The notes: a model not told the origin generated them from the sequence alone. A DNA stretch of 64,000 nt from an uncultured Actinomycetota bacterium (GCA_964601205.1 CAZRML010000020.1:2291-66290), one strand, 5' to 3'. Positions 1 to 64,000 are shown, counted from the stretch's first letter. Numbers and translations are program-made.

Positions 1-1
1 A

Positions 2-355
2 AAGATGGGAAAAGATAAAAAAGAAATAAAGGTGGTAAATGACCAGGTTATTACCCCGACCAGCACGGTTGATGTTTCTAAAAAGCTTCTGGAGCTAATA
101 GGGACCGGAAAATATGGCATTTATCACATGACCAACTCCGGCAGTTGTTCCTGGTATGAATTTGCCTGTGAAATATCCCGCCTGGCAGGACTGGATACAA
201 AAATAATTCCCATAAGTTCAGAGCAGTTCGGAGCAAAGGCAAAAAGGCCGTCTTATTCGGTTCTGGATAACTATAATTTGAGAAAAATCGGCCTTGCCGA
301 TTTAAGAGAATGGAAAGAAGCTTTAAGAAAATATATTGAAACCAGAAAAGAATGA
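2..355 (+). CDS. rfbD: dTDP-4-dehydrorhamnose reductase, C-terminal part (5' end outside window)
   Basis: Motifs VVNDQ..TPT, GIYH.T.SG.CSWYEFA and A.RP.YSVLD are typical of the RmlD C-terminus; the frame is open to the window edge. Confidence 0.9.
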   Translation, partial: KMGKDKKEIKVVNDQVITPTSTVDVSKKLLELIGTGKYGIYHMTNSGSCSWYEFACEISRLAGLDTKIIPISSEQFGAKAKRPSYSVLDNYNLRKIGLADLREWKEALRKYIETRKE

Positions 356-402
356 CCCCTGGTTCTAGAGTTTTATATTTAATTTTTTAAATTAAAATTT
401 TT

Positions 403-2268
403 CTAAGAGAAAAACTTCTTATACCACAGGCTTAAATTAATAAGAGCCCACAGGATATGGTTATGGTTATGCTTTAACTGAAGGTGCTCGTTTATAAGAG
501 TTGTTAGATAGGAGCCGTTAATATTCTCTTTAATAACAGGTGAATTTTCTAACAGGTCTATCATGTAATCTTTTAGCTCTTCTCTCAGCCAGTTTTTAAT
601 TGGAATACTGTAACCCTGTTTGCCCCTGTAAATAATATTTTCCGGGAGGAATTCGTGTTTTTTAAGGGTTTTTCTGAGTATATATTTTGTGGTTAGTTTT
701 TTAAGCTTTAAGTTTGCAGGGATTGAAGCACAGAGCTCCGCAATTTCATGGTCAAGAAAGGGCACCCTTACTTCAAGTGAAGTGGCCATGCTCATCTTAT
801 CAACTTTCATTAAAACGCTGTCGGCCATGGTGAGTTTTATGTCAACAAAAATATCTTTATCTATTTGAAGGTCTGAATTGCAGGTTCTGGAAAAATAATA
901 TATGGGTTCAAAAGGGGTAAAAGATATATCATCCCTGATAGTTTTATTAAAGATATTCTGTTCTATTATCGGGTTAAGGAAATACTGCCATCGCATTGCC
1001 CCTGCTTCCTCCGGATAAAGCGTGCCTTCTATGAAGCGCTTTAGCATATTAATTGCGCCCTTTTTTTGTGGCCGGTCGGGCAGTTTCATGATAAGCGGTG
1101 ATATCATTTTTCTTCGTACAAAGGATGGGAGAATATTGTAATAGTGGTTTAAACTGGCTGCTTTGAGCCTGTCATAGCCCAGGAACATCTCATCTCCTCC
1201 TTCGCCGCTCAGGCAAACGGTTACCTTCTCTCTGGCTTTACGGCTGATAAGGTAGAAGGGGATAGTGGACAGGTCGGTCATTGGCTCGTCCAGGTGGTAG
1301 AGACTTTTCTCTATATCTTCAGGAGAAATGGGGTCAATCATGAGTACATTATTTTCGGTACCAAAAAAATCAGAAACTATCTTAGCGTAGGGAAGTTCGG
1401 AGAATGTACTGTCTCTATATCCTATTGAGAAAGTCTGGAATTTTTTGGGATATAGCCTTGATACAAACCCTACAATTGTACTGGAGTCAAGCCCCCCTGA
1501 AAGAAAAACTCCCAGAGGAACATCACTGATAAGCCGCCTTTTAATGGATTTTTCAAGTGCCGCAAAAACTCTATCTGCTGCCTCGTCTTCATCAGAGATT
1601 TCCGGCTTGAATTTCAGGTCCCAGTATTTTTCTATTCTTAGATTGCCATTTTTGAAGATTGCATAGTGCCCCTGGCGTAATTTGTGGATATTCTTAAACA
1701 TGGTATCGGGAGACGGGACAAATTCATAACCCAGATAGTAATACATTGACTGCAGGTTAATTTCTTTTTTAATACAATCCGCTTCAAGGATACTTTTTAT
1801 TTCCGAACCAAAGATTAGCTTCCCGTCCTTTAAGTAATAATAAAGAGGTTTAATTCCAATTCTGTCCCTGGCAAGAAACAGCTCTTTTTTTTCTTCATCC
1901 CAGATGGCAATTGCAAACATTCCATTAAATTTATTCAGGCACCGGGGCCCGTATTCTTCAAAACTTTTTAGCACTACCTCGGTATCGGTATGGCTTTTAA
2001 ACTTATGCCCCCTGGCAATAAGTTCCTCTTTTATTTCCCTGAAGTTGTATACTTCACCGTTGTAAACAATCCATAATTTTCCGTCACGGCCCGACATCGG
2101 CTGGTTACCCAGGGTAGACAGGTCAAGAATGCTAAGGCGGGAGTTTCCGAGAGAAAATGAGGGGAAAGTTTTTATTCCACTGGTATCCGGTCCCCTGTGA
2201 TGGATTTTTTGGGTCATCTTTCTAATAAGTTTTTCATCATTCCAGTTAAAACCACAAATTCCGCACAT
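403..2268 (-). CDS. asnB: asparagine synthase (glutamine-hydrolyzing) family amidotransferase, probably glycan amidation
   Basis: N-terminal MCGICG (Ntn Cys), HRGPD, NGEVYN, RDR.GIKPLYY, LSGGLDSS, SGEGGDE, R.PFLD. Confidence 0.92.
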   Translation of the reverse strand: MCGICGFNWNDEKLIRKMTQKIHHRGPDTSGIKTFPSFSLGNSRLSILDLSTLGNQPMSGRDGKLWIVYNGEVYNFREIKEELIARGHKFKSHTDTEVVLKSFEEYGPRCLNKFNGMFAIAIWDEEKKELFLARDRIGIKPLYYYLKDGKLIFGSEIKSILEADCIKKEINLQSMYYYLGYEFVPSPDTMFKNIHKLRQGHYAIFKNGNLRIEKYWDLKFKPEISDEDEAADRVFAALEKSIKRRLISDVPLGVFLSGGLDSSTIVGFVSRLYPKKFQTFSIGYRDSTFSELPYAKIVSDFFGTENNVLMIDPISPEDIEKSLYHLDEPMTDLSTIPFYLISRKAREKVTVCLSGEGGDEMFLGYDRLKAASLNHYYNILPSFVRRKMISPLIMKLPDRPQKKGAINMLKRFIEGTLYPEEAGAMRWQYFLNPIIEQNIFNKTIRDDISFTPFEPIYYFSRTCNSDLQIDKDIFVDIKLTMADSVLMKVDKMSMATSLEVRVPFLDHEIAELCASIPANLKLKKLTTKYILRKTLKKHEFLPENIIYRGKQGYSIPIKNWLREELKDYMIDLLENSPVIKENINGSYLTTLINEHLQLKHNHNHILWALINLSLWYKKFFS

Positions 2269-2388
2269 CATATCAATCCCTCGATATTTTTTTATAAATA
2301 TTTTTTAATTTAATAAATAAAGCCGAAAAACACAGGAGTTTTATAGCTCTGGTCATTTATTATCCAGCTTCATCAATATTAGGTTATT

Positions 2389-3372
2389 TTACAGATAATT
2401 ATTATCTTTATACCACTTTGCTGTTCTTTTCAGGCCTTCTTCAATTCCTACCAGGGGATTATAATTTAATTCTCTTCTGGCCTTATCAATCTTAAAAGCC
2501 CTGTTCTGTCTGTACCAGTCCACGCGCCTCCTGAACAGGGGAGGAGATATTTTAAGGGGCATGCATATAAATTCGCACACGCAGGCTGCTACATATAATG
2601 GCCAGAAAGGCAGCTGTATGAATTTAACTTTTACTCCCATTGATTGGCCTATTTTTTTTACCAGTTCTTTAATGGTAAAGTATTCTTCATCTGCGATTAG
2701 ATAAACTTCGGCGCTGATTTTATCGCTTTCAAAAGCATTATAGAACCCGTCGTTAAGATTATCTATGTATACGGGATGGTAGAAAGCTTTACCGTTGCCA
2801 AACATGTAGAATTTACCCTTTTTTGCAAAACGGAACAGATAAAAGAACCTCTCGGGGTCACCGGGGCCATAAATAGCAGTGGGCCTTATAATAACGCTCT
2901 TAAGTCCTTTACCGGCAAATTCTTTTATGACTTTTTCCGCTTCATATTTGGTAAACTGGTAATAATCAACCGGTTCTATTGGAGAATCTTCATCGCCTGG
3001 AGGATTTTTGACATCCCCGTGGACGCCCTGAGTTGAACAGTAGACAAATTTCTTTAGGGGTTTTTTGATTGCTTCTTCGCATATTATGCGCGTTCCCTCA
3101 ACATTAACATCCCGGTAAGTTTTTTTTGTCGCATTTATCTGTCTGAAAGAAGCAGCCAGGTGAAAAACACCTTCTACCCCGTCTAAGGATTTTTTCACAG
3201 TTTCCCTGTCAGTCACCGAGCCCAGAATAATATTAGCCCCTTTTTCTAAAAGGTATTCATATAAAATACCTTTCTGATTGTCAAGAACTGTAACCTCCTG
3301 ACCTTTATTTAGAAGGTACTCTGCCAGACGACTGCCGGTAAAACCGGTTCCACCGGTCACTAATAATTTCAA
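2389..3372 (-). CDS. NAD-dependent epimerase/dehydratase family protein
   Basis: TGGTGFTG Rossmann motif and YQFTK (YxxxK); TTG start with SD GAAGGGAG. Confidence 0.85.
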   Translation of the reverse strand: MKLLVTGGTGFTGSRLAEYLLNKGQEVTVLDNQKGILYEYLLEKGANIILGSVTDRETVKKSLDGVEGVFHLAASFRQINATKKTYRDVNVEGTRIICEEAIKKPLKKFVYCSTQGVHGDVKNPPGDEDSPIEPVDYYQFTKYEAEKVIKEFAGKGLKSVIIRPTAIYGPGDPERFFYLFRFAKKGKFYMFGNGKAFYHPVYIDNLNDGFYNAFESDKISAEVYLIADEEYFTIKELVKKIGQSMGVKVKFIQLPFWPLYVAACVCEFICMPLKISPPLFRRRVDWYRQNRAFKIDKARRELNYNPLVGIEEGLKRTAKWYKDNNYL

Positions 3373-3624
3373 TTTTTTCTCCCTTCATTAAAGGTTAAAA
3401 ATAATAAAATAATAAAAAAATTTTAGAGAAAATTATTTTGATATTTTATACCATTTGGGGTTAATAGAAAAGGTTTTGCTTTATAATTATACCGTGTGAA
3501 TATTTTTTAAAGACTTTTATGCCGGTTTTTTATACTGTTAAAATTATTTTTTTGACTTTTAGCCGGCATTTAATTGAGAGCGGGCAGAAAATACTTTTTT
3601 ATAATTAATAAAAGAAATTTTTTT

Positions 3625-3633
3625 GTTATAATT
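3625..3633 (+). promoter_or_regulatory. extended -10 promoter element (TGnTATAAT)
   Basis: TGTTATAAT about 55 nt upstream of the epimerase operon, in a divergent intergenic region. Confidence 0.45.
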
Positions 3634-3689
3634 AATTAGAAATTTTTTTAGTTAGTTTCAGTTCAATAGAATAAAAAGGGTTGCAGGTA

Positions 3690-4658
3690 ATGAATATCGC
3701 AGTAACGGGGGGTGCAGGGTTTATTGGCTCTCATCTCTGTGAAAAATTAATAAAGCTGGGGTTCAGAGTAATTTGCATTGATAATTTTGATAATTTTTAT
3801 GAGCCCGGGATTAAAGAAGACAATATCTCAAAAATTACCGGAAATAAAAATTTTAAACTTTATCGCCTGGATATATGTGATTTTAACAGTCTGGAAAAAG
3901 TATTCCTGGAAAATGAAATAGAGATAGTGGTTCACCTGGCAGCAAGAGCGGGGGTAAGGCCATCAATAAAAAATCCCTTTCTATATGAGAAAATAAATGT
4001 TCTGGGGACCGTGAATCTACTTGAATGCTGCAGGAAATATGATATCAAAAAGTTTATTTTTGCTTCTTCATCTTCGGTTTACGGGGGTAACAGGAAAATA
4101 CCTTTTTCAGAGAATGATAATGTTGACCTTCCCGTATCTCCCTATGCCGCTACCAAGAGGGCAGGGGAGCTAATCTCATATACCTATCATAGCCTGTATG
4201 ATATATCAGTTTTTTGTTTAAGGTTTTTTACCGTTTATGGGCCGCGTCAGAGACCGGAGATGGCAATACATAAATTCACCAGGCAGATATTAAACGGGGA
4301 AAGTGTAAAAATTTATGGTGACGGTTCTTCCTCCCGGGATTACACTTATATAGATGATATAATTTCCGGTATGATTAAAAGCCTGGATAAGTTAAAGGGT
4401 TTTGAGATTATAAATTTAGGGAATTCAAAAACGGTCAAATTGATGAATCTGATAAAATTAATTGAAGCCGCTACCGGGAAGAAAGCAGATCTGAAATTTT
4501 TAAGCAGCCAGCCGGGCGATGTTTTTATGACCTATGCAGATATAAGTAAAGCAAGAAAAATGTTAAAATATTCTCCTGAAACAGATATTTCACGGGGTCT
4601 GGATAAATTTGTAGAATGGTATAAAGAAAAAAGTAAAAAAGGGGTTTTAGATGGGTAA
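3690..4658 (+). CDS. UDP-glucuronate 4-epimerase-like NAD-dependent epimerase
   Basis: TGGAGFIG, HLAARAGVR.S, SSSSVYG, SPYAATK, RFFTVYGP.QRP.MA, QPGDV..TYAD; the ORF track starts at TTG 3681 but ATG 3690 is preferred. Confidence 0.85.
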   Translation: MNIAVTGGAGFIGSHLCEKLIKLGFRVICIDNFDNFYEPGIKEDNISKITGNKNFKLYRLDICDFNSLEKVFLENEIEIVVHLAARAGVRPSIKNPFLYEKINVLGTVNLLECCRKYDIKKFIFASSSSVYGGNRKIPFSENDNVDLPVSPYAATKRAGELISYTYHSLYDISVFCLRFFTVYGPRQRPEMAIHKFTRQILNGESVKIYGDGSSSRDYTYIDDIISGMIKSLDKLKGFEIINLGNSKTVKLMNLIKLIEAATGKKADLKFLSSQPGDVFMTYADISKARKMLKYSPETDISRGLDKFVEWYKEKSKKGVLDG

Positions 4659-5622
4659 TGTTAAAAAGAAGGCTAATGATATTTATTTATCTATTGTAGT
4701 TCCCATTTATAATGAGAAAGAAAGTGTTCTCAAGCTCTGTAGAGAACTTGAGAACACCCTTAATGGTATGTCTGAGAAATATGAAGTGCTGCTTATAGAT
4801 GACGGGAGCACGGACGGGACTTTTGAGGAATTAAAGAAAATACACGAAAAAAATAAGCTATTTAAAATAATAAGCTTTAGAAAAAATTTTGGGCAGACAT
4901 CTGCCATAAGCGCTGGTTTTGATTTTGCAGAGGGTGAGGTAATAATAACCCTGGATGCAGACCTGCAGAATGACACCCGCGATATCCCGCTGCTACTGGA
5001 TAAGATACATGAAGGCTATGATATAGTAAGTGGCTGGCGCGTTAATAGAAAGGATAAGGCTGTTACCAGGAAGTTTCCTTCAATGGTTGCAAATAAAATA
5101 ATATCAAAGCTTACCGGCGTTTATCTTCATGATTACGGCTGTACATTAAAAGCCTACAGAAAGTTAGTTATAAAAAACATTGATTTGTACGGCGAGATGC
5201 ACCGTTATATACCGGCCGTAGCAAGCTGGATGGGAGTAAGAGTAGCCGAGGTACCGGTAAGGCACCACAGCAGGAAATACGGCAAATCAAAGTACGGGGT
5301 TTCCAGAACAATAAAAGTGATTCTTGATATAATAACCTTAAAATTTCTTTTGAGTTATTCGCAGAGGCCGATTCAGGTATTTGGTGTACTGGGCTTATTT
5401 TCATCTACTGCAGGTCTTATTATAACAGCTTATCTTATTATAATGAGGGTATTTTTCAGCCAGCCACTCGGGGACAGGCCATTATTTATCCTGTCAATAT
5501 TTATGATTTTTATAGGGGTGCAGCTTATCACCATGGGACTCCTCGCAGAAGTACTTATGCGTGTACATCATGAAGTTAGAAATAGGACTACCTATGTTAT
5601 AAAAGAGATGGTTCTTAAATAA
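4651..5622 (+). CDS. GT2 polyprenol-phosphate glycosyltransferase (ArnC/GtrB-like)
   Basis: VVPIYNE, DDGSTD, NFGQTSA, DADLQ, DYGC.LKAY and two C-terminal TM helices. Confidence 0.88.
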   Translation: MGNVKKKANDIYLSIVVPIYNEKESVLKLCRELENTLNGMSEKYEVLLIDDGSTDGTFEELKKIHEKNKLFKIISFRKNFGQTSAISAGFDFAEGEVIITLDADLQNDTRDIPLLLDKIHEGYDIVSGWRVNRKDKAVTRKFPSMVANKIISKLTGVYLHDYGCTLKAYRKLVIKNIDLYGEMHRYIPAVASWMGVRVAEVPVRHHSRKYGKSKYGVSRTIKVILDIITLKFLLSYSQRPIQVFGVLGLFSSTAGLIITAYLIIMRVFFSQPLGDRPLFILSIFMIFIGVQLITMGLLAEVLMRVHHEVRNRTTYVIKEMVLK

Positions 5623-5635
5623 ATTTTAATTTATA

Positions 5636-6637
5636 ATGAATAAATTAATCCACCTTTTTAAACTGTTTAAAGTCTATATAAACTATTGCTTAAAAAAAAC
5701 ATACTGCAATTATTATCCTGTAAGAATCTGGATCGAGTTATCAAGCAGATGTAATCTTAAATGCCGTTTTTGTGTAAATAAGGACCTTCCATCGTCTGAA
5801 AAAGGGGACATGGATTTTAACCTTTATAAAAAAATAATTGATGAGATTGCCGGCAATGTTTATGATGTTAATCTGTTTCACAGGGGCGAGCCACTTCTTA
5901 ATAAAAATTTAGTACCCGCGATTGCTTACGCGGATAAAAAAGGAGTCAGGACCAGAATTCATACCAATGCTACTCTATTAAATAAGGAGCTTGACAGGAA
6001 AATAATACTGGCCGGCCTGGATTTGATTTCTTTTTCATTTGATGGATATACCAGGGAAGTTTATGAAAAAAACAGGTCCGGGGCAAAATTTGAAAAGACC
6101 CTTTCCAATATAGTTGATTTTTTGAAAGTGAAGGCGCAGTTAAAATCAAAAAAACCATATACCATTATCCAGGTTATGCAGGATGATGAAGCTTTATCAC
6201 TTGATGAGGCATCAGGACAGAAAAGAGATTTTTTAAAATTCTTTGAAAATCTCCCTCTGGATAGATTGGTAACAAGGACTCCCCATAACTGGGGTGGACT
6301 GCTTAAAATAAATGAGGAACCCCGGGGTAAATTTCGTGGCCGCAGGACAGCAGCATGCACTTTTCCCTGGTATTCACTGACTGTATTCTATGATGGCAGG
6401 GTCTTCTTATGTCCACAGGATTTTAAAGGTAAAATCTGCCTGGGTAATGCCTGCAGTGAACGGATAGAGGAAATTTTTAATGGTGAGATTATAAAAAATA
6501 TAAGGGAAAGATTCAGATCAGGGGAAATTGATGATCTTATTCCGTGCAATGATTGTGATAGAATCAGGAGGAAAACATTTCTCGGGGTACCTCTGGAGTA
6601 TCTGGGGGCATTTATAAGGGAACATCTGGGCGGTTAG
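5636..6637 (+). CDS. radical SAM protein with C-terminal twitch/SPASM-type domain
   Basis: CNLKCRFC (CxxxCxxC), GEPLL, C-terminal C..PW....V..DG.V..C..D.....LGN...CxxC. Confidence 0.9.
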   Translation: MNKLIHLFKLFKVYINYCLKKTYCNYYPVRIWIELSSRCNLKCRFCVNKDLPSSEKGDMDFNLYKKIIDEIAGNVYDVNLFHRGEPLLNKNLVPAIAYADKKGVRTRIHTNATLLNKELDRKIILAGLDLISFSFDGYTREVYEKNRSGAKFEKTLSNIVDFLKVKAQLKSKKPYTIIQVMQDDEALSLDEASGQKRDFLKFFENLPLDRLVTRTPHNWGGLLKINEEPRGKFRGRRTAACTFPWYSLTVFYDGRVFLCPQDFKGKICLGNACSERIEEIFNGEIIKNIRERFRSGEIDDLIPCNDCDRIRRKTFLGVPLEYLGAFIREHLGG

Positions 6638-6879
6638 GTAAACAATATCAATGTTAAATTAAGTAAAAATAATTAATTGCAGGGCAAATAAAATATTTTT
6701 GCTATAATAAATAAATTAAAGCTTCAGGCATCTTGAATTGAAGCATTTAAGGACTTTAGAAATATACACTGAAAAAAGTTTATATTGGAAAAAGGTATTT
6801 TTATTTTTAAAAAATCGGGATATTATGCCCGGTACTTTCAGGGTGTTTGACTTAAAGTCAAATTCAGGCATAAAGGGGG

Positions 6880-7623
6880 TTGATTGCAATAGAAAGATAT
6901 GAGGACAAAATACAAAAAGAACTTTTTTCTAAGAAAAAGTCAAAAATTGCCAAGTATGTAGACCTGTTTGTGGGAAAGAAAGGCTTTTTTAACTTACTAA
7001 AATACGAAATAATAACCATTCTTTTCCAGGATATGCCCGGAGCCATCGGTATCTTTTTTAGGAACTTATTTTATCCATTCCTGTTTAAAAAGGTGGGAAG
7101 GGGAGTAAGTTTTGGAAAATCAATAACTGTAAGGCATCCCCATAAAATAACTATTGATGATAATGTTGTGATAGACGACTACTGTGTTCTGGATGCCAAG
7201 GGGCTGGATAATAATGGTATTAATCTGGGCAAAAATATATTTATCGGCAGAAATAGTATACTGAGCTGTAAAAATGGAGATATAAACATCGGGGATAATG
7301 TGGTTATAGGGTTTAATAGTGAAATATTTTCAGGAAGCAGGGTAACCATAGAGGAAAATACCTTAATTGCAGCCTATGTTTATCTTACCGGGGGAGGGCA
7401 TGACTATTCCAGGGTGGATATCCCGGTATCGGAGCAGAAAAAAACATTTTATGGTATAAAAGTAGATAAGAATTGCTGGATAGGAGCAGGGGCTATAGTT
7501 TTTGATGGGGTTACTATAGGCAATGATACTATAATCGGAGCAGGAGCTGTAGTCTCAAAAGATATCCCGCCGTACTGTATTGCCTCGGGGGTGCCAGCGA
7601 AGGTTACAAAATCCAGGAAATAA
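6880..7623 (+). CDS. hexapeptide-repeat (left-handed beta-helix) acyltransferase
   Basis: Hexapeptide repeats, WIGAGA.V.DGV.IG...IIGAGAVV.KDIP.....GVPA; start codon uncertain. Confidence 0.85.
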   Translation: MIAIERYEDKIQKELFSKKKSKIAKYVDLFVGKKGFFNLLKYEIITILFQDMPGAIGIFFRNLFYPFLFKKVGRGVSFGKSITVRHPHKITIDDNVVIDDYCVLDAKGLDNNGINLGKNIFIGRNSILSCKNGDINIGDNVVIGFNSEIFSGSRVTIEENTLIAAYVYLTGGGHDYSRVDIPVSEQKKTFYGIKVDKNCWIGAGAIVFDGVTIGNDTIIGAGAVVSKDIPPYCIASGVPAKVTKSRK

Positions 7624-7646
7624 TTAAATTTTACCTGCATAATAAA

Positions 7647-8672
7647 ATGAAGAACAAGTTTATTTCTTTCTATAAGAAGAATAGAAAATCAATACTTCTG
7701 ACATTAAGAATTGTAATCAGTGTTTTACTGATTTTTTATCTGGTTAAGACGCAGTTTAAAAATTTTTCCAGTATAGTTGAGATTTTAAAATCATCCAGTA
7801 AAATTTTGCTTCTTCTTTCGTTATCCACCCATATTTTTGGCACATGGATAACAGCATTAAGGTGGAAAGCACTTTTAGATACCCAGAATGTGAAACTAAG
7901 CACAGCCAGTTTAAGCGTTACGGTGCTTATAGGCTTATTTTTTAATAATTTTTTGCCCACCAGCATAGGGGGTGATGTATTCAGAACCATTGATGCTTCA
8001 AAGAAGGCAAAAATTCCCTTAAGCTCATCGGCTTCTGTAATTCTGGTAGAAAGATTTTCCGGTGTGGTAAGCGCTTCTGTTTATGCTGTGGCAGCCTTAT
8101 TTTTAGGATTTACCGCTATTGGGAATCAGCCTGTGATAATTCCTGTAGTTATCTTTTTTGTAATTGTTGTAATTATAGCTTTAATAATTATTAAACCGTC
8201 AATTTTTGGCATAGGCAAATTCTTAAAGAGGTTCAGGTTTATAAATAAAATAAAGGAAAAGTTATCCAGCGCTTATAACACGCTTATGAGTTTCAAAAAC
8301 CATAAAATAGTGCTTTTAAAAGTTTTAACCTATAGCTTCCTCCTCCAGTTTGCTGTTATTTTGAACTGGTATCTGGCTGCCCGGGCTCTTGGAATTGAGC
8401 TAAGCCTTGCTGCATTTATTTTTATTGTTCCGGTGGTGTCAACTATAGCTATGATCCCCATCTCTGTCGGCGGTATAGGCCTGAGGGAAAATTCACTGGT
8501 TTTTATTATGGTTGCTATGGGTGTGGCAAATGATAAAGCTGCCCTTTGCTCTCTATTAATATTATTTATGCTAATTCTGATCGGACTGGTGGGTGGGATT
8601 GTGTATATAGTAAGGCCTTATTTTGAAAGAAAATTTAAGGAAGAAGACGACGGGGACAGCTTAGAAATTTAG
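7647..8672 (+). CDS. YbhN / lysylphosphatidylglycerol-synthase TM region flippase-like membrane protein
   Basis: Multi-TM protein; RW..LL, G.FFNNFLP.SIGGD..R, PIS.GGIGLRE motifs. Confidence 0.8.
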   Translation: MKNKFISFYKKNRKSILLTLRIVISVLLIFYLVKTQFKNFSSIVEILKSSSKILLLLSLSTHIFGTWITALRWKALLDTQNVKLSTASLSVTVLIGLFFNNFLPTSIGGDVFRTIDASKKAKIPLSSSASVILVERFSGVVSASVYAVAALFLGFTAIGNQPVIIPVVIFFVIVVIIALIIIKPSIFGIGKFLKRFRFINKIKEKLSSAYNTLMSFKNHKIVLLKVLTYSFLLQFAVILNWYLAARALGIELSLAAFIFIVPVVSTIAMIPISVGGIGLRENSLVFIMVAMGVANDKAALCSLLILFMLILIGLVGGIVYIVRPYFERKFKEEDDGDSLEI

Positions 8673-8819
8673 GATATTCAAAATTTTATGGAAAAAATCT
8701 TTTAAGTGATAATTATAAAAGCTGACGTTTGTTATCTCAAAAAAAATAATCAGTGAGAAGATAAAAACCAGTGCAAAGAATAAATAAAATAAAATTTTTA
8801 TTATTAAAACGCTTTTCAT
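8661..8819 (-). CDS. possible small single-TM protein (52 aa) or gene remnant
   Basis: Hand-translated ORF MKSVLIIKILFYLFFALVFIFSLIIFFEITNVSFYNYHLKDFFHKILNILNF; no clear SD. Confidence 0.25.
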   Translation of the reverse strand: MKSVLIIKILFYLFFALVFIFSLIIFFEITNVSFYNYHLKDFFHKILNILNF

Positions 8820-8929
8820 TTTACAGGTTAGCTCTGTTTCATTAGTATTCTTTAATATTATACTACTTTTACCACTATAATTTATCTTTCTTAAATTATC
8901 AAAAAAATGTTCCAGAGCCGGCTATCAGG

Positions 8930-9886
8930 TTATTTTTTTTGAGAATTTTTCTTTAAAAGGTATAGAATTTCTTCCTGGTTAACTCTGATTCTTTTAATTA
9001 TATCTGCCGATATGCCCACAATAAAAAAAGTTACCGAAATGAACAGGAAAGTTCCCCCTACAAATCCCGACCAGACATTCGGGTGAAATGAGCCAATTGA
9101 TATATAAGTGTACAGCAAAATAAAACCGAAGAAGATGCTTACTATAAAAAAGAACAGGGCAATATATGAAAAAAAGGTAAATGGCCTGTGGTCCCTGTAG
9201 GTTTCAATAATTATTTTGAGTGAATTTATACCGTATGTGAAAAGGTTGGAAGAGATTTTTGAGACACGTGAAGGAAAATATTTTACCTTCACGGGGACCT
9301 CCATAATTTTGATTCCTTTAAAAGATAGGTCAATAAATGTTTCCTGGGAAAAAGTAAATTTTCCATGCAGGTTCAGTGAAAGAAGGGTTTTTTGCGAGTA
9401 TGCCCTGAAGCCGCATGATACATCATAAAATTTTTTTCCGATTAGTTTGCTGATTAAAATAGACATCATTTTATTTCCCCAGAATTTAGACAGGGGCATA
9501 ACGGGATAGTATTTTTTGTTAATAAAACGGGAGGCGGTCACCATATCAGCTTCGTTTTTAATAATAGGGTCAATGAGCAGGGGTATGTCTTCTGGATTGA
9601 ATTGTGCATCGCCGTCAATACTGACCATTAAATCAAAGTTCTTTTCCACAGCGTACTGAAGGGCTCTGCCGAATGCCACTCCATATCCCATATTATAGTG
9701 GTTCTTTATTACTTCGGCACCCGAGGCGGCAGCAATTTTCGTTGTTTCGTCTGTGGAACCGTCATCAATAACAAGGACATGGATTTTTGATATCCCCTTA
9801 ATTTTTCTGGGAATGTTCAGTATTACTTCGCCTATTTTTTCTTCCTCGTTATATGCAGGAATCGCAACCAGGAGTTTTTTTGCCAT
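8930..9886 (-). CDS. GT2 polyprenol-phosphate glycosyltransferase (DPM1-like) with C-terminal TM helices
   Basis: IPAYNEE, DDGSTD, IDGDAQF, D.SCGFRAY and two C-terminal TMs. Confidence 0.85.
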   Translation of the reverse strand: MAKKLLVAIPAYNEEEKIGEVILNIPRKIKGISKIHVLVIDDGSTDETTKIAAASGAEVIKNHYNMGYGVAFGRALQYAVEKNFDLMVSIDGDAQFNPEDIPLLIDPIIKNEADMVTASRFINKKYYPVMPLSKFWGNKMMSILISKLIGKKFYDVSCGFRAYSQKTLLSLNLHGKFTFSQETFIDLSFKGIKIMEVPVKVKYFPSRVSKISSNLFTYGINSLKIIIETYRDHRPFTFFSYIALFFFIVSIFFGFILLYTYISIGSFHPNVWSGFVGGTFLFISVTFFIVGISADIIKRIRVNQEEILYLLKKNSQKK

Positions 9887-9923
9887 GTTTCCTTTTTTAA
9901 AATTACCGGATATTTTGACAGAC

Positions 9924-9967
9924 TTTAACTTAACTAAAATAATTTTTTAACTTAACTAAAATAATTT
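9924..9967. repeat. perfect 22-bp tandem duplication
   Basis: TTTAACTTAACTAAAATAATTT at 9924-9945 and 9946-9967. Confidence 0.9.
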
Positions 9968-10121
9968 TATTACTATAACATAAAAAATAGTAGGCTTTAA
10001 GATGTTTTTATATTTTTCCTTTAATTTGAAAAAAATTATAAAAACTTATAATTTAATTAGTTTTAGTATAAAATGTGTTTCAAAATATTAGTTTGGCCAG
10101 GATCGCAGGGAAAAATCAAAA

Positions 10122-10496
10122 ATGAAATTTAGGGATACCGATAGAAAATTTTTTTATATTCTTATAGTTATTCTTGCCATCAGCATTAATCTACTGAGTA
10201 TAATTGCGGGAAAATATATAGGCATGAATCTCGAACTCTCAAGGGTTTTTGCCTTCTGGCTGTCTGTGATGGTTCTGACTTACGGCCTTAAATTTGTGTT
10301 ATGGTTTATCCTGCACAGGAAGTTTAAGCTCTCCTTTATATATCCGCTTCTGAGCTTAAATTACTTTTTTTCTTTGTTCCTGGGCAAAATTTTATTTGCC
10401 GAGCCCGTTACTTTAAAAAAAATTATCGGTTCGGCTGTTATAGTGGCAGGAGTTTTTATTATAACCATGTCCAGTAAGAAGCTGGAAGGGGTATAA
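10122..10496 (+). CDS. SMR/EamA-like 4-TM transporter (ArnE/ArnF-like flippase subunit)
   Basis: 124 aa, 4 TMs, LS..YPL.SL.Y, F.E.VT..K.IG...I..GV. Confidence 0.75.
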   Translation: MKFRDTDRKFFYILIVILAISINLLSIIAGKYIGMNLELSRVFAFWLSVMVLTYGLKFVLWFILHRKFKLSFIYPLLSLNYFFSLFLGKILFAEPVTLKKIIGSAVIVAGVFIITMSSKKLEGV

Positions 10497-10499
10497 ATT

Positions 10500-10838
10500 A
10501 TGCTTTATATTTTTTTGGCGGTTGTAACTCAATTTCTTGTTGCCCTGGCCCAGGTTATACTCAAAATAGGAGCAAAAAAGGTAGATTTCAGGAAGCCCTT
10601 TACCTGCAATTTTAAGAATAAGTATCTTTTAATAAGCATATTTTTGTTTTTACTCGTTCCGGTTCTTTCCATAATCACCATGAGAGTGATTGATTTTTCA
10701 AATTTTTATTCCTTTACGGCACTGAGCTACTTTTTTATAATGTTATTTTCATGGTGTATTCTCAGAGAAGATATTGACAGGTTAAGAATTGCGGGCAATA
10801 TCCTGGTTATTGCCGGAGTTATAATATTTAATCTGTAA
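10500..10838 (+). CDS. SMR/EamA-like 4-TM transporter (partner subunit)
   Basis: 112 aa, AQV.LK.GA, Y...ALSY, L.E....RI.G..L...GV. Confidence 0.75.
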   Translation: MLYIFLAVVTQFLVALAQVILKIGAKKVDFRKPFTCNFKNKYLLISIFLFLLVPVLSIITMRVIDFSNFYSFTALSYFFIMLFSWCILREDIDRLRIAGNILVIAGVIIFNL

Positions 10839-10885
10839 ATGTCGGTTTTTAAGTTTTTAAATTAAAAAATAAAAGGAAGTATATA

Positions 10886-12778
10886 TTGGAGAAGGTTAAA
10901 GCATTCATAACAGGAAAACAGGCAGTTATATTATCAATTCTTTCTTTTGCTGTTCCCCTGGTTATTTATCTTATGACTCTGGAACGTAAACTAATAGGCG
11001 GGGATACGGCATGGTACGCTCTTCAGGTTACCGAAATGAGTCTTATGGTTCCTACCGGATATCCGGTTTTTTCCATGCTGGAAAAGTTTTTTACCTTACT
11101 GCCGGTTGGAGATATAGCTTACAGGCTCAATCTTTTTTCAGCAATATTCGGCGCACTTACTATTTTATTTTTATTCCTATCAATTAATAAACTGGTAAAA
11201 AATGGAATGGTAAGCTTTATAAGTTCAATGATGTTTGCTTTTGCCGTGCCTTTCTGGGAAGTGGCAAACAGGCTGGAATTTGATACATTACAGACTTTTT
11301 TTATGACTTTATTGTTTTTTTCGGCTATTACCTATAATGAGAATAAAACCAGAAAGTATCTTTATTTTTTTGCTTTCTGCCTGGGGTTAAGTTTAACCAA
11401 CCACCCTCTTGTTTTTTTCCTGGTCCCGGCCATTATTTTATATGTTATTATTGTGAATCCGGGGATTTTTAAAAGCGCAAAGGCAATTATAATAAGCATA
11501 TTATATTTTGTTCTGCCTCTTTTATCATACCTGTATCTTCCCATAAGGTCGCTCCAGGGTTATGGGGAAGTAACCGGCCCTTTAAAATTTTTATATTATA
11601 TAACCGGAAGGGGTGTAACCGGGGAAGTCCATGGAGGAAGTTTTGGGTACAAGAGCATTTCATTAATTTTTAAGGTAATTAAAGATTATCTCGGCATGTT
11701 TTATGAAAGTTATGGTATCCTGCTTCTTATCATAGCACTTATTGGATTTATCATTCTGGTCAAAAAGAATGTAAAATTTGCCCTGTGCACATTTTTACTG
11801 GTGATTATAAACTTTGTTTTTCCTCCATTATATGCAGGTCATGCACTGAGAAATTATTTACTGTATTCAATGATTGTATTTTCTTTTTATATTGCTTCCG
11901 GGTTGCTGTTTATACTGGATGGGGTGATTCTGCTGTTTAATAAGTCATTAATGGGAAGGAAGGCTCTGAGGATTGATAAATTCTTAAAATATTTTCTGGT
12001 CACTATTATATTATTGTTTTTTCTTTTTATACCGGCCGGCCTGATAATAGAAAATTATCCTTCGCTTGACCATTCAGAGGTTTCTTACGTTTATAAATTC
12101 TGGGATGAAGCGTTTAAGAATATGGAAAGTAATTCCAGGGTGTATACCCTGGCTAAATCAACCAATATCGGGATGTTTGTGGATAAATACGAGCATGGAG
12201 ACAAAAACATAGAATATATATCTCATAAGGTGCCGGAATATACGGCAAGCAATATGACGAAAGCTCTTGAAGATGGTATTACAGTATATTATGTGGGCAA
12301 TGAAGAGGTATTAAAAAAATTATTTAATGCCGAGCAGGTAGGTAAAAGCTATTTATGGAGCAGGTATGATGAATGGTTAAGACTATTCAGGGTTACTGAA
12401 CCTGCAGCGTCTATTCCTGAAATTAGCTACTTTAGCGATAGTTATACCAGAAGGTTCGGGGAGGAATTCACCATTGAATATATTGTCAGGAATAAGAATA
12501 AAGAAAGAATTAAGATTACATCACTGGAGCTCGAGCTTCCTGAAAATATTAAATTCATAGAGACTTCCCCCGGAGGGTATATCAGCCAGGGCCCCGGCCT
12601 GAGCCAGGGCATATATATGTGGGTAGGTGATTCATATGTCATAGAGGGTGGGGAAGAGATAAACTTAATTGTAAAACTAAAAGGAACTGCGCCCGGTGAG
12701 TCATTTATAAAATTTAGACTGACAACCGGCGGGTTTTACGTTGACTGTGAAAGTGCAGGGATAGAAATAAAAGATTAA
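10886..12778 (+). CDS. DUF2723 / TMEM260-like GT-C membrane glycosyltransferase with C-terminal Ig-like domain
   Basis: GD after TM1, P.GYP, LP.G.IAYR.NL.SA.FGA, GL.L.NH, YLYLPIRS; about 11 TMs. Confidence 0.8.
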   Translation: MEKVKAFITGKQAVILSILSFAVPLVIYLMTLERKLIGGDTAWYALQVTEMSLMVPTGYPVFSMLEKFFTLLPVGDIAYRLNLFSAIFGALTILFLFLSINKLVKNGMVSFISSMMFAFAVPFWEVANRLEFDTLQTFFMTLLFFSAITYNENKTRKYLYFFAFCLGLSLTNHPLVFFLVPAIILYVIIVNPGIFKSAKAIIISILYFVLPLLSYLYLPIRSLQGYGEVTGPLKFLYYITGRGVTGEVHGGSFGYKSISLIFKVIKDYLGMFYESYGILLLIIALIGFIILVKKNVKFALCTFLLVIINFVFPPLYAGHALRNYLLYSMIVFSFYIASGLLFILDGVILLFNKSLMGRKALRIDKFLKYFLVTIILLFFLFIPAGLIIENYPSLDHSEVSYVYKFWDEAFKNMESNSRVYTLAKSTNIGMFVDKYEHGDKNIEYISHKVPEYTASNMTKALEDGITVYYVGNEEVLKKLFNAEQVGKSYLWSRYDEWLRLFRVTEPAASIPEISYFSDSYTRRFGEEFTIEYIVRNKNKERIKITSLELELPENIKFIETSPGGYISQGPGLSQGIYMWVGDSYVIEGGEEINLIVKLKGTAPGESFIKFRLTTGGFYVDCESAGIEIKD

Positions 12779-12888
12779 ATTAAAAAGAATCAACCTGGAT
12801 TTATTAGTTTGTTAGATTTATTCTGATATATTGATAAAAATAAGGCAGGTAGATAGACAAAGTAAAAAGATGGAAGTATATAATAGTT

Positions 12889-14484
12889 GTGATGAAAAAA
12901 TTCATTAAAGAGAATAATATGAAAGTTTTATTTGCTTTTATAATAATTTTTCCGGTAATTTTTACCGGCTGTTCTGGTTTTGGGCAGGTTATAAGCAGCG
13001 GTGATGGTGGCGCCAGTTCGTCCGGAGAGGAGCCATTGCCATCATTTTCCGGTTCTTATATAGAACTAATTGACGCAAATGGCGGAAATACATATGGTGG
13101 TGAAGATGTAAAGGTAAAAATAAGTGTGGTAAATAGCGGCAGTGCGGAAGCAAAAAATGTGGAAGTTAATCTTATAACTCACGACCTGTTTGAACCAGGC
13201 ATTGGGCGGACATCATGGAATATAGATGTTCTTGGAGCAGGGGAAGAAAGTAATTTTGTCACCGGTCTGACTTTAATAGATGATATAAATGAGGACACCA
13301 GGGCTGAGGTCGGGCTGGAGATATCTTCAGATGAAGTAGACTCTTTTATAGGTCCTGATTGTAAAATGCTGGTTTACAGTGAAAGAAAATTTGATGGAGG
13401 TTTTATTCCCATAATAGGCATGCATGCCATAGAGGATCATATTGAAGAGCCGATAGAGCTTTATACCGGTCACTTTGATAAACTGTGCGGCGTATTGAAA
13501 GAATATGGTTATGAAACTATTACATTAAATGAACTTTTAGATTATATAGATTACGGAAAATCGCTTCCTGAAAAACCAATAATCATAACATCCGATGACG
13601 GATTTCAGGATGTTTATACCAATGGGTTCCCCATTCTTAAAAAGTACGGGTACAGGATGACTGTATTTCTGGTAACCGGCGCAGTTGGAGAGAGCGAAGC
13701 TGATAGAAAAACAAATGCATATTTTGAGAAAGAGATAGATAATGACCGGCCCATACGACCGATACTTATATGGCCCGAGATTGAAGAAATGTATGAATAT
13801 GGTTGTGAGTTTCAATCCCATACAGTAAATCATGTCAGGCTGGGGATTGCTGACGATGAGGAAATTTTATATGAACTTACCCGATCAAAAGAGGATATTG
13901 AATCCCATCTGGGAAATGAAGTTTTATTTGTTGCGCTGCCAAAGGGAAATTATAATCCTGATAAGACACTTTTATTTGCTGAGGCCGGCTACAGGGGTTC
14001 GTTAAGGCATGCCGGCGGAGCAGAGGATACAGAATCAATTGACCTCTTTAATATGAAGAGAGTGGAGTTTAACAGCCTGATTTCTCCAGACCAGTATGTT
14101 AATTATTTAAATCTGGATAGAAGTATTGAAATTAGCTATGAGGCTGGAGATAGAATAAGAAAAGAGGGAGAAGAATTTATCATAGAATTTAATATAAAAA
14201 ATACCGGCGAAGATTGGGCTAAAATTACTTCACTGGAGCTTGAGCTTCCGGATAACATTGAGCTGACCGGAATCAGCCCTGAAGGATATATAAAACAATA
14301 TCCGGGTTTGAGTGAAGGTATATATATGTGGGTAAGCGATTCATATATTGTAGATAGTAATGGCCAGATTAATTTAATGGTTAAAGTCAGGGGCACCGAT
14401 TCCGGGCAGTCTGTTGTAAAATTCAGGGCAACTTACAAAAATAATTATATTAATTGTGATGATATTGAAATAGAAATAAGATAG
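12889..14484 (+). CDS. polysaccharide deacetylase (NodB/CE4) lipoprotein flanked by Ig-like domains
   Basis: Lipobox FTG-C; K..IITSDDG, SHTVNH, P.G.Y motifs; beta-rich N- and C-terminal domains; ATG 12919 is an alternative start. Confidence 0.82.
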   Translation: MMKKFIKENNMKVLFAFIIIFPVIFTGCSGFGQVISSGDGGASSSGEEPLPSFSGSYIELIDANGGNTYGGEDVKVKISVVNSGSAEAKNVEVNLITHDLFEPGIGRTSWNIDVLGAGEESNFVTGLTLIDDINEDTRAEVGLEISSDEVDSFIGPDCKMLVYSERKFDGGFIPIIGMHAIEDHIEEPIELYTGHFDKLCGVLKEYGYETITLNELLDYIDYGKSLPEKPIIITSDDGFQDVYTNGFPILKKYGYRMTVFLVTGAVGESEADRKTNAYFEKEIDNDRPIRPILIWPEIEEMYEYGCEFQSHTVNHVRLGIADDEEILYELTRSKEDIESHLGNEVLFVALPKGNYNPDKTLLFAEAGYRGSLRHAGGAEDTESIDLFNMKRVEFNSLISPDQYVNYLNLDRSIEISYEAGDRIRKEGEEFIIEFNIKNTGEDWAKITSLELELPDNIELTGISPEGYIKQYPGLSEGIYMWVSDSYIVDSNGQINLMVKVRGTDSGQSVVKFRATYKNNYINCDDIEIEIR

Positions 14485-14588
14485 AAAACCCGCTCAAATA
14501 AAACTTTATCTAAAGGTCAGCTTTTTGTTATAATATTGGAATTGTTTTTAAAGAATTTAATGGTGATAAGAATAATGGTGTATTAATA

Positions 14589-16427
14589 ATGAAGATAATT
14601 GAAAAAATACTGGATTATTTAAAAAGAAATAAAAAGTGGGTTTTTATTATGGCCGGTTCTCTGGTCATAGCTGCAGGAGCTTTTTTAATTTATTATTTTA
14701 AATTCTATCTGACGGAACCCAATTTTGATGATGAAAATTTTAATTATGTATACAGCGATACAGGAGATAATATAAAGCCGGGGGACAGGATTACTTATGC
14801 AGTAAATTACAAAAATACGGGTAACAGGAATGTAAGCAAACTGGTTATAGAAGTTAATTTGCCGGAACATACTTCCTTTGTGTCTTCGGACCGCAGTGAC
14901 GTTTTAAACATTGCCGGGGACGGGAAAAAACTGGGTTTTAACATTGGAGAGGTTAAGAAGAACGAGAGAGACACCCTGTGTTTTGTGGTGGAAGTAAATA
15001 GCCCGCTGGATGATGGTACTGTAATCATGCTGGATAAAGTGAATTTTAATTACATTATAGGGAAAGAGACGTTTAATAATACCCTGAGCCCCGTTCTGAC
15101 CACCGAAGTTGAAAGCAGCCCTGATTTGAGTAGCTTCAGTGTAGAAGCTGTAGATGAGAATGGCGGGGTCATTATGCTGGGTGATATCCTGAAGTATAAT
15201 TTAACAGTGAAAAATGATGGCGATATGAGTGCATCCGGTGTTGAACTAAAAAGTAATATATCTGAATATACAGACATAATTGAAGATTCTATTACCGGCC
15301 AGGGGGAATATAAAAATAACAGCGTGCTATGGGAAATTGACAACTTAGAAGTGAATACAAAAAGGGTTCTTTCCTTTAAGGTCAGGGTGAAAGAAGACTT
15401 AATGGGCGAAGAAGTTATAACCAGTGAAAGTATTTTAAAGTACGGGTCAATTGTAATAGAAAAAAAAGTGGAAGAAAAACTGAGCCTGTTCTCTGATTTA
15501 GCTACATCGGAAAACTACATATACGATACAAATGGAGGCAATCTATACCCGGGAGAGACTATAAGTGTAAAAATTATTGTCAGAAACACCGGTATAAAGA
15601 AAGAAGAAAATTATAGTGTTATCTGTCCCACGCCGGAAGGGGCTACTTACGTCAGCCGATCAGGTATCGCTGAGGGAATAAGTTGGAGTGATGATATAAG
15701 GGGGCTTATATGGGACCTTGAGAACCTGGGTGTTGAAGAGGAAAAAGAGATTACTTTTAGGATAAAGGTGAACGAAAATCTTGCTAATTCAGGCGGTACA
15801 ATAACCACTCATTTTAAAATTGAAAGCAGCAATGCGGTTATTGAACTGCAGCCTAAAAGCCTGAATGTAACGGGAAACGCAAGGGTTAATATTGTAGCCA
15901 TAGGTGATTCACTGATAGCAAAATCAAACTGGGTGCAGACATTTGACCAGCTTCTGGAGGCTAATTATCCTTATGCAGAGTATAATACAATTGCCAGTGC
16001 TAAGAACGGCGAGTTAACCCGTGAGGGGTATGCAAGATTTGACAGCACCGTTGCTGTACATAATCCTGATATAGTTATAATTGCCTATGGAACCAATGAT
16101 GTGGGTCCCCGTTATTCCGGATTCTCGGTTAGCATGGAGGGCCTGATTGTAAAAGCAAAAAGCCTCGGCGCAAGAGTATTTGTTAACCTTATCGGGCCAC
16201 TGAACTGGCCGGAAAAAGAAAATTATGCTAAATATAATGACACAATAAGGCAGATTGCTGCAAAGCACGGTGCAGTGGTTATAGATGTTACAACTCCGCT
16301 TTCACAGAATCCCGGCGGGTATCTAAGTGATGGCATGCACTACAGTTCAGCAGGTGCTTCGGTTGTGGCGCATACAGTATACAGTTATGTTTCCCAGTAT
16401 CTCGGCAGCATCGGACAGAGACTTTAA
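14589..16427 (+). CDS. membrane-anchored protein with three DUF11-like Ig repeats and a C-terminal SGNH/GDSL hydrolase domain
   Basis: N-terminal TM; repeats PGD.ITY....KNTG; SGNH blocks GDSL, GTND, DGMH. Confidence 0.82.
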   Translation: MKIIEKILDYLKRNKKWVFIMAGSLVIAAGAFLIYYFKFYLTEPNFDDENFNYVYSDTGDNIKPGDRITYAVNYKNTGNRNVSKLVIEVNLPEHTSFVSSDRSDVLNIAGDGKKLGFNIGEVKKNERDTLCFVVEVNSPLDDGTVIMLDKVNFNYIIGKETFNNTLSPVLTTEVESSPDLSSFSVEAVDENGGVIMLGDILKYNLTVKNDGDMSASGVELKSNISEYTDIIEDSITGQGEYKNNSVLWEIDNLEVNTKRVLSFKVRVKEDLMGEEVITSESILKYGSIVIEKKVEEKLSLFSDLATSENYIYDTNGGNLYPGETISVKIIVRNTGIKKEENYSVICPTPEGATYVSRSGIAEGISWSDDIRGLIWDLENLGVEEEKEITFRIKVNENLANSGGTITTHFKIESSNAVIELQPKSLNVTGNARVNIVAIGDSLIAKSNWVQTFDQLLEANYPYAEYNTIASAKNGELTREGYARFDSTVAVHNPDIVIIAYGTNDVGPRYSGFSVSMEGLIVKAKSLGARVFVNLIGPLNWPEKENYAKYNDTIRQIAAKHGAVVIDVTTPLSQNPGGYLSDGMHYSSAGASVVAHTVYSYVSQYLGSIGQRL

Positions 16428-16544
16428 TTTATGGGACAGGAGATAGTCTGGCTGTAGAAGATATGCGACCTTATTAATTATTAAAATAATCAGAGTATAA
16501 TTAATATATTGGAAGAGCAAGACCAGGCAGGAAGGAGATAGATT

Positions 16545-17075
16545 TTGAGAGTTTTTTTAATAGTTTTTTCTTTTATTAATGCTGTTTTTTATGTTTTTAT
16601 TTATTCTTATTTTGATAAGATTCTGGAGATTCTTGAAGGATTGGATATATCAGCAATAGCAACAAATTATATTAAACTGGCGGCCCTATTAATTGTCGGG
16701 TTCTGTATAGGTGTAATAGTGATGCTTGTATTAAAATTAAAACTAAAAAGAAGCCTTTTTAGTTTTAAGAACCTGGTGATAGTCGGTTTTTTCCCTTTTA
16801 TCTGTATGGTGCTGTCTGAAGGTACAATTACCAGCTTTATTATTAATAAATTTTTTAACTCCAGTGAAAGATTGAGTGAGCTTGCATTTTATCTTTTCTC
16901 AAGGCAGACTATATGGTCCATATGGCTGGGCTTTTCTATAGGTTCATCAATCCGATTCAGTTTTCCCGGAAGAAAATACAGACATGTTTCAATTGAAGGA
17001 AAAGAAAAAGCAGAATTTCCATCACTTGCTAGGGAGTCTGATACAGAAAAACAGGGTCATAAGCACTTCCAGTAA
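16545..17075 (+). CDS. hypothetical 4-TM membrane protein (paralog of 19030..19491)
   Basis: TTG start with SD AAGGAG; hydrophobic; SELAFY.FSR.T.W..WLG.S.G.S.R motif shared with its paralog. Confidence 0.75.
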   Translation: MRVFLIVFSFINAVFYVFIYSYFDKILEILEGLDISAIATNYIKLAALLIVGFCIGVIVMLVLKLKLKRSLFSFKNLVIVGFFPFICMVLSEGTITSFIINKFFNSSERLSELAFYLFSRQTIWSIWLGFSIGSSIRFSFPGRKYRHVSIEGKEKAEFPSLARESDTEKQGHKHFQ

Positions 17076-18795
17076 TACTGGTAAGTCTCTTTAGGTTTGA
17101 ACCATCGGCATTGACTATAAATATTTCAAGCTGGCCGTCAGCAGTGCCCTCGAAGGTTATATATTTATTATCCGGAGATATGTCAGGGTGCCTGCTGTTT
17201 GAGAGGTTCCCGCTGATTTTTTGTAAATTTTCTCCATTGATATTTATAGTATAAACGGATTCATTGTCACTAAAAACAATAGTTTCTCCATCAATGGAAA
17301 TTGCAGGGACCCTCTGTCTCATGTCTGCGTCTGATATCTGTTTAATATTAGTACCGTCATAGTCCATCATATATATTTTTTCATTCCTTGACGCCCCTGA
17401 TTCAAAAATGACTCTGTACTGGAAAGGATGACCGTAAGGATGCCAGTCCGGGACGTTCGGATTAAATGTAATTCTCTTCATATCGCTTCCATCACTGTTC
17501 ATCCTGTATATTTCATAGTCGCCCTCTATGTATGCTTCAAAGAAAATATATCTTCCATCAAAGGACCAGGCGGGATACCCGCTTCTCCATGGATTGTAGG
17601 TAAGCTGCTCCTTTTCGGTTCCATCCCAGTTCATAACTATTATCTGCCAGACACCATTAATATCTGAAGTATAGGCAATTTTTTTACCATCGGGTGAAAC
17701 AGCAGGATAATTATCTTTTCCGGAATAATCTGTCAGCTGCATAAGTTCGGTGCCATCTATGTTCATACTGAATATATCCTCGTTTCCATTTTTGCTGGAA
17801 GTAAATACTATCTTTCTGGTCGAATATTCTGTATCGGGGTCCCTTGGTCTGCCTCCGGTGATGTGGTCTTTATTTATTGCCCAGCCGCTTATCTCTATGG
17901 ATTCGTTGCTCAGGTTAGCCTGTGCTGAAATTATAGCCATGGATTCCTTCTTTTCACCTTCTATTACAATATTTCTTAAGCCCAGGTTATATGTTCCTGA
18001 AGTAGAGAAAGAGTAAATATACAGAGTGTTTTCGCTGCCGGCTTCAAGATTACTACCGTCAAAATTTAATAAATATCCGGAACTGGTATAACCGGCGTTT
18101 CCAAAAGCGCCGGCTACATCCTGTCTTTCAATTCCATAGTCTACTTCACCGGCGGGCTTCCCGAATCCTTCAGGCCCGTTTAAATATATTTCAATACGGT
18201 CAATACCGGGGTCACTTTGCTGGCTGAGATCAACTGACCAGCCTGAAATTTTAATATTCGATTTATCAGCTTCTTTTATTATTTCATTGTGGGAAGGGTC
18301 ATCTATAGATAGTCTGATATTTTCGTCTGTCTCTTCGCTGCCCGGGATGCTAACCTTCTGGCGGGTATGACTCCATCCATATTCTGGTATCAGAACATAG
18401 ATATAAAGGTAATGGGTAGAGCCGGGCTCAAAGGTGTATGCTCTGTTTTTTTCGGCCAGGAGGAAACCGCTTTCTGAGAATTCCCCCCCATAGATATTAT
18501 AGGCTTCCGGGGAGGTCATACCATATTTTGCTTCTCCCAGCAGTATGCCATTATTCCTGTCACCATCAAGATATATCTCTATTACTGCGATTTCATCCTC
18601 TTTCACTTCCTGAACCGGTTCTTCTTCAACTACAGGCTCTGGCTCCTCTTCTTCAACTATGGGTTCGCCTGTTTCAGGCCCGGCAGTTTCTTCTTTATCA
18701 GTAGTTCCTGACCCGGTATATTTTAAGACTATAAAACCGAGGAATATAACAGCTATCAGGAGCAAAACTATAATAATTGTAGTTACTGTTCTCAT
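17029..18795 (-). CDS. membrane-anchored protein with Ig-like repeats and TolB-like (PD40) beta-propeller
   Basis: N-terminal TM, acidic linker, repeated P..SPDG..I.F/Y and I..MN.DG....QLT blades. Confidence 0.82.
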   Translation of the reverse strand: MRTVTTIIIVLLLIAVIFLGFIVLKYTGSGTTDKEETAGPETGEPIVEEEEPEPVVEEEPVQEVKEDEIAVIEIYLDGDRNNGILLGEAKYGMTSPEAYNIYGGEFSESGFLLAEKNRAYTFEPGSTHYLYIYVLIPEYGWSHTRQKVSIPGSEETDENIRLSIDDPSHNEIIKEADKSNIKISGWSVDLSQQSDPGIDRIEIYLNGPEGFGKPAGEVDYGIERQDVAGAFGNAGYTSSGYLLNFDGSNLEAGSENTLYIYSFSTSGTYNLGLRNIVIEGEKKESMAIISAQANLSNESIEISGWAINKDHITGGRPRDPDTEYSTRKIVFTSSKNGNEDIFSMNIDGTELMQLTDYSGKDNYPAVSPDGKKIAYTSDINGVWQIIVMNWDGTEKEQLTYNPWRSGYPAWSFDGRYIFFEAYIEGDYEIYRMNSDGSDMKRITFNPNVPDWHPYGHPFQYRVIFESGASRNEKIYMMDYDGTNIKQISDADMRQRVPAISIDGETIVFSDNESVYTININGENLQKISGNLSNSRHPDISPDNKYITFEGTADGQLEIFIVNADGSNLKRLTSITGSAYDPVFLYQTP

Positions 18796-19029
18796 TTTGT
18801 TTTATACCTTTTTATCTATATATTACAGATTATAGGATTTGGACGTTAAGATTGATTTAAATACACTGATAATAATTATAAACTATAAATGCATTTAATA
18901 TATTTTTAAGTTTTAGAGTATAACAGAATACAATATTAATTGAAATTAGTATTTTTTTAAGTTAACATCTGGTTATCAGTTATTTTAGAAAAAAATGATA
19001 TAAATGGAAAGAAGACTGCGGATAAAAAA

Positions 19030-19491
19030 ATGAGAATTTTTCTTATCATATTTAGTTTTATAAATATAATTCTCTATTATACCGCTTTTGCATATTTTGA
19101 TAATATCACCGGTGCACTGGCAGCTTACAGCCTGCCTGCCGGTTTTTTAAGTTTTTTGAGGCTTATTATAATTCTCATTCTCGGGTTTATGATTGGATTA
19201 CTGATAATTATCAGTATGAGGCCGATAGTAAATAGGAATTATTTTGACATAAAAACATTTTTGATTTCAGGCTGTATACCTGCTATTGCTCTATTGCTGT
19301 ATAAAACTGGTCTGGTGAATATAGCAGTAACTGAACTGTTTGATTCCAATCTTACTATTTCAGAGCTTGCTTTTTATTTCTTCTCCAGGGAAACTGTCTG
19401 GGGCCTGTGGCTTGGGATTTCCATGGGTACATCGGTTAGATTAAAACTAGGAACTTCAAGCAAAAGGTTCAGGCATCAGGTTGCCGATTAA
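19030..19491 (+). CDS. hypothetical 4-TM membrane protein (paralog of 16545..17075)
   Basis: MRIFLIIFSFIN vs MRVFLIVFSFIN; SELAFYFFSRETVWGLWLG. Confidence 0.75.
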   Translation: MRIFLIIFSFINIILYYTAFAYFDNITGALAAYSLPAGFLSFLRLIIILILGFMIGLLIIISMRPIVNRNYFDIKTFLISGCIPAIALLLYKTGLVNIAVTELFDSNLTISELAFYFFSRETVWGLWLGISMGTSVRLKLGTSSKRFRHQVAD

Positions 19492-19536
19492 ATGCAATGC
19501 AGTGGACCCGGAAGATATATTAAGCTGCAAAAGATA

Positions 19537-21546
19537 TTATCGGTAGAGGAAACTGCCATCTTTATCGATATAAGAAGAATTGGTCAGATTGGTTTTTTCT
19601 CCGGTGGCAAGATTTATTAAAATTAAATCTTCGCGGGAACCTTTTCTTTCTTCATAAATTATATATTTTCCATCAGGTGAAAAAGATGGGTGGCCGTCCT
19701 CTTCAGGGTTGCTGTTTAACCTGGTTTCATTCTGGCCGGTATAATCCATAATCCAGATATCGGCATATCTATCAGAATATCTCATATAAGTTATTTTACT
19801 TCCGTCCGGTGATACATCCGGAACCCTTCTTCTTGGCCCATCAGTACATATTTTTCTTTTTCCGGAGCCGTCGTGATTCATTACATAAATATTTTCATGT
19901 CCGGTAGTTCCTGATTCGTATATAACCATATATTCAGAAGGATGCCCGGTTGGGTGCCAGTCATGGGAGTCGCGGTTAAAGGTAAGCCTTTTTTGCTCTG
20001 TTCCGTCGCTTTTAATTCTATATATTTCCCAGTCTCCATCACTATATATCTCAAAATATATATATTTTCCGTCATAAGACCAGGAAGGATAGGCACATCT
20101 ATGGTTGCCCGTGGTAATTTGCTTTTTATTATTACCATTCCAGTCCATAACCATAATCTGCCAGACCCCGCCTATATCAGCAGTGTAGGCAATTTTTTCT
20201 CCATCGGGAGATACTTCCGGATACAGGTCGCTGCCGCTGCTGCTGGTCAGGCGGGTGAGCCCTGTCCCGTCAATATTTATACTGTATATATTTTCATTGC
20301 CATCTCTATTGGAATTAAATATTATTTTTTTGGTATTGTGCTGCCCGGTATCTATAGAAGGCTCTTCCACGACCTTTCGTTTTTCTTCAAGGTATTTTTC
20401 AAGGACATTTTTATCGATTGCCAGTCCGGTTATTTCAATAATGTTCTCATTATTGAACTTTTGTGTGTCAACCCTGGCATTAATTATTGCTTTTTCTTCT
20501 CTTATCCCGGATAAGTAAATATCTCTTGTTTCATAATTAAACGAATTGTCCACGGAGCTAAACGCATAAATGAATATAGTGTGGGTGGAACCGGGCTCAA
20601 GGTCAATTAGATTTTCAAATGTGTAACCACTATTTAAATAGTTTGAATTTTCAAGATAGCCGGCAACGTCCTCTCTGGGAATTCCGTATTCAGTATTCCC
20701 GATAAATTTTCCATAACCCTCTGGTCCATCAAGGTAGATTTCAATGTTTGATATTCCGGGGTTTTCTTTGTACCTAAGGTCAACAGCCCATCCTTTAATA
20801 TTCTGTAGGCTGGAGGTTATACTCTTATCTTCCGGTTTTTCTACAAATATGGTTATTTTTTTCTCGCATTTTTCTTCTCCGGACAAACTTACCTGCTGTC
20901 TTGTGTAGCCCCACTCTGACTGCCGGGTGTAAAAGTAAATATAAATATAGTGGTTAGAACCGGCTTCAAGGTTCAGATTACTGTCATTTTTAATGTTAAA
21001 TCTAAAACCTGTATTTATAAAATCCTCACCGTACAGCTGTAATGCTTCCACAGATTCAAGGTTTGAAGTTGTTTCCCCGAGGTATATGCCGTTTTCCATA
21101 TCTCCATCAAGAAAAAATTTTATGGTACCGGCTTTTATCTCTTCTCTGTCTTCTTCCTCCTTTTCTATGGTTTCTTCTCCATCTGTATTTTCACTATCTT
21201 CGTTTTGTTTATTCTCAGATACTTCTGCATCCTGGCTTGCAGAGTCTAAAGAACTGTCATTCTTATCATCCGGAGTTTCAGGGTTATCAGCGGTATCCAC
21301 GGCCGGAGTGTCACTGATATCTTTAACTATGTATTCGCGGTTAGTAATAAAAAATTTTTGTATATCATTTATTGTTTCTACCCTTGAGACAGGTAATTTG
21401 TTTTTATCCCATGGTTTTGCTGATAGCGGCCCTTCTGAAGTGTTTTCCCGGCTTTCGGCGTCTTTTGTTGTACTGATTACCGCGATGCTTAAGAGGGTGC
21501 TTATTGATAAAAAAATAATTAGAAGTATTATTATTATAAATCTCAT
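19537..21546 (-). CDS. membrane-anchored protein with Ig-like repeats and TolB-like (PD40) beta-propeller (paralog of 17029..18795)
   Basis: Same architecture; SPDG.KIAYT.DI.GVWQI.VM.W.G shared with its paralog. Confidence 0.82.
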   Translation of the reverse strand: MRFIIIILLIIFLSISTLLSIAVISTTKDAESRENTSEGPLSAKPWDKNKLPVSRVETINDIQKFFITNREYIVKDISDTPAVDTADNPETPDDKNDSSLDSASQDAEVSENKQNEDSENTDGEETIEKEEEDREEIKAGTIKFFLDGDMENGIYLGETTSNLESVEALQLYGEDFINTGFRFNIKNDSNLNLEAGSNHYIYIYFYTRQSEWGYTRQQVSLSGEEKCEKKITIFVEKPEDKSITSSLQNIKGWAVDLRYKENPGISNIEIYLDGPEGYGKFIGNTEYGIPREDVAGYLENSNYLNSGYTFENLIDLEPGSTHTIFIYAFSSVDNSFNYETRDIYLSGIREEKAIINARVDTQKFNNENIIEITGLAIDKNVLEKYLEEKRKVVEEPSIDTGQHNTKKIIFNSNRDGNENIYSINIDGTGLTRLTSSSGSDLYPEVSPDGEKIAYTADIGGVWQIMVMDWNGNNKKQITTGNHRCAYPSWSYDGKYIYFEIYSDGDWEIYRIKSDGTEQKRLTFNRDSHDWHPTGHPSEYMVIYESGTTGHENIYVMNHDGSGKRKICTDGPRRRVPDVSPDGSKITYMRYSDRYADIWIMDYTGQNETRLNSNPEEDGHPSFSPDGKYIIYEERKGSREDLILINLATGEKTNLTNSSYIDKDGSFLYR

Positions 21547-21727
21547 ATAGGATTAAGGCTGTTTACAATAATTTTATTGTTTTTGTTATGGTAGTATAAA
21601 TTTTTAATTAGTACAATTATAATTAAGAAATCTTTAAAAAATAAAAACAGTGCAGGGATAAATCCGGGATTATATTATAATTAAAGCAGAAATAAAGCGA
21701 AAAGTAACATATTCTTAATTTTTTAAT

Positions 21728-23302
21728 ATGAGCAGAATATTTATAGCAGGCATGAGCCCCCTTCCATTTGAAAATGACAGGAAGGTATATGGAACCGGTA
21801 TAAGAACATGGCAGTTTTTACTTCCACTGTTAGAGGAGGGCCATAAAATTTGTGTATGTAATTATGCTGTTCCTTCAGCATATCCTGATGGTTATAAGTC
21901 AGAGTACAGGAAAAATTTTGTTTATAGTGAAGATGGCCCTGCAGATAAAAAGAATTCTGGTGATTCTAAAAGCAGCAACTCCGGAGGCATAGGGGGCAGG
22001 AAAGCGTATGCCGGTAACTCTGTCAGTGTGGACGGCGGGATAAAGGACAATCCTGAATATAGCTTTGAGTACAACATATTGAGAAAAGAGGATTTTGAGA
22101 ATGTTGAACTTATGTCCCGGATATTTAATGAATTCAAACCTGACTGTGCTATTGGATGTACTTTTTATCCTTCATATATTCTCTCTAAACTAATCAGTTA
22201 TTCTAATAAAGATATACCGTTCCGGGCTGATTTGTTTGGCCATGTAATGGCCGAAGCACAGGCGCGCGCCTATATGGACGGTAGTGATGAGTGTCTTTTC
22301 CATTACTGGAATAGTGAGTATAATATTATATCTGCGGCTGATGTTTTTTCCTGTGTATCTTCAAGACAGAAGTATGCTTTAATAGGAGAGCTGGGAGCTG
22401 CAGGCAGGCTTAACCGTTATACCGCCGGTTATAATTTTACAGATGTGATTCCATGTGGTATCCCTGAAACGGGGTATAGACATACCAGAAAAGTAATCAG
22501 GGGAAAATCCGGCATAAAAGAAGGGGATTTCGTGGTACTCTGGACCGGTGGATATAACACCTGGACAGATGTTGATACCCTGTTTAGAGGACTGATAATT
22601 GCCATGAAAAAAAATCCTGATATTAAATTTGTATCAACAGGAGGCGAGATTCCTGAACAGGACCTGAAGACTTATCCTCATTTTCTTTCCATGGTAAATG
22701 AAAGCTTTTATAAAGATAGATTTATAATGAAAGGATGGGTACCCGGAGAAGATGTCCCGAATTACTACCTTGAAGCTGATGCCGGTATAAACATTGATAA
22801 AGATATTTATGAAGTCAGGCTGGGCAGTAAAAACCGTATTATGGATTGGTTCAGAGCCGGTCTGTGCGTGCTGTCTTCAAATGTGTGTGAATTGACAGAT
22901 ATTATAGAAAAAGAAGAAATTGGTTATACATTTAAACCTTATGATTATAAGGAATTAAGCGATAAATTAGTCTATATGGCAACGCATCGCCGCGAGGTGG
23001 GAAAAACTGCAGCTGCGGGAAAAATTTATGCATTGAAAAATTTTAATTTCAGTAAGACTACCTTAAGATTGAGGGAATGGGTTAGAAACCCTGTATTTTC
23101 TCCAGATAAAGGGAAGGAAAAGAAATTATTCCTAAACAGAGAAGAAGCCCTGAGGAATATTGATGAGATAGCTTTCCGGCAGAAGCAAATGATAGAAGAA
23201 AGGGACAGGAGAATATCCGAGCTTGAAGGGATCGTCAGCAAGAATCTGATTTATAAAATATATAGTTATTTTAAAGTTGCTAAAAGGAGAATATTTCACT
23301 GA
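21728..23302 (+). CDS. glycosyltransferase, GT-B fold (family 4-like), with short C-terminal coiled coil
   Basis: GT-B C-terminal motifs (ADAG.N, RI.D...AGL.V.S); homologous to 24510..26831. Confidence 0.78.
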   Translation: MSRIFIAGMSPLPFENDRKVYGTGIRTWQFLLPLLEEGHKICVCNYAVPSAYPDGYKSEYRKNFVYSEDGPADKKNSGDSKSSNSGGIGGRKAYAGNSVSVDGGIKDNPEYSFEYNILRKEDFENVELMSRIFNEFKPDCAIGCTFYPSYILSKLISYSNKDIPFRADLFGHVMAEAQARAYMDGSDECLFHYWNSEYNIISAADVFSCVSSRQKYALIGELGAAGRLNRYTAGYNFTDVIPCGIPETGYRHTRKVIRGKSGIKEGDFVVLWTGGYNTWTDVDTLFRGLIIAMKKNPDIKFVSTGGEIPEQDLKTYPHFLSMVNESFYKDRFIMKGWVPGEDVPNYYLEADAGINIDKDIYEVRLGSKNRIMDWFRAGLCVLSSNVCELTDIIEKEEIGYTFKPYDYKELSDKLVYMATHRREVGKTAAAGKIYALKNFNFSKTTLRLREWVRNPVFSPDKGKEKKLFLNREEALRNIDEIAFRQKQMIEERDRRISELEGIVSKNLIYKIYSYFKVAKRRIFH

Positions 23303-23377
23303 ATATTGGATAAGAGCGGATGCTATATTTAAAAAGATGTAAGTATTCAAAATATTTCTGTTATTAATTTTTTCGGT

Positions 23378-24424
23378 ATGAATTATAAAAGCCTGATAAT
23401 AATTGTTACTTATAACAGTGAAAATTTTATTGAAAAATGCCTTCATTCAATAATTGCCCAGGATTATACAGACTGGTTTCTGATTGTAGCCGACAATGCT
23501 TCTAAAGATGAAACAGTTACAAAAATAAGGGAATTCAGGAATACGTACCCCGGGTTAGATACCGGCAATTTCAAACTAATTGCACTCAGGAAAAATATGG
23601 GATTTGCAGGTGCGGTTAATCATGCGTTTTTTAATTTCATAAAAGCAAAAAGGGAAAATACAGGTAAACAACCAGAGTTTTTAATTTTATTAAATCCGGA
23701 TATCTATATTGACAGGGGCTCTTTAAAAAAAATGGTTTCTTTTTATAAAACGGTAAATGAAAAAATAAACAGGGGACAATCCCGGGCAGGCAGGATAGGG
23801 GCCGCAGGAGGACTGATTCTTGATTATAACAGGGACACCATCCAGCATTATGGAGGAAAAATACGAGATAATTTTGTTACCTATCATATAAATTCCGGAA
23901 AAGATTATTCTGCTATTAAGAATGAAAAAGGAAAGACTGAAAATGGGAAAGGCAGTCTGTACCGTGAGGATAGAATAAAAGATGTAGATTATGTTACCGG
24001 AGCTTTTTTTGTTACGGATTTCGGGTTATTCAGTGGTCTGGGCGGGTTTGACGCCGGGTATCGCCCTGCTTATTTTGAGGAACTTGATTATTGCCTTAAA
24101 CTTAAAAAAATTAAAAGGAGAGTTGTAGTAAACCCCGATTCTGTTGCCAGGCATTTTGAAGGGGCTTCAGTAAAAAAATTCAGCAGAAATTTTTACCGGT
24201 TTTACCATAAAAATAGAATCAGATGCGCAATAATTAATATGGATTTTTTGACATTTTTAAAAGTGTTCTTAAGAGCTGAGCTGAGATGGTTAAAAAAAGA
24301 GCCAGCAGCTGACCAGTTTCTGCCTTTATTTTATGCTTATTTTATAAATTTTCTATTTCTACCCTGTAATTTGATAATTAAATTAAAAAATCATTTAATC
24401 TTAAATAAATTAGAGTTAAAATGA
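23378..24424 (+). CDS. glycosyltransferase family 2 (WbbL/RfbF-like)
   Basis: IIVTYNS, DNAS.D, N.GFAGA.N, LLNPD, GFD..Y..YFEE.D.C. Confidence 0.85.
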   Translation: MNYKSLIIIVTYNSENFIEKCLHSIIAQDYTDWFLIVADNASKDETVTKIREFRNTYPGLDTGNFKLIALRKNMGFAGAVNHAFFNFIKAKRENTGKQPEFLILLNPDIYIDRGSLKKMVSFYKTVNEKINRGQSRAGRIGAAGGLILDYNRDTIQHYGGKIRDNFVTYHINSGKDYSAIKNEKGKTENGKGSLYREDRIKDVDYVTGAFFVTDFGLFSGLGGFDAGYRPAYFEELDYCLKLKKIKRRVVVNPDSVARHFEGASVKKFSRNFYRFYHKNRIRCAIINMDFLTFLKVFLRAELRWLKKEPAADQFLPLFYAYFINFLFLPCNLIIKLKNHLILNKLELK

Positions 24425-24509
24425 TTGCAATCTTGAAATAAAAAAATAACCTGGAGTTTTTAACGTAAAAAGGCTTTTAGATAATATCTAAAGCGGCAGA
24501 GGAGAAATA

Positions 24510-26831
24510 ATGGAGAAAGAAGTTGTTGAACCGGATAAGAAAAAACGGTCAAGAATATGTATAATAAGCTATGATGTAATTGGTAAAAAAATGGCCGGGC
24601 CCGGCATACGTTTCTATGAATTTGCAAAGATTCTATCAAATTATCTTGATGTTACTTTACTGGCTCCCAACAGAGTAGATATTGATATAGATGGATTTAA
24701 AACCAGGCAGTATAAATTAAATAGCTATAAGAGCCTGCAGAGAAGCGTTGAGAATTCTGAAATTATATTAATACAGGGACACATCCTTTATTATTTTCCT
24801 TTCCTGAAAAACTTTAAGGGAAAGATTATTGTAGACCTTTATAATCCCTTCAATCTTGAGAGCCTGGAGATGTTCAGGGAAAGCGATATGGTAGAAAGGC
24901 TCAGGATTGATAAGAATAATTTAAATATATTAAAGCTTCAGCTTACCATTGGAGATTTTTTTATCTGTGCGAGTGAAAAACAGAGGGACTACTGGGTAGG
25001 AATGTTGAATGCTATGGGCAGGATCAATCCATATAATTATGACTCCGACAATACTTTGAGGAATTTGATAGATATAGTGCCTTCCGGCATACCTTCCCAA
25101 CCACCCCGGCGCAATAATTTTTCCATAAGAGATATTGCGCCTGACGTTAGTGAAGAAGATAAGTTAGTTTTATGGGGAGGTGGAATATGGAACTGGCTTG
25201 ACCCTATCACAGCGATAAAAGCAATATGGGAAATTACAAGAAACAGGAAAGATATAAAGCTGGTGTTTATGGGGGTAAATCACCCTGACCCCAAGCTTCC
25301 CCGGATGAAAAAGTGTGTGGAAGCTATAAATCTGGCAAAAGAGCTGGATTTATATGATAAAAATATATTTTTTAATGAATGGACCCCGTATGACCTGAGG
25401 CAGGCTGTTCTGCTGGATTCGGATGCGGGATTATCCATTCATAGTGACAGGATTGAAACAGAATTTTCCTACAGGACCAGGGTCATTGATTACATATGGG
25501 CGAGACTTCCTGTAATAACCACCGAGGGTGATTCTATCGCACGAATTGTAAAGAGCGAGAATATTGGTGAGGTGGTAAGTTATGAGGATACGCACCAGCT
25601 TGCCAGAGTAATAGAAAGTGTGGCTACCAATAAAAGCTTAAAAGAAATTTATAGTAAAAATTTAAATAGGATTGCTCCCCGGTTTTACTGGGAAAATGTA
25701 ACCGAACCACTGGTTAAATATTGTGTTAATTCTTATTATTCACTGGATAAGAAAACGATAGTTGAGATGATAGATTTACAGAATAGTAAGATTTCGAGGA
25801 TTATAAAGAAGAATTTTGAGGGTTGCGCGAATGTTTTAAAAATAACTTCTAATAAATACAGGGACGAAGATATTATAAATAAAAAAGATGTGGGTAAAAT
25901 TTTTAATCTGGAAGTGGACGGCGACCTTACTTTATTTGATGATGAAGATGAATATTCGGGCCTGGATAAAATAGGGATTTTAAAATCTAAAATAACCCAG
26001 AGAACAAAGTTTGATGGAATTATTGTAAATAATGCTTTTCTAAAAATTACTCCAAAATTTTTCTATGACCTGACAAATGTACTTGCTTCAAAATTAAAGA
26101 AAGAAGGCCTGTTATTTTTTTCCATACCAGAAAAGAGAGGACTTTATAAACTTCTGGGTGAGGGAATAAAAGAGGATAGAACAGGTACCAGAATTGATGA
26201 TTTTACCATTGAATTTATATTTAAAAATGCAGGATTTGAAATCGTGGAAAAAGGAATATGGGATAAGTTTGAAAAGAATCCTGAGTCTGCTGGTGGTAAT
26301 AATACGGGAGAGGTATATGGAGAAAATGAATTATTTGAACTTTTTGAAATACAATTAAATAGGGAAAACTTTTATAATTTGAAACTTTTGAGCCGGCTGG
26401 ATATTCTGGGTTCAGAGGAGATTACGGAAGATAAAACCATAAAAGGAAAGTTAAGAAAATATATGCATTTTCTTACCAGTATGTATTTTGAGAATTTAAG
26501 AAAGAGCTACAATGAATCAATTAAAGCCATTAATAATAATATCCAGCTGCAGATAAACAGGGAAATTAATGAACTAAATCGTAAAAACCGCGAGAGGCTT
26601 TTACTTATATACTTTAATATTTTCAGGACTCTTTATGAAGAAGTTAAGAATCTGGGTTATAATATCATCAGCCTGAGAGAAATTCTGGGGGGATTTAAAC
26701 CCAGAAATAAATCGGGAACGGTTATGGACATTGACCAGAAACTGGAAGTACTGTTGAGGGGTTTAGAGAATATTGATAGGATAATCGGGCTTTCAGTTTC
26801 CAATAGGTATTATCTTGCAAAGAAAATATAA
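24510..26831 (+). CDS. glycosyltransferase family 4 fused to a degenerate methyltransferase-like / coiled-coil C-terminus
   Basis: MAGPGIR, WGGGIWNWLD, RTRV.DY.WA.LP GT-B region; C-terminal FD.I......F, LK.EG.L.FS.P, F..AGFE.V pattern. Confidence 0.75.
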   Translation: MEKEVVEPDKKKRSRICIISYDVIGKKMAGPGIRFYEFAKILSNYLDVTLLAPNRVDIDIDGFKTRQYKLNSYKSLQRSVENSEIILIQGHILYYFPFLKNFKGKIIVDLYNPFNLESLEMFRESDMVERLRIDKNNLNILKLQLTIGDFFICASEKQRDYWVGMLNAMGRINPYNYDSDNTLRNLIDIVPSGIPSQPPRRNNFSIRDIAPDVSEEDKLVLWGGGIWNWLDPITAIKAIWEITRNRKDIKLVFMGVNHPDPKLPRMKKCVEAINLAKELDLYDKNIFFNEWTPYDLRQAVLLDSDAGLSIHSDRIETEFSYRTRVIDYIWARLPVITTEGDSIARIVKSENIGEVVSYEDTHQLARVIESVATNKSLKEIYSKNLNRIAPRFYWENVTEPLVKYCVNSYYSLDKKTIVEMIDLQNSKISRIIKKNFEGCANVLKITSNKYRDEDIINKKDVGKIFNLEVDGDLTLFDDEDEYSGLDKIGILKSKITQRTKFDGIIVNNAFLKITPKFFYDLTNVLASKLKKEGLLFFSIPEKRGLYKLLGEGIKEDRTGTRIDDFTIEFIFKNAGFEIVEKGIWDKFEKNPESAGGNNTGEVYGENELFELFEIQLNRENFYNLKLLSRLDILGSEEITEDKTIKGKLRKYMHFLTSMYFENLRKSYNESIKAINNNIQLQINREINELNRKNRERLLLIYFNIFRTLYEEVKNLGYNIISLREILGGFKPRNKSGTVMDIDQKLEVLLRGLENIDRIIGLSVSNRYYLAKKI

Positions 26832-26886
26832 TTTTAACTGGTGATTTTTCTAAAAGCGGGTTTAATAAGAATAAATACTTAAAATT

Positions 26887-27285
26887 ATGATTAAAAGGAG
26901 CGGGCATTTGAGTTTAACAGGTTCTATACTTCTAATACTGCTGAGTATTTCCATAGCCGTCGGGGGACAATTACTATTAAAAATAGGGATAAATCGTATC
27001 GGAATAGTCAATATTGAAGGGTTTGATTTTTTAAAGCAATTATTTCTGGGGGTGATAAAAAGCCCCCTGATTTTAACCGGCCTGTTTTTATATGTAATTT
27101 CTGCTGCTATATGGCTTATAGTAATATCTGTAGTGGATTTGAGCTTTGCTTATCCATTTATTGGTTTTACATATGTAATGGTGCTTGTTCTTTCAAAATT
27201 TATATTGAAAGAGGATGTTAATCCTGTGCGCTGGATAGGAGCAATTGTAATAACGATCGGGGTAATTGTAATTTCCAGAAGCTAG
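26887..27285 (+). CDS. SMR/EamA-like 4-TM transporter (ArnF-like)
   Basis: GQLLLK.G, W...S..DLSFAYP, L.E.V...RWIG...I..GV. Confidence 0.8.
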   Translation: MIKRSGHLSLTGSILLILLSISIAVGGQLLLKIGINRIGIVNIEGFDFLKQLFLGVIKSPLILTGLFLYVISAAIWLIVISVVDLSFAYPFIGFTYVMVLVLSKFILKEDVNPVRWIGAIVITIGVIVISRS

Positions 27286-27316
27286 TATCCTGATTAAAGG
27301 TAAGGTGAGGTTTTAA

Positions 27317-28729
27317 TTGAGCGAGGATGATGACCCTTTAATATCAATCATAACAGTAAATTTTAATGGCAAATTATTTTTAAAAAATCTTTTTAATTCT
27401 ATTATTAGTCTTAATTACCCTGCTGATAAAATTCAGATGATAATGGTTGATAACAGCTCTACCGATGGTTCAGTAGAATTTGTAAAAAAAGAATTTCCGT
27501 GGGTGGAAGTAATCGGACTAGGGGAGAACAGGGGGTATGCCGGCGGTAATAATGAAGGCTTCAGACATTCAAAGGGCAGATATATAGCTTTAATAAATAA
27601 TGACTGTATTGTAGAAAAAGATTGGTTGTCTGAAATGCTGTCTATTTTCAGACAATCAACCGATGATTCCAAAATAGGGGCTGTGGGCTCCAAAGTGGTT
27701 TTTTATTATAGCTATCTTCCTTTTCAGCTTATTACCCACTGTACCGGCCAGAGTGAAAATAAAAACGGCAAAAGATCAAGAAGACTGGGGGTTAAAATAT
27801 GTGATTTAACCATAACAATTGATGGCAATGGTGCCGTAGATTATTATAACCCGTTAGAAAATAATATTAAGTACCTGGATGGGTTCTATCCCGCTGAGTC
27901 TGACAGTAACGGGAGAAGCTATCACTGGACACAGGACAATGCAATACTTGCAATACCGGTGGCAAATACTGAAAGGGACATGGAGTTGCAGTTCAAAGCG
28001 GCAACTTATATCTCACCGAATAACTTACAGGTAGTAGCGGGTGAAGAAATAGTAAAGGATGTAAGACTCTCAAAAAGATTAAAGGCAATAAAAATAAAAA
28101 TCCCTAAAAAGTATTTTATTAACTCCAAGGACATAATCAACAGTTGTGGCGTTAAAATAAATAAATCATTTTACAGCAGAGACAGGGGCATGGAAAGTAT
28201 TGATGAAGGCCAGTATAACCGTGTTGAGGAAGTTTTTGGCCTTTCCGGAAGCAGTGTTATACTTGACAGGAAAATGCTGGAGGAAACGGGTTATTTCGAT
28301 GAAAGTTTTTTTACCTATTATGAGGATATTGATTTGTTCTGGAGGGCAAGACTGGCAGGCTGGAAGATTTTCTTTACTCCCGGTTCTGTTGCCAGGCATT
28401 TTCATTGTGGAACGGGCAGGGAATGGTCTTATGACTTTACCTATTATGTAATAAGAAACAGACTTCTAATGATTTTTAAGTGTGGCTGGCCGCTCCTGTT
28501 TCTCAGGTGCTATCTGGCGTTTGTGGTCTCGGGTTTGATTCATATTTTATATTATCTATCAGGTCTGTTAAAGGGTATGAGGCAAAAAAGAGTTGACATA
28601 CCTGCAAGAATTAGAGTATTTTTTGAGCTTTTCTATTTATTGCCCAAAAATTTGATAAGAAGGATTAGAATAAGAACTGACCGCAGGGTTAAGGATAAAA
28701 TTATAAAAAGCTGGATTAGAAATTTTTAG
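27317..28729 (+). CDS. glycosyltransferase family 2 with internal beta-sandwich insertion
   Basis: I.VNFNG, DN.STDGS, N.GYAGGNN, INND, FDE.FF.YYED.DL.WR; about 135-aa insertion. Confidence 0.85.
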   Translation: MSEDDDPLISIITVNFNGKLFLKNLFNSIISLNYPADKIQMIMVDNSSTDGSVEFVKKEFPWVEVIGLGENRGYAGGNNEGFRHSKGRYIALINNDCIVEKDWLSEMLSIFRQSTDDSKIGAVGSKVVFYYSYLPFQLITHCTGQSENKNGKRSRRLGVKICDLTITIDGNGAVDYYNPLENNIKYLDGFYPAESDSNGRSYHWTQDNAILAIPVANTERDMELQFKAATYISPNNLQVVAGEEIVKDVRLSKRLKAIKIKIPKKYFINSKDIINSCGVKINKSFYSRDRGMESIDEGQYNRVEEVFGLSGSSVILDRKMLEETGYFDESFFTYYEDIDLFWRARLAGWKIFFTPGSVARHFHCGTGREWSYDFTYYVIRNRLLMIFKCGWPLLFLRCYLAFVVSGLIHILYYLSGLLKGMRQKRVDIPARIRVFFELFYLLPKNLIRRIRIRTDRRVKDKIIKSWIRNF

Positions 28730-28740
28730 CGGGTATTTTT

Positions 28741-30381
28741 ATGAAAAGTATTGCTATTTACGATAGGTACCTTTCAACAGCCGGAGGCGGGGAAAGATAC
28801 AGCTGCAAAATTGCGGAAGTTTTATCTAAAAATAAAGAATACAGAGTAGATCTAATAACCGATATATTTGCCGACCTTAAAGAAGTGTCACGCAGGCTGA
28901 ACCTTGATTTAAATAAAGTTAATTTAAAAATATTTCCCTTTATATCGGAAGATTATGCTGTAAAAATAACTAAAAAATATAACCTCTTTATAAATGCCAC
29001 TTATTTAAGTTCGCTTCCTGCGCATAGCTCCGGGAATTTATATTTGTGTTATTTTCCGACTCCTTTTGATGTAGATTTTAAATTTATTCACCGGTTTTTA
29101 CTATTTTTTTTCAGAAAACCGGCAATATGGCTGTTTAAAGCTGCAGGCAGGCTGATAGGAGGTTTTGATAAGATAGAGGTGGAAGAGGGTATATATGAGC
29201 CCAAAAGATTTTTACTCAGGAGGGGCAGCTGGAGTAGCGGAAAGATTAAATTAAAGGTAATGAAATCCGAACGGTATATGGAGCTGGGTTTAAAGAATCC
29301 GGAAGCAAGCGCGCTGGACCTGATGAAAGTAAACATTAAGGTTCTTGAAGGGAAGGCAAGAGATGACAGGCCTATTTATGATAAGGATATCAGTTTAGTA
29401 AAGGGCGCAAGGGAAATTGTCAGGGTTCCACTGGATACCAGAAATGAATTTACAATTATAAAGGTTTTATCCAGTACTTTTAAACCCTCTGAAGAATACG
29501 GTGATTCAGAGGATTCCAGGAGTCTGGGAGTGGTTATGTATGATGAGAGGAAAATAAATCTTTTAAAAAAATTTATTTTAAAAGTTCTGGGATATATCCC
29601 TTTATTCCTGATAACTTTTCCCGATAATTTAAGGTTTCTTGAAACTTACCATAAAATTATTACTATATCTGAATACTCAAAAAAATGGATAAAGAAATTA
29701 TGGAAAAGGGATAGCGTGATTCTTTATCCCCCTGTAGATACGGACAGTTTCAGGATAGAAAAGAAAGAAAAGATTATTTTAAGCGTCGGCAGGTTTTTCC
29801 CCGAACATCATAATAAGAAGCAGCTGGAAATGGTAGAGATTTTTAAGCAGCTGCTGGAAAAATACCCCGGGCAAATGAAGGGGTATACCCTGTATCTGGC
29901 GGGGGGAGTGAGTAAAAGGCCGGACCACCTGAAGTATGTAGAAAAGGTAATTGCTGCAGCCGGAGGTTATCCCGTAAAAGTAATTACCAATATTGAATGG
30001 AAAGAACTGGTTAAAATTTTTGCCAGGTCATTTATATTCTGGCACGCTTCGGGAATGGGGGAGGACGAAGAAGCCCATCCCGAGAAATTTGAGCATTTTG
30101 GTATTACTACCGTAGAAGCAATGGCCGCAGGCTGTATACCTGTGGTCATAAATAAAGGCGGGCAGAAAGAAATTATTGAACATGGGTATAATGGATTTTT
30201 ATTCAGCAGCCGGCAGGAGCTTAAGGATATAACTCTGGATATAATAAAAGGGAAGGTAGAGGTAAAGAGAATAATAAATAATGCAATTTTAAGCTGCAGG
30301 AGGTTTTCAGATATTAAATTTGAGGAGAATTTGATTTCAATAATCAATAAAATAATGGAAGAGCATCCGGCAGGAAATTAA
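28741..30381 (+). CDS. glycosyltransferase family 4 with internal beta-sandwich insertion
   Basis: GGGERY, YPPVD, SVGRFF..H.KKQ, EHFGITTVEAMAAGC.PV. Confidence 0.85.
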   Translation: MKSIAIYDRYLSTAGGGERYSCKIAEVLSKNKEYRVDLITDIFADLKEVSRRLNLDLNKVNLKIFPFISEDYAVKITKKYNLFINATYLSSLPAHSSGNLYLCYFPTPFDVDFKFIHRFLLFFFRKPAIWLFKAAGRLIGGFDKIEVEEGIYEPKRFLLRRGSWSSGKIKLKVMKSERYMELGLKNPEASALDLMKVNIKVLEGKARDDRPIYDKDISLVKGAREIVRVPLDTRNEFTIIKVLSSTFKPSEEYGDSEDSRSLGVVMYDERKINLLKKFILKVLGYIPLFLITFPDNLRFLETYHKIITISEYSKKWIKKLWKRDSVILYPPVDTDSFRIEKKEKIILSVGRFFPEHHNKKQLEMVEIFKQLLEKYPGQMKGYTLYLAGGVSKRPDHLKYVEKVIAAAGGYPVKVITNIEWKELVKIFARSFIFWHASGMGEDEEAHPEKFEHFGITTVEAMAAGCIPVVINKGGQKEIIEHGYNGFLFSSRQELKDITLDIIKGKVEVKRIINNAILSCRRFSDIKFEENLISIINKIMEEHPAGN

Positions 30382-30418
30382 TTTAAATAATAAAGATGAG
30401 TTAATACGGGGATAATAA

Positions 30419-31369
30419 TTGGATATCAGTATTATAATTGTAAATTATAACAGTCTTGATTTTATAAAGAGATGTCTTAAAAGTATTGATTGTGATGCAA
30501 AAGAAAAGGGACCTGACTGTGAAATACTGGTTGTTGATAATGGCTCAGGTGATGGGAGTGTTGAATATCTAAAAAGACTGAGCAAAAAAAGGGACAGGCT
30601 ACATCTAATAGAAAATAAAAGTAATCCCGGTTTTTCAAAAGCTTCAAACACAGGCGCATCTAAAGCGAAAGGGAAATACCTTTTATTCTTAAACCCGGAT
30701 ACGGAGATTATAAATGGCAATCTTAATGATTTAATTAATTTTTATAATGAAAGGGGAAAAAATGAAAAGGTGGGTGTGGTTGGAGCAAAAACGTTAAACC
30801 CGGACGGAACCCTTCAATATAGCCCGAGGTCTTTTCCTACGCTGGCCCGTCAGTTTTATGAAAGCTATTTCCTGTACAGGATATTTAAAAAAAGCCGCAT
30901 TTTTGGTGCATATTTTTTAAGCTGGTGGGACCATGACAGGGTAAGAGAAGTAGACTGGCTGGCAGGTTCGTTTATGTTTATAAGAAAAGATTATTTTTTT
31001 CAGGCAGGCGTGTTTGATGAAGATTATTTTATGTTTAGTGAGGATACCGACCTCTGCCTAAAATTACACCGGAAAAATTTTAAAAATTATTTTTTTCCCG
31101 GTGTGGTGATAAAGCATTCCGACAGTGGTATTGCTTCCAGAAACCCGGCTGTAAGGGAAGCCGGAATATGGAAAAGCAGGAGGTTATATTTTAATAAGAA
31201 TTACTTCTGGACGCATGCAGTGTTGTTAAGCCTGATTTATCAGGCAGGGATTTTAAACCGGATACTGCTTTTTTCAATATTATCCGTATTCAGGCCGGGC
31301 TGGGAAAACAGGCTCAGGCTTTTTTCTTATTTTAAAGCGTTTAAATTATATTACAGAAAATTAATATGA
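30419..31369 (+). CDS. glycosyltransferase family 2 (WbbL-like rhamnosyltransferase)
   Basis: SIIIVNYN, DNGS.DGS, LNPD, VDWLAGS, FDEDYFMFSED.DLC. Confidence 0.85.
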   Translation: MDISIIIVNYNSLDFIKRCLKSIDCDAKEKGPDCEILVVDNGSGDGSVEYLKRLSKKRDRLHLIENKSNPGFSKASNTGASKAKGKYLLFLNPDTEIINGNLNDLINFYNERGKNEKVGVVGAKTLNPDGTLQYSPRSFPTLARQFYESYFLYRIFKKSRIFGAYFLSWWDHDRVREVDWLAGSFMFIRKDYFFQAGVFDEDYFMFSEDTDLCLKLHRKNFKNYFFPGVVIKHSDSGIASRNPAVREAGIWKSRRLYFNKNYFWTHAVLLSLIYQAGILNRILLFSILSVFRPGWENRLRLFSYFKAFKLYYRKLI

Positions 31370-32463
31370 ACGGGAAAGAAAATAAAAGAGAAATTCTTGG
31401 CAATGTCAGCTTTGTAACTACAGTTTACAATGAAAAGGCAAGCATTGTTAAATTTATGGAAAGCCTGGTTGAACAGAGCCATATCCCGGGAGAAATAGTT
31501 ATAGTTGACGGGGGTTCGGAAGATGGCACCCGTGAGAGGATATTAACCTTTTTTAAAGATAGGGCAGCCAGGGATAAAAATAAAGTATTTTCGGTAGCAC
31601 TGCCGGACCGAAGAATGAAAGAAGAAAAGAAGAAAGAACTTAAAAACATTAAGGATGATTCCGGGCCGGTAAAGGTGAAGTTAATAAAGAAAGACGGGGC
31701 AAATATTTCCAGGGGAAGAAATGAAGCAATAAAAAATGCATCAGGTAAAATTATCTGTGTGAGCGATGCCGGATGTATCCTTGACAGGAACTGGCTAGTG
31801 GAAATTACGAAGTTTTATGACGACCCTTCATGCAATATAATAGGGGGATTGAGTATGCCATACTGCAGTAATTTTGTGCAGAAGTGCCTGGCTGCATGCA
31901 TTATGCCTTTTAAAGAAGAAATAAGGAATGATAATTATATGCCTTCATCCAGAAATATAAGTTTTAAAAAGAAAGTATGGATTGATACAGGTGGTTACCC
32001 CGAGAATATGGATTATGGTGAAGATATGAAATTTAATTTTAAAATAAAAAAAGCAGGCTACCGGATAAGATTTAATCCTGATGCCGTAGTCTACTGGATG
32101 ATGAGGAAGAATCCCGTACAGATATTTAAACAGTTTTTCAGGTATGCAGGAGGAGATGCGGCGGGCAGGATGTATACATACCGGCACATTATAAGATTTG
32201 CTGCATTTCTGGTATTTGTGTTAATTATATTCATGGCGATTTATATAAGCAGCTGGATTCTGTTTGCATATGTTCCTCTTTTTGCACTTTATCTATATAA
32301 ACCGTACCGGAGGCTCTTTAAATTATTTAAAAATAAAGATGAATGCGGTTTTAACCTGAAAGAAAAGTTGTTATCAATTCTTTTTGTTCCTCTTTTACTT
32401 TTTCATATTGATATCTCAAAAATGTGGGGGTATATTTATGCTATTCTAAGGCGCCCTGTTTAA
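31366..32463 (+). CDS. glycosyltransferase family 2 with C-terminal TM helices
   Basis: TVYNE, VDGGS.DGT, GRN.AI, SDAGC, GGYPE..YGED. Confidence 0.85.
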   Translation: MNGKENKREILGNVSFVTTVYNEKASIVKFMESLVEQSHIPGEIVIVDGGSEDGTRERILTFFKDRAARDKNKVFSVALPDRRMKEEKKKELKNIKDDSGPVKVKLIKKDGANISRGRNEAIKNASGKIICVSDAGCILDRNWLVEITKFYDDPSCNIIGGLSMPYCSNFVQKCLAACIMPFKEEIRNDNYMPSSRNISFKKKVWIDTGGYPENMDYGEDMKFNFKIKKAGYRIRFNPDAVVYWMMRKNPVQIFKQFFRYAGGDAAGRMYTYRHIIRFAAFLVFVLIIFMAIYISSWILFAYVPLFALYLYKPYRRLFKLFKNKDECGFNLKEKLLSILFVPLLLFHIDISKMWGYIYAILRRPV

Positions 32464-32683
32464 TAGTATTTTAAATTTATAATTATTATAAATTAAAAAT
32501 ATAATTTTCAAAAAAGTATTTAAATAATTTTGAATTTGTTTTATAATATAATCTAAAATATAAAATTTAATAAATTTATTATAGATTTTATTATTTAAAT
32601 ATGAGATAATGATATAAATTTATATTTTTAAAATATTGTAAAGAGTAATTTCTGTATATGTTAAAGATTTTAAGGGGTGAAAA

Positions 32684-32908
32684 ATGACTTACGAAGAAGA
32701 CGTAAAAAAGATTGATACCAATGAATTAAGGGTCAATCTTACGAAGTATTTAACAGAAAATTTAGGGGACACTATATATATTACCAGATACAACAGGCTG
32801 GTAGCCGAGCTCAGAGTTTATACCGAAGAAACCAGGAGGAAGACTGAGCTCAGAATAGCAAAAAAAATGCTTGAAGCTGCAGAAAGAGAAAAAAGTCATA
32901 AGAAATAA
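32684..32908 (+). CDS. Phd/YefM antitoxin-like small DNA-binding protein
   Basis: I...ELR.NL..YL.....TIYITRYNRLVAEL resembles the Phd N-terminal fold; SD AAGGGGTGA. Confidence 0.55.
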   Translation: MTYEEDVKKIDTNELRVNLTKYLTENLGDTIYITRYNRLVAELRVYTEETRRKTELRIAKKMLEAAEREKSHKK

Positions 32909-32955
32909 AAAATATAAAATATTTAAGGCAGCCCGGATTACCGGTAAAAATAGTT

Positions 32956-33004
32956 AAGATAATGGCACATATTTTGTTCATAAAATATGTGCCATTATCT
33001 TTTT
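32956..33004 (+). terminator. intrinsic terminator
   Basis: Perfect 20-bp inverted repeat AAGATAATGGCACATATTTT / AAAATATGTGCCATTATCTT with a 6-nt loop, followed by Ts. Confidence 0.8.
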
Positions 33005-33037
33005 AGATAAAAGTTTTAGTTTTAATATTTTTTTGAG

Positions 33038-33065
33038 TTGACTTGCGCAGTGGTTATGCTATTAT
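33038..33065 (+). promoter_or_regulatory. sigma70-type promoter of trp operon
   Basis: TTGACT-16 nt-TATTAT with extended -10 TG at 33057-33058. Confidence 0.6.
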
Positions 33066-33115
33066 ATCTAAACTTTTTAAAAGTAGCATTAATGAGCATG
33101 TTTTAATAACAGGTT

Positions 33116-33234
33116 ATGGGAATTTGTAAAATAAAATTTAGTCGAACAAAAAAGCTAATAAGTATGTTTCTGTGGCTAAAAGATAATTCCTGCTGGCGAA
33201 GTCTCTAAACCTGGCCGGCTGGAATTTTTATTTT
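33116..33234 (+). promoter_or_regulatory. trpL: candidate trp leader peptide and attenuator
   Basis: ORF 33116/33164..33208 ends MFLWLKDNSCWRSL (two Trp); stem 33185-33197/33214-33226 followed by a U-tract. Confidence 0.55.
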
Positions 33235-33420
33235 ATATATATTTCCATTAAACTGCATCTACAAATTTATTTCCATATAAATAAAAATTCCTAAAAATTC
33301 CTGAATTAATCAGGTAAAAACACCCGGGGGGGAATACTATCTTCTTTTAAGGAATAAGTAATAAATATTAAATTTAATTAAATTATGAGAATACCTAAAA
33401 ATAAATACTTAAAGAAGTAA

Positions 33421-34938
33421 ATGAAAATACAGAGAGGCATGAAAAGAATGTTTTATCCGCATAAAAGTGAATATATTTTGGAAGCAGAAAATTATAATTT
33501 AGTTCCGGTATATAAAGAATATGTTGCTGACACCGAGACTCCGGCTTCCTTATTTATAAAAACTGTGGGACCGGGAAAGAAAGGATTTTTACTGGAAAGC
33601 ATTGAGGGCATAAAGAATCTGGCAAGGTATTCTTTTATAGGAATTGGATGCAGTAATTTAATTAAATTTAATGACGGGGTTTTTTCTTTGGTAGATAATA
33701 GTGAAAAGCTATATCAGATAAAAACAGAAAACCCCCTCGGGGAGCTGGGAAAAGTGTTGGGAAGTTACCATCTTTATAAAAATCCCCGGCTCAATCATTT
33801 TGTGGGCGGAGCCGCAGGTTATCTGGGTTATGACCTGGTAAAGAATTTTGAAAATATTCCCCTGCCCGAAAATAATCTGTCTATTCCTGAAATCATGCTT
33901 TATCTTACAGACCTCGTAGTTGTTTTTGACCACCTGCTTAACAGGGTAAAAATAATCTCAACAGTTAAGAGTGGAGGTAAAATTAGTGCCGGGAAGGCTT
34001 ACGATATTTCAGCCAGTAATATTGAGAGTGTTGAAGAGAAAATTAATAAAAATGTTAAAAATGATTTTAAAGAAAGCTTTAACCGTGCGGGCATTGACCA
34101 TACCAGAATGGATTTAAAATTAAATTCAAATTTTGGTAAGAATGAATTCCTCAAAGGAGTGGAGAAAGCAAAAAGATATATCGCTGGAGGAGATGCTTTC
34201 CAGATAGTCCTGTCTCAGAGGTTTCACACCAGAATATTTTCAGATTCTTTTAGTGTCTACCGCGGCCTCAGAGCGGTAAATCCCTCTCCATACATGTATT
34301 ACTTTGATTTTGGCGGGTTTAAAATTGCAGGCGCTTCACCGGAGCCTCTTATTAAAATTAAAGGTAGAAAAATATTAACCTGCCCCATTGCAGGGACAAG
34401 AAAGAGAGGCAGGGACCCCGGGGAAGACAGGTCTATGGTAAAAAGTTTATTAAATGATGAAAAGGAAAAAGCGGAGCATAACATGCTGGTTGACCTTGCC
34501 AGAAATGACCTGGGGAGGGTATGTAAATATAACAGTGTAAAAGTAAAGAAATATATGGGTGTGGAAAAATATTCCCATGTCGTACACCTGGTATCCAGGG
34601 TGGAAGGGGTTCTGGAAAAAAGATATTCAATATACGACGCGCTGAAAAGTGTTTTTCCTGCAGGGACACTGTCGGGAGCCCCAAAAATAAGGGCGATGCA
34701 GATTATAAGTGAACTGGAACCTGACAGGCGGGGGCCATATGGAGGAGCAGTGGGATATTTTGGATATGATGGCGACCTTGACAGCTGTATAACCATAAGA
34801 ACAGCAGTGATTAAAGACGGGGTGGCCTATATCCAGGCTGGTGCGGGTATTGTTTATGATTCAAGACCTGAGAGTGAATATGATGAGACCTTAAATAAGG
34901 CAGCCGCTATTTTCAGGGCTATCAGTTTATTTAAATAA
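33421..34938 (+). CDS. trpE: anthranilate synthase component I
   Basis: D.ETP, LLES.EG, QIVLSQR, NPSPYMY, PIAGTRKRG, EHNMLVDLARND, GTLSGAPKIRAM; start may be ATG 33448. Confidence 0.95.
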   Translation: MKIQRGMKRMFYPHKSEYILEAENYNLVPVYKEYVADTETPASLFIKTVGPGKKGFLLESIEGIKNLARYSFIGIGCSNLIKFNDGVFSLVDNSEKLYQIKTENPLGELGKVLGSYHLYKNPRLNHFVGGAAGYLGYDLVKNFENIPLPENNLSIPEIMLYLTDLVVVFDHLLNRVKIISTVKSGGKISAGKAYDISASNIESVEEKINKNVKNDFKESFNRAGIDHTRMDLKLNSNFGKNEFLKGVEKAKRYIAGGDAFQIVLSQRFHTRIFSDSFSVYRGLRAVNPSPYMYYFDFGGFKIAGASPEPLIKIKGRKILTCPIAGTRKRGRDPGEDRSMVKSLLNDEKEKAEHNMLVDLARNDLGRVCKYNSVKVKKYMGVEKYSHVVHLVSRVEGVLEKRYSIYDALKSVFPAGTLSGAPKIRAMQIISELEPDRRGPYGGAVGYFGYDGDLDSCITIRTAVIKDGVAYIQAGAGIVYDSRPESEYDETLNKAAAIFRAISLFK

Positions 34939-34995
34939 ACCAAAAAATAACAATATATATAAATAACAATATAAAAAATAGCGGGGAGATTAAGA

Positions 34996-36021
34996 ATGAA
35001 AGATTTCCTGGATATAATTTTAAATGGAAAAGACCTTGGCGAAGAGCAGGCATACAGAGCAATGGAGCTTATAATGGAAGGCGGGGCAAATGACTGTCAG
35101 ATTGCTTCTTTTCTTACCGCATTGAAGATGAAGGGAGAAACAGCTGCTGAAATAAGCGGGTTTTCGAGAGCAATGCTGGATAAGGCGGTAAAGGTAAAAA
35201 GCAGATATCCCGACCTTGTGGACACCTGCGGGACAGGCGGAGATGGGCTGTACACTTTTAACATTTCAACTACCGCAGCATTTATAGCTGCAGGTGCGGG
35301 GGTTAAAATTGCAAAGCACGGCAACAGGAGTGTTTCAAGCAGGAGCGGAAGCGCCGATGTTCTTGAAGAGTTAGGAGTTAATATAAACCTTGAATGTGAA
35401 GATGTTGCAGAGTGTCTTGATAGTACCGGTATTGGTTTTATTTTTGCTCCCAGGGCGCATAAGGCTATGAAATATGTGGCCAGGGCAAGAAAAGATATGG
35501 GAATAAGGACTGTTTTCAATATTCTTGGCCCCATAACAAACCCGGCTCTGGCAAGGGGAAGGGTCCTCGGTGTATTTGATGCAGGGTTAATAGACATTAT
35601 GATAAATACATTAAAAAATCTGGGTGTTGAAAGGGCTTATGTGGTTAACAGTGATGAAGGGCTTGACGAGTTTTCTGTTTCGGGTAAAAGCATGGTAGCG
35701 GAGTTAAAAGACGGAAAAATCATAAGGTATGTTTTTAACCCCGGAGATTTTGGTTTTAAAAAATCAACTATTTCGGACCTTGCTGGTGGAGATGCGAAAG
35801 AAAATGCAAAAATACTTACTGATATTCTTACCGGAAAAGAAAAGGGGCCCAAAAGAGATTCTGCCCTGGTCAATGCTGCAGCGGCAATTGTCTCGGGGAA
35901 AAGGGCCGGTAACCTTAAAGAAGCTCTAAAGCTGGCCAGCTATTCAATTGAGAGCGGCAGGGCATATGATAAGTTAATAAGTTTAATAAAGTTTACAAAT
36001 AAAAAAGCCGGTCAGAACTGA
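34996..36021 (+). CDS. trpD: anthranilate phosphoribosyltransferase
   Basis: DTCGTGGDG..TFNIST, KHGNRSVSSRSGSADVLE, GLDE. Confidence 0.96.
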   Translation: MKDFLDIILNGKDLGEEQAYRAMELIMEGGANDCQIASFLTALKMKGETAAEISGFSRAMLDKAVKVKSRYPDLVDTCGTGGDGLYTFNISTTAAFIAAGAGVKIAKHGNRSVSSRSGSADVLEELGVNINLECEDVAECLDSTGIGFIFAPRAHKAMKYVARARKDMGIRTVFNILGPITNPALARGRVLGVFDAGLIDIMINTLKNLGVERAYVVNSDEGLDEFSVSGKSMVAELKDGKIIRYVFNPGDFGFKKSTISDLAGGDAKENAKILTDILTGKEKGPKRDSALVNAAAAIVSGKRAGNLKEALKLASYSIESGRAYDKLISLIKFTNKKAGQN

Positions 36022-36065
36022 AATAAAGATAATAGCCGGATAAGATTGATCGGGGAGAGGCCAAT

Positions 36066-36899
36066 TTGAAATATCTAAAAGAAATTTTGCTCGGGAAAAA
36101 GAAAGAGATTGAAAAAATTAAAAAAATAAAGCAGGATTATCGTCTATCAGCGGCATTTGCAGCAGGGGCAGGAGAAAATGTTAAAGAATATGGGGGGCAT
36201 TTTATTGGAAATATTAAAAAGGGGAAGGTTAATATTATTGCCGAAATTAAGAAGGCTTCACCCTCCAGAGGAATAATAAATGATGAAATTGATATTGGAA
36301 AGGCAGCCTTACTATATGAAAAATTTAAAAGTTTTATCTGCGGTGTATCCGTTCTTACAGAACCTATATATTTTAAAGGTGATCCAGGCAATATAAAAAT
36401 AGTTAAAGAAAAGATAGCACTTCCTGTCCTGAGAAAGGATTTTATTTTTAATGAAGTTCAGGTTTACCGGAGTGCGGAGATAGGAGCAGATTGCATCCTG
36501 CTCATAGGTTCGCTTCTGGGATTTAAAAAGCTGGAAAAATTATATAATCTTGCAGTCAGCCTGGGTATGGATGTGCTGGTTGAGGTGCATACTTTGAAGG
36601 AGCTGCGAAAAGTTCTGGATACAGGAGCAAAATTAATAGGCATAAATAACCGCAACCTTAAAGATATGAGGGTTAATGAAAGGCTGATTTATGATTTTAT
36701 AGAACATAGCAAAAAAACCGGCATTACTGATAGAATTTTTGTCTGTGAAAGCGGTGTAAAAAATGTTAGTTATATAAAAGACCTGTTTTTAGAAGGCGTA
36801 AACACTTTTTTAATTGGAGAGTATTTTATGAGTGCCGAAAATCTGGAAAAAACATTAAATGATATGGAGCTGGATTTTAAGAGAACCAATCTAATTTAA
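36066..36899 (+). CDS. trpC: indole-3-glycerol phosphate synthase
   Basis: IAEIKKASPSRG, SVLTEP.YF.G, LRKDFI, IGINNRNL, ESG. Confidence 0.95.
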   Translation: MKYLKEILLGKKKEIEKIKKIKQDYRLSAAFAAGAGENVKEYGGHFIGNIKKGKVNIIAEIKKASPSRGIINDEIDIGKAALLYEKFKSFICGVSVLTEPIYFKGDPGNIKIVKEKIALPVLRKDFIFNEVQVYRSAEIGADCILLIGSLLGFKKLEKLYNLAVSLGMDVLVEVHTLKELRKVLDTGAKLIGINNRNLKDMRVNERLIYDFIEHSKKTGITDRIFVCESGVKNVSYIKDLFLEGVNTFLIGEYFMSAENLEKTLNDMELDFKRTNLI

Positions 36900-36945
36900 G
36901 TTTAAAAATATAACTTCAGGATTAAATTCAAGGGTGAATTAAGAC

Positions 36946-37626
36946 ATGGTATGGGTTAAAATATGTGGAATTACAAATTTAGAAGATGCAAGGCTGGCAC
37001 CACAGTTAAAAGCTGATGCATTGGGCTTTATATTCTCCACGGACAGTCCTAGGAGAATAGGGTTGAGCGAAGCAAAAAAAATAAATGATGGGCTCCGCGA
37101 TGAGGAAAACAGGGTTTCAAAAGTCGGTGTGTTTGTAAATGAAAGGGTGGAATTGATTCTTGAGTACTGCGAGAAATTGGAGCTAAATTTTATCCAGCTT
37201 TCAGGAGATGAAGATATAGATTTCTTGAGAACATTAAGAAAAGAGGCAAAGGGACTAAAAATTATAAAAGCTTTAAGAATCAGAAACAAAAATAAAACCA
37301 GTGGTAGTGATGGACAGGATGGTTTAAAAATAGCCGGGGTACCGGGAGAAATTAAAAAATATGCAGATTTTATTCTGCTGGATAGTTATAAGGAAAATGT
37401 TTACGGAGGTACAGGGCAAACTTTTAACTGGGAAATTGTAAAGTATTTCAGCGGTATTCTGCCGGTTATATTATCGGGAGGTCTTGAGCCGGAGAATGTC
37501 GGGAAGGCAGTAAGCATAGCAAAGCCATTCGGTGTGGATGCATCGTCCCTGCTGGAAGTATATCCAGGGAAAAAAGATGCAGATAAAGTGAGAAGATTCG
37601 TTAATATTGTTAAAAAAGTGCAGTAG
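36946..37626 (+). CDS. trpF: phosphoribosylanthranilate isomerase
   Basis: VKICGIT, VGVFVN, LLDS....YGGTG..F.W, LSGGL..ENV, GVD.SS..E..PG.KD. Confidence 0.95.
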
Positions 37627-37715
37627 TCTGCTTTATCGGAGGAAGTTATAAATGGTTAATTATTATACAGAATAAAATACAGGTTGCTGCAAAATATAAT
37701 GGGGTTTTAATTAAC

Positions 37716-38900
37716 ATGGGAGAAGAAAAAAAACGGTACAGTTTTAAAAATGGCTATTTCGGGATGTTTGGAGGTATGTATGTACCCGAGATACTTATCA
37801 ATGCCTTAAAGGAGCTTGAAAAAAATTATTTCAGGTACAAAAAGGATAAAAATTTTCAGAAAGAGCTGGGATATTATTTAAAAAATTATGCCGGAAGGCC
37901 GACTCCTCTCTATTACGCAGAAAGACTTTCCAGCAAACTGGGTGGAGCAAAGATATATTTAAAGCGCGAGGACCTGTGCCATCTTGGAGCTCATAAGATT
38001 AATAATACTATCGGTCAGGTGCTTCTGGCTCAAAGGATGGGGAAGAAATTTATCATTGCAGAAACCGGTGCCGGACAGCACGGGGTGGCGACTGCAGCGG
38101 CAGCTGCATTATTTAATATGGGCTGTAAAATTTTTATGGGCAGTAAGGACATAAAGAGGCAGTCTTCAAATGTATACAGGATGAAACTTATGGGAGCAGA
38201 AGTAGTAGAAGTTTCATCGGGGAGCAGGACATTAAAAGATGCGGTTAATGAGACTCTTCGTTACTGGGCATCCAGAGTGGAAGATACTTTCTATGTCATT
38301 GGTTCAGTAGTGGGTCCCCATCCGTATCCTGCAATGGTGAGGGATTTCCAGATAGTTATCGGCAGAGAAACCAGAAGCCAGATACTTAAAGTAGAGAGAA
38401 GACTTCCTGATTATATTGTAGCCTGTGTGGGTGGCGGCAGTAATTCTATAGGGATATTTTATCCGTTTTTAAAAAATTGTGACAGGGTCAAACTTATAGG
38501 GGTGGAAGCCGGAGGTAAAGGCATCAGGAGCGGGAAACATGGAGCAACACTGGTAAACGGGAATAAAGGAATATTCCAGGGCGCTTTTAGTTATGTGCTG
38601 CAGGATAATTACGGGCAGATAGAAGAAGCTTATTCGGTATCGGCTGGCCTTGATTATCCAGGTGTGGGACCCGAACATGCTTATTTTAAGGAGAACGAAA
38701 TAGTTAAATATGAGTATGCCCTTGATAGCGAGGCGCTGGAAGCGTTCAGGATGCTTTCGCTTTATGAGGGGATTATTCCCGCCTACGAAAGTGCGCATGC
38801 ACTGGCTTATGTGGCAAAACTGGCACCCGGGCTGGGCAGGGATAAGATAATAGTGGTAAATCTATCCGGCCGCGGGGATAAGGATATTGACAATAAATAA
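37716..38900 (+). CDS. trpB: tryptophan synthase beta chain
   Basis: [52 protein letters not shown]. Confidence 0.97.
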
Positions 38901-38980
38901 TTTTTTAAAAAATACTAAAAAAAGAAAACTATTAATCCGGGATATTCTCTGGATATTCCGGCTTTTGTCTGGAGTGTGTT

Positions 38981-39796
38981 ATGTATAAAGATGGCACCGG
39001 TATTATAGAAGAAGTCTTTAAAGATTTAAGGAGAAATAATCAAAAGGCTTTCATCCCATTTATAACCTGCGGGTTTCCGGACCGCAAAAACTTTTTTGAA
39101 TTATTTGAGGTCCTTGACAGAAGTGGGGCAGATATAATAGAGATAGGCATTCCTTTCTCCGACCCTCTGGCAGATGGTCCGGTTATCCAGGCTACTTCAA
39201 AGCTTGCACTGGAGAATGGAACAAATACGGATACTGTTTTTAAATCTGTAACCAGAATAAGAAAGAAAAGCAATACACCGATAGCGATTATGACCTACTT
39301 TAATACCATATACCGGTATGGGGTAGAAAAGTTTTTAAAAAAGGCAGGAGGTTCGGGGGTAAATGGGATTATAGTGCCCGATCTTTCCCTGGAGGAGTTT
39401 AATAATTACAGGAGTTATTTTAGAAAAGCAGATATTGATAATATTATGTTTGCTTCCCTGACTTCGGGCAAAGAAAGACTTAAAGCAGTTGCTAAAAAGA
39501 GCAGGGGATTTATATACTGTGTCTCAGTTAAGGGGGTAACCGGTGTTAGAAATAATGTAAATCCGGAAGTTATAAAATTTTTAAAGGATTTAAGAAAGAT
39601 AACAGAGCTTCCGCTTGCGCTGGGTTTTGGGCTCTCAAACAGCCAGCAGATTAACCGGGTGAAAGATTATTGTGACGGGATTATTATAGGAAGCAAAATC
39701 TTATCACTTATCCTGAAGGCAGATAGCTTTAAAGAAGGCATAAAAGCAGTGGAAAATTTTGCTTTAGATATAAACAAAACCCTAAAATTATTATAG
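38981..39796 (+). CDS. trpA: tryptophan synthase alpha chain
   Basis: IEIGIPFSDPLADGPVIQ, VPDL..EE, GFIYCVS..GVTG, GFG, DG.IIGS. Confidence 0.96.
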   Translation: MYKDGTGIIEEVFKDLRRNNQKAFIPFITCGFPDRKNFFELFEVLDRSGADIIEIGIPFSDPLADGPVIQATSKLALENGTNTDTVFKSVTRIRKKSNTPIAIMTYFNTIYRYGVEKFLKKAGGSGVNGIIVPDLSLEEFNNYRSYFRKADIDNIMFASLTSGKERLKAVAKKSRGFIYCVSVKGVTGVRNNVNPEVIKFLKDLRKITELPLALGFGLSNSQQINRVKDYCDGIIIGSKILSLILKADSFKEGIKAVENFALDINKTLKLL

Positions 39797-40105
39797 GGCA
39801 TGCCACTATCTTGAAAAAATATGTTATAAAATGGAACTAACAATTCCAAATATATATAGAAAATGGAGTTATGTATTCCAGAATTATAAAATATACAGGA
39901 GATGAAAGCTTTTTCTTAGCTGGCCCCGTGGAACCGGCATACTATACTGGTTTCAATATTAACTATATGATGGATCAATTATTATAAAGCAGAGAATTTC
40001 TGTTTATTCTTTTTTGATATGATATTAAAATAATATAATTTGTAGTAGATTTATGTTATCAGTTACTGCTTGAATCAGAGATTTTGTTAATAAACGAAAG
40101 AAAAA

Positions 40106-40999
40106 ATGCTGCAATTTGATAAAGTAAAAAAAATAAAAGATTTAACCATAAGCATTGTAAGCTATAATAGCCTTGATTTTTTGAAAGAGTGCCTTGAATC
40201 AATTTTTAAAAACCCTCCTTCAGTAGATTATGAGGTTATAGTGGTGGACAATGCTTCCATAGATGGAACTTCTGAATATATAAAAAATAATTATTCCGGG
40301 GTAAAACTTATACCAAACACCAGGAATATCGGGTTTGCGGCCGCAAATAACATAGCCGTGAAAAAAACAAACTCAAAATATGTCCTTCTTATGAACAGCG
40401 ACTGCAGGGTTTATGAAAAATCACTGGACAACCTGGTAGAATTTATGGAAAAAAATCCCACAGCTGGAATAGCCGGACCAAAAATAATAAACAGTAACGG
40501 CACCATTCAACTATCATGCAGGAAGTTTCCCTCTATATTCAATGCTGCTCTTCACACTATACTGGGAGAAGTTTTTCCGCAGAATCCCTTTTCAAAGAGC
40601 TACAAGCTTGCAGGAGTATCCAGAGACAGGCCCTTTAAAGTAGACTGGGTTTCAGGGTCATGCATGATTATAAGAAGAAAAGCTTTAAATGACACCGGCC
40701 TACTTGATGAAAGATATTTTATGTATGTGGAGGACCTGGATATCTGTTACAGGATGTGGCAGAAGAACTGGGAAGTCTATTACTGCCCTGATGCTAAAAT
40801 AATGCATCATATTGCGGGGAGCAGTGGCAGCGGGAAAATAAAATCAAGTTTCAGGATGCAGAGAAGCGTATTTTATTTTTTCTGGAAAAATTATAGAAGA
40901 AACTGGCGGGTTATATTAATACCCCTGCTTATATTGATTCTCGGGTTCAGGTTATTTCTTTCCATTTTGAAAAGTTTCTTTTCAAAAATAAAAAAATAA
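40106..40999 (+). CDS. glycosyltransferase family 2 (WbbL-like rhamnosyltransferase)
   Basis: IVSYNS, DNAS.DG, N.GFAAANN, VDWVSGSCM, DERYFMYVED.D.C. Confidence 0.87.
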   Translation: MLQFDKVKKIKDLTISIVSYNSLDFLKECLESIFKNPPSVDYEVIVVDNASIDGTSEYIKNNYSGVKLIPNTRNIGFAAANNIAVKKTNSKYVLLMNSDCRVYEKSLDNLVEFMEKNPTAGIAGPKIINSNGTIQLSCRKFPSIFNAALHTILGEVFPQNPFSKSYKLAGVSRDRPFKVDWVSGSCMIIRRKALNDTGLLDERYFMYVEDLDICYRMWQKNWEVYYCPDAKIMHHIAGSSGSGKIKSSFRMQRSVFYFFWKNYRRNWRVILIPLLILILGFRLFLSILKSFFSKIKK

Positions 41000-41116
41000 A
41001 CTTTTAAAGGTGGAGCTTTATTTGTTTTTATTAAATTTGATAAGTTCGGGTTTTTTAAATTTGGGATTTTATATTAAAATAATCACTGAACCTAAATTAA
41101 TACAGGAGAAAAGCTT

Positions 41117-42076
41117 TTGAAAATTCTAATAACCGGTATTGCAGGATTTGTTGGGAGACATCTCTGCTCTTATCTGGCCGGTGATGACAATAATAAGATT
41201 ATAGGTGTCGATCATGATTTTAAGGATTTCAATCCGGATAATTATGGTCAAAAAGTAGAGCTTGAAAAGGTAGACCTGACAGACAGGGAGAAAGTTTTCA
41301 ATGTCATTAAAAAATTTAAGCCGGATCAGGTGTATCACCTGGCAGCTCAGAGTTCCGTGAGCCATTCCTGGGAAAACCCGGTGGAAACTTTCCGGATTAA
41401 TGTTTTTGGAGGTATAAATATTTTAGAGGGTATGAGGAATTTCTGTCAGGACTGCAGAATTCTTATAGTGTGTACCGCTGAGGAATATGGTGAAACTGAA
41501 GGAGAGGACAGAGCAATTGACGAGAATTACATGATTTATCCCCAGAATCCATATGCCATAAGTAAATCGGCGCTGGATTTTTTTTCCTCTGTGTATTTTA
41601 AAGCATACGGGCTTCCGGTATTTATAAGCAGGTCATTTAACCATATCGGGCCCGGGCAATCTGAGAAATTTGTTGCTTCGGATTTTGCAAGGCAGATAGC
41701 CTTAGTAGAGAAGGGTGAAAAAGCTCCTGTAATAAAAGTGGGCAACATTGATGTTTACAGAGACTTCTTGGATGTGAGGGATGCTGTTAAAGCGTATTAT
41801 TACATTGTAAATGAGGGTACCTGCGGGCAGGTTTACAATGTCTGTTCGGGAGAAAAGAGAAAAATATCTGACATACTGGATATACTTATATCAATGAGTA
41901 AAATAAAGAACATAAGAGTTGAAATTGACAGAATAAAATTCAGGGCGATTGATGTTAAAATAATATATGGTAATAATAATAAATTAAAAACCCATACGGG
42001 ATGGACTCGGGATTATTCTATCAAAGAATCGCTTAAGGATACGCTTTACCATTGGAGACAAAAACTTAATCTGTAA
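41117..42076 (+). CDS. rmd: GDP-6-deoxy-D-lyxo-4-hexulose reductase (RMD)-like SDR
   Basis: HLAAQSSV..SW, EEYG, NPYA.SK, R.FNHIGPGQ...FV..DFA.QIA, VGN....RDFLDVRD; two genes from gmd. Confidence 0.75.
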   Translation: MKILITGIAGFVGRHLCSYLAGDDNNKIIGVDHDFKDFNPDNYGQKVELEKVDLTDREKVFNVIKKFKPDQVYHLAAQSSVSHSWENPVETFRINVFGGINILEGMRNFCQDCRILIVCTAEEYGETEGEDRAIDENYMIYPQNPYAISKSALDFFSSVYFKAYGLPVFISRSFNHIGPGQSEKFVASDFARQIALVEKGEKAPVIKVGNIDVYRDFLDVRDAVKAYYYIVNEGTCGQVYNVCSGEKRKISDILDILISMSKIKNIRVEIDRIKFRAIDVKIIYGNNNKLKTHTGWTRDYSIKESLKDTLYHWRQKLNL

Positions 42077-42103
42077 ATTAAAATAAAATGGAAAGGGAAT
42101 AAA

Positions 42104-43219
42104 TTGAAAGCAGTGATACTGGTAGGGGGTGAAGGGACGCGATTGCGCCCGATTACTTTTCTTAACCCAAAACCCATGCTTCCGCTTGTCAACAAACCTT
42201 TTATGGAAAATTTTGTTTTATGGATTAAATCCCATGGTATAAAAGATATAATTTTCTCTGCCGGTTACATGTCAGAGGTTTTTAAAAATTACTTCGGGAA
42301 TGGGGAGAGATTTAGCCTTAACATAAAATTTGTTGAAGAAAAAGAACCACTTGATACCTGTGGAGGAGTTAAAAATGTGGAGAAATATTTAGATAATGAT
42401 AGTTTTATGGTATTTAACGGTGATATACTTTCGTCTGTTAATTTGACTGATATGATAGCCTTTCATAGAGAGAAAGAAGCGGATATAACCATATCTCTGA
42501 CCTCTGTTGAAGACCCTGCGGCGTACGGTCTTGTGCCTGTTAATGGTGACGGGAAGGTACTGAGATTTCTGGAAAAACCGGGGCAGGATGAAATTATAAC
42601 TGATTTAATTAATGCGGGGATATATATTATAGAGCCGCATGTAATGAAGCTTGTACCGGAATGCGAAAGATATTCCTTTGAAAGGCAGCTATTCCCTGAA
42701 GTTCTTAAAAAGGGTTATAAAATCTTCGGATATACTTTTAATTCTTACTGGATTGATGTTGGGACACCCATGAAATATTTAACGGCCAACCAGGATGTTC
42801 TGCTTAGAAAAATAGATTTTAAGTTCCCGGGTGAAGAAGTAATGGAGAATATATACATAGGTAAGAATACGGAGTATTCAAAAAGTAATTTTATCTCCGG
42901 ACCAATAGTTATCGGTGAGAACACAAAAATAGATAAAAATGCCAGAATATTACCCCTTAGTGTAATTGGGGATAGCTGCTTAATATCAGGAGGGACAGAG
43001 ATATCTGAAAGTGTGATATTTAATAATTGTAATATAGGCAGGGGAAATCACATAAAGAAAGCTATAATTTCAAATAATGTTAGCGTAAGAGATAACGTAA
43101 TTATTGAAGACTATTCGGTTATTGGAGATAATAGCATTATAAGGGGGAATAACATATTAAAGAATGGTATCAGGATTGGTATAAATTCTGATACCATGGA
43201 AGGCCAGATTACTTTTTAA
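42104..43219 (+). CDS. NDP-sugar synthase / mannose-1-phosphate guanylyltransferase (nucleotidyltransferase plus beta-helix)
   Basis: LVGGEGTRLRP.T...PKPM.P, F.EKP, INAGIY, YW.DVGTP. Confidence 0.88.
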   Translation: MKAVILVGGEGTRLRPITFLNPKPMLPLVNKPFMENFVLWIKSHGIKDIIFSAGYMSEVFKNYFGNGERFSLNIKFVEEKEPLDTCGGVKNVEKYLDNDSFMVFNGDILSSVNLTDMIAFHREKEADITISLTSVEDPAAYGLVPVNGDGKVLRFLEKPGQDEIITDLINAGIYIIEPHVMKLVPECERYSFERQLFPEVLKKGYKIFGYTFNSYWIDVGTPMKYLTANQDVLLRKIDFKFPGEEVMENIYIGKNTEYSKSNFISGPIVIGENTKIDKNARILPLSVIGDSCLISGGTEISESVIFNNCNIGRGNHIKKAIISNNVSVRDNVIIEDYSVIGDNSIIRGNNILKNGIRIGINSDTMEGQITF

Positions 43220-43286
43220 ATTAGAATCCGGATATTTAATTAGTGTAAAATTTTTTTAAAAATTGAGTGGAGGCAAGAAAGAAATA

Positions 43287-44252
43287 ATGGTAAAAGCACT
43301 TATAACAGGAATTACAGGTCAGGATGGCTCTTATCTGGCAGAGTTTCTGCTTGACAGGGGGTATGAAATTTATGGAATGATAAGGCGCTCCTCGGTGGAA
43401 AATTTTGAGAGGATAAATCATATAAAGGACAGAATAAAACTTGTACAGGCTGACCTTCTTGACCAGCTGTCCATAATAGATGCTATAAAAGAATCGCAGC
43501 CTGATGAGATTTATAATCTTGCCGCGATGTCATTTGTGCCGACATCATGGAAGCAGCCGGTGTTAACCGGAGAATTTACCGGGCTGGGGGTAACAAGAGT
43601 GCTGGAAGCGGTGAGGCACATGAACAGGAAGATAAAATTTTATCAGGCTTCCAGCTCAGAAATGTTTGGAAAGGTGCGTGAAGTGCCCCAGAACGAAAAA
43701 ACTCCTTTTTATCCCCGCAGTCCTTACGGTGTAGCCAAGGTTTACGGTCATTACATGACTGTTAATTACAGGGAAAGTTATGATATGTTCGCCTGCAGTG
43801 GTATACTTTTTAACCATGAATCGCCCAGGCGCGGGCTTGAATTTGTTACCAGAAAAGTAACCAGTGGAGCGGCCAGAATAAAGCTGGGGCTGGCCGATGA
43901 ACTGCTGCTCGGGAATCTGGATGCCAAGAGGGACTGGGGTTATGCAGAGGACTATATTGAAGCAATGTGGCTCATGCTCCAGCAGGATGAGCCCGGAGAT
44001 TATGTTATAAGCACCGGAGAGACGCATTCGGTGAAAGAGTGGGTAAAGCTTTCTTTTCAGTGCCTTGACCTTGGATGGGAGAAGTATGTGAAGGTTGATA
44101 AAAGATTTATGCGGCCGGCTGATGTAGAACTACTGGTGGGAGATTCGACTAAAGCAAGAGAAAAACTGGGATGGAAACAAAAAACGAAGTTTGAGCAGCT
44201 GGTAAAGATTATGGTGGAATATGATTATAATAATTTAAAAAAGCTAATTTAA
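43287..44252 (+). CDS. gmd: GDP-mannose 4,6-dehydratase
   Basis: [53 protein letters not shown]. Confidence 0.95.
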
Positions 44253-44291
44253 TAATAAATTGATAAATAATTAATAAGGAAGTTTTGGGTT

Positions 44292-45737
44292 ATGAATGAA
44301 ATAAATATACAGTTTGGAACAGATGGCTGGCGGGGGATAATAGCTGAAAGGTTCACTTTCCGGGGAGTAAAAATTGTCTCCCGGGCTGTAAGCAATTATC
44401 TTAATAAAAAGTCTGACGGCAGAAGGAAGCCGCGCGTGGTGCTGGGATATGATACCAGGTTTCTTTCGGATAGATTTGCACGGACGGCAGCAGGTGTTTT
44501 TACCATGAATAATATAGAAACATATCTTTCGGAGAGAATCATAACCACTCCGGTTTTATCTTATGCAGTGGTTAATAAAAAAGCTGATCTGGGGGTTATG
44601 ATTACTGCAAGCCACAATCCTTATTATTATAATGGCTATAAGATAAAAGGTTCTTTTGGCAGCTCGGCTACCATGGATATAATAAAGGGAATAGAAGTGG
44701 AATTAGACGAAGTGATGGGGAACATTGCCAGATATGAGAAATCTTTAAACTTTGAGGGTGAAGATGATGTTGATATAAAGGAATTTGATTTTTTGTCCGC
44801 CTACAGGGAAAATATTTTAAGCCAGATAGACAGAGATATTATAAAAGATTTGAATTTTAGTTTGCTGCTGGAGCCGATGTATGGTGCTTCCCGGAGCATA
44901 TTCATTGATATTCTCAGGTCAATAAGCCGGGCAAATATTTATGAAATGCATTCAATTCTTAACCCGGGTTTTGGAGGTATAAACCCGGAGCCTATCGGGG
45001 ATAATCTGAATGAGGCCAGGGAGGTTCTAAAAAATAAAGATTATAAATTAGCAATATGCCTGGATGGTGACGGCGACAGGATAGCAGCTCTCGGGGAAGA
45101 CGGCAATTATATTAGTTCCCATCACCTGTATTCTATAATTTTATGGTATCTGGCGCATGTAAAGAAAATGAAGGGTAAGGTAGTAAAGTCTGTGAACCTT
45201 TCATCAACAATTGATAAGATATGCGCCCGTTATAACCTGGAACTCGTCACCACTCCTGTGGGTTTTAAGTATATAGTAGAAGAAATAATGAAAGGCGGAG
45301 TTATCATGGGCGGTGAAGAAAGCGGCGGCCTGTGGGCAGGAGGGAGTATACCTGAAAGAGATGGAATGCTGATGGGATTAAAACTTCTGGAGATATTATC
45401 CACACTGGGTATGACCGTAAATCAGGTTCTGGAGAAGATTTATGATGAATTTGGTTATTTTGTATTTACCAGAATTGATTATGAGACCGATTTAAAGCAG
45501 AAGAAGAACCTCCAGTCTATCACCCGAAAGGGTATTCCCGGTGTATTAAAGGAAGCCGGAGTAAAGAATGTTGTTACCCTGGACGGGTATAAATATATTA
45601 TGGAAGACGGCAGCTGGCTGATGATAAGACCTTCGGGAACCGAAGCAGTGGTACGAGTATATGCAGAGGGTGACAGTGAAGAGAAAACAAATTATCTCCA
45701 TAAACTGGGAGGAGCAATAATTGATAGTGCAATTTAA
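44292..45737 (+). CDS. phosphoglucomutase/phosphomannomutase
   Basis: FGTDGWRG, TASHNP, DGDGDR, GGEESGG, RPSGTE. Confidence 0.93.
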   Translation: MNEINIQFGTDGWRGIIAERFTFRGVKIVSRAVSNYLNKKSDGRRKPRVVLGYDTRFLSDRFARTAAGVFTMNNIETYLSERIITTPVLSYAVVNKKADLGVMITASHNPYYYNGYKIKGSFGSSATMDIIKGIEVELDEVMGNIARYEKSLNFEGEDDVDIKEFDFLSAYRENILSQIDRDIIKDLNFSLLLEPMYGASRSIFIDILRSISRANIYEMHSILNPGFGGINPEPIGDNLNEAREVLKNKDYKLAICLDGDGDRIAALGEDGNYISSHHLYSIILWYLAHVKKMKGKVVKSVNLSSTIDKICARYNLELVTTPVGFKYIVEEIMKGGVIMGGEESGGLWAGGSIPERDGMLMGLKLLEILSTLGMTVNQVLEKIYDEFGYFVFTRIDYETDLKQKKNLQSITRKGIPGVLKEAGVKNVVTLDGYKYIMEDGSWLMIRPSGTEAVVRVYAEGDSEEKTNYLHKLGGAIIDSAI

Positions 45738-45791
45738 TTAGAAAGAATTTCAGGAAAATAATTTAAGGAAGTTTATAGAGAGGAAGGTATT

Positions 45792-46868
45792 ATGAATGTT
45801 CTTGATAATCTAAAAAAAATCAGAGAAATTGATACAGAAAGGATGCTTGAGGCTGAAGAAAATTTTTACCAGCAGCTGGTTGAAGCAAAAAAAATTGCGG
45901 ACAGTGTAGATTTAAGAAAAGTAAAAGGTAAAAAATTTACCGGTATCACCTTCCTGGGAATGGGAGGTTCCGGATTCGCCGGGGATATTATTAAAGCCTT
46001 AGTAAGGGATGATATTGACATACCGGTAGAAATTGTTAAAGGATATAGCCTGCCTTTATTTATAAAAAAAGGATGGCTGGTCGTTTCCATAAGTTACTCC
46101 GGAAATACTGAAGAAACAATATCTGCAACCAATCAGGCACTTGAGCGTGGATGTGAAATTGTGATTATTTGTTCGGGCGGGGAGCTGGAAAAAATTGGCA
46201 GAGTCAACGATAAAACTATAATAAAGATACCATCAGGCATACAGCCCAGAGGTGCGATCGGTTATTTATTCTTTCCCACCTATCTTGCAATGGCATATTT
46301 AGATTTGATTAACATACCTTCAGGTGATATTGATGAAGCGCTTAATTTGATAAGGGAAAAGGCAGGGCTATATAACAGAGAAATGGAATCCGGTAAAAAC
46401 CCTGCGAAGAAAATAGCCCTGGAGATTTCAGATTATCTTCCTATAGTATACGGGACAGAAGGCATATTGAGTACTATTGCATACAGGTTAAAATGTGAGC
46501 TAAATGAAAATTCAAAAACTCCGTCCTGGTGCAATGAATTTTCGGAATTAAACCATAATGAAACTGTGGGCTGGGGGAGGTTAAAAGAAACCACAAAAAA
46601 ATTTGTAATCCTGGTTTTTAGAGACAGGCCGGAATGGATAAGAATGAAAACACGCATAGAAGTAACTTTAAACCTGGTGAGTAAAAATGCAGGTAAGATA
46701 ATAGAAATACCCGTAGAAGGAAAGTCAAAATTAGCAAAGGCATTGTCAGCCATGTATCTCGGGGATATAACCAGTGTATATCTGGCGCTTCTTAACGGGA
46801 TTAACCCCGGTCCGGTAGAAAAAATAGAATCACTAAAAGCTGAACTTAAAAAGCTGGATAAAAAATAA
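45792..46868 (+). CDS. bifunctional phosphoglucose/phosphomannose isomerase (SIS family)
   Basis: GMGGSG, SYSGNTEET, QPR.A, R.K..LNENSK, ELNHNE. Confidence 0.9.
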   Translation: MNVLDNLKKIREIDTERMLEAEENFYQQLVEAKKIADSVDLRKVKGKKFTGITFLGMGGSGFAGDIIKALVRDDIDIPVEIVKGYSLPLFIKKGWLVVSISYSGNTEETISATNQALERGCEIVIICSGGELEKIGRVNDKTIIKIPSGIQPRGAIGYLFFPTYLAMAYLDLINIPSGDIDEALNLIREKAGLYNREMESGKNPAKKIALEISDYLPIVYGTEGILSTIAYRLKCELNENSKTPSWCNEFSELNHNETVGWGRLKETTKKFVILVFRDRPEWIRMKTRIEVTLNLVSKNAGKIIEIPVEGKSKLAKALSAMYLGDITSVYLALLNGINPGPVEKIESLKAELKKLDKK

Positions 46869-46910
46869 ATTAAGAAAAAGCAATAGGGCAAGAAGCCTGG
46901 AGAGGAAAGT

Positions 46911-48170
46911 TTGATGGAATTTGATGTAAAGGATATTAATCTGGCCAGGGATGGTAAAAATAAGATAGAATGGGCGGCAATAGAGATGCCGGTGCTGAGG
47001 GGAATAAGAGAAGATTTTTCAAAAAAAAAGCCTCTTAAGAATTTAATTGTGGGAGCGTGCCTGCATGTTACTTCTGAAACGGCGAATCTTATGATTACTT
47101 TGAAAGCAGGTGGCGCCAGAGTTGCTTTATGCGCTTCCAACCCTCTGAGCACACAGGATGATGTCGCTGCTTCGCTGGTAAAGGATTTTGGCATAAAAGT
47201 TTTTGCAGTGAAGGGTGAGGATAATAAGAGATATTACAGTCATATAAACAGTGTTCTTGATACAAAACCACGGGTTACCATGGATGACGGGGCGGACTTA
47301 ATCTCTACCACCCACAGCAAAAGGAAAGAACTTCTGGAAGGTGTATATGGGGGAACAGAAGAAACCACCACCGGAGTTATAAGACTTAAGAGTATGGAGA
47401 AAAGGGGGGTTCTTTATTACCCGATAATTGCTGTAAATGACGCCAGGACAAAACATTTTTTTGACAATCGTTACGGGACCGGGCAGAGTACGATTGATGG
47501 GATTTTGAGGGCAACAAATATATTGCTGGCAGGTAGAAAGTTCGTAGTGGCTGGCTATGGCTGGTGCGGCAGGGGTGTAGCTGCAAGAGCAAAGGGTATG
47601 GGGTCGTCGGTGATTGTACTTGAAGTGGATCCTCTGAAGGCTCTGGAAGCCAGGCTGGATGGATTTGATGTTATGAGCTCTGCAGAAGCAGCAAAGATAG
47701 GAGATATTTTTCTTTCTGTGACCGGGGATAAAAATGCCATAGGAAAGGAAATTATAAAGAACTGCAGGGACAATACGATTCTGGCAAATGCGGGACATTT
47801 TGATGTCGAGATTGATTTAAAGTATTTGAATGCGAACAGTAAGTCAAAAAGAAAAGTAAGACCTTTTGTTGAAGAATATTTAATGAATGACGGCAGGAGG
47901 ATATATGTGCTTGCGGAGGGAAGGCTGGTAAATCTCAGTGCTGCCGAGGGCCACCCGGCGAGTGTTATGGATATGAGTTTTGCAAATCAGTCTTTAAGCG
48001 CAAGGTACATATTTGAAAATAGCGAAAAACTTTCAAAAAAGGTTTACCCGGTTCCTGAAGAAATTGATAAAAAAATAGCGGAGCTAAAACTTAAAAGCAT
48101 GGGAGTTAAAATAGACAGATTAACCAGTGAACAGGAGGAATACCTTAACTCATGGGAGATCGGGACTTAA
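46911..48170 (+). CDS. ahcY: adenosylhomocysteinase
   Basis: [47 protein letters not shown]. Confidence 0.96.
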
Positions 48171-49267
48171 TTTCTAAAAGTGAAGCACAGAGCAGGGTAA
48201 AAACCCTTATATGGGAAAATAATGTTTTAAAACTGGTGGACCAGAGAGAACTTCCTTTTAAAGAAACATACATAGATTGCCGCTCGGCTGAGAGTGTTGC
48301 CAGAGCTATAAAGGATATGGTTGTAAGGGGAGCTCCGGCAATAGGTGTTGCTGCTGCTTATGGTGTTGCGCTGGCAGCGTTAAGGTACGGGGGGAAGAGC
48401 AGGAAAGAATTTGAAAGTTATATAAATAAAGGTATAAAAATACTTGAGGAAACCAGACCTACAGCCGCAAATCTATTCTGGGCACTGGATAGGATGAGAG
48501 GGGTGCTGTCCGGACATACTGGCCTCGGAATTGATGAGACCAGAGAAAAATTGATTGAAGAAGCCAGAGAAATTGAAAGGGAGGATTTAGAAATAAATTT
48601 TAAGCTGAGCGAAAACGGTATAAAAATTTTTAAAGAAACAGATAAAAAAATTAAGATTCTTACCCATTGCAATGCGGGAGCGCTTGCTACTTCGGGGTAT
48701 GGGACTGCTATTGGAGTGATAAAAAGTTTAAATAAAGAGGGCAGGCTGGACAGTGTAATAGTGGATGAGACCAGGCCATTTCTCCAGGGAGCAAGGCTGA
48801 CTTCATGGGAACTTTATCAGGAAGAAATCCCCTTTTTTATCATATCTGACAGCATGGCAGGATATTTTATGTCAAAAAAAGAGGTTGATGCTGTGATAGT
48901 TGGTGCGGATAGAATAGCATTGAATGGAGATACTGCAAATAAAATAGGCACCCTGAGTTTATCAATACTTGCCCGTTTTTACCGCATACCCTTTTATGTA
49001 GCGGCTCCAATTTCAACGATTGATATAAAAATAAAAACCGGAGATGATATTCCTATAGAGCAGAGGGACGAAAGAGAAGTAAGAGAAATTTCAGGAAAAA
49101 CTATAATTCCGGAATTTATGCCGGTAAAGAATCCGGCTTTTGATGTTACTCCGGCTGATAACATAACTGCTATAATTACAGAGAGAGGCTTAATATATCC
49201 GCCTTATAAGGATAAGTTTATTAAAATTTTTGGAAATAAAAATTTAAATATAGAAAGTGGTGTTTGA
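48152..49267 (+). CDS. mtnA: S-methyl-5-thioribose-1-phosphate isomerase
   Basis: [68 protein letters not shown]. Confidence 0.95.
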
Positions 49268-50409
49268 TAAAAGTGAAAAAAAACAAGGCTATGATACTTG
49301 CTGCCGGTCTCGGGACAAGATTGAGACCGCTTACTGACCTGATATCAAAACCAATGGCCCCAATAGTAAATAGGCCGGTTATGGAGCATATTGTTAGACT
49401 TCTGGCACGGCATGGTTTTACGGATATTGTCTGTAATCTTCACTGGTATCCGGATGAGATACGGAACTATTTTGGTGATGGTTCAAGGTGGGGCGTGGAC
49501 ATAGTGTATTCCTATGAAAAAGAACTGCTGGGCACTGCAGGGGGAGTAAAAAATGTGCAGGATTTTTTTGAGAATAATACATTTCTGGTTATAAGTGGAG
49601 ATGCTCTGACTGATATAGATTTAAAAGATGCACTGAAATTTCACAAAAAAAATGAAGGTATTGCTACCATGGTGTTAACTGAAGTCAGTGACACCTCTCA
49701 ATATGGAGTAGTGATAATTGACGAAAATAATCAAATAAAGGGGTTTCAGGAAAAACCATTGAGCGGCGAAGCTGAATCAAATCTGGCAAATAGTGGAATA
49801 TATTTTTTTGAGCCGGATATATTTAATTATATGCCTCCAGGGGGTAAGTTCTGTGACTTTGGTAAAAATATTTTTCCCTATCTTCTGGATAAGGATGTTA
49901 AATATTATGGGTATCAGCACAGGCAATACTGGAACGATGTAGGAAGTCTGGACGAATACCAGCAGGGGAATTTTGATGCTCTTGAAGGTAAAGTGAATGT
50001 GAGCATTCCCGGAAAAAGGATAAAGGAAGGTGTCTGGATAGGAAAAAATTGTAAGATTCAGGAAGGAGTAATAATAATCCCGCCGGTGTGCATTGGAGAT
50101 AGCTGCACCATAAAAAAAGATGCAAAGCTTTTTGGCCCCATAATTCTTGGCAATAATACAATGGTAGATGAAAGGGCAGTGCTGTACAGGGGTATAAAAT
50201 GGGGTAGCGGTTACATAGGGAAAGACGCATCTCTGATTGGCGCTATTATAGGATACAATGCGAAGATAAAAGATAAGGCATCAATTCTGGAAAAGGCTGT
50301 TATAGGTTCAAAAAGCGTTATAAAGGATGGAATAAAAATTCATCCAAGTGTAAAAATTATGTCCAATGAGATAATTGATATTGATAAAGAAAATTCCGAA
50401 GAAGATTAA
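49264..50409 (+). CDS. second NDP-sugar synthase (mannose-1-phosphate guanylyltransferase-like)
   Basis: AMILAAGLGTRLRPLT...KPM.P, GTAGGVK, FQEKP, YWNDVG, beta-helix tail. Confidence 0.88.
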   Translation: MIKVKKNKAMILAAGLGTRLRPLTDLISKPMAPIVNRPVMEHIVRLLARHGFTDIVCNLHWYPDEIRNYFGDGSRWGVDIVYSYEKELLGTAGGVKNVQDFFENNTFLVISGDALTDIDLKDALKFHKKNEGIATMVLTEVSDTSQYGVVIIDENNQIKGFQEKPLSGEAESNLANSGIYFFEPDIFNYMPPGGKFCDFGKNIFPYLLDKDVKYYGYQHRQYWNDVGSLDEYQQGNFDALEGKVNVSIPGKRIKEGVWIGKNCKIQEGVIIIPPVCIGDSCTIKKDAKLFGPIILGNNTMVDERAVLYRGIKWGSGYIGKDASLIGAIIGYNAKIKDKASILEKAVIGSKSVIKDGIKIHPSVKIMSNEIIDIDKENSEED

Positions 50410-51100
50410 TAAAAATTTATTGAATATCTTTAAAGATATTGTCGCGCCGCCATTGTGTGCTGTATGCGGAAGGGTCAGTCCTGAATTCCTGTGCCACGAA
50501 TGCTTATCCAGAATTAAAGAAATCAAAGACAGCATATGCATTTATTGCGGCAGGCCACTGCCCGGAAATAAATTAAGTGGAAATAAATCAGATAGTTTGA
50601 AATGTAATTTATGTAAAAATGAAGGCTTTAATTTTTTCATGCACAGGAGCTTTACCATATACAGAGGGGAAATAAAAAAGATAATAAAAAAATATAAATA
50701 CAATAAAATATATGCCCTTAAGGGGATTATTGGAATGTTACTTAAGCGTGCTTATGAAAGAAATTATAAATATGAGAAAATTGACTATATAGAGTCGGTT
50801 TCCGGAGAGCATATGGAAATTCTCTGTGAATCGTTTTCAAAGTTAATTAAAATTCCATTTGCTGGTAATATAATAAGAATAAAAAAAGTTTTAAAGCAGC
50901 AGGGCTTAAATTTGATGCAGAGAAAAAATAATATAAAACAGGCTTTTAAAGTTAAAAATTGTCTTCTTTATTACGGAAAGAATATTCTTGTGGTGGACGA
51001 TGTATGGACAACAGGAAGCACGTTGATGGAGATTGCCGATATATTAAAAAAAGCCGGTGCTGATAAGATTTATTTATTGACTCTGGCGAGGGGTGCGTAG
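50375..51100 (+). CDS. comF: ComF family protein (double zinc ribbon plus PRTase)
   Basis: Four CxxC pairs, R..NI..AF, ILVVDDVWTTGST; start uncertain. Confidence 0.85.
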   Translation: MILIKKIPKKINKNLLNIFKDIVAPPLCAVCGRVSPEFLCHECLSRIKEIKDSICIYCGRPLPGNKLSGNKSDSLKCNLCKNEGFNFFMHRSFTIYRGEIKKIIKKYKYNKIYALKGIIGMLLKRAYERNYKYEKIDYIESVSGEHMEILCESFSKLIKIPFAGNIIRIKKVLKQQGLNLMQRKNNIKQAFKVKNCLLYYGKNILVVDDVWTTGSTLMEIADILKKAGADKIYLLTLARGA

Positions 51101-51321
51101 TGAAGCGTCCAGTATTAAAAGGGACGGTAAAATGGTTCAGCCCGGAAAATGGTTTTGGATTTATAGAGCCGGAGCTGAAGGAACAGGGGGATATTTTTGT
51201 TGAATACTCTGCCATACAAATGAAAGGTTTTAAGGTTTTAGAGAGAGGCCAGAAAGTAAAGTTTGAACTGGACAGGGACGACAGGGGTAATATTGCCGGA
51301 AAGGTAGTTATGGTAAAGTAA
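51100..51321 (+). CDS. cold-shock domain protein
   Basis: GTVKWF....GFGFI, DIFV.YSAI...GFK.L..GQ.V.F. Confidence 0.92.
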   Translation: MKRPVLKGTVKWFSPENGFGFIEPELKEQGDIFVEYSAIQMKGFKVLERGQKVKFELDRDDRGNIAGKVVMVK

Positions 51322-51401
51322 TTTATTTATTACTGGATAAGGTATACTATTATATGTTTTTTAAATTGTTTGTTTAATCTATAAAAGAGGAGGTAAATAT
51401 T

Positions 51402-51968
51402 GTGGATTTTATAATTAGAAGTAAAAATATAGAGCTGGATGATAAGATAAAAAGTTATACCGAAAAAAAGATAAAAAATAAAATAGATAAGATTCTGGAT
51501 AAGGTAATAAAACTTGAAGTTAAATTTATATTTGAGAAAAATCCGAGGATTAATTTAAATAATGTGGCAGAAGTTACTGTGTTCACTTCAGGTTCGGTTA
51601 TAAGAGCCACTGACTCCGGAGGAGATGTTTTTGAGGCGGTAGATAAGGTTAATAGTAAGCTGGAGAGGTTAATAAAGAAGTATAAAGACAAGCTGGTAGA
51701 TAAAGCCAGGAAAAGTAACGCCAGAAAAGAAGCCGGTGAGGTAGAAAAAATTAATCGAAAAATCGGAGACACCGAGGATAAAATTAGAAAATCAATAGTA
51801 AAGACAAAAACTTTTGCTTTGAAGCCGATACCTCCTGAAGAGGCGGTATTGCAGATGGAGATGCTGGGGCATGATTTTTTTGTTTTTATTAATTCTGAAA
51901 CTGAAAGAACGGCAGTTGTGTACCGCAGAAAAGATAAGAATTATGGTTTGATAGAACCTTCTATATAA
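51402..51968 (+). CDS. hpf: ribosome hibernation promoting factor (long HPF)
   Basis: S30AE N-domain plus EEA.LQM..LGHDFFVF.N......VVYRRKD.NYGLIE; SD GAGGAGG. Confidence 0.93.
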   Translation: MDFIIRSKNIELDDKIKSYTEKKIKNKIDKILDKVIKLEVKFIFEKNPRINLNNVAEVTVFTSGSVIRATDSGGDVFEAVDKVNSKLERLIKKYKDKLVDKARKSNARKEAGEVEKINRKIGDTEDKIRKSIVKTKTFALKPIPPEEAVLQMEMLGHDFFVFINSETERTAVVYRRKDKNYGLIEPSI

Positions 51969-52017
51969 TTTTTATATAATTGATTAACCCGGATAAATAA
52001 ATAAAGGATGGCAGCAT

Positions 52018-54579
52018 ATGTTCGGAAAAATGGCTAATATACTTAAATTTGGTGAGGGCAAGAGAGTAAAAAAATATAGCGAGATAGTAAGTGCTATAAA
52101 TAATCTTGAAAAAGATATTAGTTCTCTGCCGGATAGCATGCTGGCAGAAAAGACATCAGAATTTAAGCAGAGATATGAAAATGGCGAAACATGCGAAGAA
52201 TTAACGCCCGAAGCATTTGCAGTGGTGAGAGAGGTGGCAAAAAGGACCCTCAATATGAGGCATTTTGATGTTCAGTTAATGGGCGGGATAGTTCTATTTG
52301 AAGGTAAAATTGCTGAAATGAGAACGGGCGAAGGAAAAACTCTGGTAGCAACCCTGCCCGTGTATTTAAACTCCTTTACAGGTAAAAGTACCCATCTGGT
52401 TACCGTAAATGATTATCTGGCAAGAAGAGATAGTGAATGGATGGGTAGCATTTATAAGTTTCTGGGTCTAAAGGTGGGGCTTATTCAGCATGGAATGCAG
52501 GCTTTTGAAAAAAAGCAGCAGTACCGGTCTGATGTGGTATATGGGACTAACAATGAGTTCGGGTTTGATTACCTGAGGGATAATATGGTAATGAGTAAAG
52601 AGGATATGGTGCAGAACGGCCACTGGTACGCAATTATTGATGAAGTAGACAGTATCCTAATAGACGAGGCAAGAACCCCCCTTATAATTTCCGGAGTTGC
52701 ACAGGGGACCACAGATATTTATAAAAAATTTGCTTATATAGTCCCTCAACTGAAGATAAACGAAGATTTTGAAATTGATGAAAAAGCAAAAACGGCAGCT
52801 GTTACAGAAAAAGGAGTGGAAAATGTAGAGAGAATACTTAATATTGAAAATTTATACAGCCCATCTAATTATCTATACATACATGCCTTAAATCAATCTC
52901 TTAAAGCCTATTACCTTTTTAAAAGAGATGTAGATTACATGATAAAGGATAACCAGGTTGTCATTGTTGATGAATTTACGGGCAGGCTCATGCCTGGAAG
53001 GAGATACAGCGAGGGTCTTCACCAGGCGATAGAAGCAAAAGAAAGGGTGAAGATAAGAGATGAAAATCAAACGCTTGCCACAATTACAATTCAAAATTAT
53101 TTTAGGATGTATGAAAAGCTGGCAGGAATGACAGGCACGGCGCTGACAGAAGCTGAGGAATTCAGGCACATCTATAATCTCGAAACTGTTGTTATACTTA
53201 CCAACAGGCCAATGATAAGAAAGGACCTTCCCGATTTGATTTATAAAATCGAAGAAATTAAATTTAATAAAGTAGTAGAAGATATAGTGTCCAGATATGA
53301 AAAGGGACAGCCCGTTCTGGTGGGAACTATATCTATTGAGAAATCGGAGAGATTAAGCAGCCTGCTAAAAAGAAGGGGTGTTCCCCACGAGGTTTTAAAT
53401 GCCAGATATCACGAGAAAGAAGCAGAGATTATTGCCAGGGCAGGACAGAAGAAAGCAGTGACCATCGCTACAAATATGGCCGGTAGAGGAACTGATATAG
53501 TGCTCGGGGAAGGAGTGGTTGAGCTTGGAGGTCTGCATGTGCTTGGAACTGAGAGGCACGAGAGCAGGAGGATTGATAATCAGCTAAGAGGTAGAAGCGG
53601 GCGTCAGGGGGATAATGGTTCAAGCCAGTTTTATTTAAGCACCGAAGACGATTTACTGAGACTCTTTGGCTCCGAGAGAATCTATAAAGTAATGGAAGCT
53701 TTTAATTTTCCTGATGATTTACCTATCCAGAACGCTATAATTACGAGGTCTATTGAAAATGCCCAGAGGCAGGTAGAAGCAAGGAACTTTGAGATAAGGA
53801 AGCATGTGCTTGAGTATGATGATGTTATGAATAAGCAGAGGGAAATAATTTATACTAAGAGAAAAAATATTCTTGAGAAAGGCGACCTGAAAGAAATTGT
53901 TCTTGATATAATTAAAGATGTAATAGAAAAAAGTGTTGATATCACTATAAATCCTTCAGATTATCCTGAAAAATGGGACCTGGAAACTCTTTCCAGTCAA
54001 ATGAGCCCTTTGTTTTCAGGAGATATTATAAGTGATGTCATAAACCGGGATAAAATAAGTGACTGTAAGTGGAATCCCGGAACTCTAAAAGAAAAGCTGG
54101 TAGAAAAAGCTTATAAAATTTACGATGAGAGAGAAATGAAATATACACCTGATGTTATGAGGAGGCTGGAAAAAATAATCAGCCTGAATGTTATTGATAG
54201 TATGTGGAGAGGGCACCTTCTGGAGATGGACTATTTAAAAGAGGGTATCGGGCTCAGGGCTATCGGGCAGAGGGACCCCCTGGTTGAATACAGGAGGGAA
54301 GCATTTAATTTATTCAGGGAACTTATAGACGAGATAAAGTTTGATACTGTAAGGTTATTATATAATGTCAGGGTGGTTAAAAAGGAGGAGCAGGAGAAGA
54401 TGGGGGTTGAAAAACCTGTCGGGGTGGCTAATTTAACTGCAAGCGGGCCGTCAAAAACCGGTGCCAGCACCAGGCAGGCGGGTCCGGTGACTAAAAAAAA
54501 GAAAATAGGCCGCAATGACCCCTGCCCCTGCGGGAGCGGTAAAAAATATAAAAATTGTTGCGGAAGATATGTAACGTAA
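52018..54579 (+). CDS. secA: preprotein translocase subunit SecA
   Basis: [41 protein letters not shown]-terminal [17 protein letters not shown]. Confidence 0.98.
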
Positions 54580-54680
54580 TATAAATAGAATATACAGTTT
54601 AAAAAACAAATAAGTTTAAATTAATATGTAAATATATATAAAAAAGTACAGAATTATGTAAAGGTAAACTGGAGGTTTTA

Positions 54681-55785
54681 ATGATAGAGGATAGCAGGCT
54701 TAGATTAGATAAAATACTTAAAAAGCTGGTTTTTTTAAAAAACTGTCTTTGAACTGGATAAAAAAAATGTCAGGTTAAAAGAACTTCAGAAAGCAGCACT
54801 ATCGGAAGATTTCTGGGACGACAATACAAAAGCACAGGCTGTAACCAGGGAAATTTCTGAAATCAAGGAAGTATTAGCTAAGATTGGAGACCTGGAAGAA
54901 AAAATAGGAAATGCAGAGCTGGCCCTGGAGATTCTTGTGAGTGAAGAAGATAGCGGTCTTGAGAAAGAATTAGAAGAAACTCTGGGCGATATTGAGAAAT
55001 TACTGGCTGACCTGGAAGAGAGCCTGGTTTTAAATGATAAATATGATTCATACTCTGCAGTGGTAACCATTCATCCCGGCGCAGGGGGGACGGAATCGCA
55101 GGACTGGGCAGAGATGTTGCTTCGTATGTACAGGCGCTGGATAGATAAAAAGGGATTTTCCCACAGTGTTAATGATTACCAGAGCGGCGAGGAAGCAGGA
55201 ATAAAAAATGTAACTTTTACGGTTACCGGTAAGAATGCTTATGGTCTGCTAAAGTCGGAGAAGGGAATTCACAGGCTGGTTAGAATCTCACCCTTTGATT
55301 CATCCCGGCGAAGGCATACTTCTTTTGCTTCCGTGGATGTGGTGCCGTTAGTAAATAAGGATATTGATGTGCAATTAAATAAGGAGGATTTAAAGGTGGA
55401 AACCTTTAAATCAAGCAGTGCGGGCGGCCAGCATGTTAATGTCACAGATTCGGCAGTAAGGATTACTCACCTGCCATCGAACATAGTTGTTCAGTGCCAG
55501 AATGAGAGGTCACAGATACTTAACAGGCAGACTGCCATCCAGATCTTAAAGTCAAAATTATTTGAGCTTGAGAGAGAGAAAAAAATTGAAGAAATTAATA
55601 ATCTGAGGGGAGAAAAGAAAGATATTGGATGGGGTAATCAGATAAGGAGTTACACCCTACAGCCCTATCAGTTAATCAAGGACCACAGAACCGGAGTTGA
55701 GATTGGTGACGTCCAGTCGGTGCTGGATGGAGATATAGATTTATTAATCAGGAGTTTTCTTGAAAAAAAATTATACAAAGCGTAA
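54681..55785 (+). CDS. prfB: peptide chain release factor 2, programmed +1 frameshift: join(54681..54749,54751..55785), 367 aa
   Basis: SD GGAGG, ATG 54681, 23 codons ending CTT TGA (54747-54752); +1 frame is continuous with the ORF containing GAGGTES.DW, RISPFD and GGQHVN. Confidence 0.95.
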
Positions 55786-55827
55786 ACTCTCTATTAAAAT
55801 CAGGATAACTGGAAGAGGTAGCTACAG

Positions 55828-56514
55828 TTGAACATGATTGAATTTAAAAATGTTAGTAAAATATATGAGGATAATACAGTTGCCCTAAAAAATATTAATC
55901 TGGTTATGAAGAAAGGCGAATTCCTTTTTCTGGTGGGCCCGAGCGGTTCCGGTAAATCCACCTTTATAAAATTGATTATAAAAGAAATTAACGAAAGCAG
56001 CGGAAGTATATTTATTGCAGGGAGAAATATATGTAACCTGAAACCCGGGAGAATTCCTCAACTGAGAAGAAATGTAGGATGTGTTTTCCAGGATTTTAAA
56101 CTTCTGCCGAATAGAACTATTTTTGAAAATGTGGCATTTGCTCTTGAAGTAATAGGAAAACCGGGTTATGAAATAAAAATTCAGGTACCGCAGGTTCTAA
56201 AGCTGGTGGGCCTGCATAACAAATTAAATTCATATCCCTATCAGCTGTCAGGCGGAGAGCAGCAGAGGGTCTCAATTGCCAGAGCATTTGTTAACAGACC
56301 CCCCATACTTCTTGCTGATGAACCAACCGGGAATCTTGACCCCACGACATCCGAGGGAATTATGAAGATACTTTCCCGGATAAATCTTATTGGCACTACC
56401 GTGCTGATGGCTACGCATGATAGAAATATTGTAAATTCAATGAGGAGAAGAGTTGTGGAGCTGGAAGAAGGGGAGATAATAAGGGACCAGAAGAGAGGGG
56501 TATACGGGGACTGA
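55828..56514 (+). CDS. ftsE: cell division ATP-binding protein FtsE
   Basis: GPSGSGKST, VFQDFKLL, LSGGEQQR, LADEPTGNLDP; directly upstream of ftsX. Confidence 0.93.
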   Translation: MNMIEFKNVSKIYEDNTVALKNINLVMKKGEFLFLVGPSGSGKSTFIKLIIKEINESSGSIFIAGRNICNLKPGRIPQLRRNVGCVFQDFKLLPNRTIFENVAFALEVIGKPGYEIKIQVPQVLKLVGLHNKLNSYPYQLSGGEQQRVSIARAFVNRPPILLADEPTGNLDPTTSEGIMKILSRINLIGTTVLMATHDRNIVNSMRRRVVELEEGEIIRDQKRGVYGD

Positions 56515-57422
56515 TGGTAAAACCAAAATATTTTTTTAGTGAAACTTTTATCAGCCTCAGACGCAACTTTTTTATGGGATTTACAGCTATTACTACCGTA
56601 GCTATTACTTTATTTATAGTGGGGCTTTTTTTACTGATAGTCTATGACATACAGGGTATCATAAAGTCAGTTGAAAGCGATATTGAGCTGTCTGTATATC
56701 TTGAAGATGATATTTCCGAAGAATTAAAAGATTTTATCCAGCAGGAGATATTAAGCTGGGAAGAGACTGATTCTGCAAATTATGTATCCAAAGACCAGGC
56801 ACTGGAAAGATTCAGGCAGCAGAACGAGGGAAGTGATATCCTTAAAGAAATAGAAGGCAATCCTCTTCCGGCGTCTTTTGAGATAGCACTGAAAAGCCCT
56901 GAAAAAATTGACCGGGTGGCACTCCGTTTTTATGATAAAGATGGAAATTTCATAGATGGAGTTAATGACGTAATATATGGGAAAGAATATGTTAATAAGC
57001 TTTTTTCTATTACTACAATTATTGGCACCATAGCATTGCTTATAATATTAGTGCTGCTGATGGCAGCTATAGTTTTAATATTTAATACCATAAGGCTCTC
57101 TATTTATGCACGCCGGAAGGAAATAGAAGTTATGAAGCTCGTGGGCGCCACTAACTGGTTTGTAAGAATCCCTTTCCTGTTTGAAGGATTTTTTGAAGGC
57201 TTTACCGGAAGTATTATCTCAATTATACTTATGTATTTTACCAGCAATTTCCTGTTAATTAAGGCCGAGAGAATAATTGCTGATACCATGCACATCAAAG
57301 AACTGTCAATAATTGGCAGCGGCAATGTTATATTTTATGTTTATATCGGGATAGCGATACTGGGCGGGCTCATCGGTATTGTAAGCAGCGGCATTGCCTT
57401 AAGAAGATATGTTAAAACTTAG
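56514..57422 (+). CDS. ftsX: cell division permease FtsX
   Basis: NPLPAS, NTIRLSIYARR.EIEVMKLVGAT.WFVR.PF..EG. Confidence 0.94.
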   Translation: MVKPKYFFSETFISLRRNFFMGFTAITTVAITLFIVGLFLLIVYDIQGIIKSVESDIELSVYLEDDISEELKDFIQQEILSWEETDSANYVSKDQALERFRQQNEGSDILKEIEGNPLPASFEIALKSPEKIDRVALRFYDKDGNFIDGVNDVIYGKEYVNKLFSITTIIGTIALLIILVLLMAAIVLIFNTIRLSIYARRKEIEVMKLVGATNWFVRIPFLFEGFFEGFTGSIISIILMYFTSNFLLIKAERIIADTMHIKELSIIGSGNVIFYVYIGIAILGGLIGIVSSGIALRRYVKT

Positions 57423-57494
57423 TACCTTAAAATTTAGAAGTTTTAAATTTTTAACAATTAGTATTAAAATAATTGCAATAAAAAATGAAATAGA

Positions 57495-58676
57495 ATGATG
57501 ATTAAAAGTAAAAATATTATAGCAATATTCATAGTAATAATTGTAACACTCTTAAGCTTCACTTTTTTATCTTTTTCCATGCCCCAACCTGTTTATGCCC
57601 AGACCCTTGAGGAAGAACTGGAGCAGATACAGGAAGAAAGAAAAAAAACCCAGGAAAAAATTGAAGAGGTAAAGAAGACAGAAGCGCAGTATAGAAATGA
57701 AGTGCAACAGGTGGAAGAGGGTCTGCTCGGGGCGCTTTCGGAACTTGAAGACCTTAATGGTGAATTGTCCCATGCAAAAAGCGAAGTTGACAAAACCACT
57801 ATAGAGATGATTCTAAAAGAGGAAGAATTAAACAGGATAGAAGATGAACTTGAAGAGAAAGTAATGGTATTAAATGACAGGGTTGCAGCTATTTATAAGA
57901 ATGGCACGGGCAATGTACTTGAAATTATACTTAATGCAGAAGATTTTCTGGACTTTATATCAAAATTAAAACTCATGAACCTTTTTGCCGAGCAGGATAC
58001 CAGAACTGTTATTTCAATAAAGGAGAAAAGGGATGCAACTATAGGGATAAAAAAATCCATAATTGATTTGAGAGAGAAGCAGAAAGAATACCAGGGAAAA
58101 GTTGAAAAGCTGGTGGCAGAAGCAGAACAGAAAACCAGTGAAATTGAGAACCTGTACGGTGAAAAAAAGAGTCTGCTCTCAAAGACCACTGCCAATAAAA
58201 ATGCTCTGATACAGATGGAGAAAGAACTTGAGATTAAGGAAGCAGAAGTTAAAAGAATTCTTGAGAGCTATAGATATGGTTCCGCACCCTCCGGTAAATT
58301 TATGTGGCCCGTGGCAGGCAGGATAACATCCGGTTTTGGCAACAGGGTCCATCCCATATTCGGGGTATGGAGGTTTCATTCAGGTATTGATATAGCGGCT
58401 CCTTACGGAACGCTGATAAAAGCGGCAGATGGCGGCCAGGTGGTCCAGGCCGGTTATTTTGGTGGGTATGGTTATTCTGTTATGGTTTATCACGGAGGAG
58501 GTTTTGCTACCTGGTATGCGCATCTTTCCAGCATCCGTGTTTCGGTAGGCCAGTTTGTTGAAAGAGGGCAGGTAATAGGGCTGGTTGGCTCCACCGGCTG
58601 GAGTACAGGGCCTCACCTTCATTTTGAGGTAAGAATAAACGGGGCTGCACAGAACCCGCTTGCTTATTTACAATGA
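57495..58676 (+). CDS. coiled-coil plus M23 peptidase (FtsEX-associated peptidoglycan hydrolase)
   Basis: Signal peptide, long coiled coil, intact HSGID and GPHLHFE zinc motifs. Confidence 0.9.
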   Translation: MMIKSKNIIAIFIVIIVTLLSFTFLSFSMPQPVYAQTLEEELEQIQEERKKTQEKIEEVKKTEAQYRNEVQQVEEGLLGALSELEDLNGELSHAKSEVDKTTIEMILKEEELNRIEDELEEKVMVLNDRVAAIYKNGTGNVLEIILNAEDFLDFISKLKLMNLFAEQDTRTVISIKEKRDATIGIKKSIIDLREKQKEYQGKVEKLVAEAEQKTSEIENLYGEKKSLLSKTTANKNALIQMEKELEIKEAEVKRILESYRYGSAPSGKFMWPVAGRITSGFGNRVHPIFGVWRFHSGIDIAAPYGTLIKAADGGQVVQAGYFGGYGYSVMVYHGGGFATWYAHLSSIRVSVGQFVERGQVIGLVGSTGWSTGPHLHFEVRINGAAQNPLAYLQ

Positions 58677-58715
58677 TAGCCTGAATATTTAAGATAATTT
58701 ACAGGGTGATATTTA

Positions 58716-59966
58716 ATGAAGAAAAATATTTTGAGGGTAATAGTTTCAATAGTCGTAATTATATTTGTATTTTCTGCCGGAGTATGGACAGGCATTAGTT
58801 TTGATTTTTTAGAGGATTACCTTAAGAAATGGCAGAGCAGTATTACCGGAGAGGTCTACGATAGCAGCGGTCAAGACAGTAATCTGGATGGAGCAGACAG
58901 CCAGTATCGCATGGACACTATTGAGGAAGTCATGGAACTGATTCTGGGTAATTCTATGGAAGAAAAAAGCAAGGAAGCTCTGCTCCAGGTGGCTATTGAG
59001 GGTATGCTTTTATCTCTCGGTGACGATTATGCAGAATATTTTACAGATGAAGAATATGAAAAAATTATGGAATCATATAGCGGGACTATGAGTGGAATAG
59101 GCGTTGTAGTCACTCTTGATGATGAAGAAAGAGTGGTGGTTGTAAGAGTGATTGAAGGTACGCCGGCTTATGCGACAGATATAAGGGAAGGAGATATTAT
59201 AACCAGAGTTGAAGGTGTGAATATAAAAGATATGGACCTTGAAAAAATAGTGGCCATGATTAAAGGTAAAGAGGGTACCGATGTCAATCTTACTATTTAC
59301 AGGCCTTCTGATGACAGCACTTTTTTAGTAGCTGTCACAAGAGCAAAGTTTGATATTCCGAATTTAATAACTGAAATTTATGAACAGGAAATAGGCTATG
59401 TCTGGTATTATGATTTTCAGATAAGTGGGGTAGAACAGCTTGATAAAGAGATACAGAGATTAATTGACAGCGGTGCCAGGGGCCTGATACTGGATTTAAG
59501 GAATAATCCGGGTGGGGCATGGGATGACGCTGTTAGTGTTTGTGATTTATTTTTAAATGAAGGTAAGATTGTTACAGTTAAGGGAAGATTGGATAATGAA
59601 GAAAGGTCAGAGGAATTCTTTGCACGCGAAGGAAAATATACTGAAATACCCATGGTGGTATTAATCAATGGCTACTCGGCAAGTGCTTCAGAGCTTGTTG
59701 CAGGAGCGTTAAAGGATAATGACAGGGCTGTTCTGGTAGGAGAGAGGAGTTTTGGTAAAGGTCTGGTACAGGCACTTTATGAACTTTCGGATGGCTCGGG
59801 GGTTAAATTTACCACCGCTGAATATTTTTTACCATCCGGGGTTTCAGTTGAAGGAGTGGGAATAAGGCCCGATATAGTGATAGAGCTTGAGCTGGATGCC
59901 GAGGAAGATGTCCAGTTAAATAGAGCCATAGAAGAGATGGAACTTATATTAAGTGGCAATAAATGA
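58716..59966 (+). CDS. S41 family C-terminal processing peptidase (PDZ)
   Basis: GIG PDZ motif, LDLRNNPGG, SASASE, FGKG.VQ, GI.PD. Confidence 0.92.
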   Translation: MKKNILRVIVSIVVIIFVFSAGVWTGISFDFLEDYLKKWQSSITGEVYDSSGQDSNLDGADSQYRMDTIEEVMELILGNSMEEKSKEALLQVAIEGMLLSLGDDYAEYFTDEEYEKIMESYSGTMSGIGVVVTLDDEERVVVVRVIEGTPAYATDIREGDIITRVEGVNIKDMDLEKIVAMIKGKEGTDVNLTIYRPSDDSTFLVAVTRAKFDIPNLITEIYEQEIGYVWYYDFQISGVEQLDKEIQRLIDSGARGLILDLRNNPGGAWDDAVSVCDLFLNEGKIVTVKGRLDNEERSEEFFAREGKYTEIPMVVLINGYSASASELVAGALKDNDRAVLVGERSFGKGLVQALYELSDGSGVKFTTAEYFLPSGVSVEGVGIRPDIVIELELDAEEDVQLNRAIEEMELILSGNK

Positions 59967-60445
59967 GTAAACCAAAAAAGAAAAAAGATTCTGAAGAAGA
60001 TAAGAAAATAATTGCTCAAAATAAGAAAGCCTTAAGGGATTTTTTTATTTTAGATACTTACGAAGCCGGGATAGAACTGCAGGGATGTGAGGTAAAATCC
60101 ATTCGTAATCACAGGATAAATCTAAAGGATAGTTATAGCCGGATAAAAAAAAACCAGTTATTTCTTTATAATATGCATATATCACCCTACGATAAAAGCA
60201 GGGTCTCGGAAATAGACCCCACCCGCACGAGAAGACTTCTCATGCACAGAAAAGAAATAGACAGGATAGAAGGAAAGTTAACTGACAGAAGCCTGACACT
60301 GGTGCCATTAAAAGTATATTTTAAGAAAAATAGGGTCAAAGTTGAGCTTGCCCTGGTAAAAGGAAAATTAAAAAGAGATAAGCGCAGAGATATACAGAAA
60401 AAAGAGCAGGAGATTGAAATAAAAAGGGCTTTGAAAAATTATTAA
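59963..60445 (+). CDS. smpB: SsrA-binding protein
   Basis: NKKA..DF.I...EAGI.L.G.EVKSIR, R.R.LL.HRKEI, GK...DKR. Confidence 0.97.
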   Translation: MSKPKKKKDSEEDKKIIAQNKKALRDFFILDTYEAGIELQGCEVKSIRNHRINLKDSYSRIKKNQLFLYNMHISPYDKSRVSEIDPTRTRRLLMHRKEIDRIEGKLTDRSLTLVPLKVYFKKNRVKVELALVKGKLKRDKRRDIQKKEQEIEIKRALKNY

Positions 60446-60497
60446 TTTTAGTATAATATACAACCGGTGTTTAGAAGGATGCCTTCCCTGAGTTTAT

Positions 60498-60850
60498 GGG
60501 GGCGATCCGGGTTCGACGGTGATAGGTTGAGCTTAAATTGCAAGTCGAGTATCAGAACTCGTAAATAACTGAAATAAACATAAACGCTAATGATAATGAA
60601 TTAGCCTTAGCAGCTTAATATAAAGTTGCTACGTCTACGGAAAGTTTCCTGTGCTTTTCGATAGGCGCCGTTTAGCAGGATACCCTGATATGGCCCGCCT
60701 GCGGTAATATCAGGGGAAACATTACGCGGGCTGGCTTTTTTAATCGTGTCCACACGAGTAAAAAAGTGAGATTTAAAATATGGACTAAACTTGTAGATAT
60801 TTAAGTGGCGATATCTCCGGACGCGGGTTCGATTCCCGCCGCCTCCACCA
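60498..60850 (+). ncRNA. ssrA: transfer-messenger RNA; tag peptide ANDNELALAA (60586..60618)
   Basis: 5' GGGGGCG pairs with 3' CGCCTCC-ACCA; TTCGAC near the 5' end; T-arm GGTTCGATTCC; resume context ATAAAC-GCT; follows smpB. Confidence 0.97.
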
Positions 60851-60980
60851 TATTAACACCCGGAAATCCCATGGGTTCCATATGTTTTAGAATTAACCTT
60901 TGTGGGCTGAAAGTCCCAACTTTCATTCTGCTTGTGATCTACTTCGCCTACAGGGGGGAAAGAAAGGCATAAAAAGGCCC

Positions 60981-61010
60981 TTGACAAAATGAACGTGCAG
61001 GATTTATAAA
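60981..61010 (+). promoter_or_regulatory. possible sigma70 promoter
   Basis: TTGACA followed 18 nt later by TATAAA. Confidence 0.35.
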
Positions 61011-61228
61011 CTTTTTTGCGTGAAAAGAAATGTTCACCTATGTCTGTTGCCTCAGGGCAGGTTCTATTAAATTGAGTTTTAAATAAAAAACTTGCCAGAC
61101 TGTAAAGACTATATCTTTTTTAATTATAAAAGCAGATAATTTGATTTTGTTTGTATTTACTGTAATTAAATAATATTATTTTTTTAATAAAATCGTTAAA
61201 TTATTTATGCAGGGAAAGGAGAGATAAA

Positions 61229-61987
61229 ATGAAACTTAAAGACAAAGTGGCAATAGTGACCGGAGCAGCTTCTGGAATGGGAGAAGCTATAGCCCTTCTA
61301 TTTGCCAGGGAAGGGGCTAAGGTTATAGTATCTGATATTAATTTAAAAGGGGCCGAAAGGGTAGTCCAGGAAATAAAAGATGGTGGTGGAGAGGCTACAG
61401 CCATATTGACTGATGTTTCTAAGCAAGAGGATGTAGATAAAATGATAGAGGCTGTAGTAAGCAATTATGGCACTTTAGATATACTGGTAAATAATGCAGG
61501 TATAATGGATAATTTCATGCCTGCCGGGGAAGTTTCTGACAGGTTATGGGATAAAGTATTTGCAGTAAATGTAAAGGGTCCCATGATGGCCATCAGAAAA
61601 GCTCTGGGAATTTTTGCAGATAAGGAAAGCGGCAATATTATAAATATTGCTTCCCTGGGTGGAATCAGGGGAAGCAGGGCAGGCGCTGCTTATACTGCTT
61701 CAAAACATGCAATAGTAGGTTTAACTAAAAATGTTGGGTTCCAGTACGCTAAAAAGGGTATTAGATGCAATGCTATAGCTCCGGGAGCAGTAGAGACCAG
61801 TATCGGGGATACAATAACTGAACCAAGCCAATTCGGAATGGAAAGAGCCACCCTGGGCCAGAACCTTAACCCCAGGGCTGGAAAATCTGAAGAAATTGCT
61901 GCCGTAGCATTATTTCTAGCCAGTCAGGACTCCAGCTTTGTAAATGGAGCAGTAGTTATTGCAGATGGCGGTTGGGGCGCTTATTAG
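61229..61987 (+). CDS. classical short-chain dehydrogenase/reductase
   Basis: TGAASGMG, DILVNNAG, YTASK, NAIAPG, DGG; SD AAGGAG. Confidence 0.92.
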   Translation: MKLKDKVAIVTGAASGMGEAIALLFAREGAKVIVSDINLKGAERVVQEIKDGGGEATAILTDVSKQEDVDKMIEAVVSNYGTLDILVNNAGIMDNFMPAGEVSDRLWDKVFAVNVKGPMMAIRKALGIFADKESGNIINIASLGGIRGSRAGAAYTASKHAIVGLTKNVGFQYAKKGIRCNAIAPGAVETSIGDTITEPSQFGMERATLGQNLNPRAGKSEEIAAVALFLASQDSSFVNGAVVIADGGWGAY

Positions 61988-62054
61988 AAAATGTAGATTA
62001 CAGAAGCTTTAAAGTTTCTGGAGGATAATTAAGCTGGATAGGAACAGGCTGCAT

Positions 62055-62789
62055 TTAAGATATAATAATTTTCTGCAGGGTATCTGCATTTTCTACTGCA
62101 TAGCCGTGAACGTCATTGTTAAAAAATACATATAGGTCATACCCTTTTTTATGGTATTTAAGCGCTATCTCTGAAAAATTTTTTAGTTCTTCGTCTGTAT
62201 ATCTGGATGAGTACAGAGTTTTGCTGCCGTGCATTCTTATATAGCATACCTTTCCCGTAGCAACGTCATAAAAAGGAAAATCAGGTGAAGAATTAATTAC
62301 TATTCCGCAGTTATTATTATCCAGGAGTTCAAATATTTCATTATCAAACCAGGAGTCGTGCCTGAATTCAAAGACATATCTGTATTTATCCGGCAGAAGA
62401 GATAAAAATTTTTTTAATTTATTCTTATCTCTGTGCTGATTACCCGGCAGTTGGAATAAAAAAATTCCAAGCTTTTTACCGAGCTCTGTGGAATGGTCGA
62501 TCAGCCTTTTAACAGCATCATCACAATCATTTAATTTTTTAAGGTGAGTTATATACCTTGAAGCTTTAACAGAAAAGATAAAATTATCCGGGGTACTATA
62601 GTTCCAGTTCCGGAAGGTGTTTTTCCCGGGGAGCTGGTAAAAAGTATTGTTTATCTCAACTGAATTAAATTTTTTTGAATAATAATTAAGCCATTCTTTC
62701 TGAGACAATTCTTCAGGATAAAACTTTTTTTTCCAGCTTTTATAATTCCATCCCGATGTTCCTATAAAAATTTTTTGTTTATGACCCAT
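62055..62789 (-). CDS. DUF72 domain-containing protein
   Basis: IGTSGW.Y..W...FYP, VEIN.TFY..P, KASRYITH, FQLP, EFRH.SW, Y.R.HG, FFNND; ATG 62789 preferred over the track start 62819. Confidence 0.9.
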   Translation of the reverse strand: MGHKQKIFIGTSGWNYKSWKKKFYPEELSQKEWLNYYSKKFNSVEINNTFYQLPGKNTFRNWNYSTPDNFIFSVKASRYITHLKKLNDCDDAVKRLIDHSTELGKKLGIFLFQLPGNQHRDKNKLKKFLSLLPDKYRYVFEFRHDSWFDNEIFELLDNNNCGIVINSSPDFPFYDVATGKVCYIRMHGSKTLYSSRYTDEELKNFSEIALKYHKKGYDLYVFFNNDVHGYAVENADTLQKIIIS

Positions 62790-62796
62790 TATCAAA

Positions 62797-63372
62797 TTAT
62801 TTTTCTTCCAGGTCTTCAATAGTCTTATTGCTTAAAACCGAACGGGGCTCGTTTTTTAACGGGTTTCTACTGGAATCTGCGTATTTATCCTTCATTTTTA
62901 TCATGAGCCACCGGCGGTCGTTTTCCTGATTTTTCCCGGTTCTGATTAAGGCATATCCTCCCTTTAATTTTTCTCCATCAATAAAAATTTCCAATCTACC
63001 TTTCCGGTAAGCTTCTTCAAGAGATATGTCATCTTTGAGATTTTTATAGGTTCCATTATCCCAGACTATCACAGTTCCTGCCCCATACTGTCCGGCGGGG
63101 ATTATGCCTTCAAAATCAGCATAATCAATAGGGTGGTCTTCAGTGGGTACTGCAAGTTTCTTCTGTGAAGGGTTGGTGGAAGGCCCTTTGGGGATTGCCC
63201 AGGATTTAAGAACCCCGTTTAATTCCAGCCTTAAATCATAGTGCAGGTTGCGTGCCTTATGTTTCTGGACAACGTAGATAAGATTATTGCCTCTGCCTTT
63301 CTTTACTCTGGCTTCAGGCTCAACGGTTTTTCCAAAATCTCTTTTTTGTTTGTACTTATTTAGTTCATCCAT
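62797..63372 (-). CDS. standalone DNA ligase D 3'-phosphoesterase domain protein
   Basis: L..Y..KRDF..T.EP, VVQKH.A..LHYD.RLE..GVLKSWA.PKGPS, EDHP.DY..FEG.IP.GQYGAG.V.VWD.G. Confidence 0.9.
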   Translation of the reverse strand: MDELNKYKQKRDFGKTVEPEARVKKGRGNNLIYVVQKHKARNLHYDLRLELNGVLKSWAIPKGPSTNPSQKKLAVPTEDHPIDYADFEGIIPAGQYGAGTVIVWDNGTYKNLKDDISLEEAYRKGRLEIFIDGEKLKGGYALIRTGKNQENDRRWLMIKMKDKYADSSRNPLKNEPRSVLSNKTIEDLEEK

Positions 63373-63633
63373 AGAAATAATAAAAAATGATAATGTATTT
63401 GATATAATAATTTTTTCTATGTCTTAATTTTAGAAGCAATCAGGAATTTTAACAAGAATACAAATTTCTACAATATATTCCAGCAGTAAAAATTTTGTTA
63501 AAAGTAAAACTTAAAAAAAGAGGGTTTATGTGATATTTTAAATACAAAGATTTTTATAAAATTTTTTATGTAATTTATTAGTTTCTGCCGGTCTTCTTAT
63601 AGATAATTAGAAGCAGAAAGGCGAAGTAGCCTG

Positions 63634-64000
63634 ATGAAAGTTGAGCTAATTAAAAGGGTTAAGGAAACCAGGGATACATTTTCTTTTATTTTTAAGCCAG
63701 AAAGGGAAATATACTGGAAAGCAGGTCAGTTTGTTTTTTATAAGATACCCCGCAAAAATCCTGATAGCAGAGGTATAGAAAGGCATTTTACAATATCATC
63801 AGCACCTCACGAGAAAAATATTATGCTTACCACCAGGATTGATTTTAAGCAGGGCAGCTCTTTTAAAAGGACTCTTTACAATCTGGAGCCGGGTAGCATT
63901 GTTGAAGCATCTGATATCCAGGGTGATTTTATAGTTAAAAGTGAGAATAAAAAATTTGTTTTCATAGCCGGGGGTATAGGTGTTACTCCCTACCGTTCTA
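63634..64000 (+). CDS. ferredoxin-NADP+ reductase-like FAD-binding oxidoreductase, 5' part (runs off window)
   Basis: Hand translation MKVELIKRVKETRDTFSFIF...WKAGQF...RHFTISSAP...SSFK...GDF...FIAGGIGVTPYRS. Confidence 0.85.
   Translation, partial: MKVELIKRVKETRDTFSFIFKPEREIYWKAGQFVFYKIPRKNPDSRGIERHFTISSAPHEKNIMLTTRIDFKQGSSFKRTLYNLEPGSIVEASDIQGDFIVKSENKKFVFIAGGIGVTPYRS

Follow-up and report, generated by a model that had tools for sequence, protein, structure and literature searches.

We tentatively propose that a gene cluster at 8930-21546 of a 64,000-nucleotide stretch of DNA (the window) makes a lipid-linked sugar, flips it across the membrane and attaches it to the cell surface, with the GT2 taken to make an N-acetylhexosamine (HexNAc) donor and a wall glycopolymer taken as the acceptor. 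The underlying logic of donor synthase, flippase and GT-C enzyme is well supported.

The DNA comes from a Humimicrobiia-type Actinomycetota MAG. All eight ORFs that an earlier note had named were present at its coordinates, with their domains above Pfam cut-offs (28.2 bits for EamA, PF00892; 24.2 bits for PF11028), and ORFs, strands and Pfam domains agreed with its arrangement of a GT2 diverging from an SMR/EamA pair that is followed by a DUF2723 GT-C. Two further small ORFs with four TM helices had been missed. The features are as follows.

8930-9886, minus strand: GT2 of the polyprenyl-phosphate sugar synthase type (318 aa; PF00535, 84.9 bits)
9887-10121, no strand: divergent intergenic region between the GT2 and the EamA pair (235-bp spacer)
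10122-10496, plus strand: EamA/SMR-like half-transporter 1 (124 aa; PF00892, 29.2 bits)
10500-10838, plus strand: EamA/SMR-like half-transporter 2 (112 aa; PF00892, 31.6 bits)
10886-12778, plus strand: DUF2723/TMEM260-family GT-C (630 aa; PF11028, 93 bits, plus PMT_2)
12398-12775, plus strand: C-terminal beta-sandwich of the GT-C, 52% identical to part of the deacetylase (14101-14481)
12889-14484, plus strand: exported CE4 polysaccharide de-N-acetylase (CARDB and Polysacc_deac_1, PF01522, 83.9 bits)
14589-16427, plus strand: membrane-anchored SGNH/GDSL hydrolase (three DUF11, PF01345, and GDSL_2, PF13472)
16545-17075, plus strand: small 4-TM protein (176 aa), paralogue of 19030-19491
17029-18795, minus strand: TolB-like PD40 propeller protein a (PF07676)
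19030-19491, plus strand: small 4-TM protein (153 aa), paralogue of 16545-17075
19537-21546, minus strand: TolB-like PD40 propeller protein b, paralogue of propeller a (about 42%)

The whole 2-32 kb stretch of the window is an envelope glycan island, and at least 12 more genes for glycosyltransferases or sugar-nucleotide enzymes are found within 30 kb. Adjoining it are a second lipid-sugar synthase, an ArnC-like GT2 (4651-5622), and an MprF-like flippase domain (7647-8672), which could be alternative feeders of the same GT-C. The intergenic region carries a perfect 22-nt tandem repeat (9924-9967) and a promoter-like site on the plus strand (9915-9943), the latter a lead only, since the regional promoter count was not above that of shuffles. 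GDP-mannose genes, cited previously as lying in the window, are indeed there (42104-46868), but 30 kb from the cluster and past a trp operon, and they include the GDP-mannose dehydratase Gmd, matched above cut-off. Mannose as the donor was not supported.

Human TMEM260 (PF11028; PDB 9RQL/9RQM/9RQN) O-mannosylates the IPT domains of proteins in the ER. The GT-C matched it (9rql_A) as a single sequence (E 3.4e-21), and the profile of alignment A1 matched TMEM260 residues 29-477 (E 3.9e-90). The AF2 model (pLDDT 92.2) aligned at Z 25 to Pmt1-Pmt2, Pmt4 and ArnT (VIA-align), and ArnT was the top Foldseek match. The HMM and structure comparisons suggested earlier therefore bear out the GT-C fold, and membership of the TMEM260 family is supported. 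The protein comprises a TM core (to about residue 394), a Rossmann-like domain (about 400-510) and a C-terminal Ig-like beta-sandwich (512-629), which occupies the place of TMEM260's acceptor-recruiting TPR domain. The genome has no other PF11028 or PMT_2 gene, and a search of it for YfhO-family GT-Cs found none. The literature searched held no characterised bacterial DUF2723 enzyme, in line with the earlier note, which knew of no such pathway.

Likeness to TMEM260 thus covers the Pfam family, the GT-C fold with a Rossmann-like luminal domain, the GGD40 motif, in which D40 (equivalent to the catalytic-site D52) is intact, and the phosphate-side arginine (R242). The remaining pocket is different. 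With equivalences taken from sequence alignment rather than from superposition on the 9RQL coordinates, H67, Y267 and E55 of TMEM260 correspond to V55, V244 and W43, no acidic residue aligns with D441, and a clade-specific loop (H249-G-G) is inserted. The equivalents of H67 or D441 were kept in 0/30 clade rows of A1, and position 244 was V, T, A, P or W, never Y/F. Among 120 close homologues, position 55 was V in 113, P in 4 and H in none, whereas it was H in 118/134 representative clusters having an N-terminus; likewise, position 244 was Y/F in 107 of the 134 representatives versus 1/120 close homologues, and the D441 equivalent was D in 28/37 other bacterial DUF2723 proteins. At the level of alignment, the sugar-contact residues, the luminal catalytic base and the TPR domain are shown to be replaced relative to both TMEM260 and mainstream bacterial DUF2723 proteins, with the roles of the TMEM260 residues as given in the available portion of a preprint (10.64898/2026.03.17.711096).

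Orthologues of the GT-C were found in 20/24 genomes of the same family versus 0/16 outside it (E ≤ 1e-10). Linkage was counted over the 29 clade loci whose two flanks each reached at least 3 kb. In 26/29 the GT-C had a polyprenyl-P-type GT2 no more than 3 kb away (16 with a long GT2, 10 with a short GT2 and DUF2304) and the EamA pair was present in 17/29. The deacetylase was nearby in 21/29 and the SGNH hydrolase (within 5 kb) in 21/29, with one or the other in 23/29. Propellers were near the GT-C in 13/29 only, an association confined to close relatives, and full synteny including them holds within the genus. Gene order or orientation was altered in L066, L057, L075, L076 and L093, yet the genes remain together. 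In L064, L065, L068, L071 and L073 the GT-C is accompanied by a short GT2 and DUF2304, with no deacetylase or SGNH gene within 5 kb, and in G014 these two genes are on a different contig from the GT-C (L054, L101). Beyond the clade, an ArnC-like GT2 follows DUF2723 in Zixibacteria and Ignavibacteria (6/6 two-flank loci; 10/10 with a downstream flank). Linkage of GT2, small membrane proteins and GT-C is conserved and survives both rearrangement and module replacement.

The GT2 carries VIDDGSTD and DGD motifs in its GT-A domain and has two C-terminal TM helices (242-260, 279-297). Its previous description as DPM1-like was too specific, as the best full-length PDB match was ArnC (E 7e-14 to 1e-13), followed by P. 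furiosus DPMS (7e-11). The best NCBIfam matches were AglJ (128.6 bits), Dol-P-hexose transferase (89), PpgS (76.5) and ArnC (59), all below cut-off. Sugar specificity is not readable from the sequence, these matches being far under the equivalog cut-offs. The top match, AglJ, is a hexose enzyme, which counts against a HexNAc donor. EamA half 1 matched ArnE (43 bits) and ArnF (37.6 bits) under cut-offs of 92 and 99, and half 2, which starts 4 bp after it, matched ArnF (22.6 bits), also below cut-off. By its sequence and its constant pairing with half 2 and the GT-C (17/29 loci), half 1 is a candidate subunit of a lipid-linked-sugar flippase.

The donor module is interchanged between loci, being either a long GT2 with the EamA pair or a GacI/PpgS-like short GT2 with DUF2304. 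The short GT2s of the displacing module had PpgS as their best NCBIfam match (195, 91 and 116 bits; cut-off 370), and the window GT2 shared 34% identity with the PpgS-like short GT2 found in sister loci versus 27% with the ArnC-like GT2 at 4651. The available portion of one source (10.1101/180810) describes the DUF2304 proteins GacJ and Rv3632 as stimulating HexNAc-P-polyprenol synthases. As a genome search found no DUF2304 in the window's own genome, the argument for a HexNAc donor is one of analogy with these sister loci.

The GT-C is further tied to the deacetylase through the beta-sandwich, whose copies in the two proteins share 52% identity over 118 aa (E 1e-43) and are the only two in the genome. 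The domain adopts the Ig fold of MG, cohesin and pilin-like proteins (Z 11-12). In its tree, deacetylase copies are nested among GT-C copies; it has been exchanged between the two genes more than once. The deacetylase, probably a lipoprotein (FTGC), is ordered as CARDB, CE4 catalytic domain and beta-sandwich. NCBIfam matches to PgaB and IcaB were below cut-off, and its PDB relatives (6dq3, PgaB, BpsB and IcaB-type enzymes) are polysaccharide GlcNAc de-N-acetylases. TSDDG (234-238), H311 and H315 are invariant in 23/23 orthologues, so by its motifs the enzyme appears catalytically intact. The SGNH hydrolase is equally constant (GDS 439-441, GxND 501-504 and DxxH 581-584; 23/23 orthologues). Both proteins more probably work alongside the GT-C than serve as its substrates.

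The claim of four exported, Ig-rich proteins held in part. The deacetylase, the SGNH hydrolase and both propellers each have one N-terminal hydrophobic segment, but Pfam places Ig-like domains in the first two only; for the propellers, the evidence comes from AF2 beta modules (71-308) and a high-scoring language-model lead to Big_7. Propeller a is a six-bladed PD40 protein (pLDDT 86; Foldseek to TolB, E 2e-18) with a disordered acidic linker (residues 25-62, pLDDT below 50), and an S/T/E/P/G-rich low-complexity stretch follows the anchor in all four proteins. None contains the TMEM260 sequon, even its core [GA]GG..[TS]. The 4-TM ORFs (39% identical) converge on the propellers, 16545-17075 overlapping propeller a and 19030-19491 facing propeller b; 16545-17075 had no Pfam or NCBIfam match, and its Atlas matches were unnamed clusters only.

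Two parallels are with systems that decorate wall polymers. In S. pyogenes, GacI/GacJ/GacK/GacL provide the group A carbohydrate with its GlcNAc side chain and exemplify multi-component transmembrane glycosylation (PMC8035078). As proposed here, a lipid-sugar synthase, a flippase and a GT-C would likewise act on a wall polymer from inside that polymer's gene cluster, and sister loci pair the same GT-C with a GacI-like short GT2 and DUF2304, the GacJ family. In contrast to Gac, the GT-C is a DUF2723 protein, the candidate flippase is an EamA pair rather than Wzx or GtrA, and the exported deacetylase has a domain in common with the GT-C. In M. tuberculosis and C. glutamicum, PpgS/Rv3632/Rv3779 add galactosamine to arabinogalactan, with the flippase and deacetylase reported as unidentified in the available part of PMC9671496. 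That pathway belongs to the same phylum and shares a HexNAc-P-polyprenol synthase with DUF2304, extracytoplasmic deacetylation and GT-C transfer, whereas the window has a long GT2 and no DUF2304. PF11028 had no match in the C. glutamicum control genome, so the GT-C of the pathway there is not of the DUF2723 family.

The Arn system of Gram-negative lipid A (ArnC, ArnD, ArnE/ArnF, ArnT) is resembled in a GT2 nearest ArnC among solved structures, the ArnE/F-like half-size EamA pair, the ArnT-like GT-C and a CE4-type hydrolase. ArnD is itself a CE4-type hydrolase that acts on the cytoplasmic side, whereas the deacetylase here is exported, and all scores are far below equivalog cut-offs. Lipid A is not an expected acceptor, as the host is an actinobacterium.

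Among other explanations, O-glycosylation of disordered, Ser/Thr-rich, membrane-proximal linkers of anchored exoproteins, the neighbours and possibly many others, is unlikely but deserves the most weight. It would resemble GtrB/PgtC2 or Pgf of streptococci, or Ppm1/Pmt of other Actinomycetota. The low-complexity stretches behind all four anchors and the GT-C's position as sole PMT_2/DUF2723-type enzyme, with no PMT_2 or YfhO alternative found, fit this reading, and the part of PMC12041528 available establishes GT2 and GT-C systems that add Glc or GalNAc to such regions of anchored exoproteins outside the cell. However, those GT-Cs are of the YfhO family, and the linkers of this cluster are more acidic than Ser/Thr-rich (in propeller a, 43 residues include 15 E but 5 S/T). 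The site that holds the peptide-activating base in TMEM260 is not conserved, and neither the GT-C-type domain of the deacetylase nor the SGNH linkage would be explained.

Somewhat less probable is an Arn- or GalN-type order, in which the deacetylase acts first on the flipped lipid-linked HexNAc and the GT-C then moves HexN to the wall, adding positive charge. The beta-sandwich could keep the deacetylase attached to the GT-C, and a sugar with other substituents would suit the remodelled pocket (W43, V55, V244 and the H249-G-G loop), but the solved structures nearest the deacetylase are of enzymes that act on polymers rather than on lipid carriers, and the deacetylase is not nearby in five clade loci. 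We consider it improbable that only the GT2, EamA pair and GT-C cooperate, with the deacetylase, SGNH hydrolase and propellers being ordinary wall-remodelling exoenzymes (of peptidoglycan, for example). The setting in a glycan island and the separation of deacetylase and SGNH genes from the GT-C in G014, together with their absence near it in the five loci, are consistent with this, whereas a beta-sandwich exclusive to GT-C and deacetylase and repeatedly exchanged, and a linkage that outlasts inversions, argue against it. Least credible is the model of the earlier note, in which polyprenyl-P-mannose from the GT2 serves the GT-C to O-mannosylate Ig-like domains of the four exported proteins: family membership, D40, those Ig-like domains, the GDP-mannose genes and within-genus synteny with the propellers favour it, but the clade lacks the H67/Y267/D441 equivalents typical of other bacterial DUF2723 proteins, the TPR is replaced, no neighbour has the sequon, propellers occur in 13/29 loci and the GDP-mannose genes are distant and accompanied by Gmd.

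In the mechanism that we tentatively favour, the GT2 would transfer a sugar, most likely N-acetylhexosamine, from a nucleotide sugar to polyprenyl phosphate at the cytoplasmic face, and the EamA heterodimer would flip the product. The GT-C would pass the sugar to an extracytoplasmic acceptor held by its beta-sandwich. The deacetylase, docked on the same acceptor through its own copy of that domain, would convert HexNAc to HexN, and the SGNH esterase would trim O-acyl groups. With its sugar pocket and target-binding end rebuilt and its tie to the deacetylase, the GT-C is thus probably not an Ig-domain mannosyltransferase; its acceptor would be the wall glycopolymer of the surrounding glycosyltransferase cluster, favoured over protein linkers and already raised as a caveat, in the form of a wall polysaccharide, in the earlier note.

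A DUF2723/TMEM260-family glycosyltransferase (hereafter GT-C) was encoded beside genes for a GT2, a pair of half-size EamA proteins and several exported proteins, an arrangement that fits a multi-component transmembrane glycosylation scheme (reviewed in PMC8035078). All ORFs named in the earlier note were present with the domains it gave, and it had missed two small paralogous ORFs with four transmembrane (TM) helices (16545-17075, 19030-19491).

Genes of the DUF2723 locus (coordinates in the window, strand, product)
8930-9886, - strand, GT2 (long form) with a GT-A domain and two C-terminal TM helices
10122-10496 and 10500-10838, + strand, two half-size EamA proteins (EamA domain)
10886-12778, + strand, GT-C of 630 aa, PF11028 (TMEM260-like/DUF2723)
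12889-14484, + strand, deacetylase with CARDB and CE4 domains
14589-16427, + strand, SGNH protein with three DUF11 domains and an SGNH domain
17029-18795 and 19537-21546, - strand, propeller proteins PD40a and PD40b (PD40)

The window (G+C ~0.37, nearly all genes on the + strand) was bacterial DNA, with a tmRNA (60498-60850) adjoining smpB as well as secA and ftsEX, and came from a 1.66 Mb genome that was 96% complete. An archaeal or CPR origin, which the low G+C had brought into consideration, was rejected given tmRNA, smpB and secA and the Actinomycetota affiliation of related MAGs. Within 30 kb, the glycosyltransferase island around the locus contained at least 12 more GT or sugar-nucleotide genes. 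Two blocks of glycan-biosynthesis genes were separated by a complete trp operon (trpE, D, C, F, B and A-like; 33421-39796). Scanning the window for promoters and terminators gave counts not above those of shuffled sequence (60 versus 48.2 +/- 7.2 and 9 versus 10.3, respectively). Between the divergent GT2 and EamA genes, two perfect copies of a 22-nt direct repeat in tandem (9924-9967) overlapped a near-consensus promoter-like site (9915-9943); the repeat may be an operator. Elsewhere, an RF2-like ORF (54937-55785) started at position 69 of the PCRF profile; we presume that a different frame encodes its N-terminal part, the common arrangement in genes with the prfB frameshift.

Placement of GT-C in the TMEM260 family, as first read from the DNA, was upheld by both sequence and structural comparison. 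The protein scored 93 bits against PF11028 (gathering cut-off 24.2; 97.4 bits in the genome scan). Human TMEM260 was the sole match when the single sequence was searched against PDB sequences (E 3.4e-21), and a profile built from 67 homologues matched TMEM260 residues 29-477 (E 3.9e-90). The AF2 model (pLDDT 92.2, pTM 0.86) had three parts: a TM core (to ~394), an alpha/beta domain (residues ~400-510) and, C-terminally, a beta-sandwich (512-629). Its top Foldseek matches were ArnT, PglB and STT3 (probability 1.00), and VIA-align returned Z scores of 25.4 to Pmt1-Pmt2, 24.9 to Pmt4 and 24.4 to ArnT; TMEM260 itself was not among the entries listed by Foldseek PDB or the VIA-align wide library. 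D40 was invariant in all 67 rows of the homologue alignment. The genome yielded no PF11028 or PMT_2 gene besides GT-C, and no YfhO gene either. The PF11028 family comprised 8725 representative clusters (E<=1e-3). Within the phylum, PF11028 occurred in 41/201 sampled genomes, often in 2-5 copies per genome, and this included every sampled genome of two families (f14, 14/14; f31, 5/5) and 4/6 of a third (f25).

Family membership did not appear to extend to a fully shared active site. In the cryo-EM preprint on TMEM260, mannose is reported to be contacted by D52, H67, Y267 and R355 and phosphate by R264, with D441 in the luminal Rossmann-like domain acting as catalytic base and a TPR domain recruiting the acceptor (10.64898/2026.03.17.711096). 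Residue equivalences with TMEM260 (9RQL) were taken from sequence alignment. On this basis, D52 aligned with the invariant D40 of GT-C and the R264 region held R242, whereas V55, W43 and V244 of GT-C appeared at the positions of H67, E55 and Y267, respectively. Across all 30 rows from the clade of Humimicrobiia-type orthologues, position 55 was V, P or Q and position 244 was V, T, A, P or W. An hmmalign alignment of 120 close homologues gave V in 113, P in four, a gap in three and H in none at position 55. Among representative clusters of the wider family (150 taken), H was present at this position in 118 of the 134 having an N-terminus, and 12 of the 16 without it belonged to the clade. Similarly, 107 of the representatives had Y or F at position 244, versus 1/120 close homologues. 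A G-D motif that follows the luminal domain's first strand and aligns with D441 was present in 28/37 distant bacterial representatives, and the alignment placed no acidic residue in the corresponding loop in any of the 30 clade rows. A clade-specific inserted loop carried an invariant H249-G-G. Finally, where TMEM260 and distant bacterial members have the TPR domain, GT-C has its beta-sandwich; the TPR matches obtained in the profile search came from the distant rows of the profile.

With sugar-contacting residues, luminal base and acceptor-binding domain all apparently replaced in the clade, function is not simply transferable from the human enzyme, and the alignment argues against the TMEM260-type O-mannosyltransferase proposed in the earlier note. 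The same note took the Ig-like domains of the neighbouring proteins as probable acceptors or partners. The proposed TMEM260 sequon P-x5-P-x3-G-P-x2-[GA]-G-G-x2-[ST] (10.64898/2026.03.17.711096), whether searched in full, as its core or in minimal form, had 0 matches in the four neighbours (deacetylase, SGNH protein, PD40a and PD40b). Genes for GDP-mannose synthesis, which had been counted towards the donor pathway, were indeed present in the window (including Gmd above its equivalog cut-off) but were 30 kb distant, behind the trp operon.

Close homologues of GT-C were from Actinomycetota MAGs, including Candidatus Humimicrobiaceae, Humimicrobium oleiphilum UBA1414, Hydromicrobium and Humimicrobiales, and orthologues (E<=1e-10) were found in 20/24 genomes of the same family versus 0/16 outside it. 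A locus search using the clade-only alignment led to 68 loci from GTDB species representatives, of which 29, with a GT-C identity of 40% or more and flanks of 3 kb or more on either side, were counted as clade loci. Genomic linkage between GT2 and GT-C was maintained across these related MAGs, as a polyprenyl-P-type GT2 occurred within 3 kb of GT-C in 26/29 clade loci. The long GT2 was present in 16/29 and the EamA pair in 17/29. In 10/29 there was instead a short GT2 with a DUF2304 membrane protein, located upstream, downstream or divergently, and 3/29 had neither GT2 type near GT-C. Linkage also held in the outgroup: the order DUF2723 then ArnC-like GT2 was found in 6/6 Zixibacteria and Ignavibacteria loci with both flanks and in 10/10 with the downstream flank. 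These loci (L098-L108) had one or two tandem DUF2723 genes, followed directly by the ArnC-like GT2 and then by an epimerase, and no deacetylase or SGNH gene. The window contained, in conserved linkage, a membrane-linked GT-A enzyme of the polyprenyl-P-sugar synthase type, a small putative flippase and a GT-C.

On the donor side, the GT2 matched ArnC and archaeal dolichol-P-mannose synthase over its full length. Its NCBIfam matches (AglJ, Dol-P-hexose transferase, PpgS and ArnC) were all far below their cut-offs, so sugar specificity is not readable from them. The EamA halves resembled ArnE and ArnF and reached the cut-off of the general EamA family only, scoring below the NCBIfam equivalog cut-offs for ArnE (43 bits, cut-off 92) and ArnF (22.6-37.6 bits, cut-off 99); we regard the pair as the candidate flippase. 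The short GT2s of the sister loci had PpgS as best NCBIfam match (195, 91 and 116 bits; cut-off 370). The window's GT2 was 34% identical to a sister-locus short GT2 over 208 aa and 27% identical to an ArnC-like GT2 encoded at 4651-5622. Such swapping of donor modules next to the same GT-C is good evidence that the genes of these modules provide the enzyme's donor. DUF2304 proteins are reported to stimulate their partner synthases, GacJ of S. pyogenes acting on the GlcNAc-P-polyprenol synthase GacI and Rv3632 of M. tuberculosis on the GalNAc-P-polyprenol synthase PpgS (10.1101/180810). A HexNAc donor is therefore favoured, the main reason being the indirect one that both characterised GT2 and DUF2304 pairs make HexNAc lipids. 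DUF2304 was sought in the window's own genome and none was found, nor was a GacI/PpgS and DUF2304 pair.

A second lipid-sugar module (3681-8672) encoded a GalE-like epimerase, an ArnC/PgfS-like GT2 (241 and 181 bits), a radical SAM/SPASM protein, a WcaF-like hexapeptide acetyltransferase and an MprF-flippase-like LPG_synthase_TM protein that stands alone. Within the flanks covered, the genes of this module turned up in 16-19/29 clade loci, and the module could also feed the single GT-C. Elsewhere, a third half-size EamA/ArnF-like protein (26887-27285; 48.6 bits to ArnF, below cut-off) adjoined a 470-aa GT2 in a run of GT1 and GT2 genes.

The deacetylase and SGNH genes were also associated with GT-C. 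Each was found within 5 kb of it in 21/29 clade loci, and one or the other in 23/29. This association survived inversions (L066, L057, L075, L076 and L093). Five clade loci with GT-C, short GT2 and DUF2304 had neither gene nearby, and in one genome (G014) the deacetylase and SGNH genes were on a different contig from GT-C (L054, L101). The deacetylase was a CE4 enzyme (PF01522, 83.9 bits) whose motifs T234-S-D-D-G238, H311 and H315 (Asp-Asp, His-x3-His) were invariant in 23/23 orthologues, and its solved relatives were polysaccharide GlcNAc de-N-acetylases (6dq3, PgaB, BpsB and IcaB-type). The SGNH protein belonged to the SGNH/GDSL family (PF13472, 69.8 bits), with blocks I (G439-D-S), III (G501-x-N-D) and V (D581-x-x-H584) invariant in 23/23 orthologues; a PDB search with it gave a single weak match. 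Both proteins had one N-terminal hydrophobic segment, and the deacetylase had an FTGC lipobox-like site.

At the C-termini, the last 118 residues of GT-C and of the deacetylase were 52% identical (E 1e-43), with no further copies of this domain found in the genome. In the GT-C model, this beta-sandwich resembled macroglobulin, cohesin and pilin Ig-like domains (Z 11-12). We inferred a tree from 80 such domains (126 columns), four of which were assigned by genomic position (L066_12139 and L101_8001 as deacetylase ends, L073_9516 and L074_9603 as GT-C ends). Deacetylase copies fell in at least three places: seven rows made up a basal clade, 21 rows formed a clade (support 100/99) that nested among genus-level GT-C copies, and a pair stood beside other GT-C copies. 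This suggests, from only 126 columns, that the two genes have swapped the module on more than one occasion. Being common to transferase and deacetylase, the domain is a clue to which of the proteins share a target.

Our favoured reading is that GT-C would transfer HexNAc to a wall glycopolymer of the surrounding glycosyltransferase island, and that extracytoplasmic de-N-acetylation would follow. The main rival is that the acceptors could be proteins, with the disordered linkers of the neighbours being glycosylated. The linkers of all four neighbours were S/T/E/P/G-rich, making them possible acceptors of the kind reported for GtrB/PgtC2 and Pgf in streptococci (PMC12041528). N-terminal to its TolB-like propeller (Foldseek E 2e-18), PD40a had a TM helix, then an acidic linker predicted as disordered (residues 25-62, pLDDT <50) and beta modules related to Big_7 domains (language-model search, 0.94; a lead only). 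Propellers were found within 8 kb of GT-C in 13/29 clade loci. The two propeller proteins (588 and 669 aa) were ~42% identical, and the two 4-TM proteins (176 and 153 aa) were 39% identical and of no known family; an Atlas search with the 176-aa protein returned unnamed clusters only. As each 4-TM ORF converges on one propeller gene, the region 16545-21546 represents a duplicated two-gene module. A further rival is a variant of the favoured reading in which the deacetylase would act on the flipped lipid donor before transfer. This order matches the proposal for the galactosamine pathway of actinobacteria, for which PMC9671496 reports both flippase and deacetylase as unidentified.

A bolder reading is one that we hold to be possible but doubtful: the DUF2723 subfamily of Humimicrobiia would form, together with its CE4 partner, a self-contained machine for extracytoplasmic amino-sugar decoration. 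Its GT-C would have a changed sugar pocket, no luminal base and, in place of the TPR domain, a portable Ig-like targeting module. Repeated exchange of this module with the deacetylase would let both enzymes dock on one and the same acceptor of the envelope. If true, a flippase and an outside deacetylase, the two steps reported as unidentified for galactosamine in actinobacteria, would be encoded in one place, and this would be the first function assigned to a bacterial DUF2723 enzyme.

DUF2723 is a very large bacterial family in which human TMEM260 is the only characterised member. The paper describing its discovery refers merely to 'distant homologs in bacteria'. In agreement with the earlier note, we found no characterised bacterial DUF2723/TMEM260 member or pathway in the literature searched, which covered few subscription journals. 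What is new here is the identity of the GT-C family, the apparent clade-wide remodelling of both donor pocket and acceptor side, and the targeting domain common to GT-C and an exported deacetylase. The locus shows DUF2723 embedded in the classical lipid-sugar, flippase and GT-C logic in bacteria, and offers a compact, testable six-gene set (synthase, two flippase halves, transferase, deacetylase and esterase). Should the amino-sugar reading be right, the locus would also suggest which types of enzyme are candidates for flipping and deacetylation in the galactosamine pathway of mycobacteria and corynebacteria.
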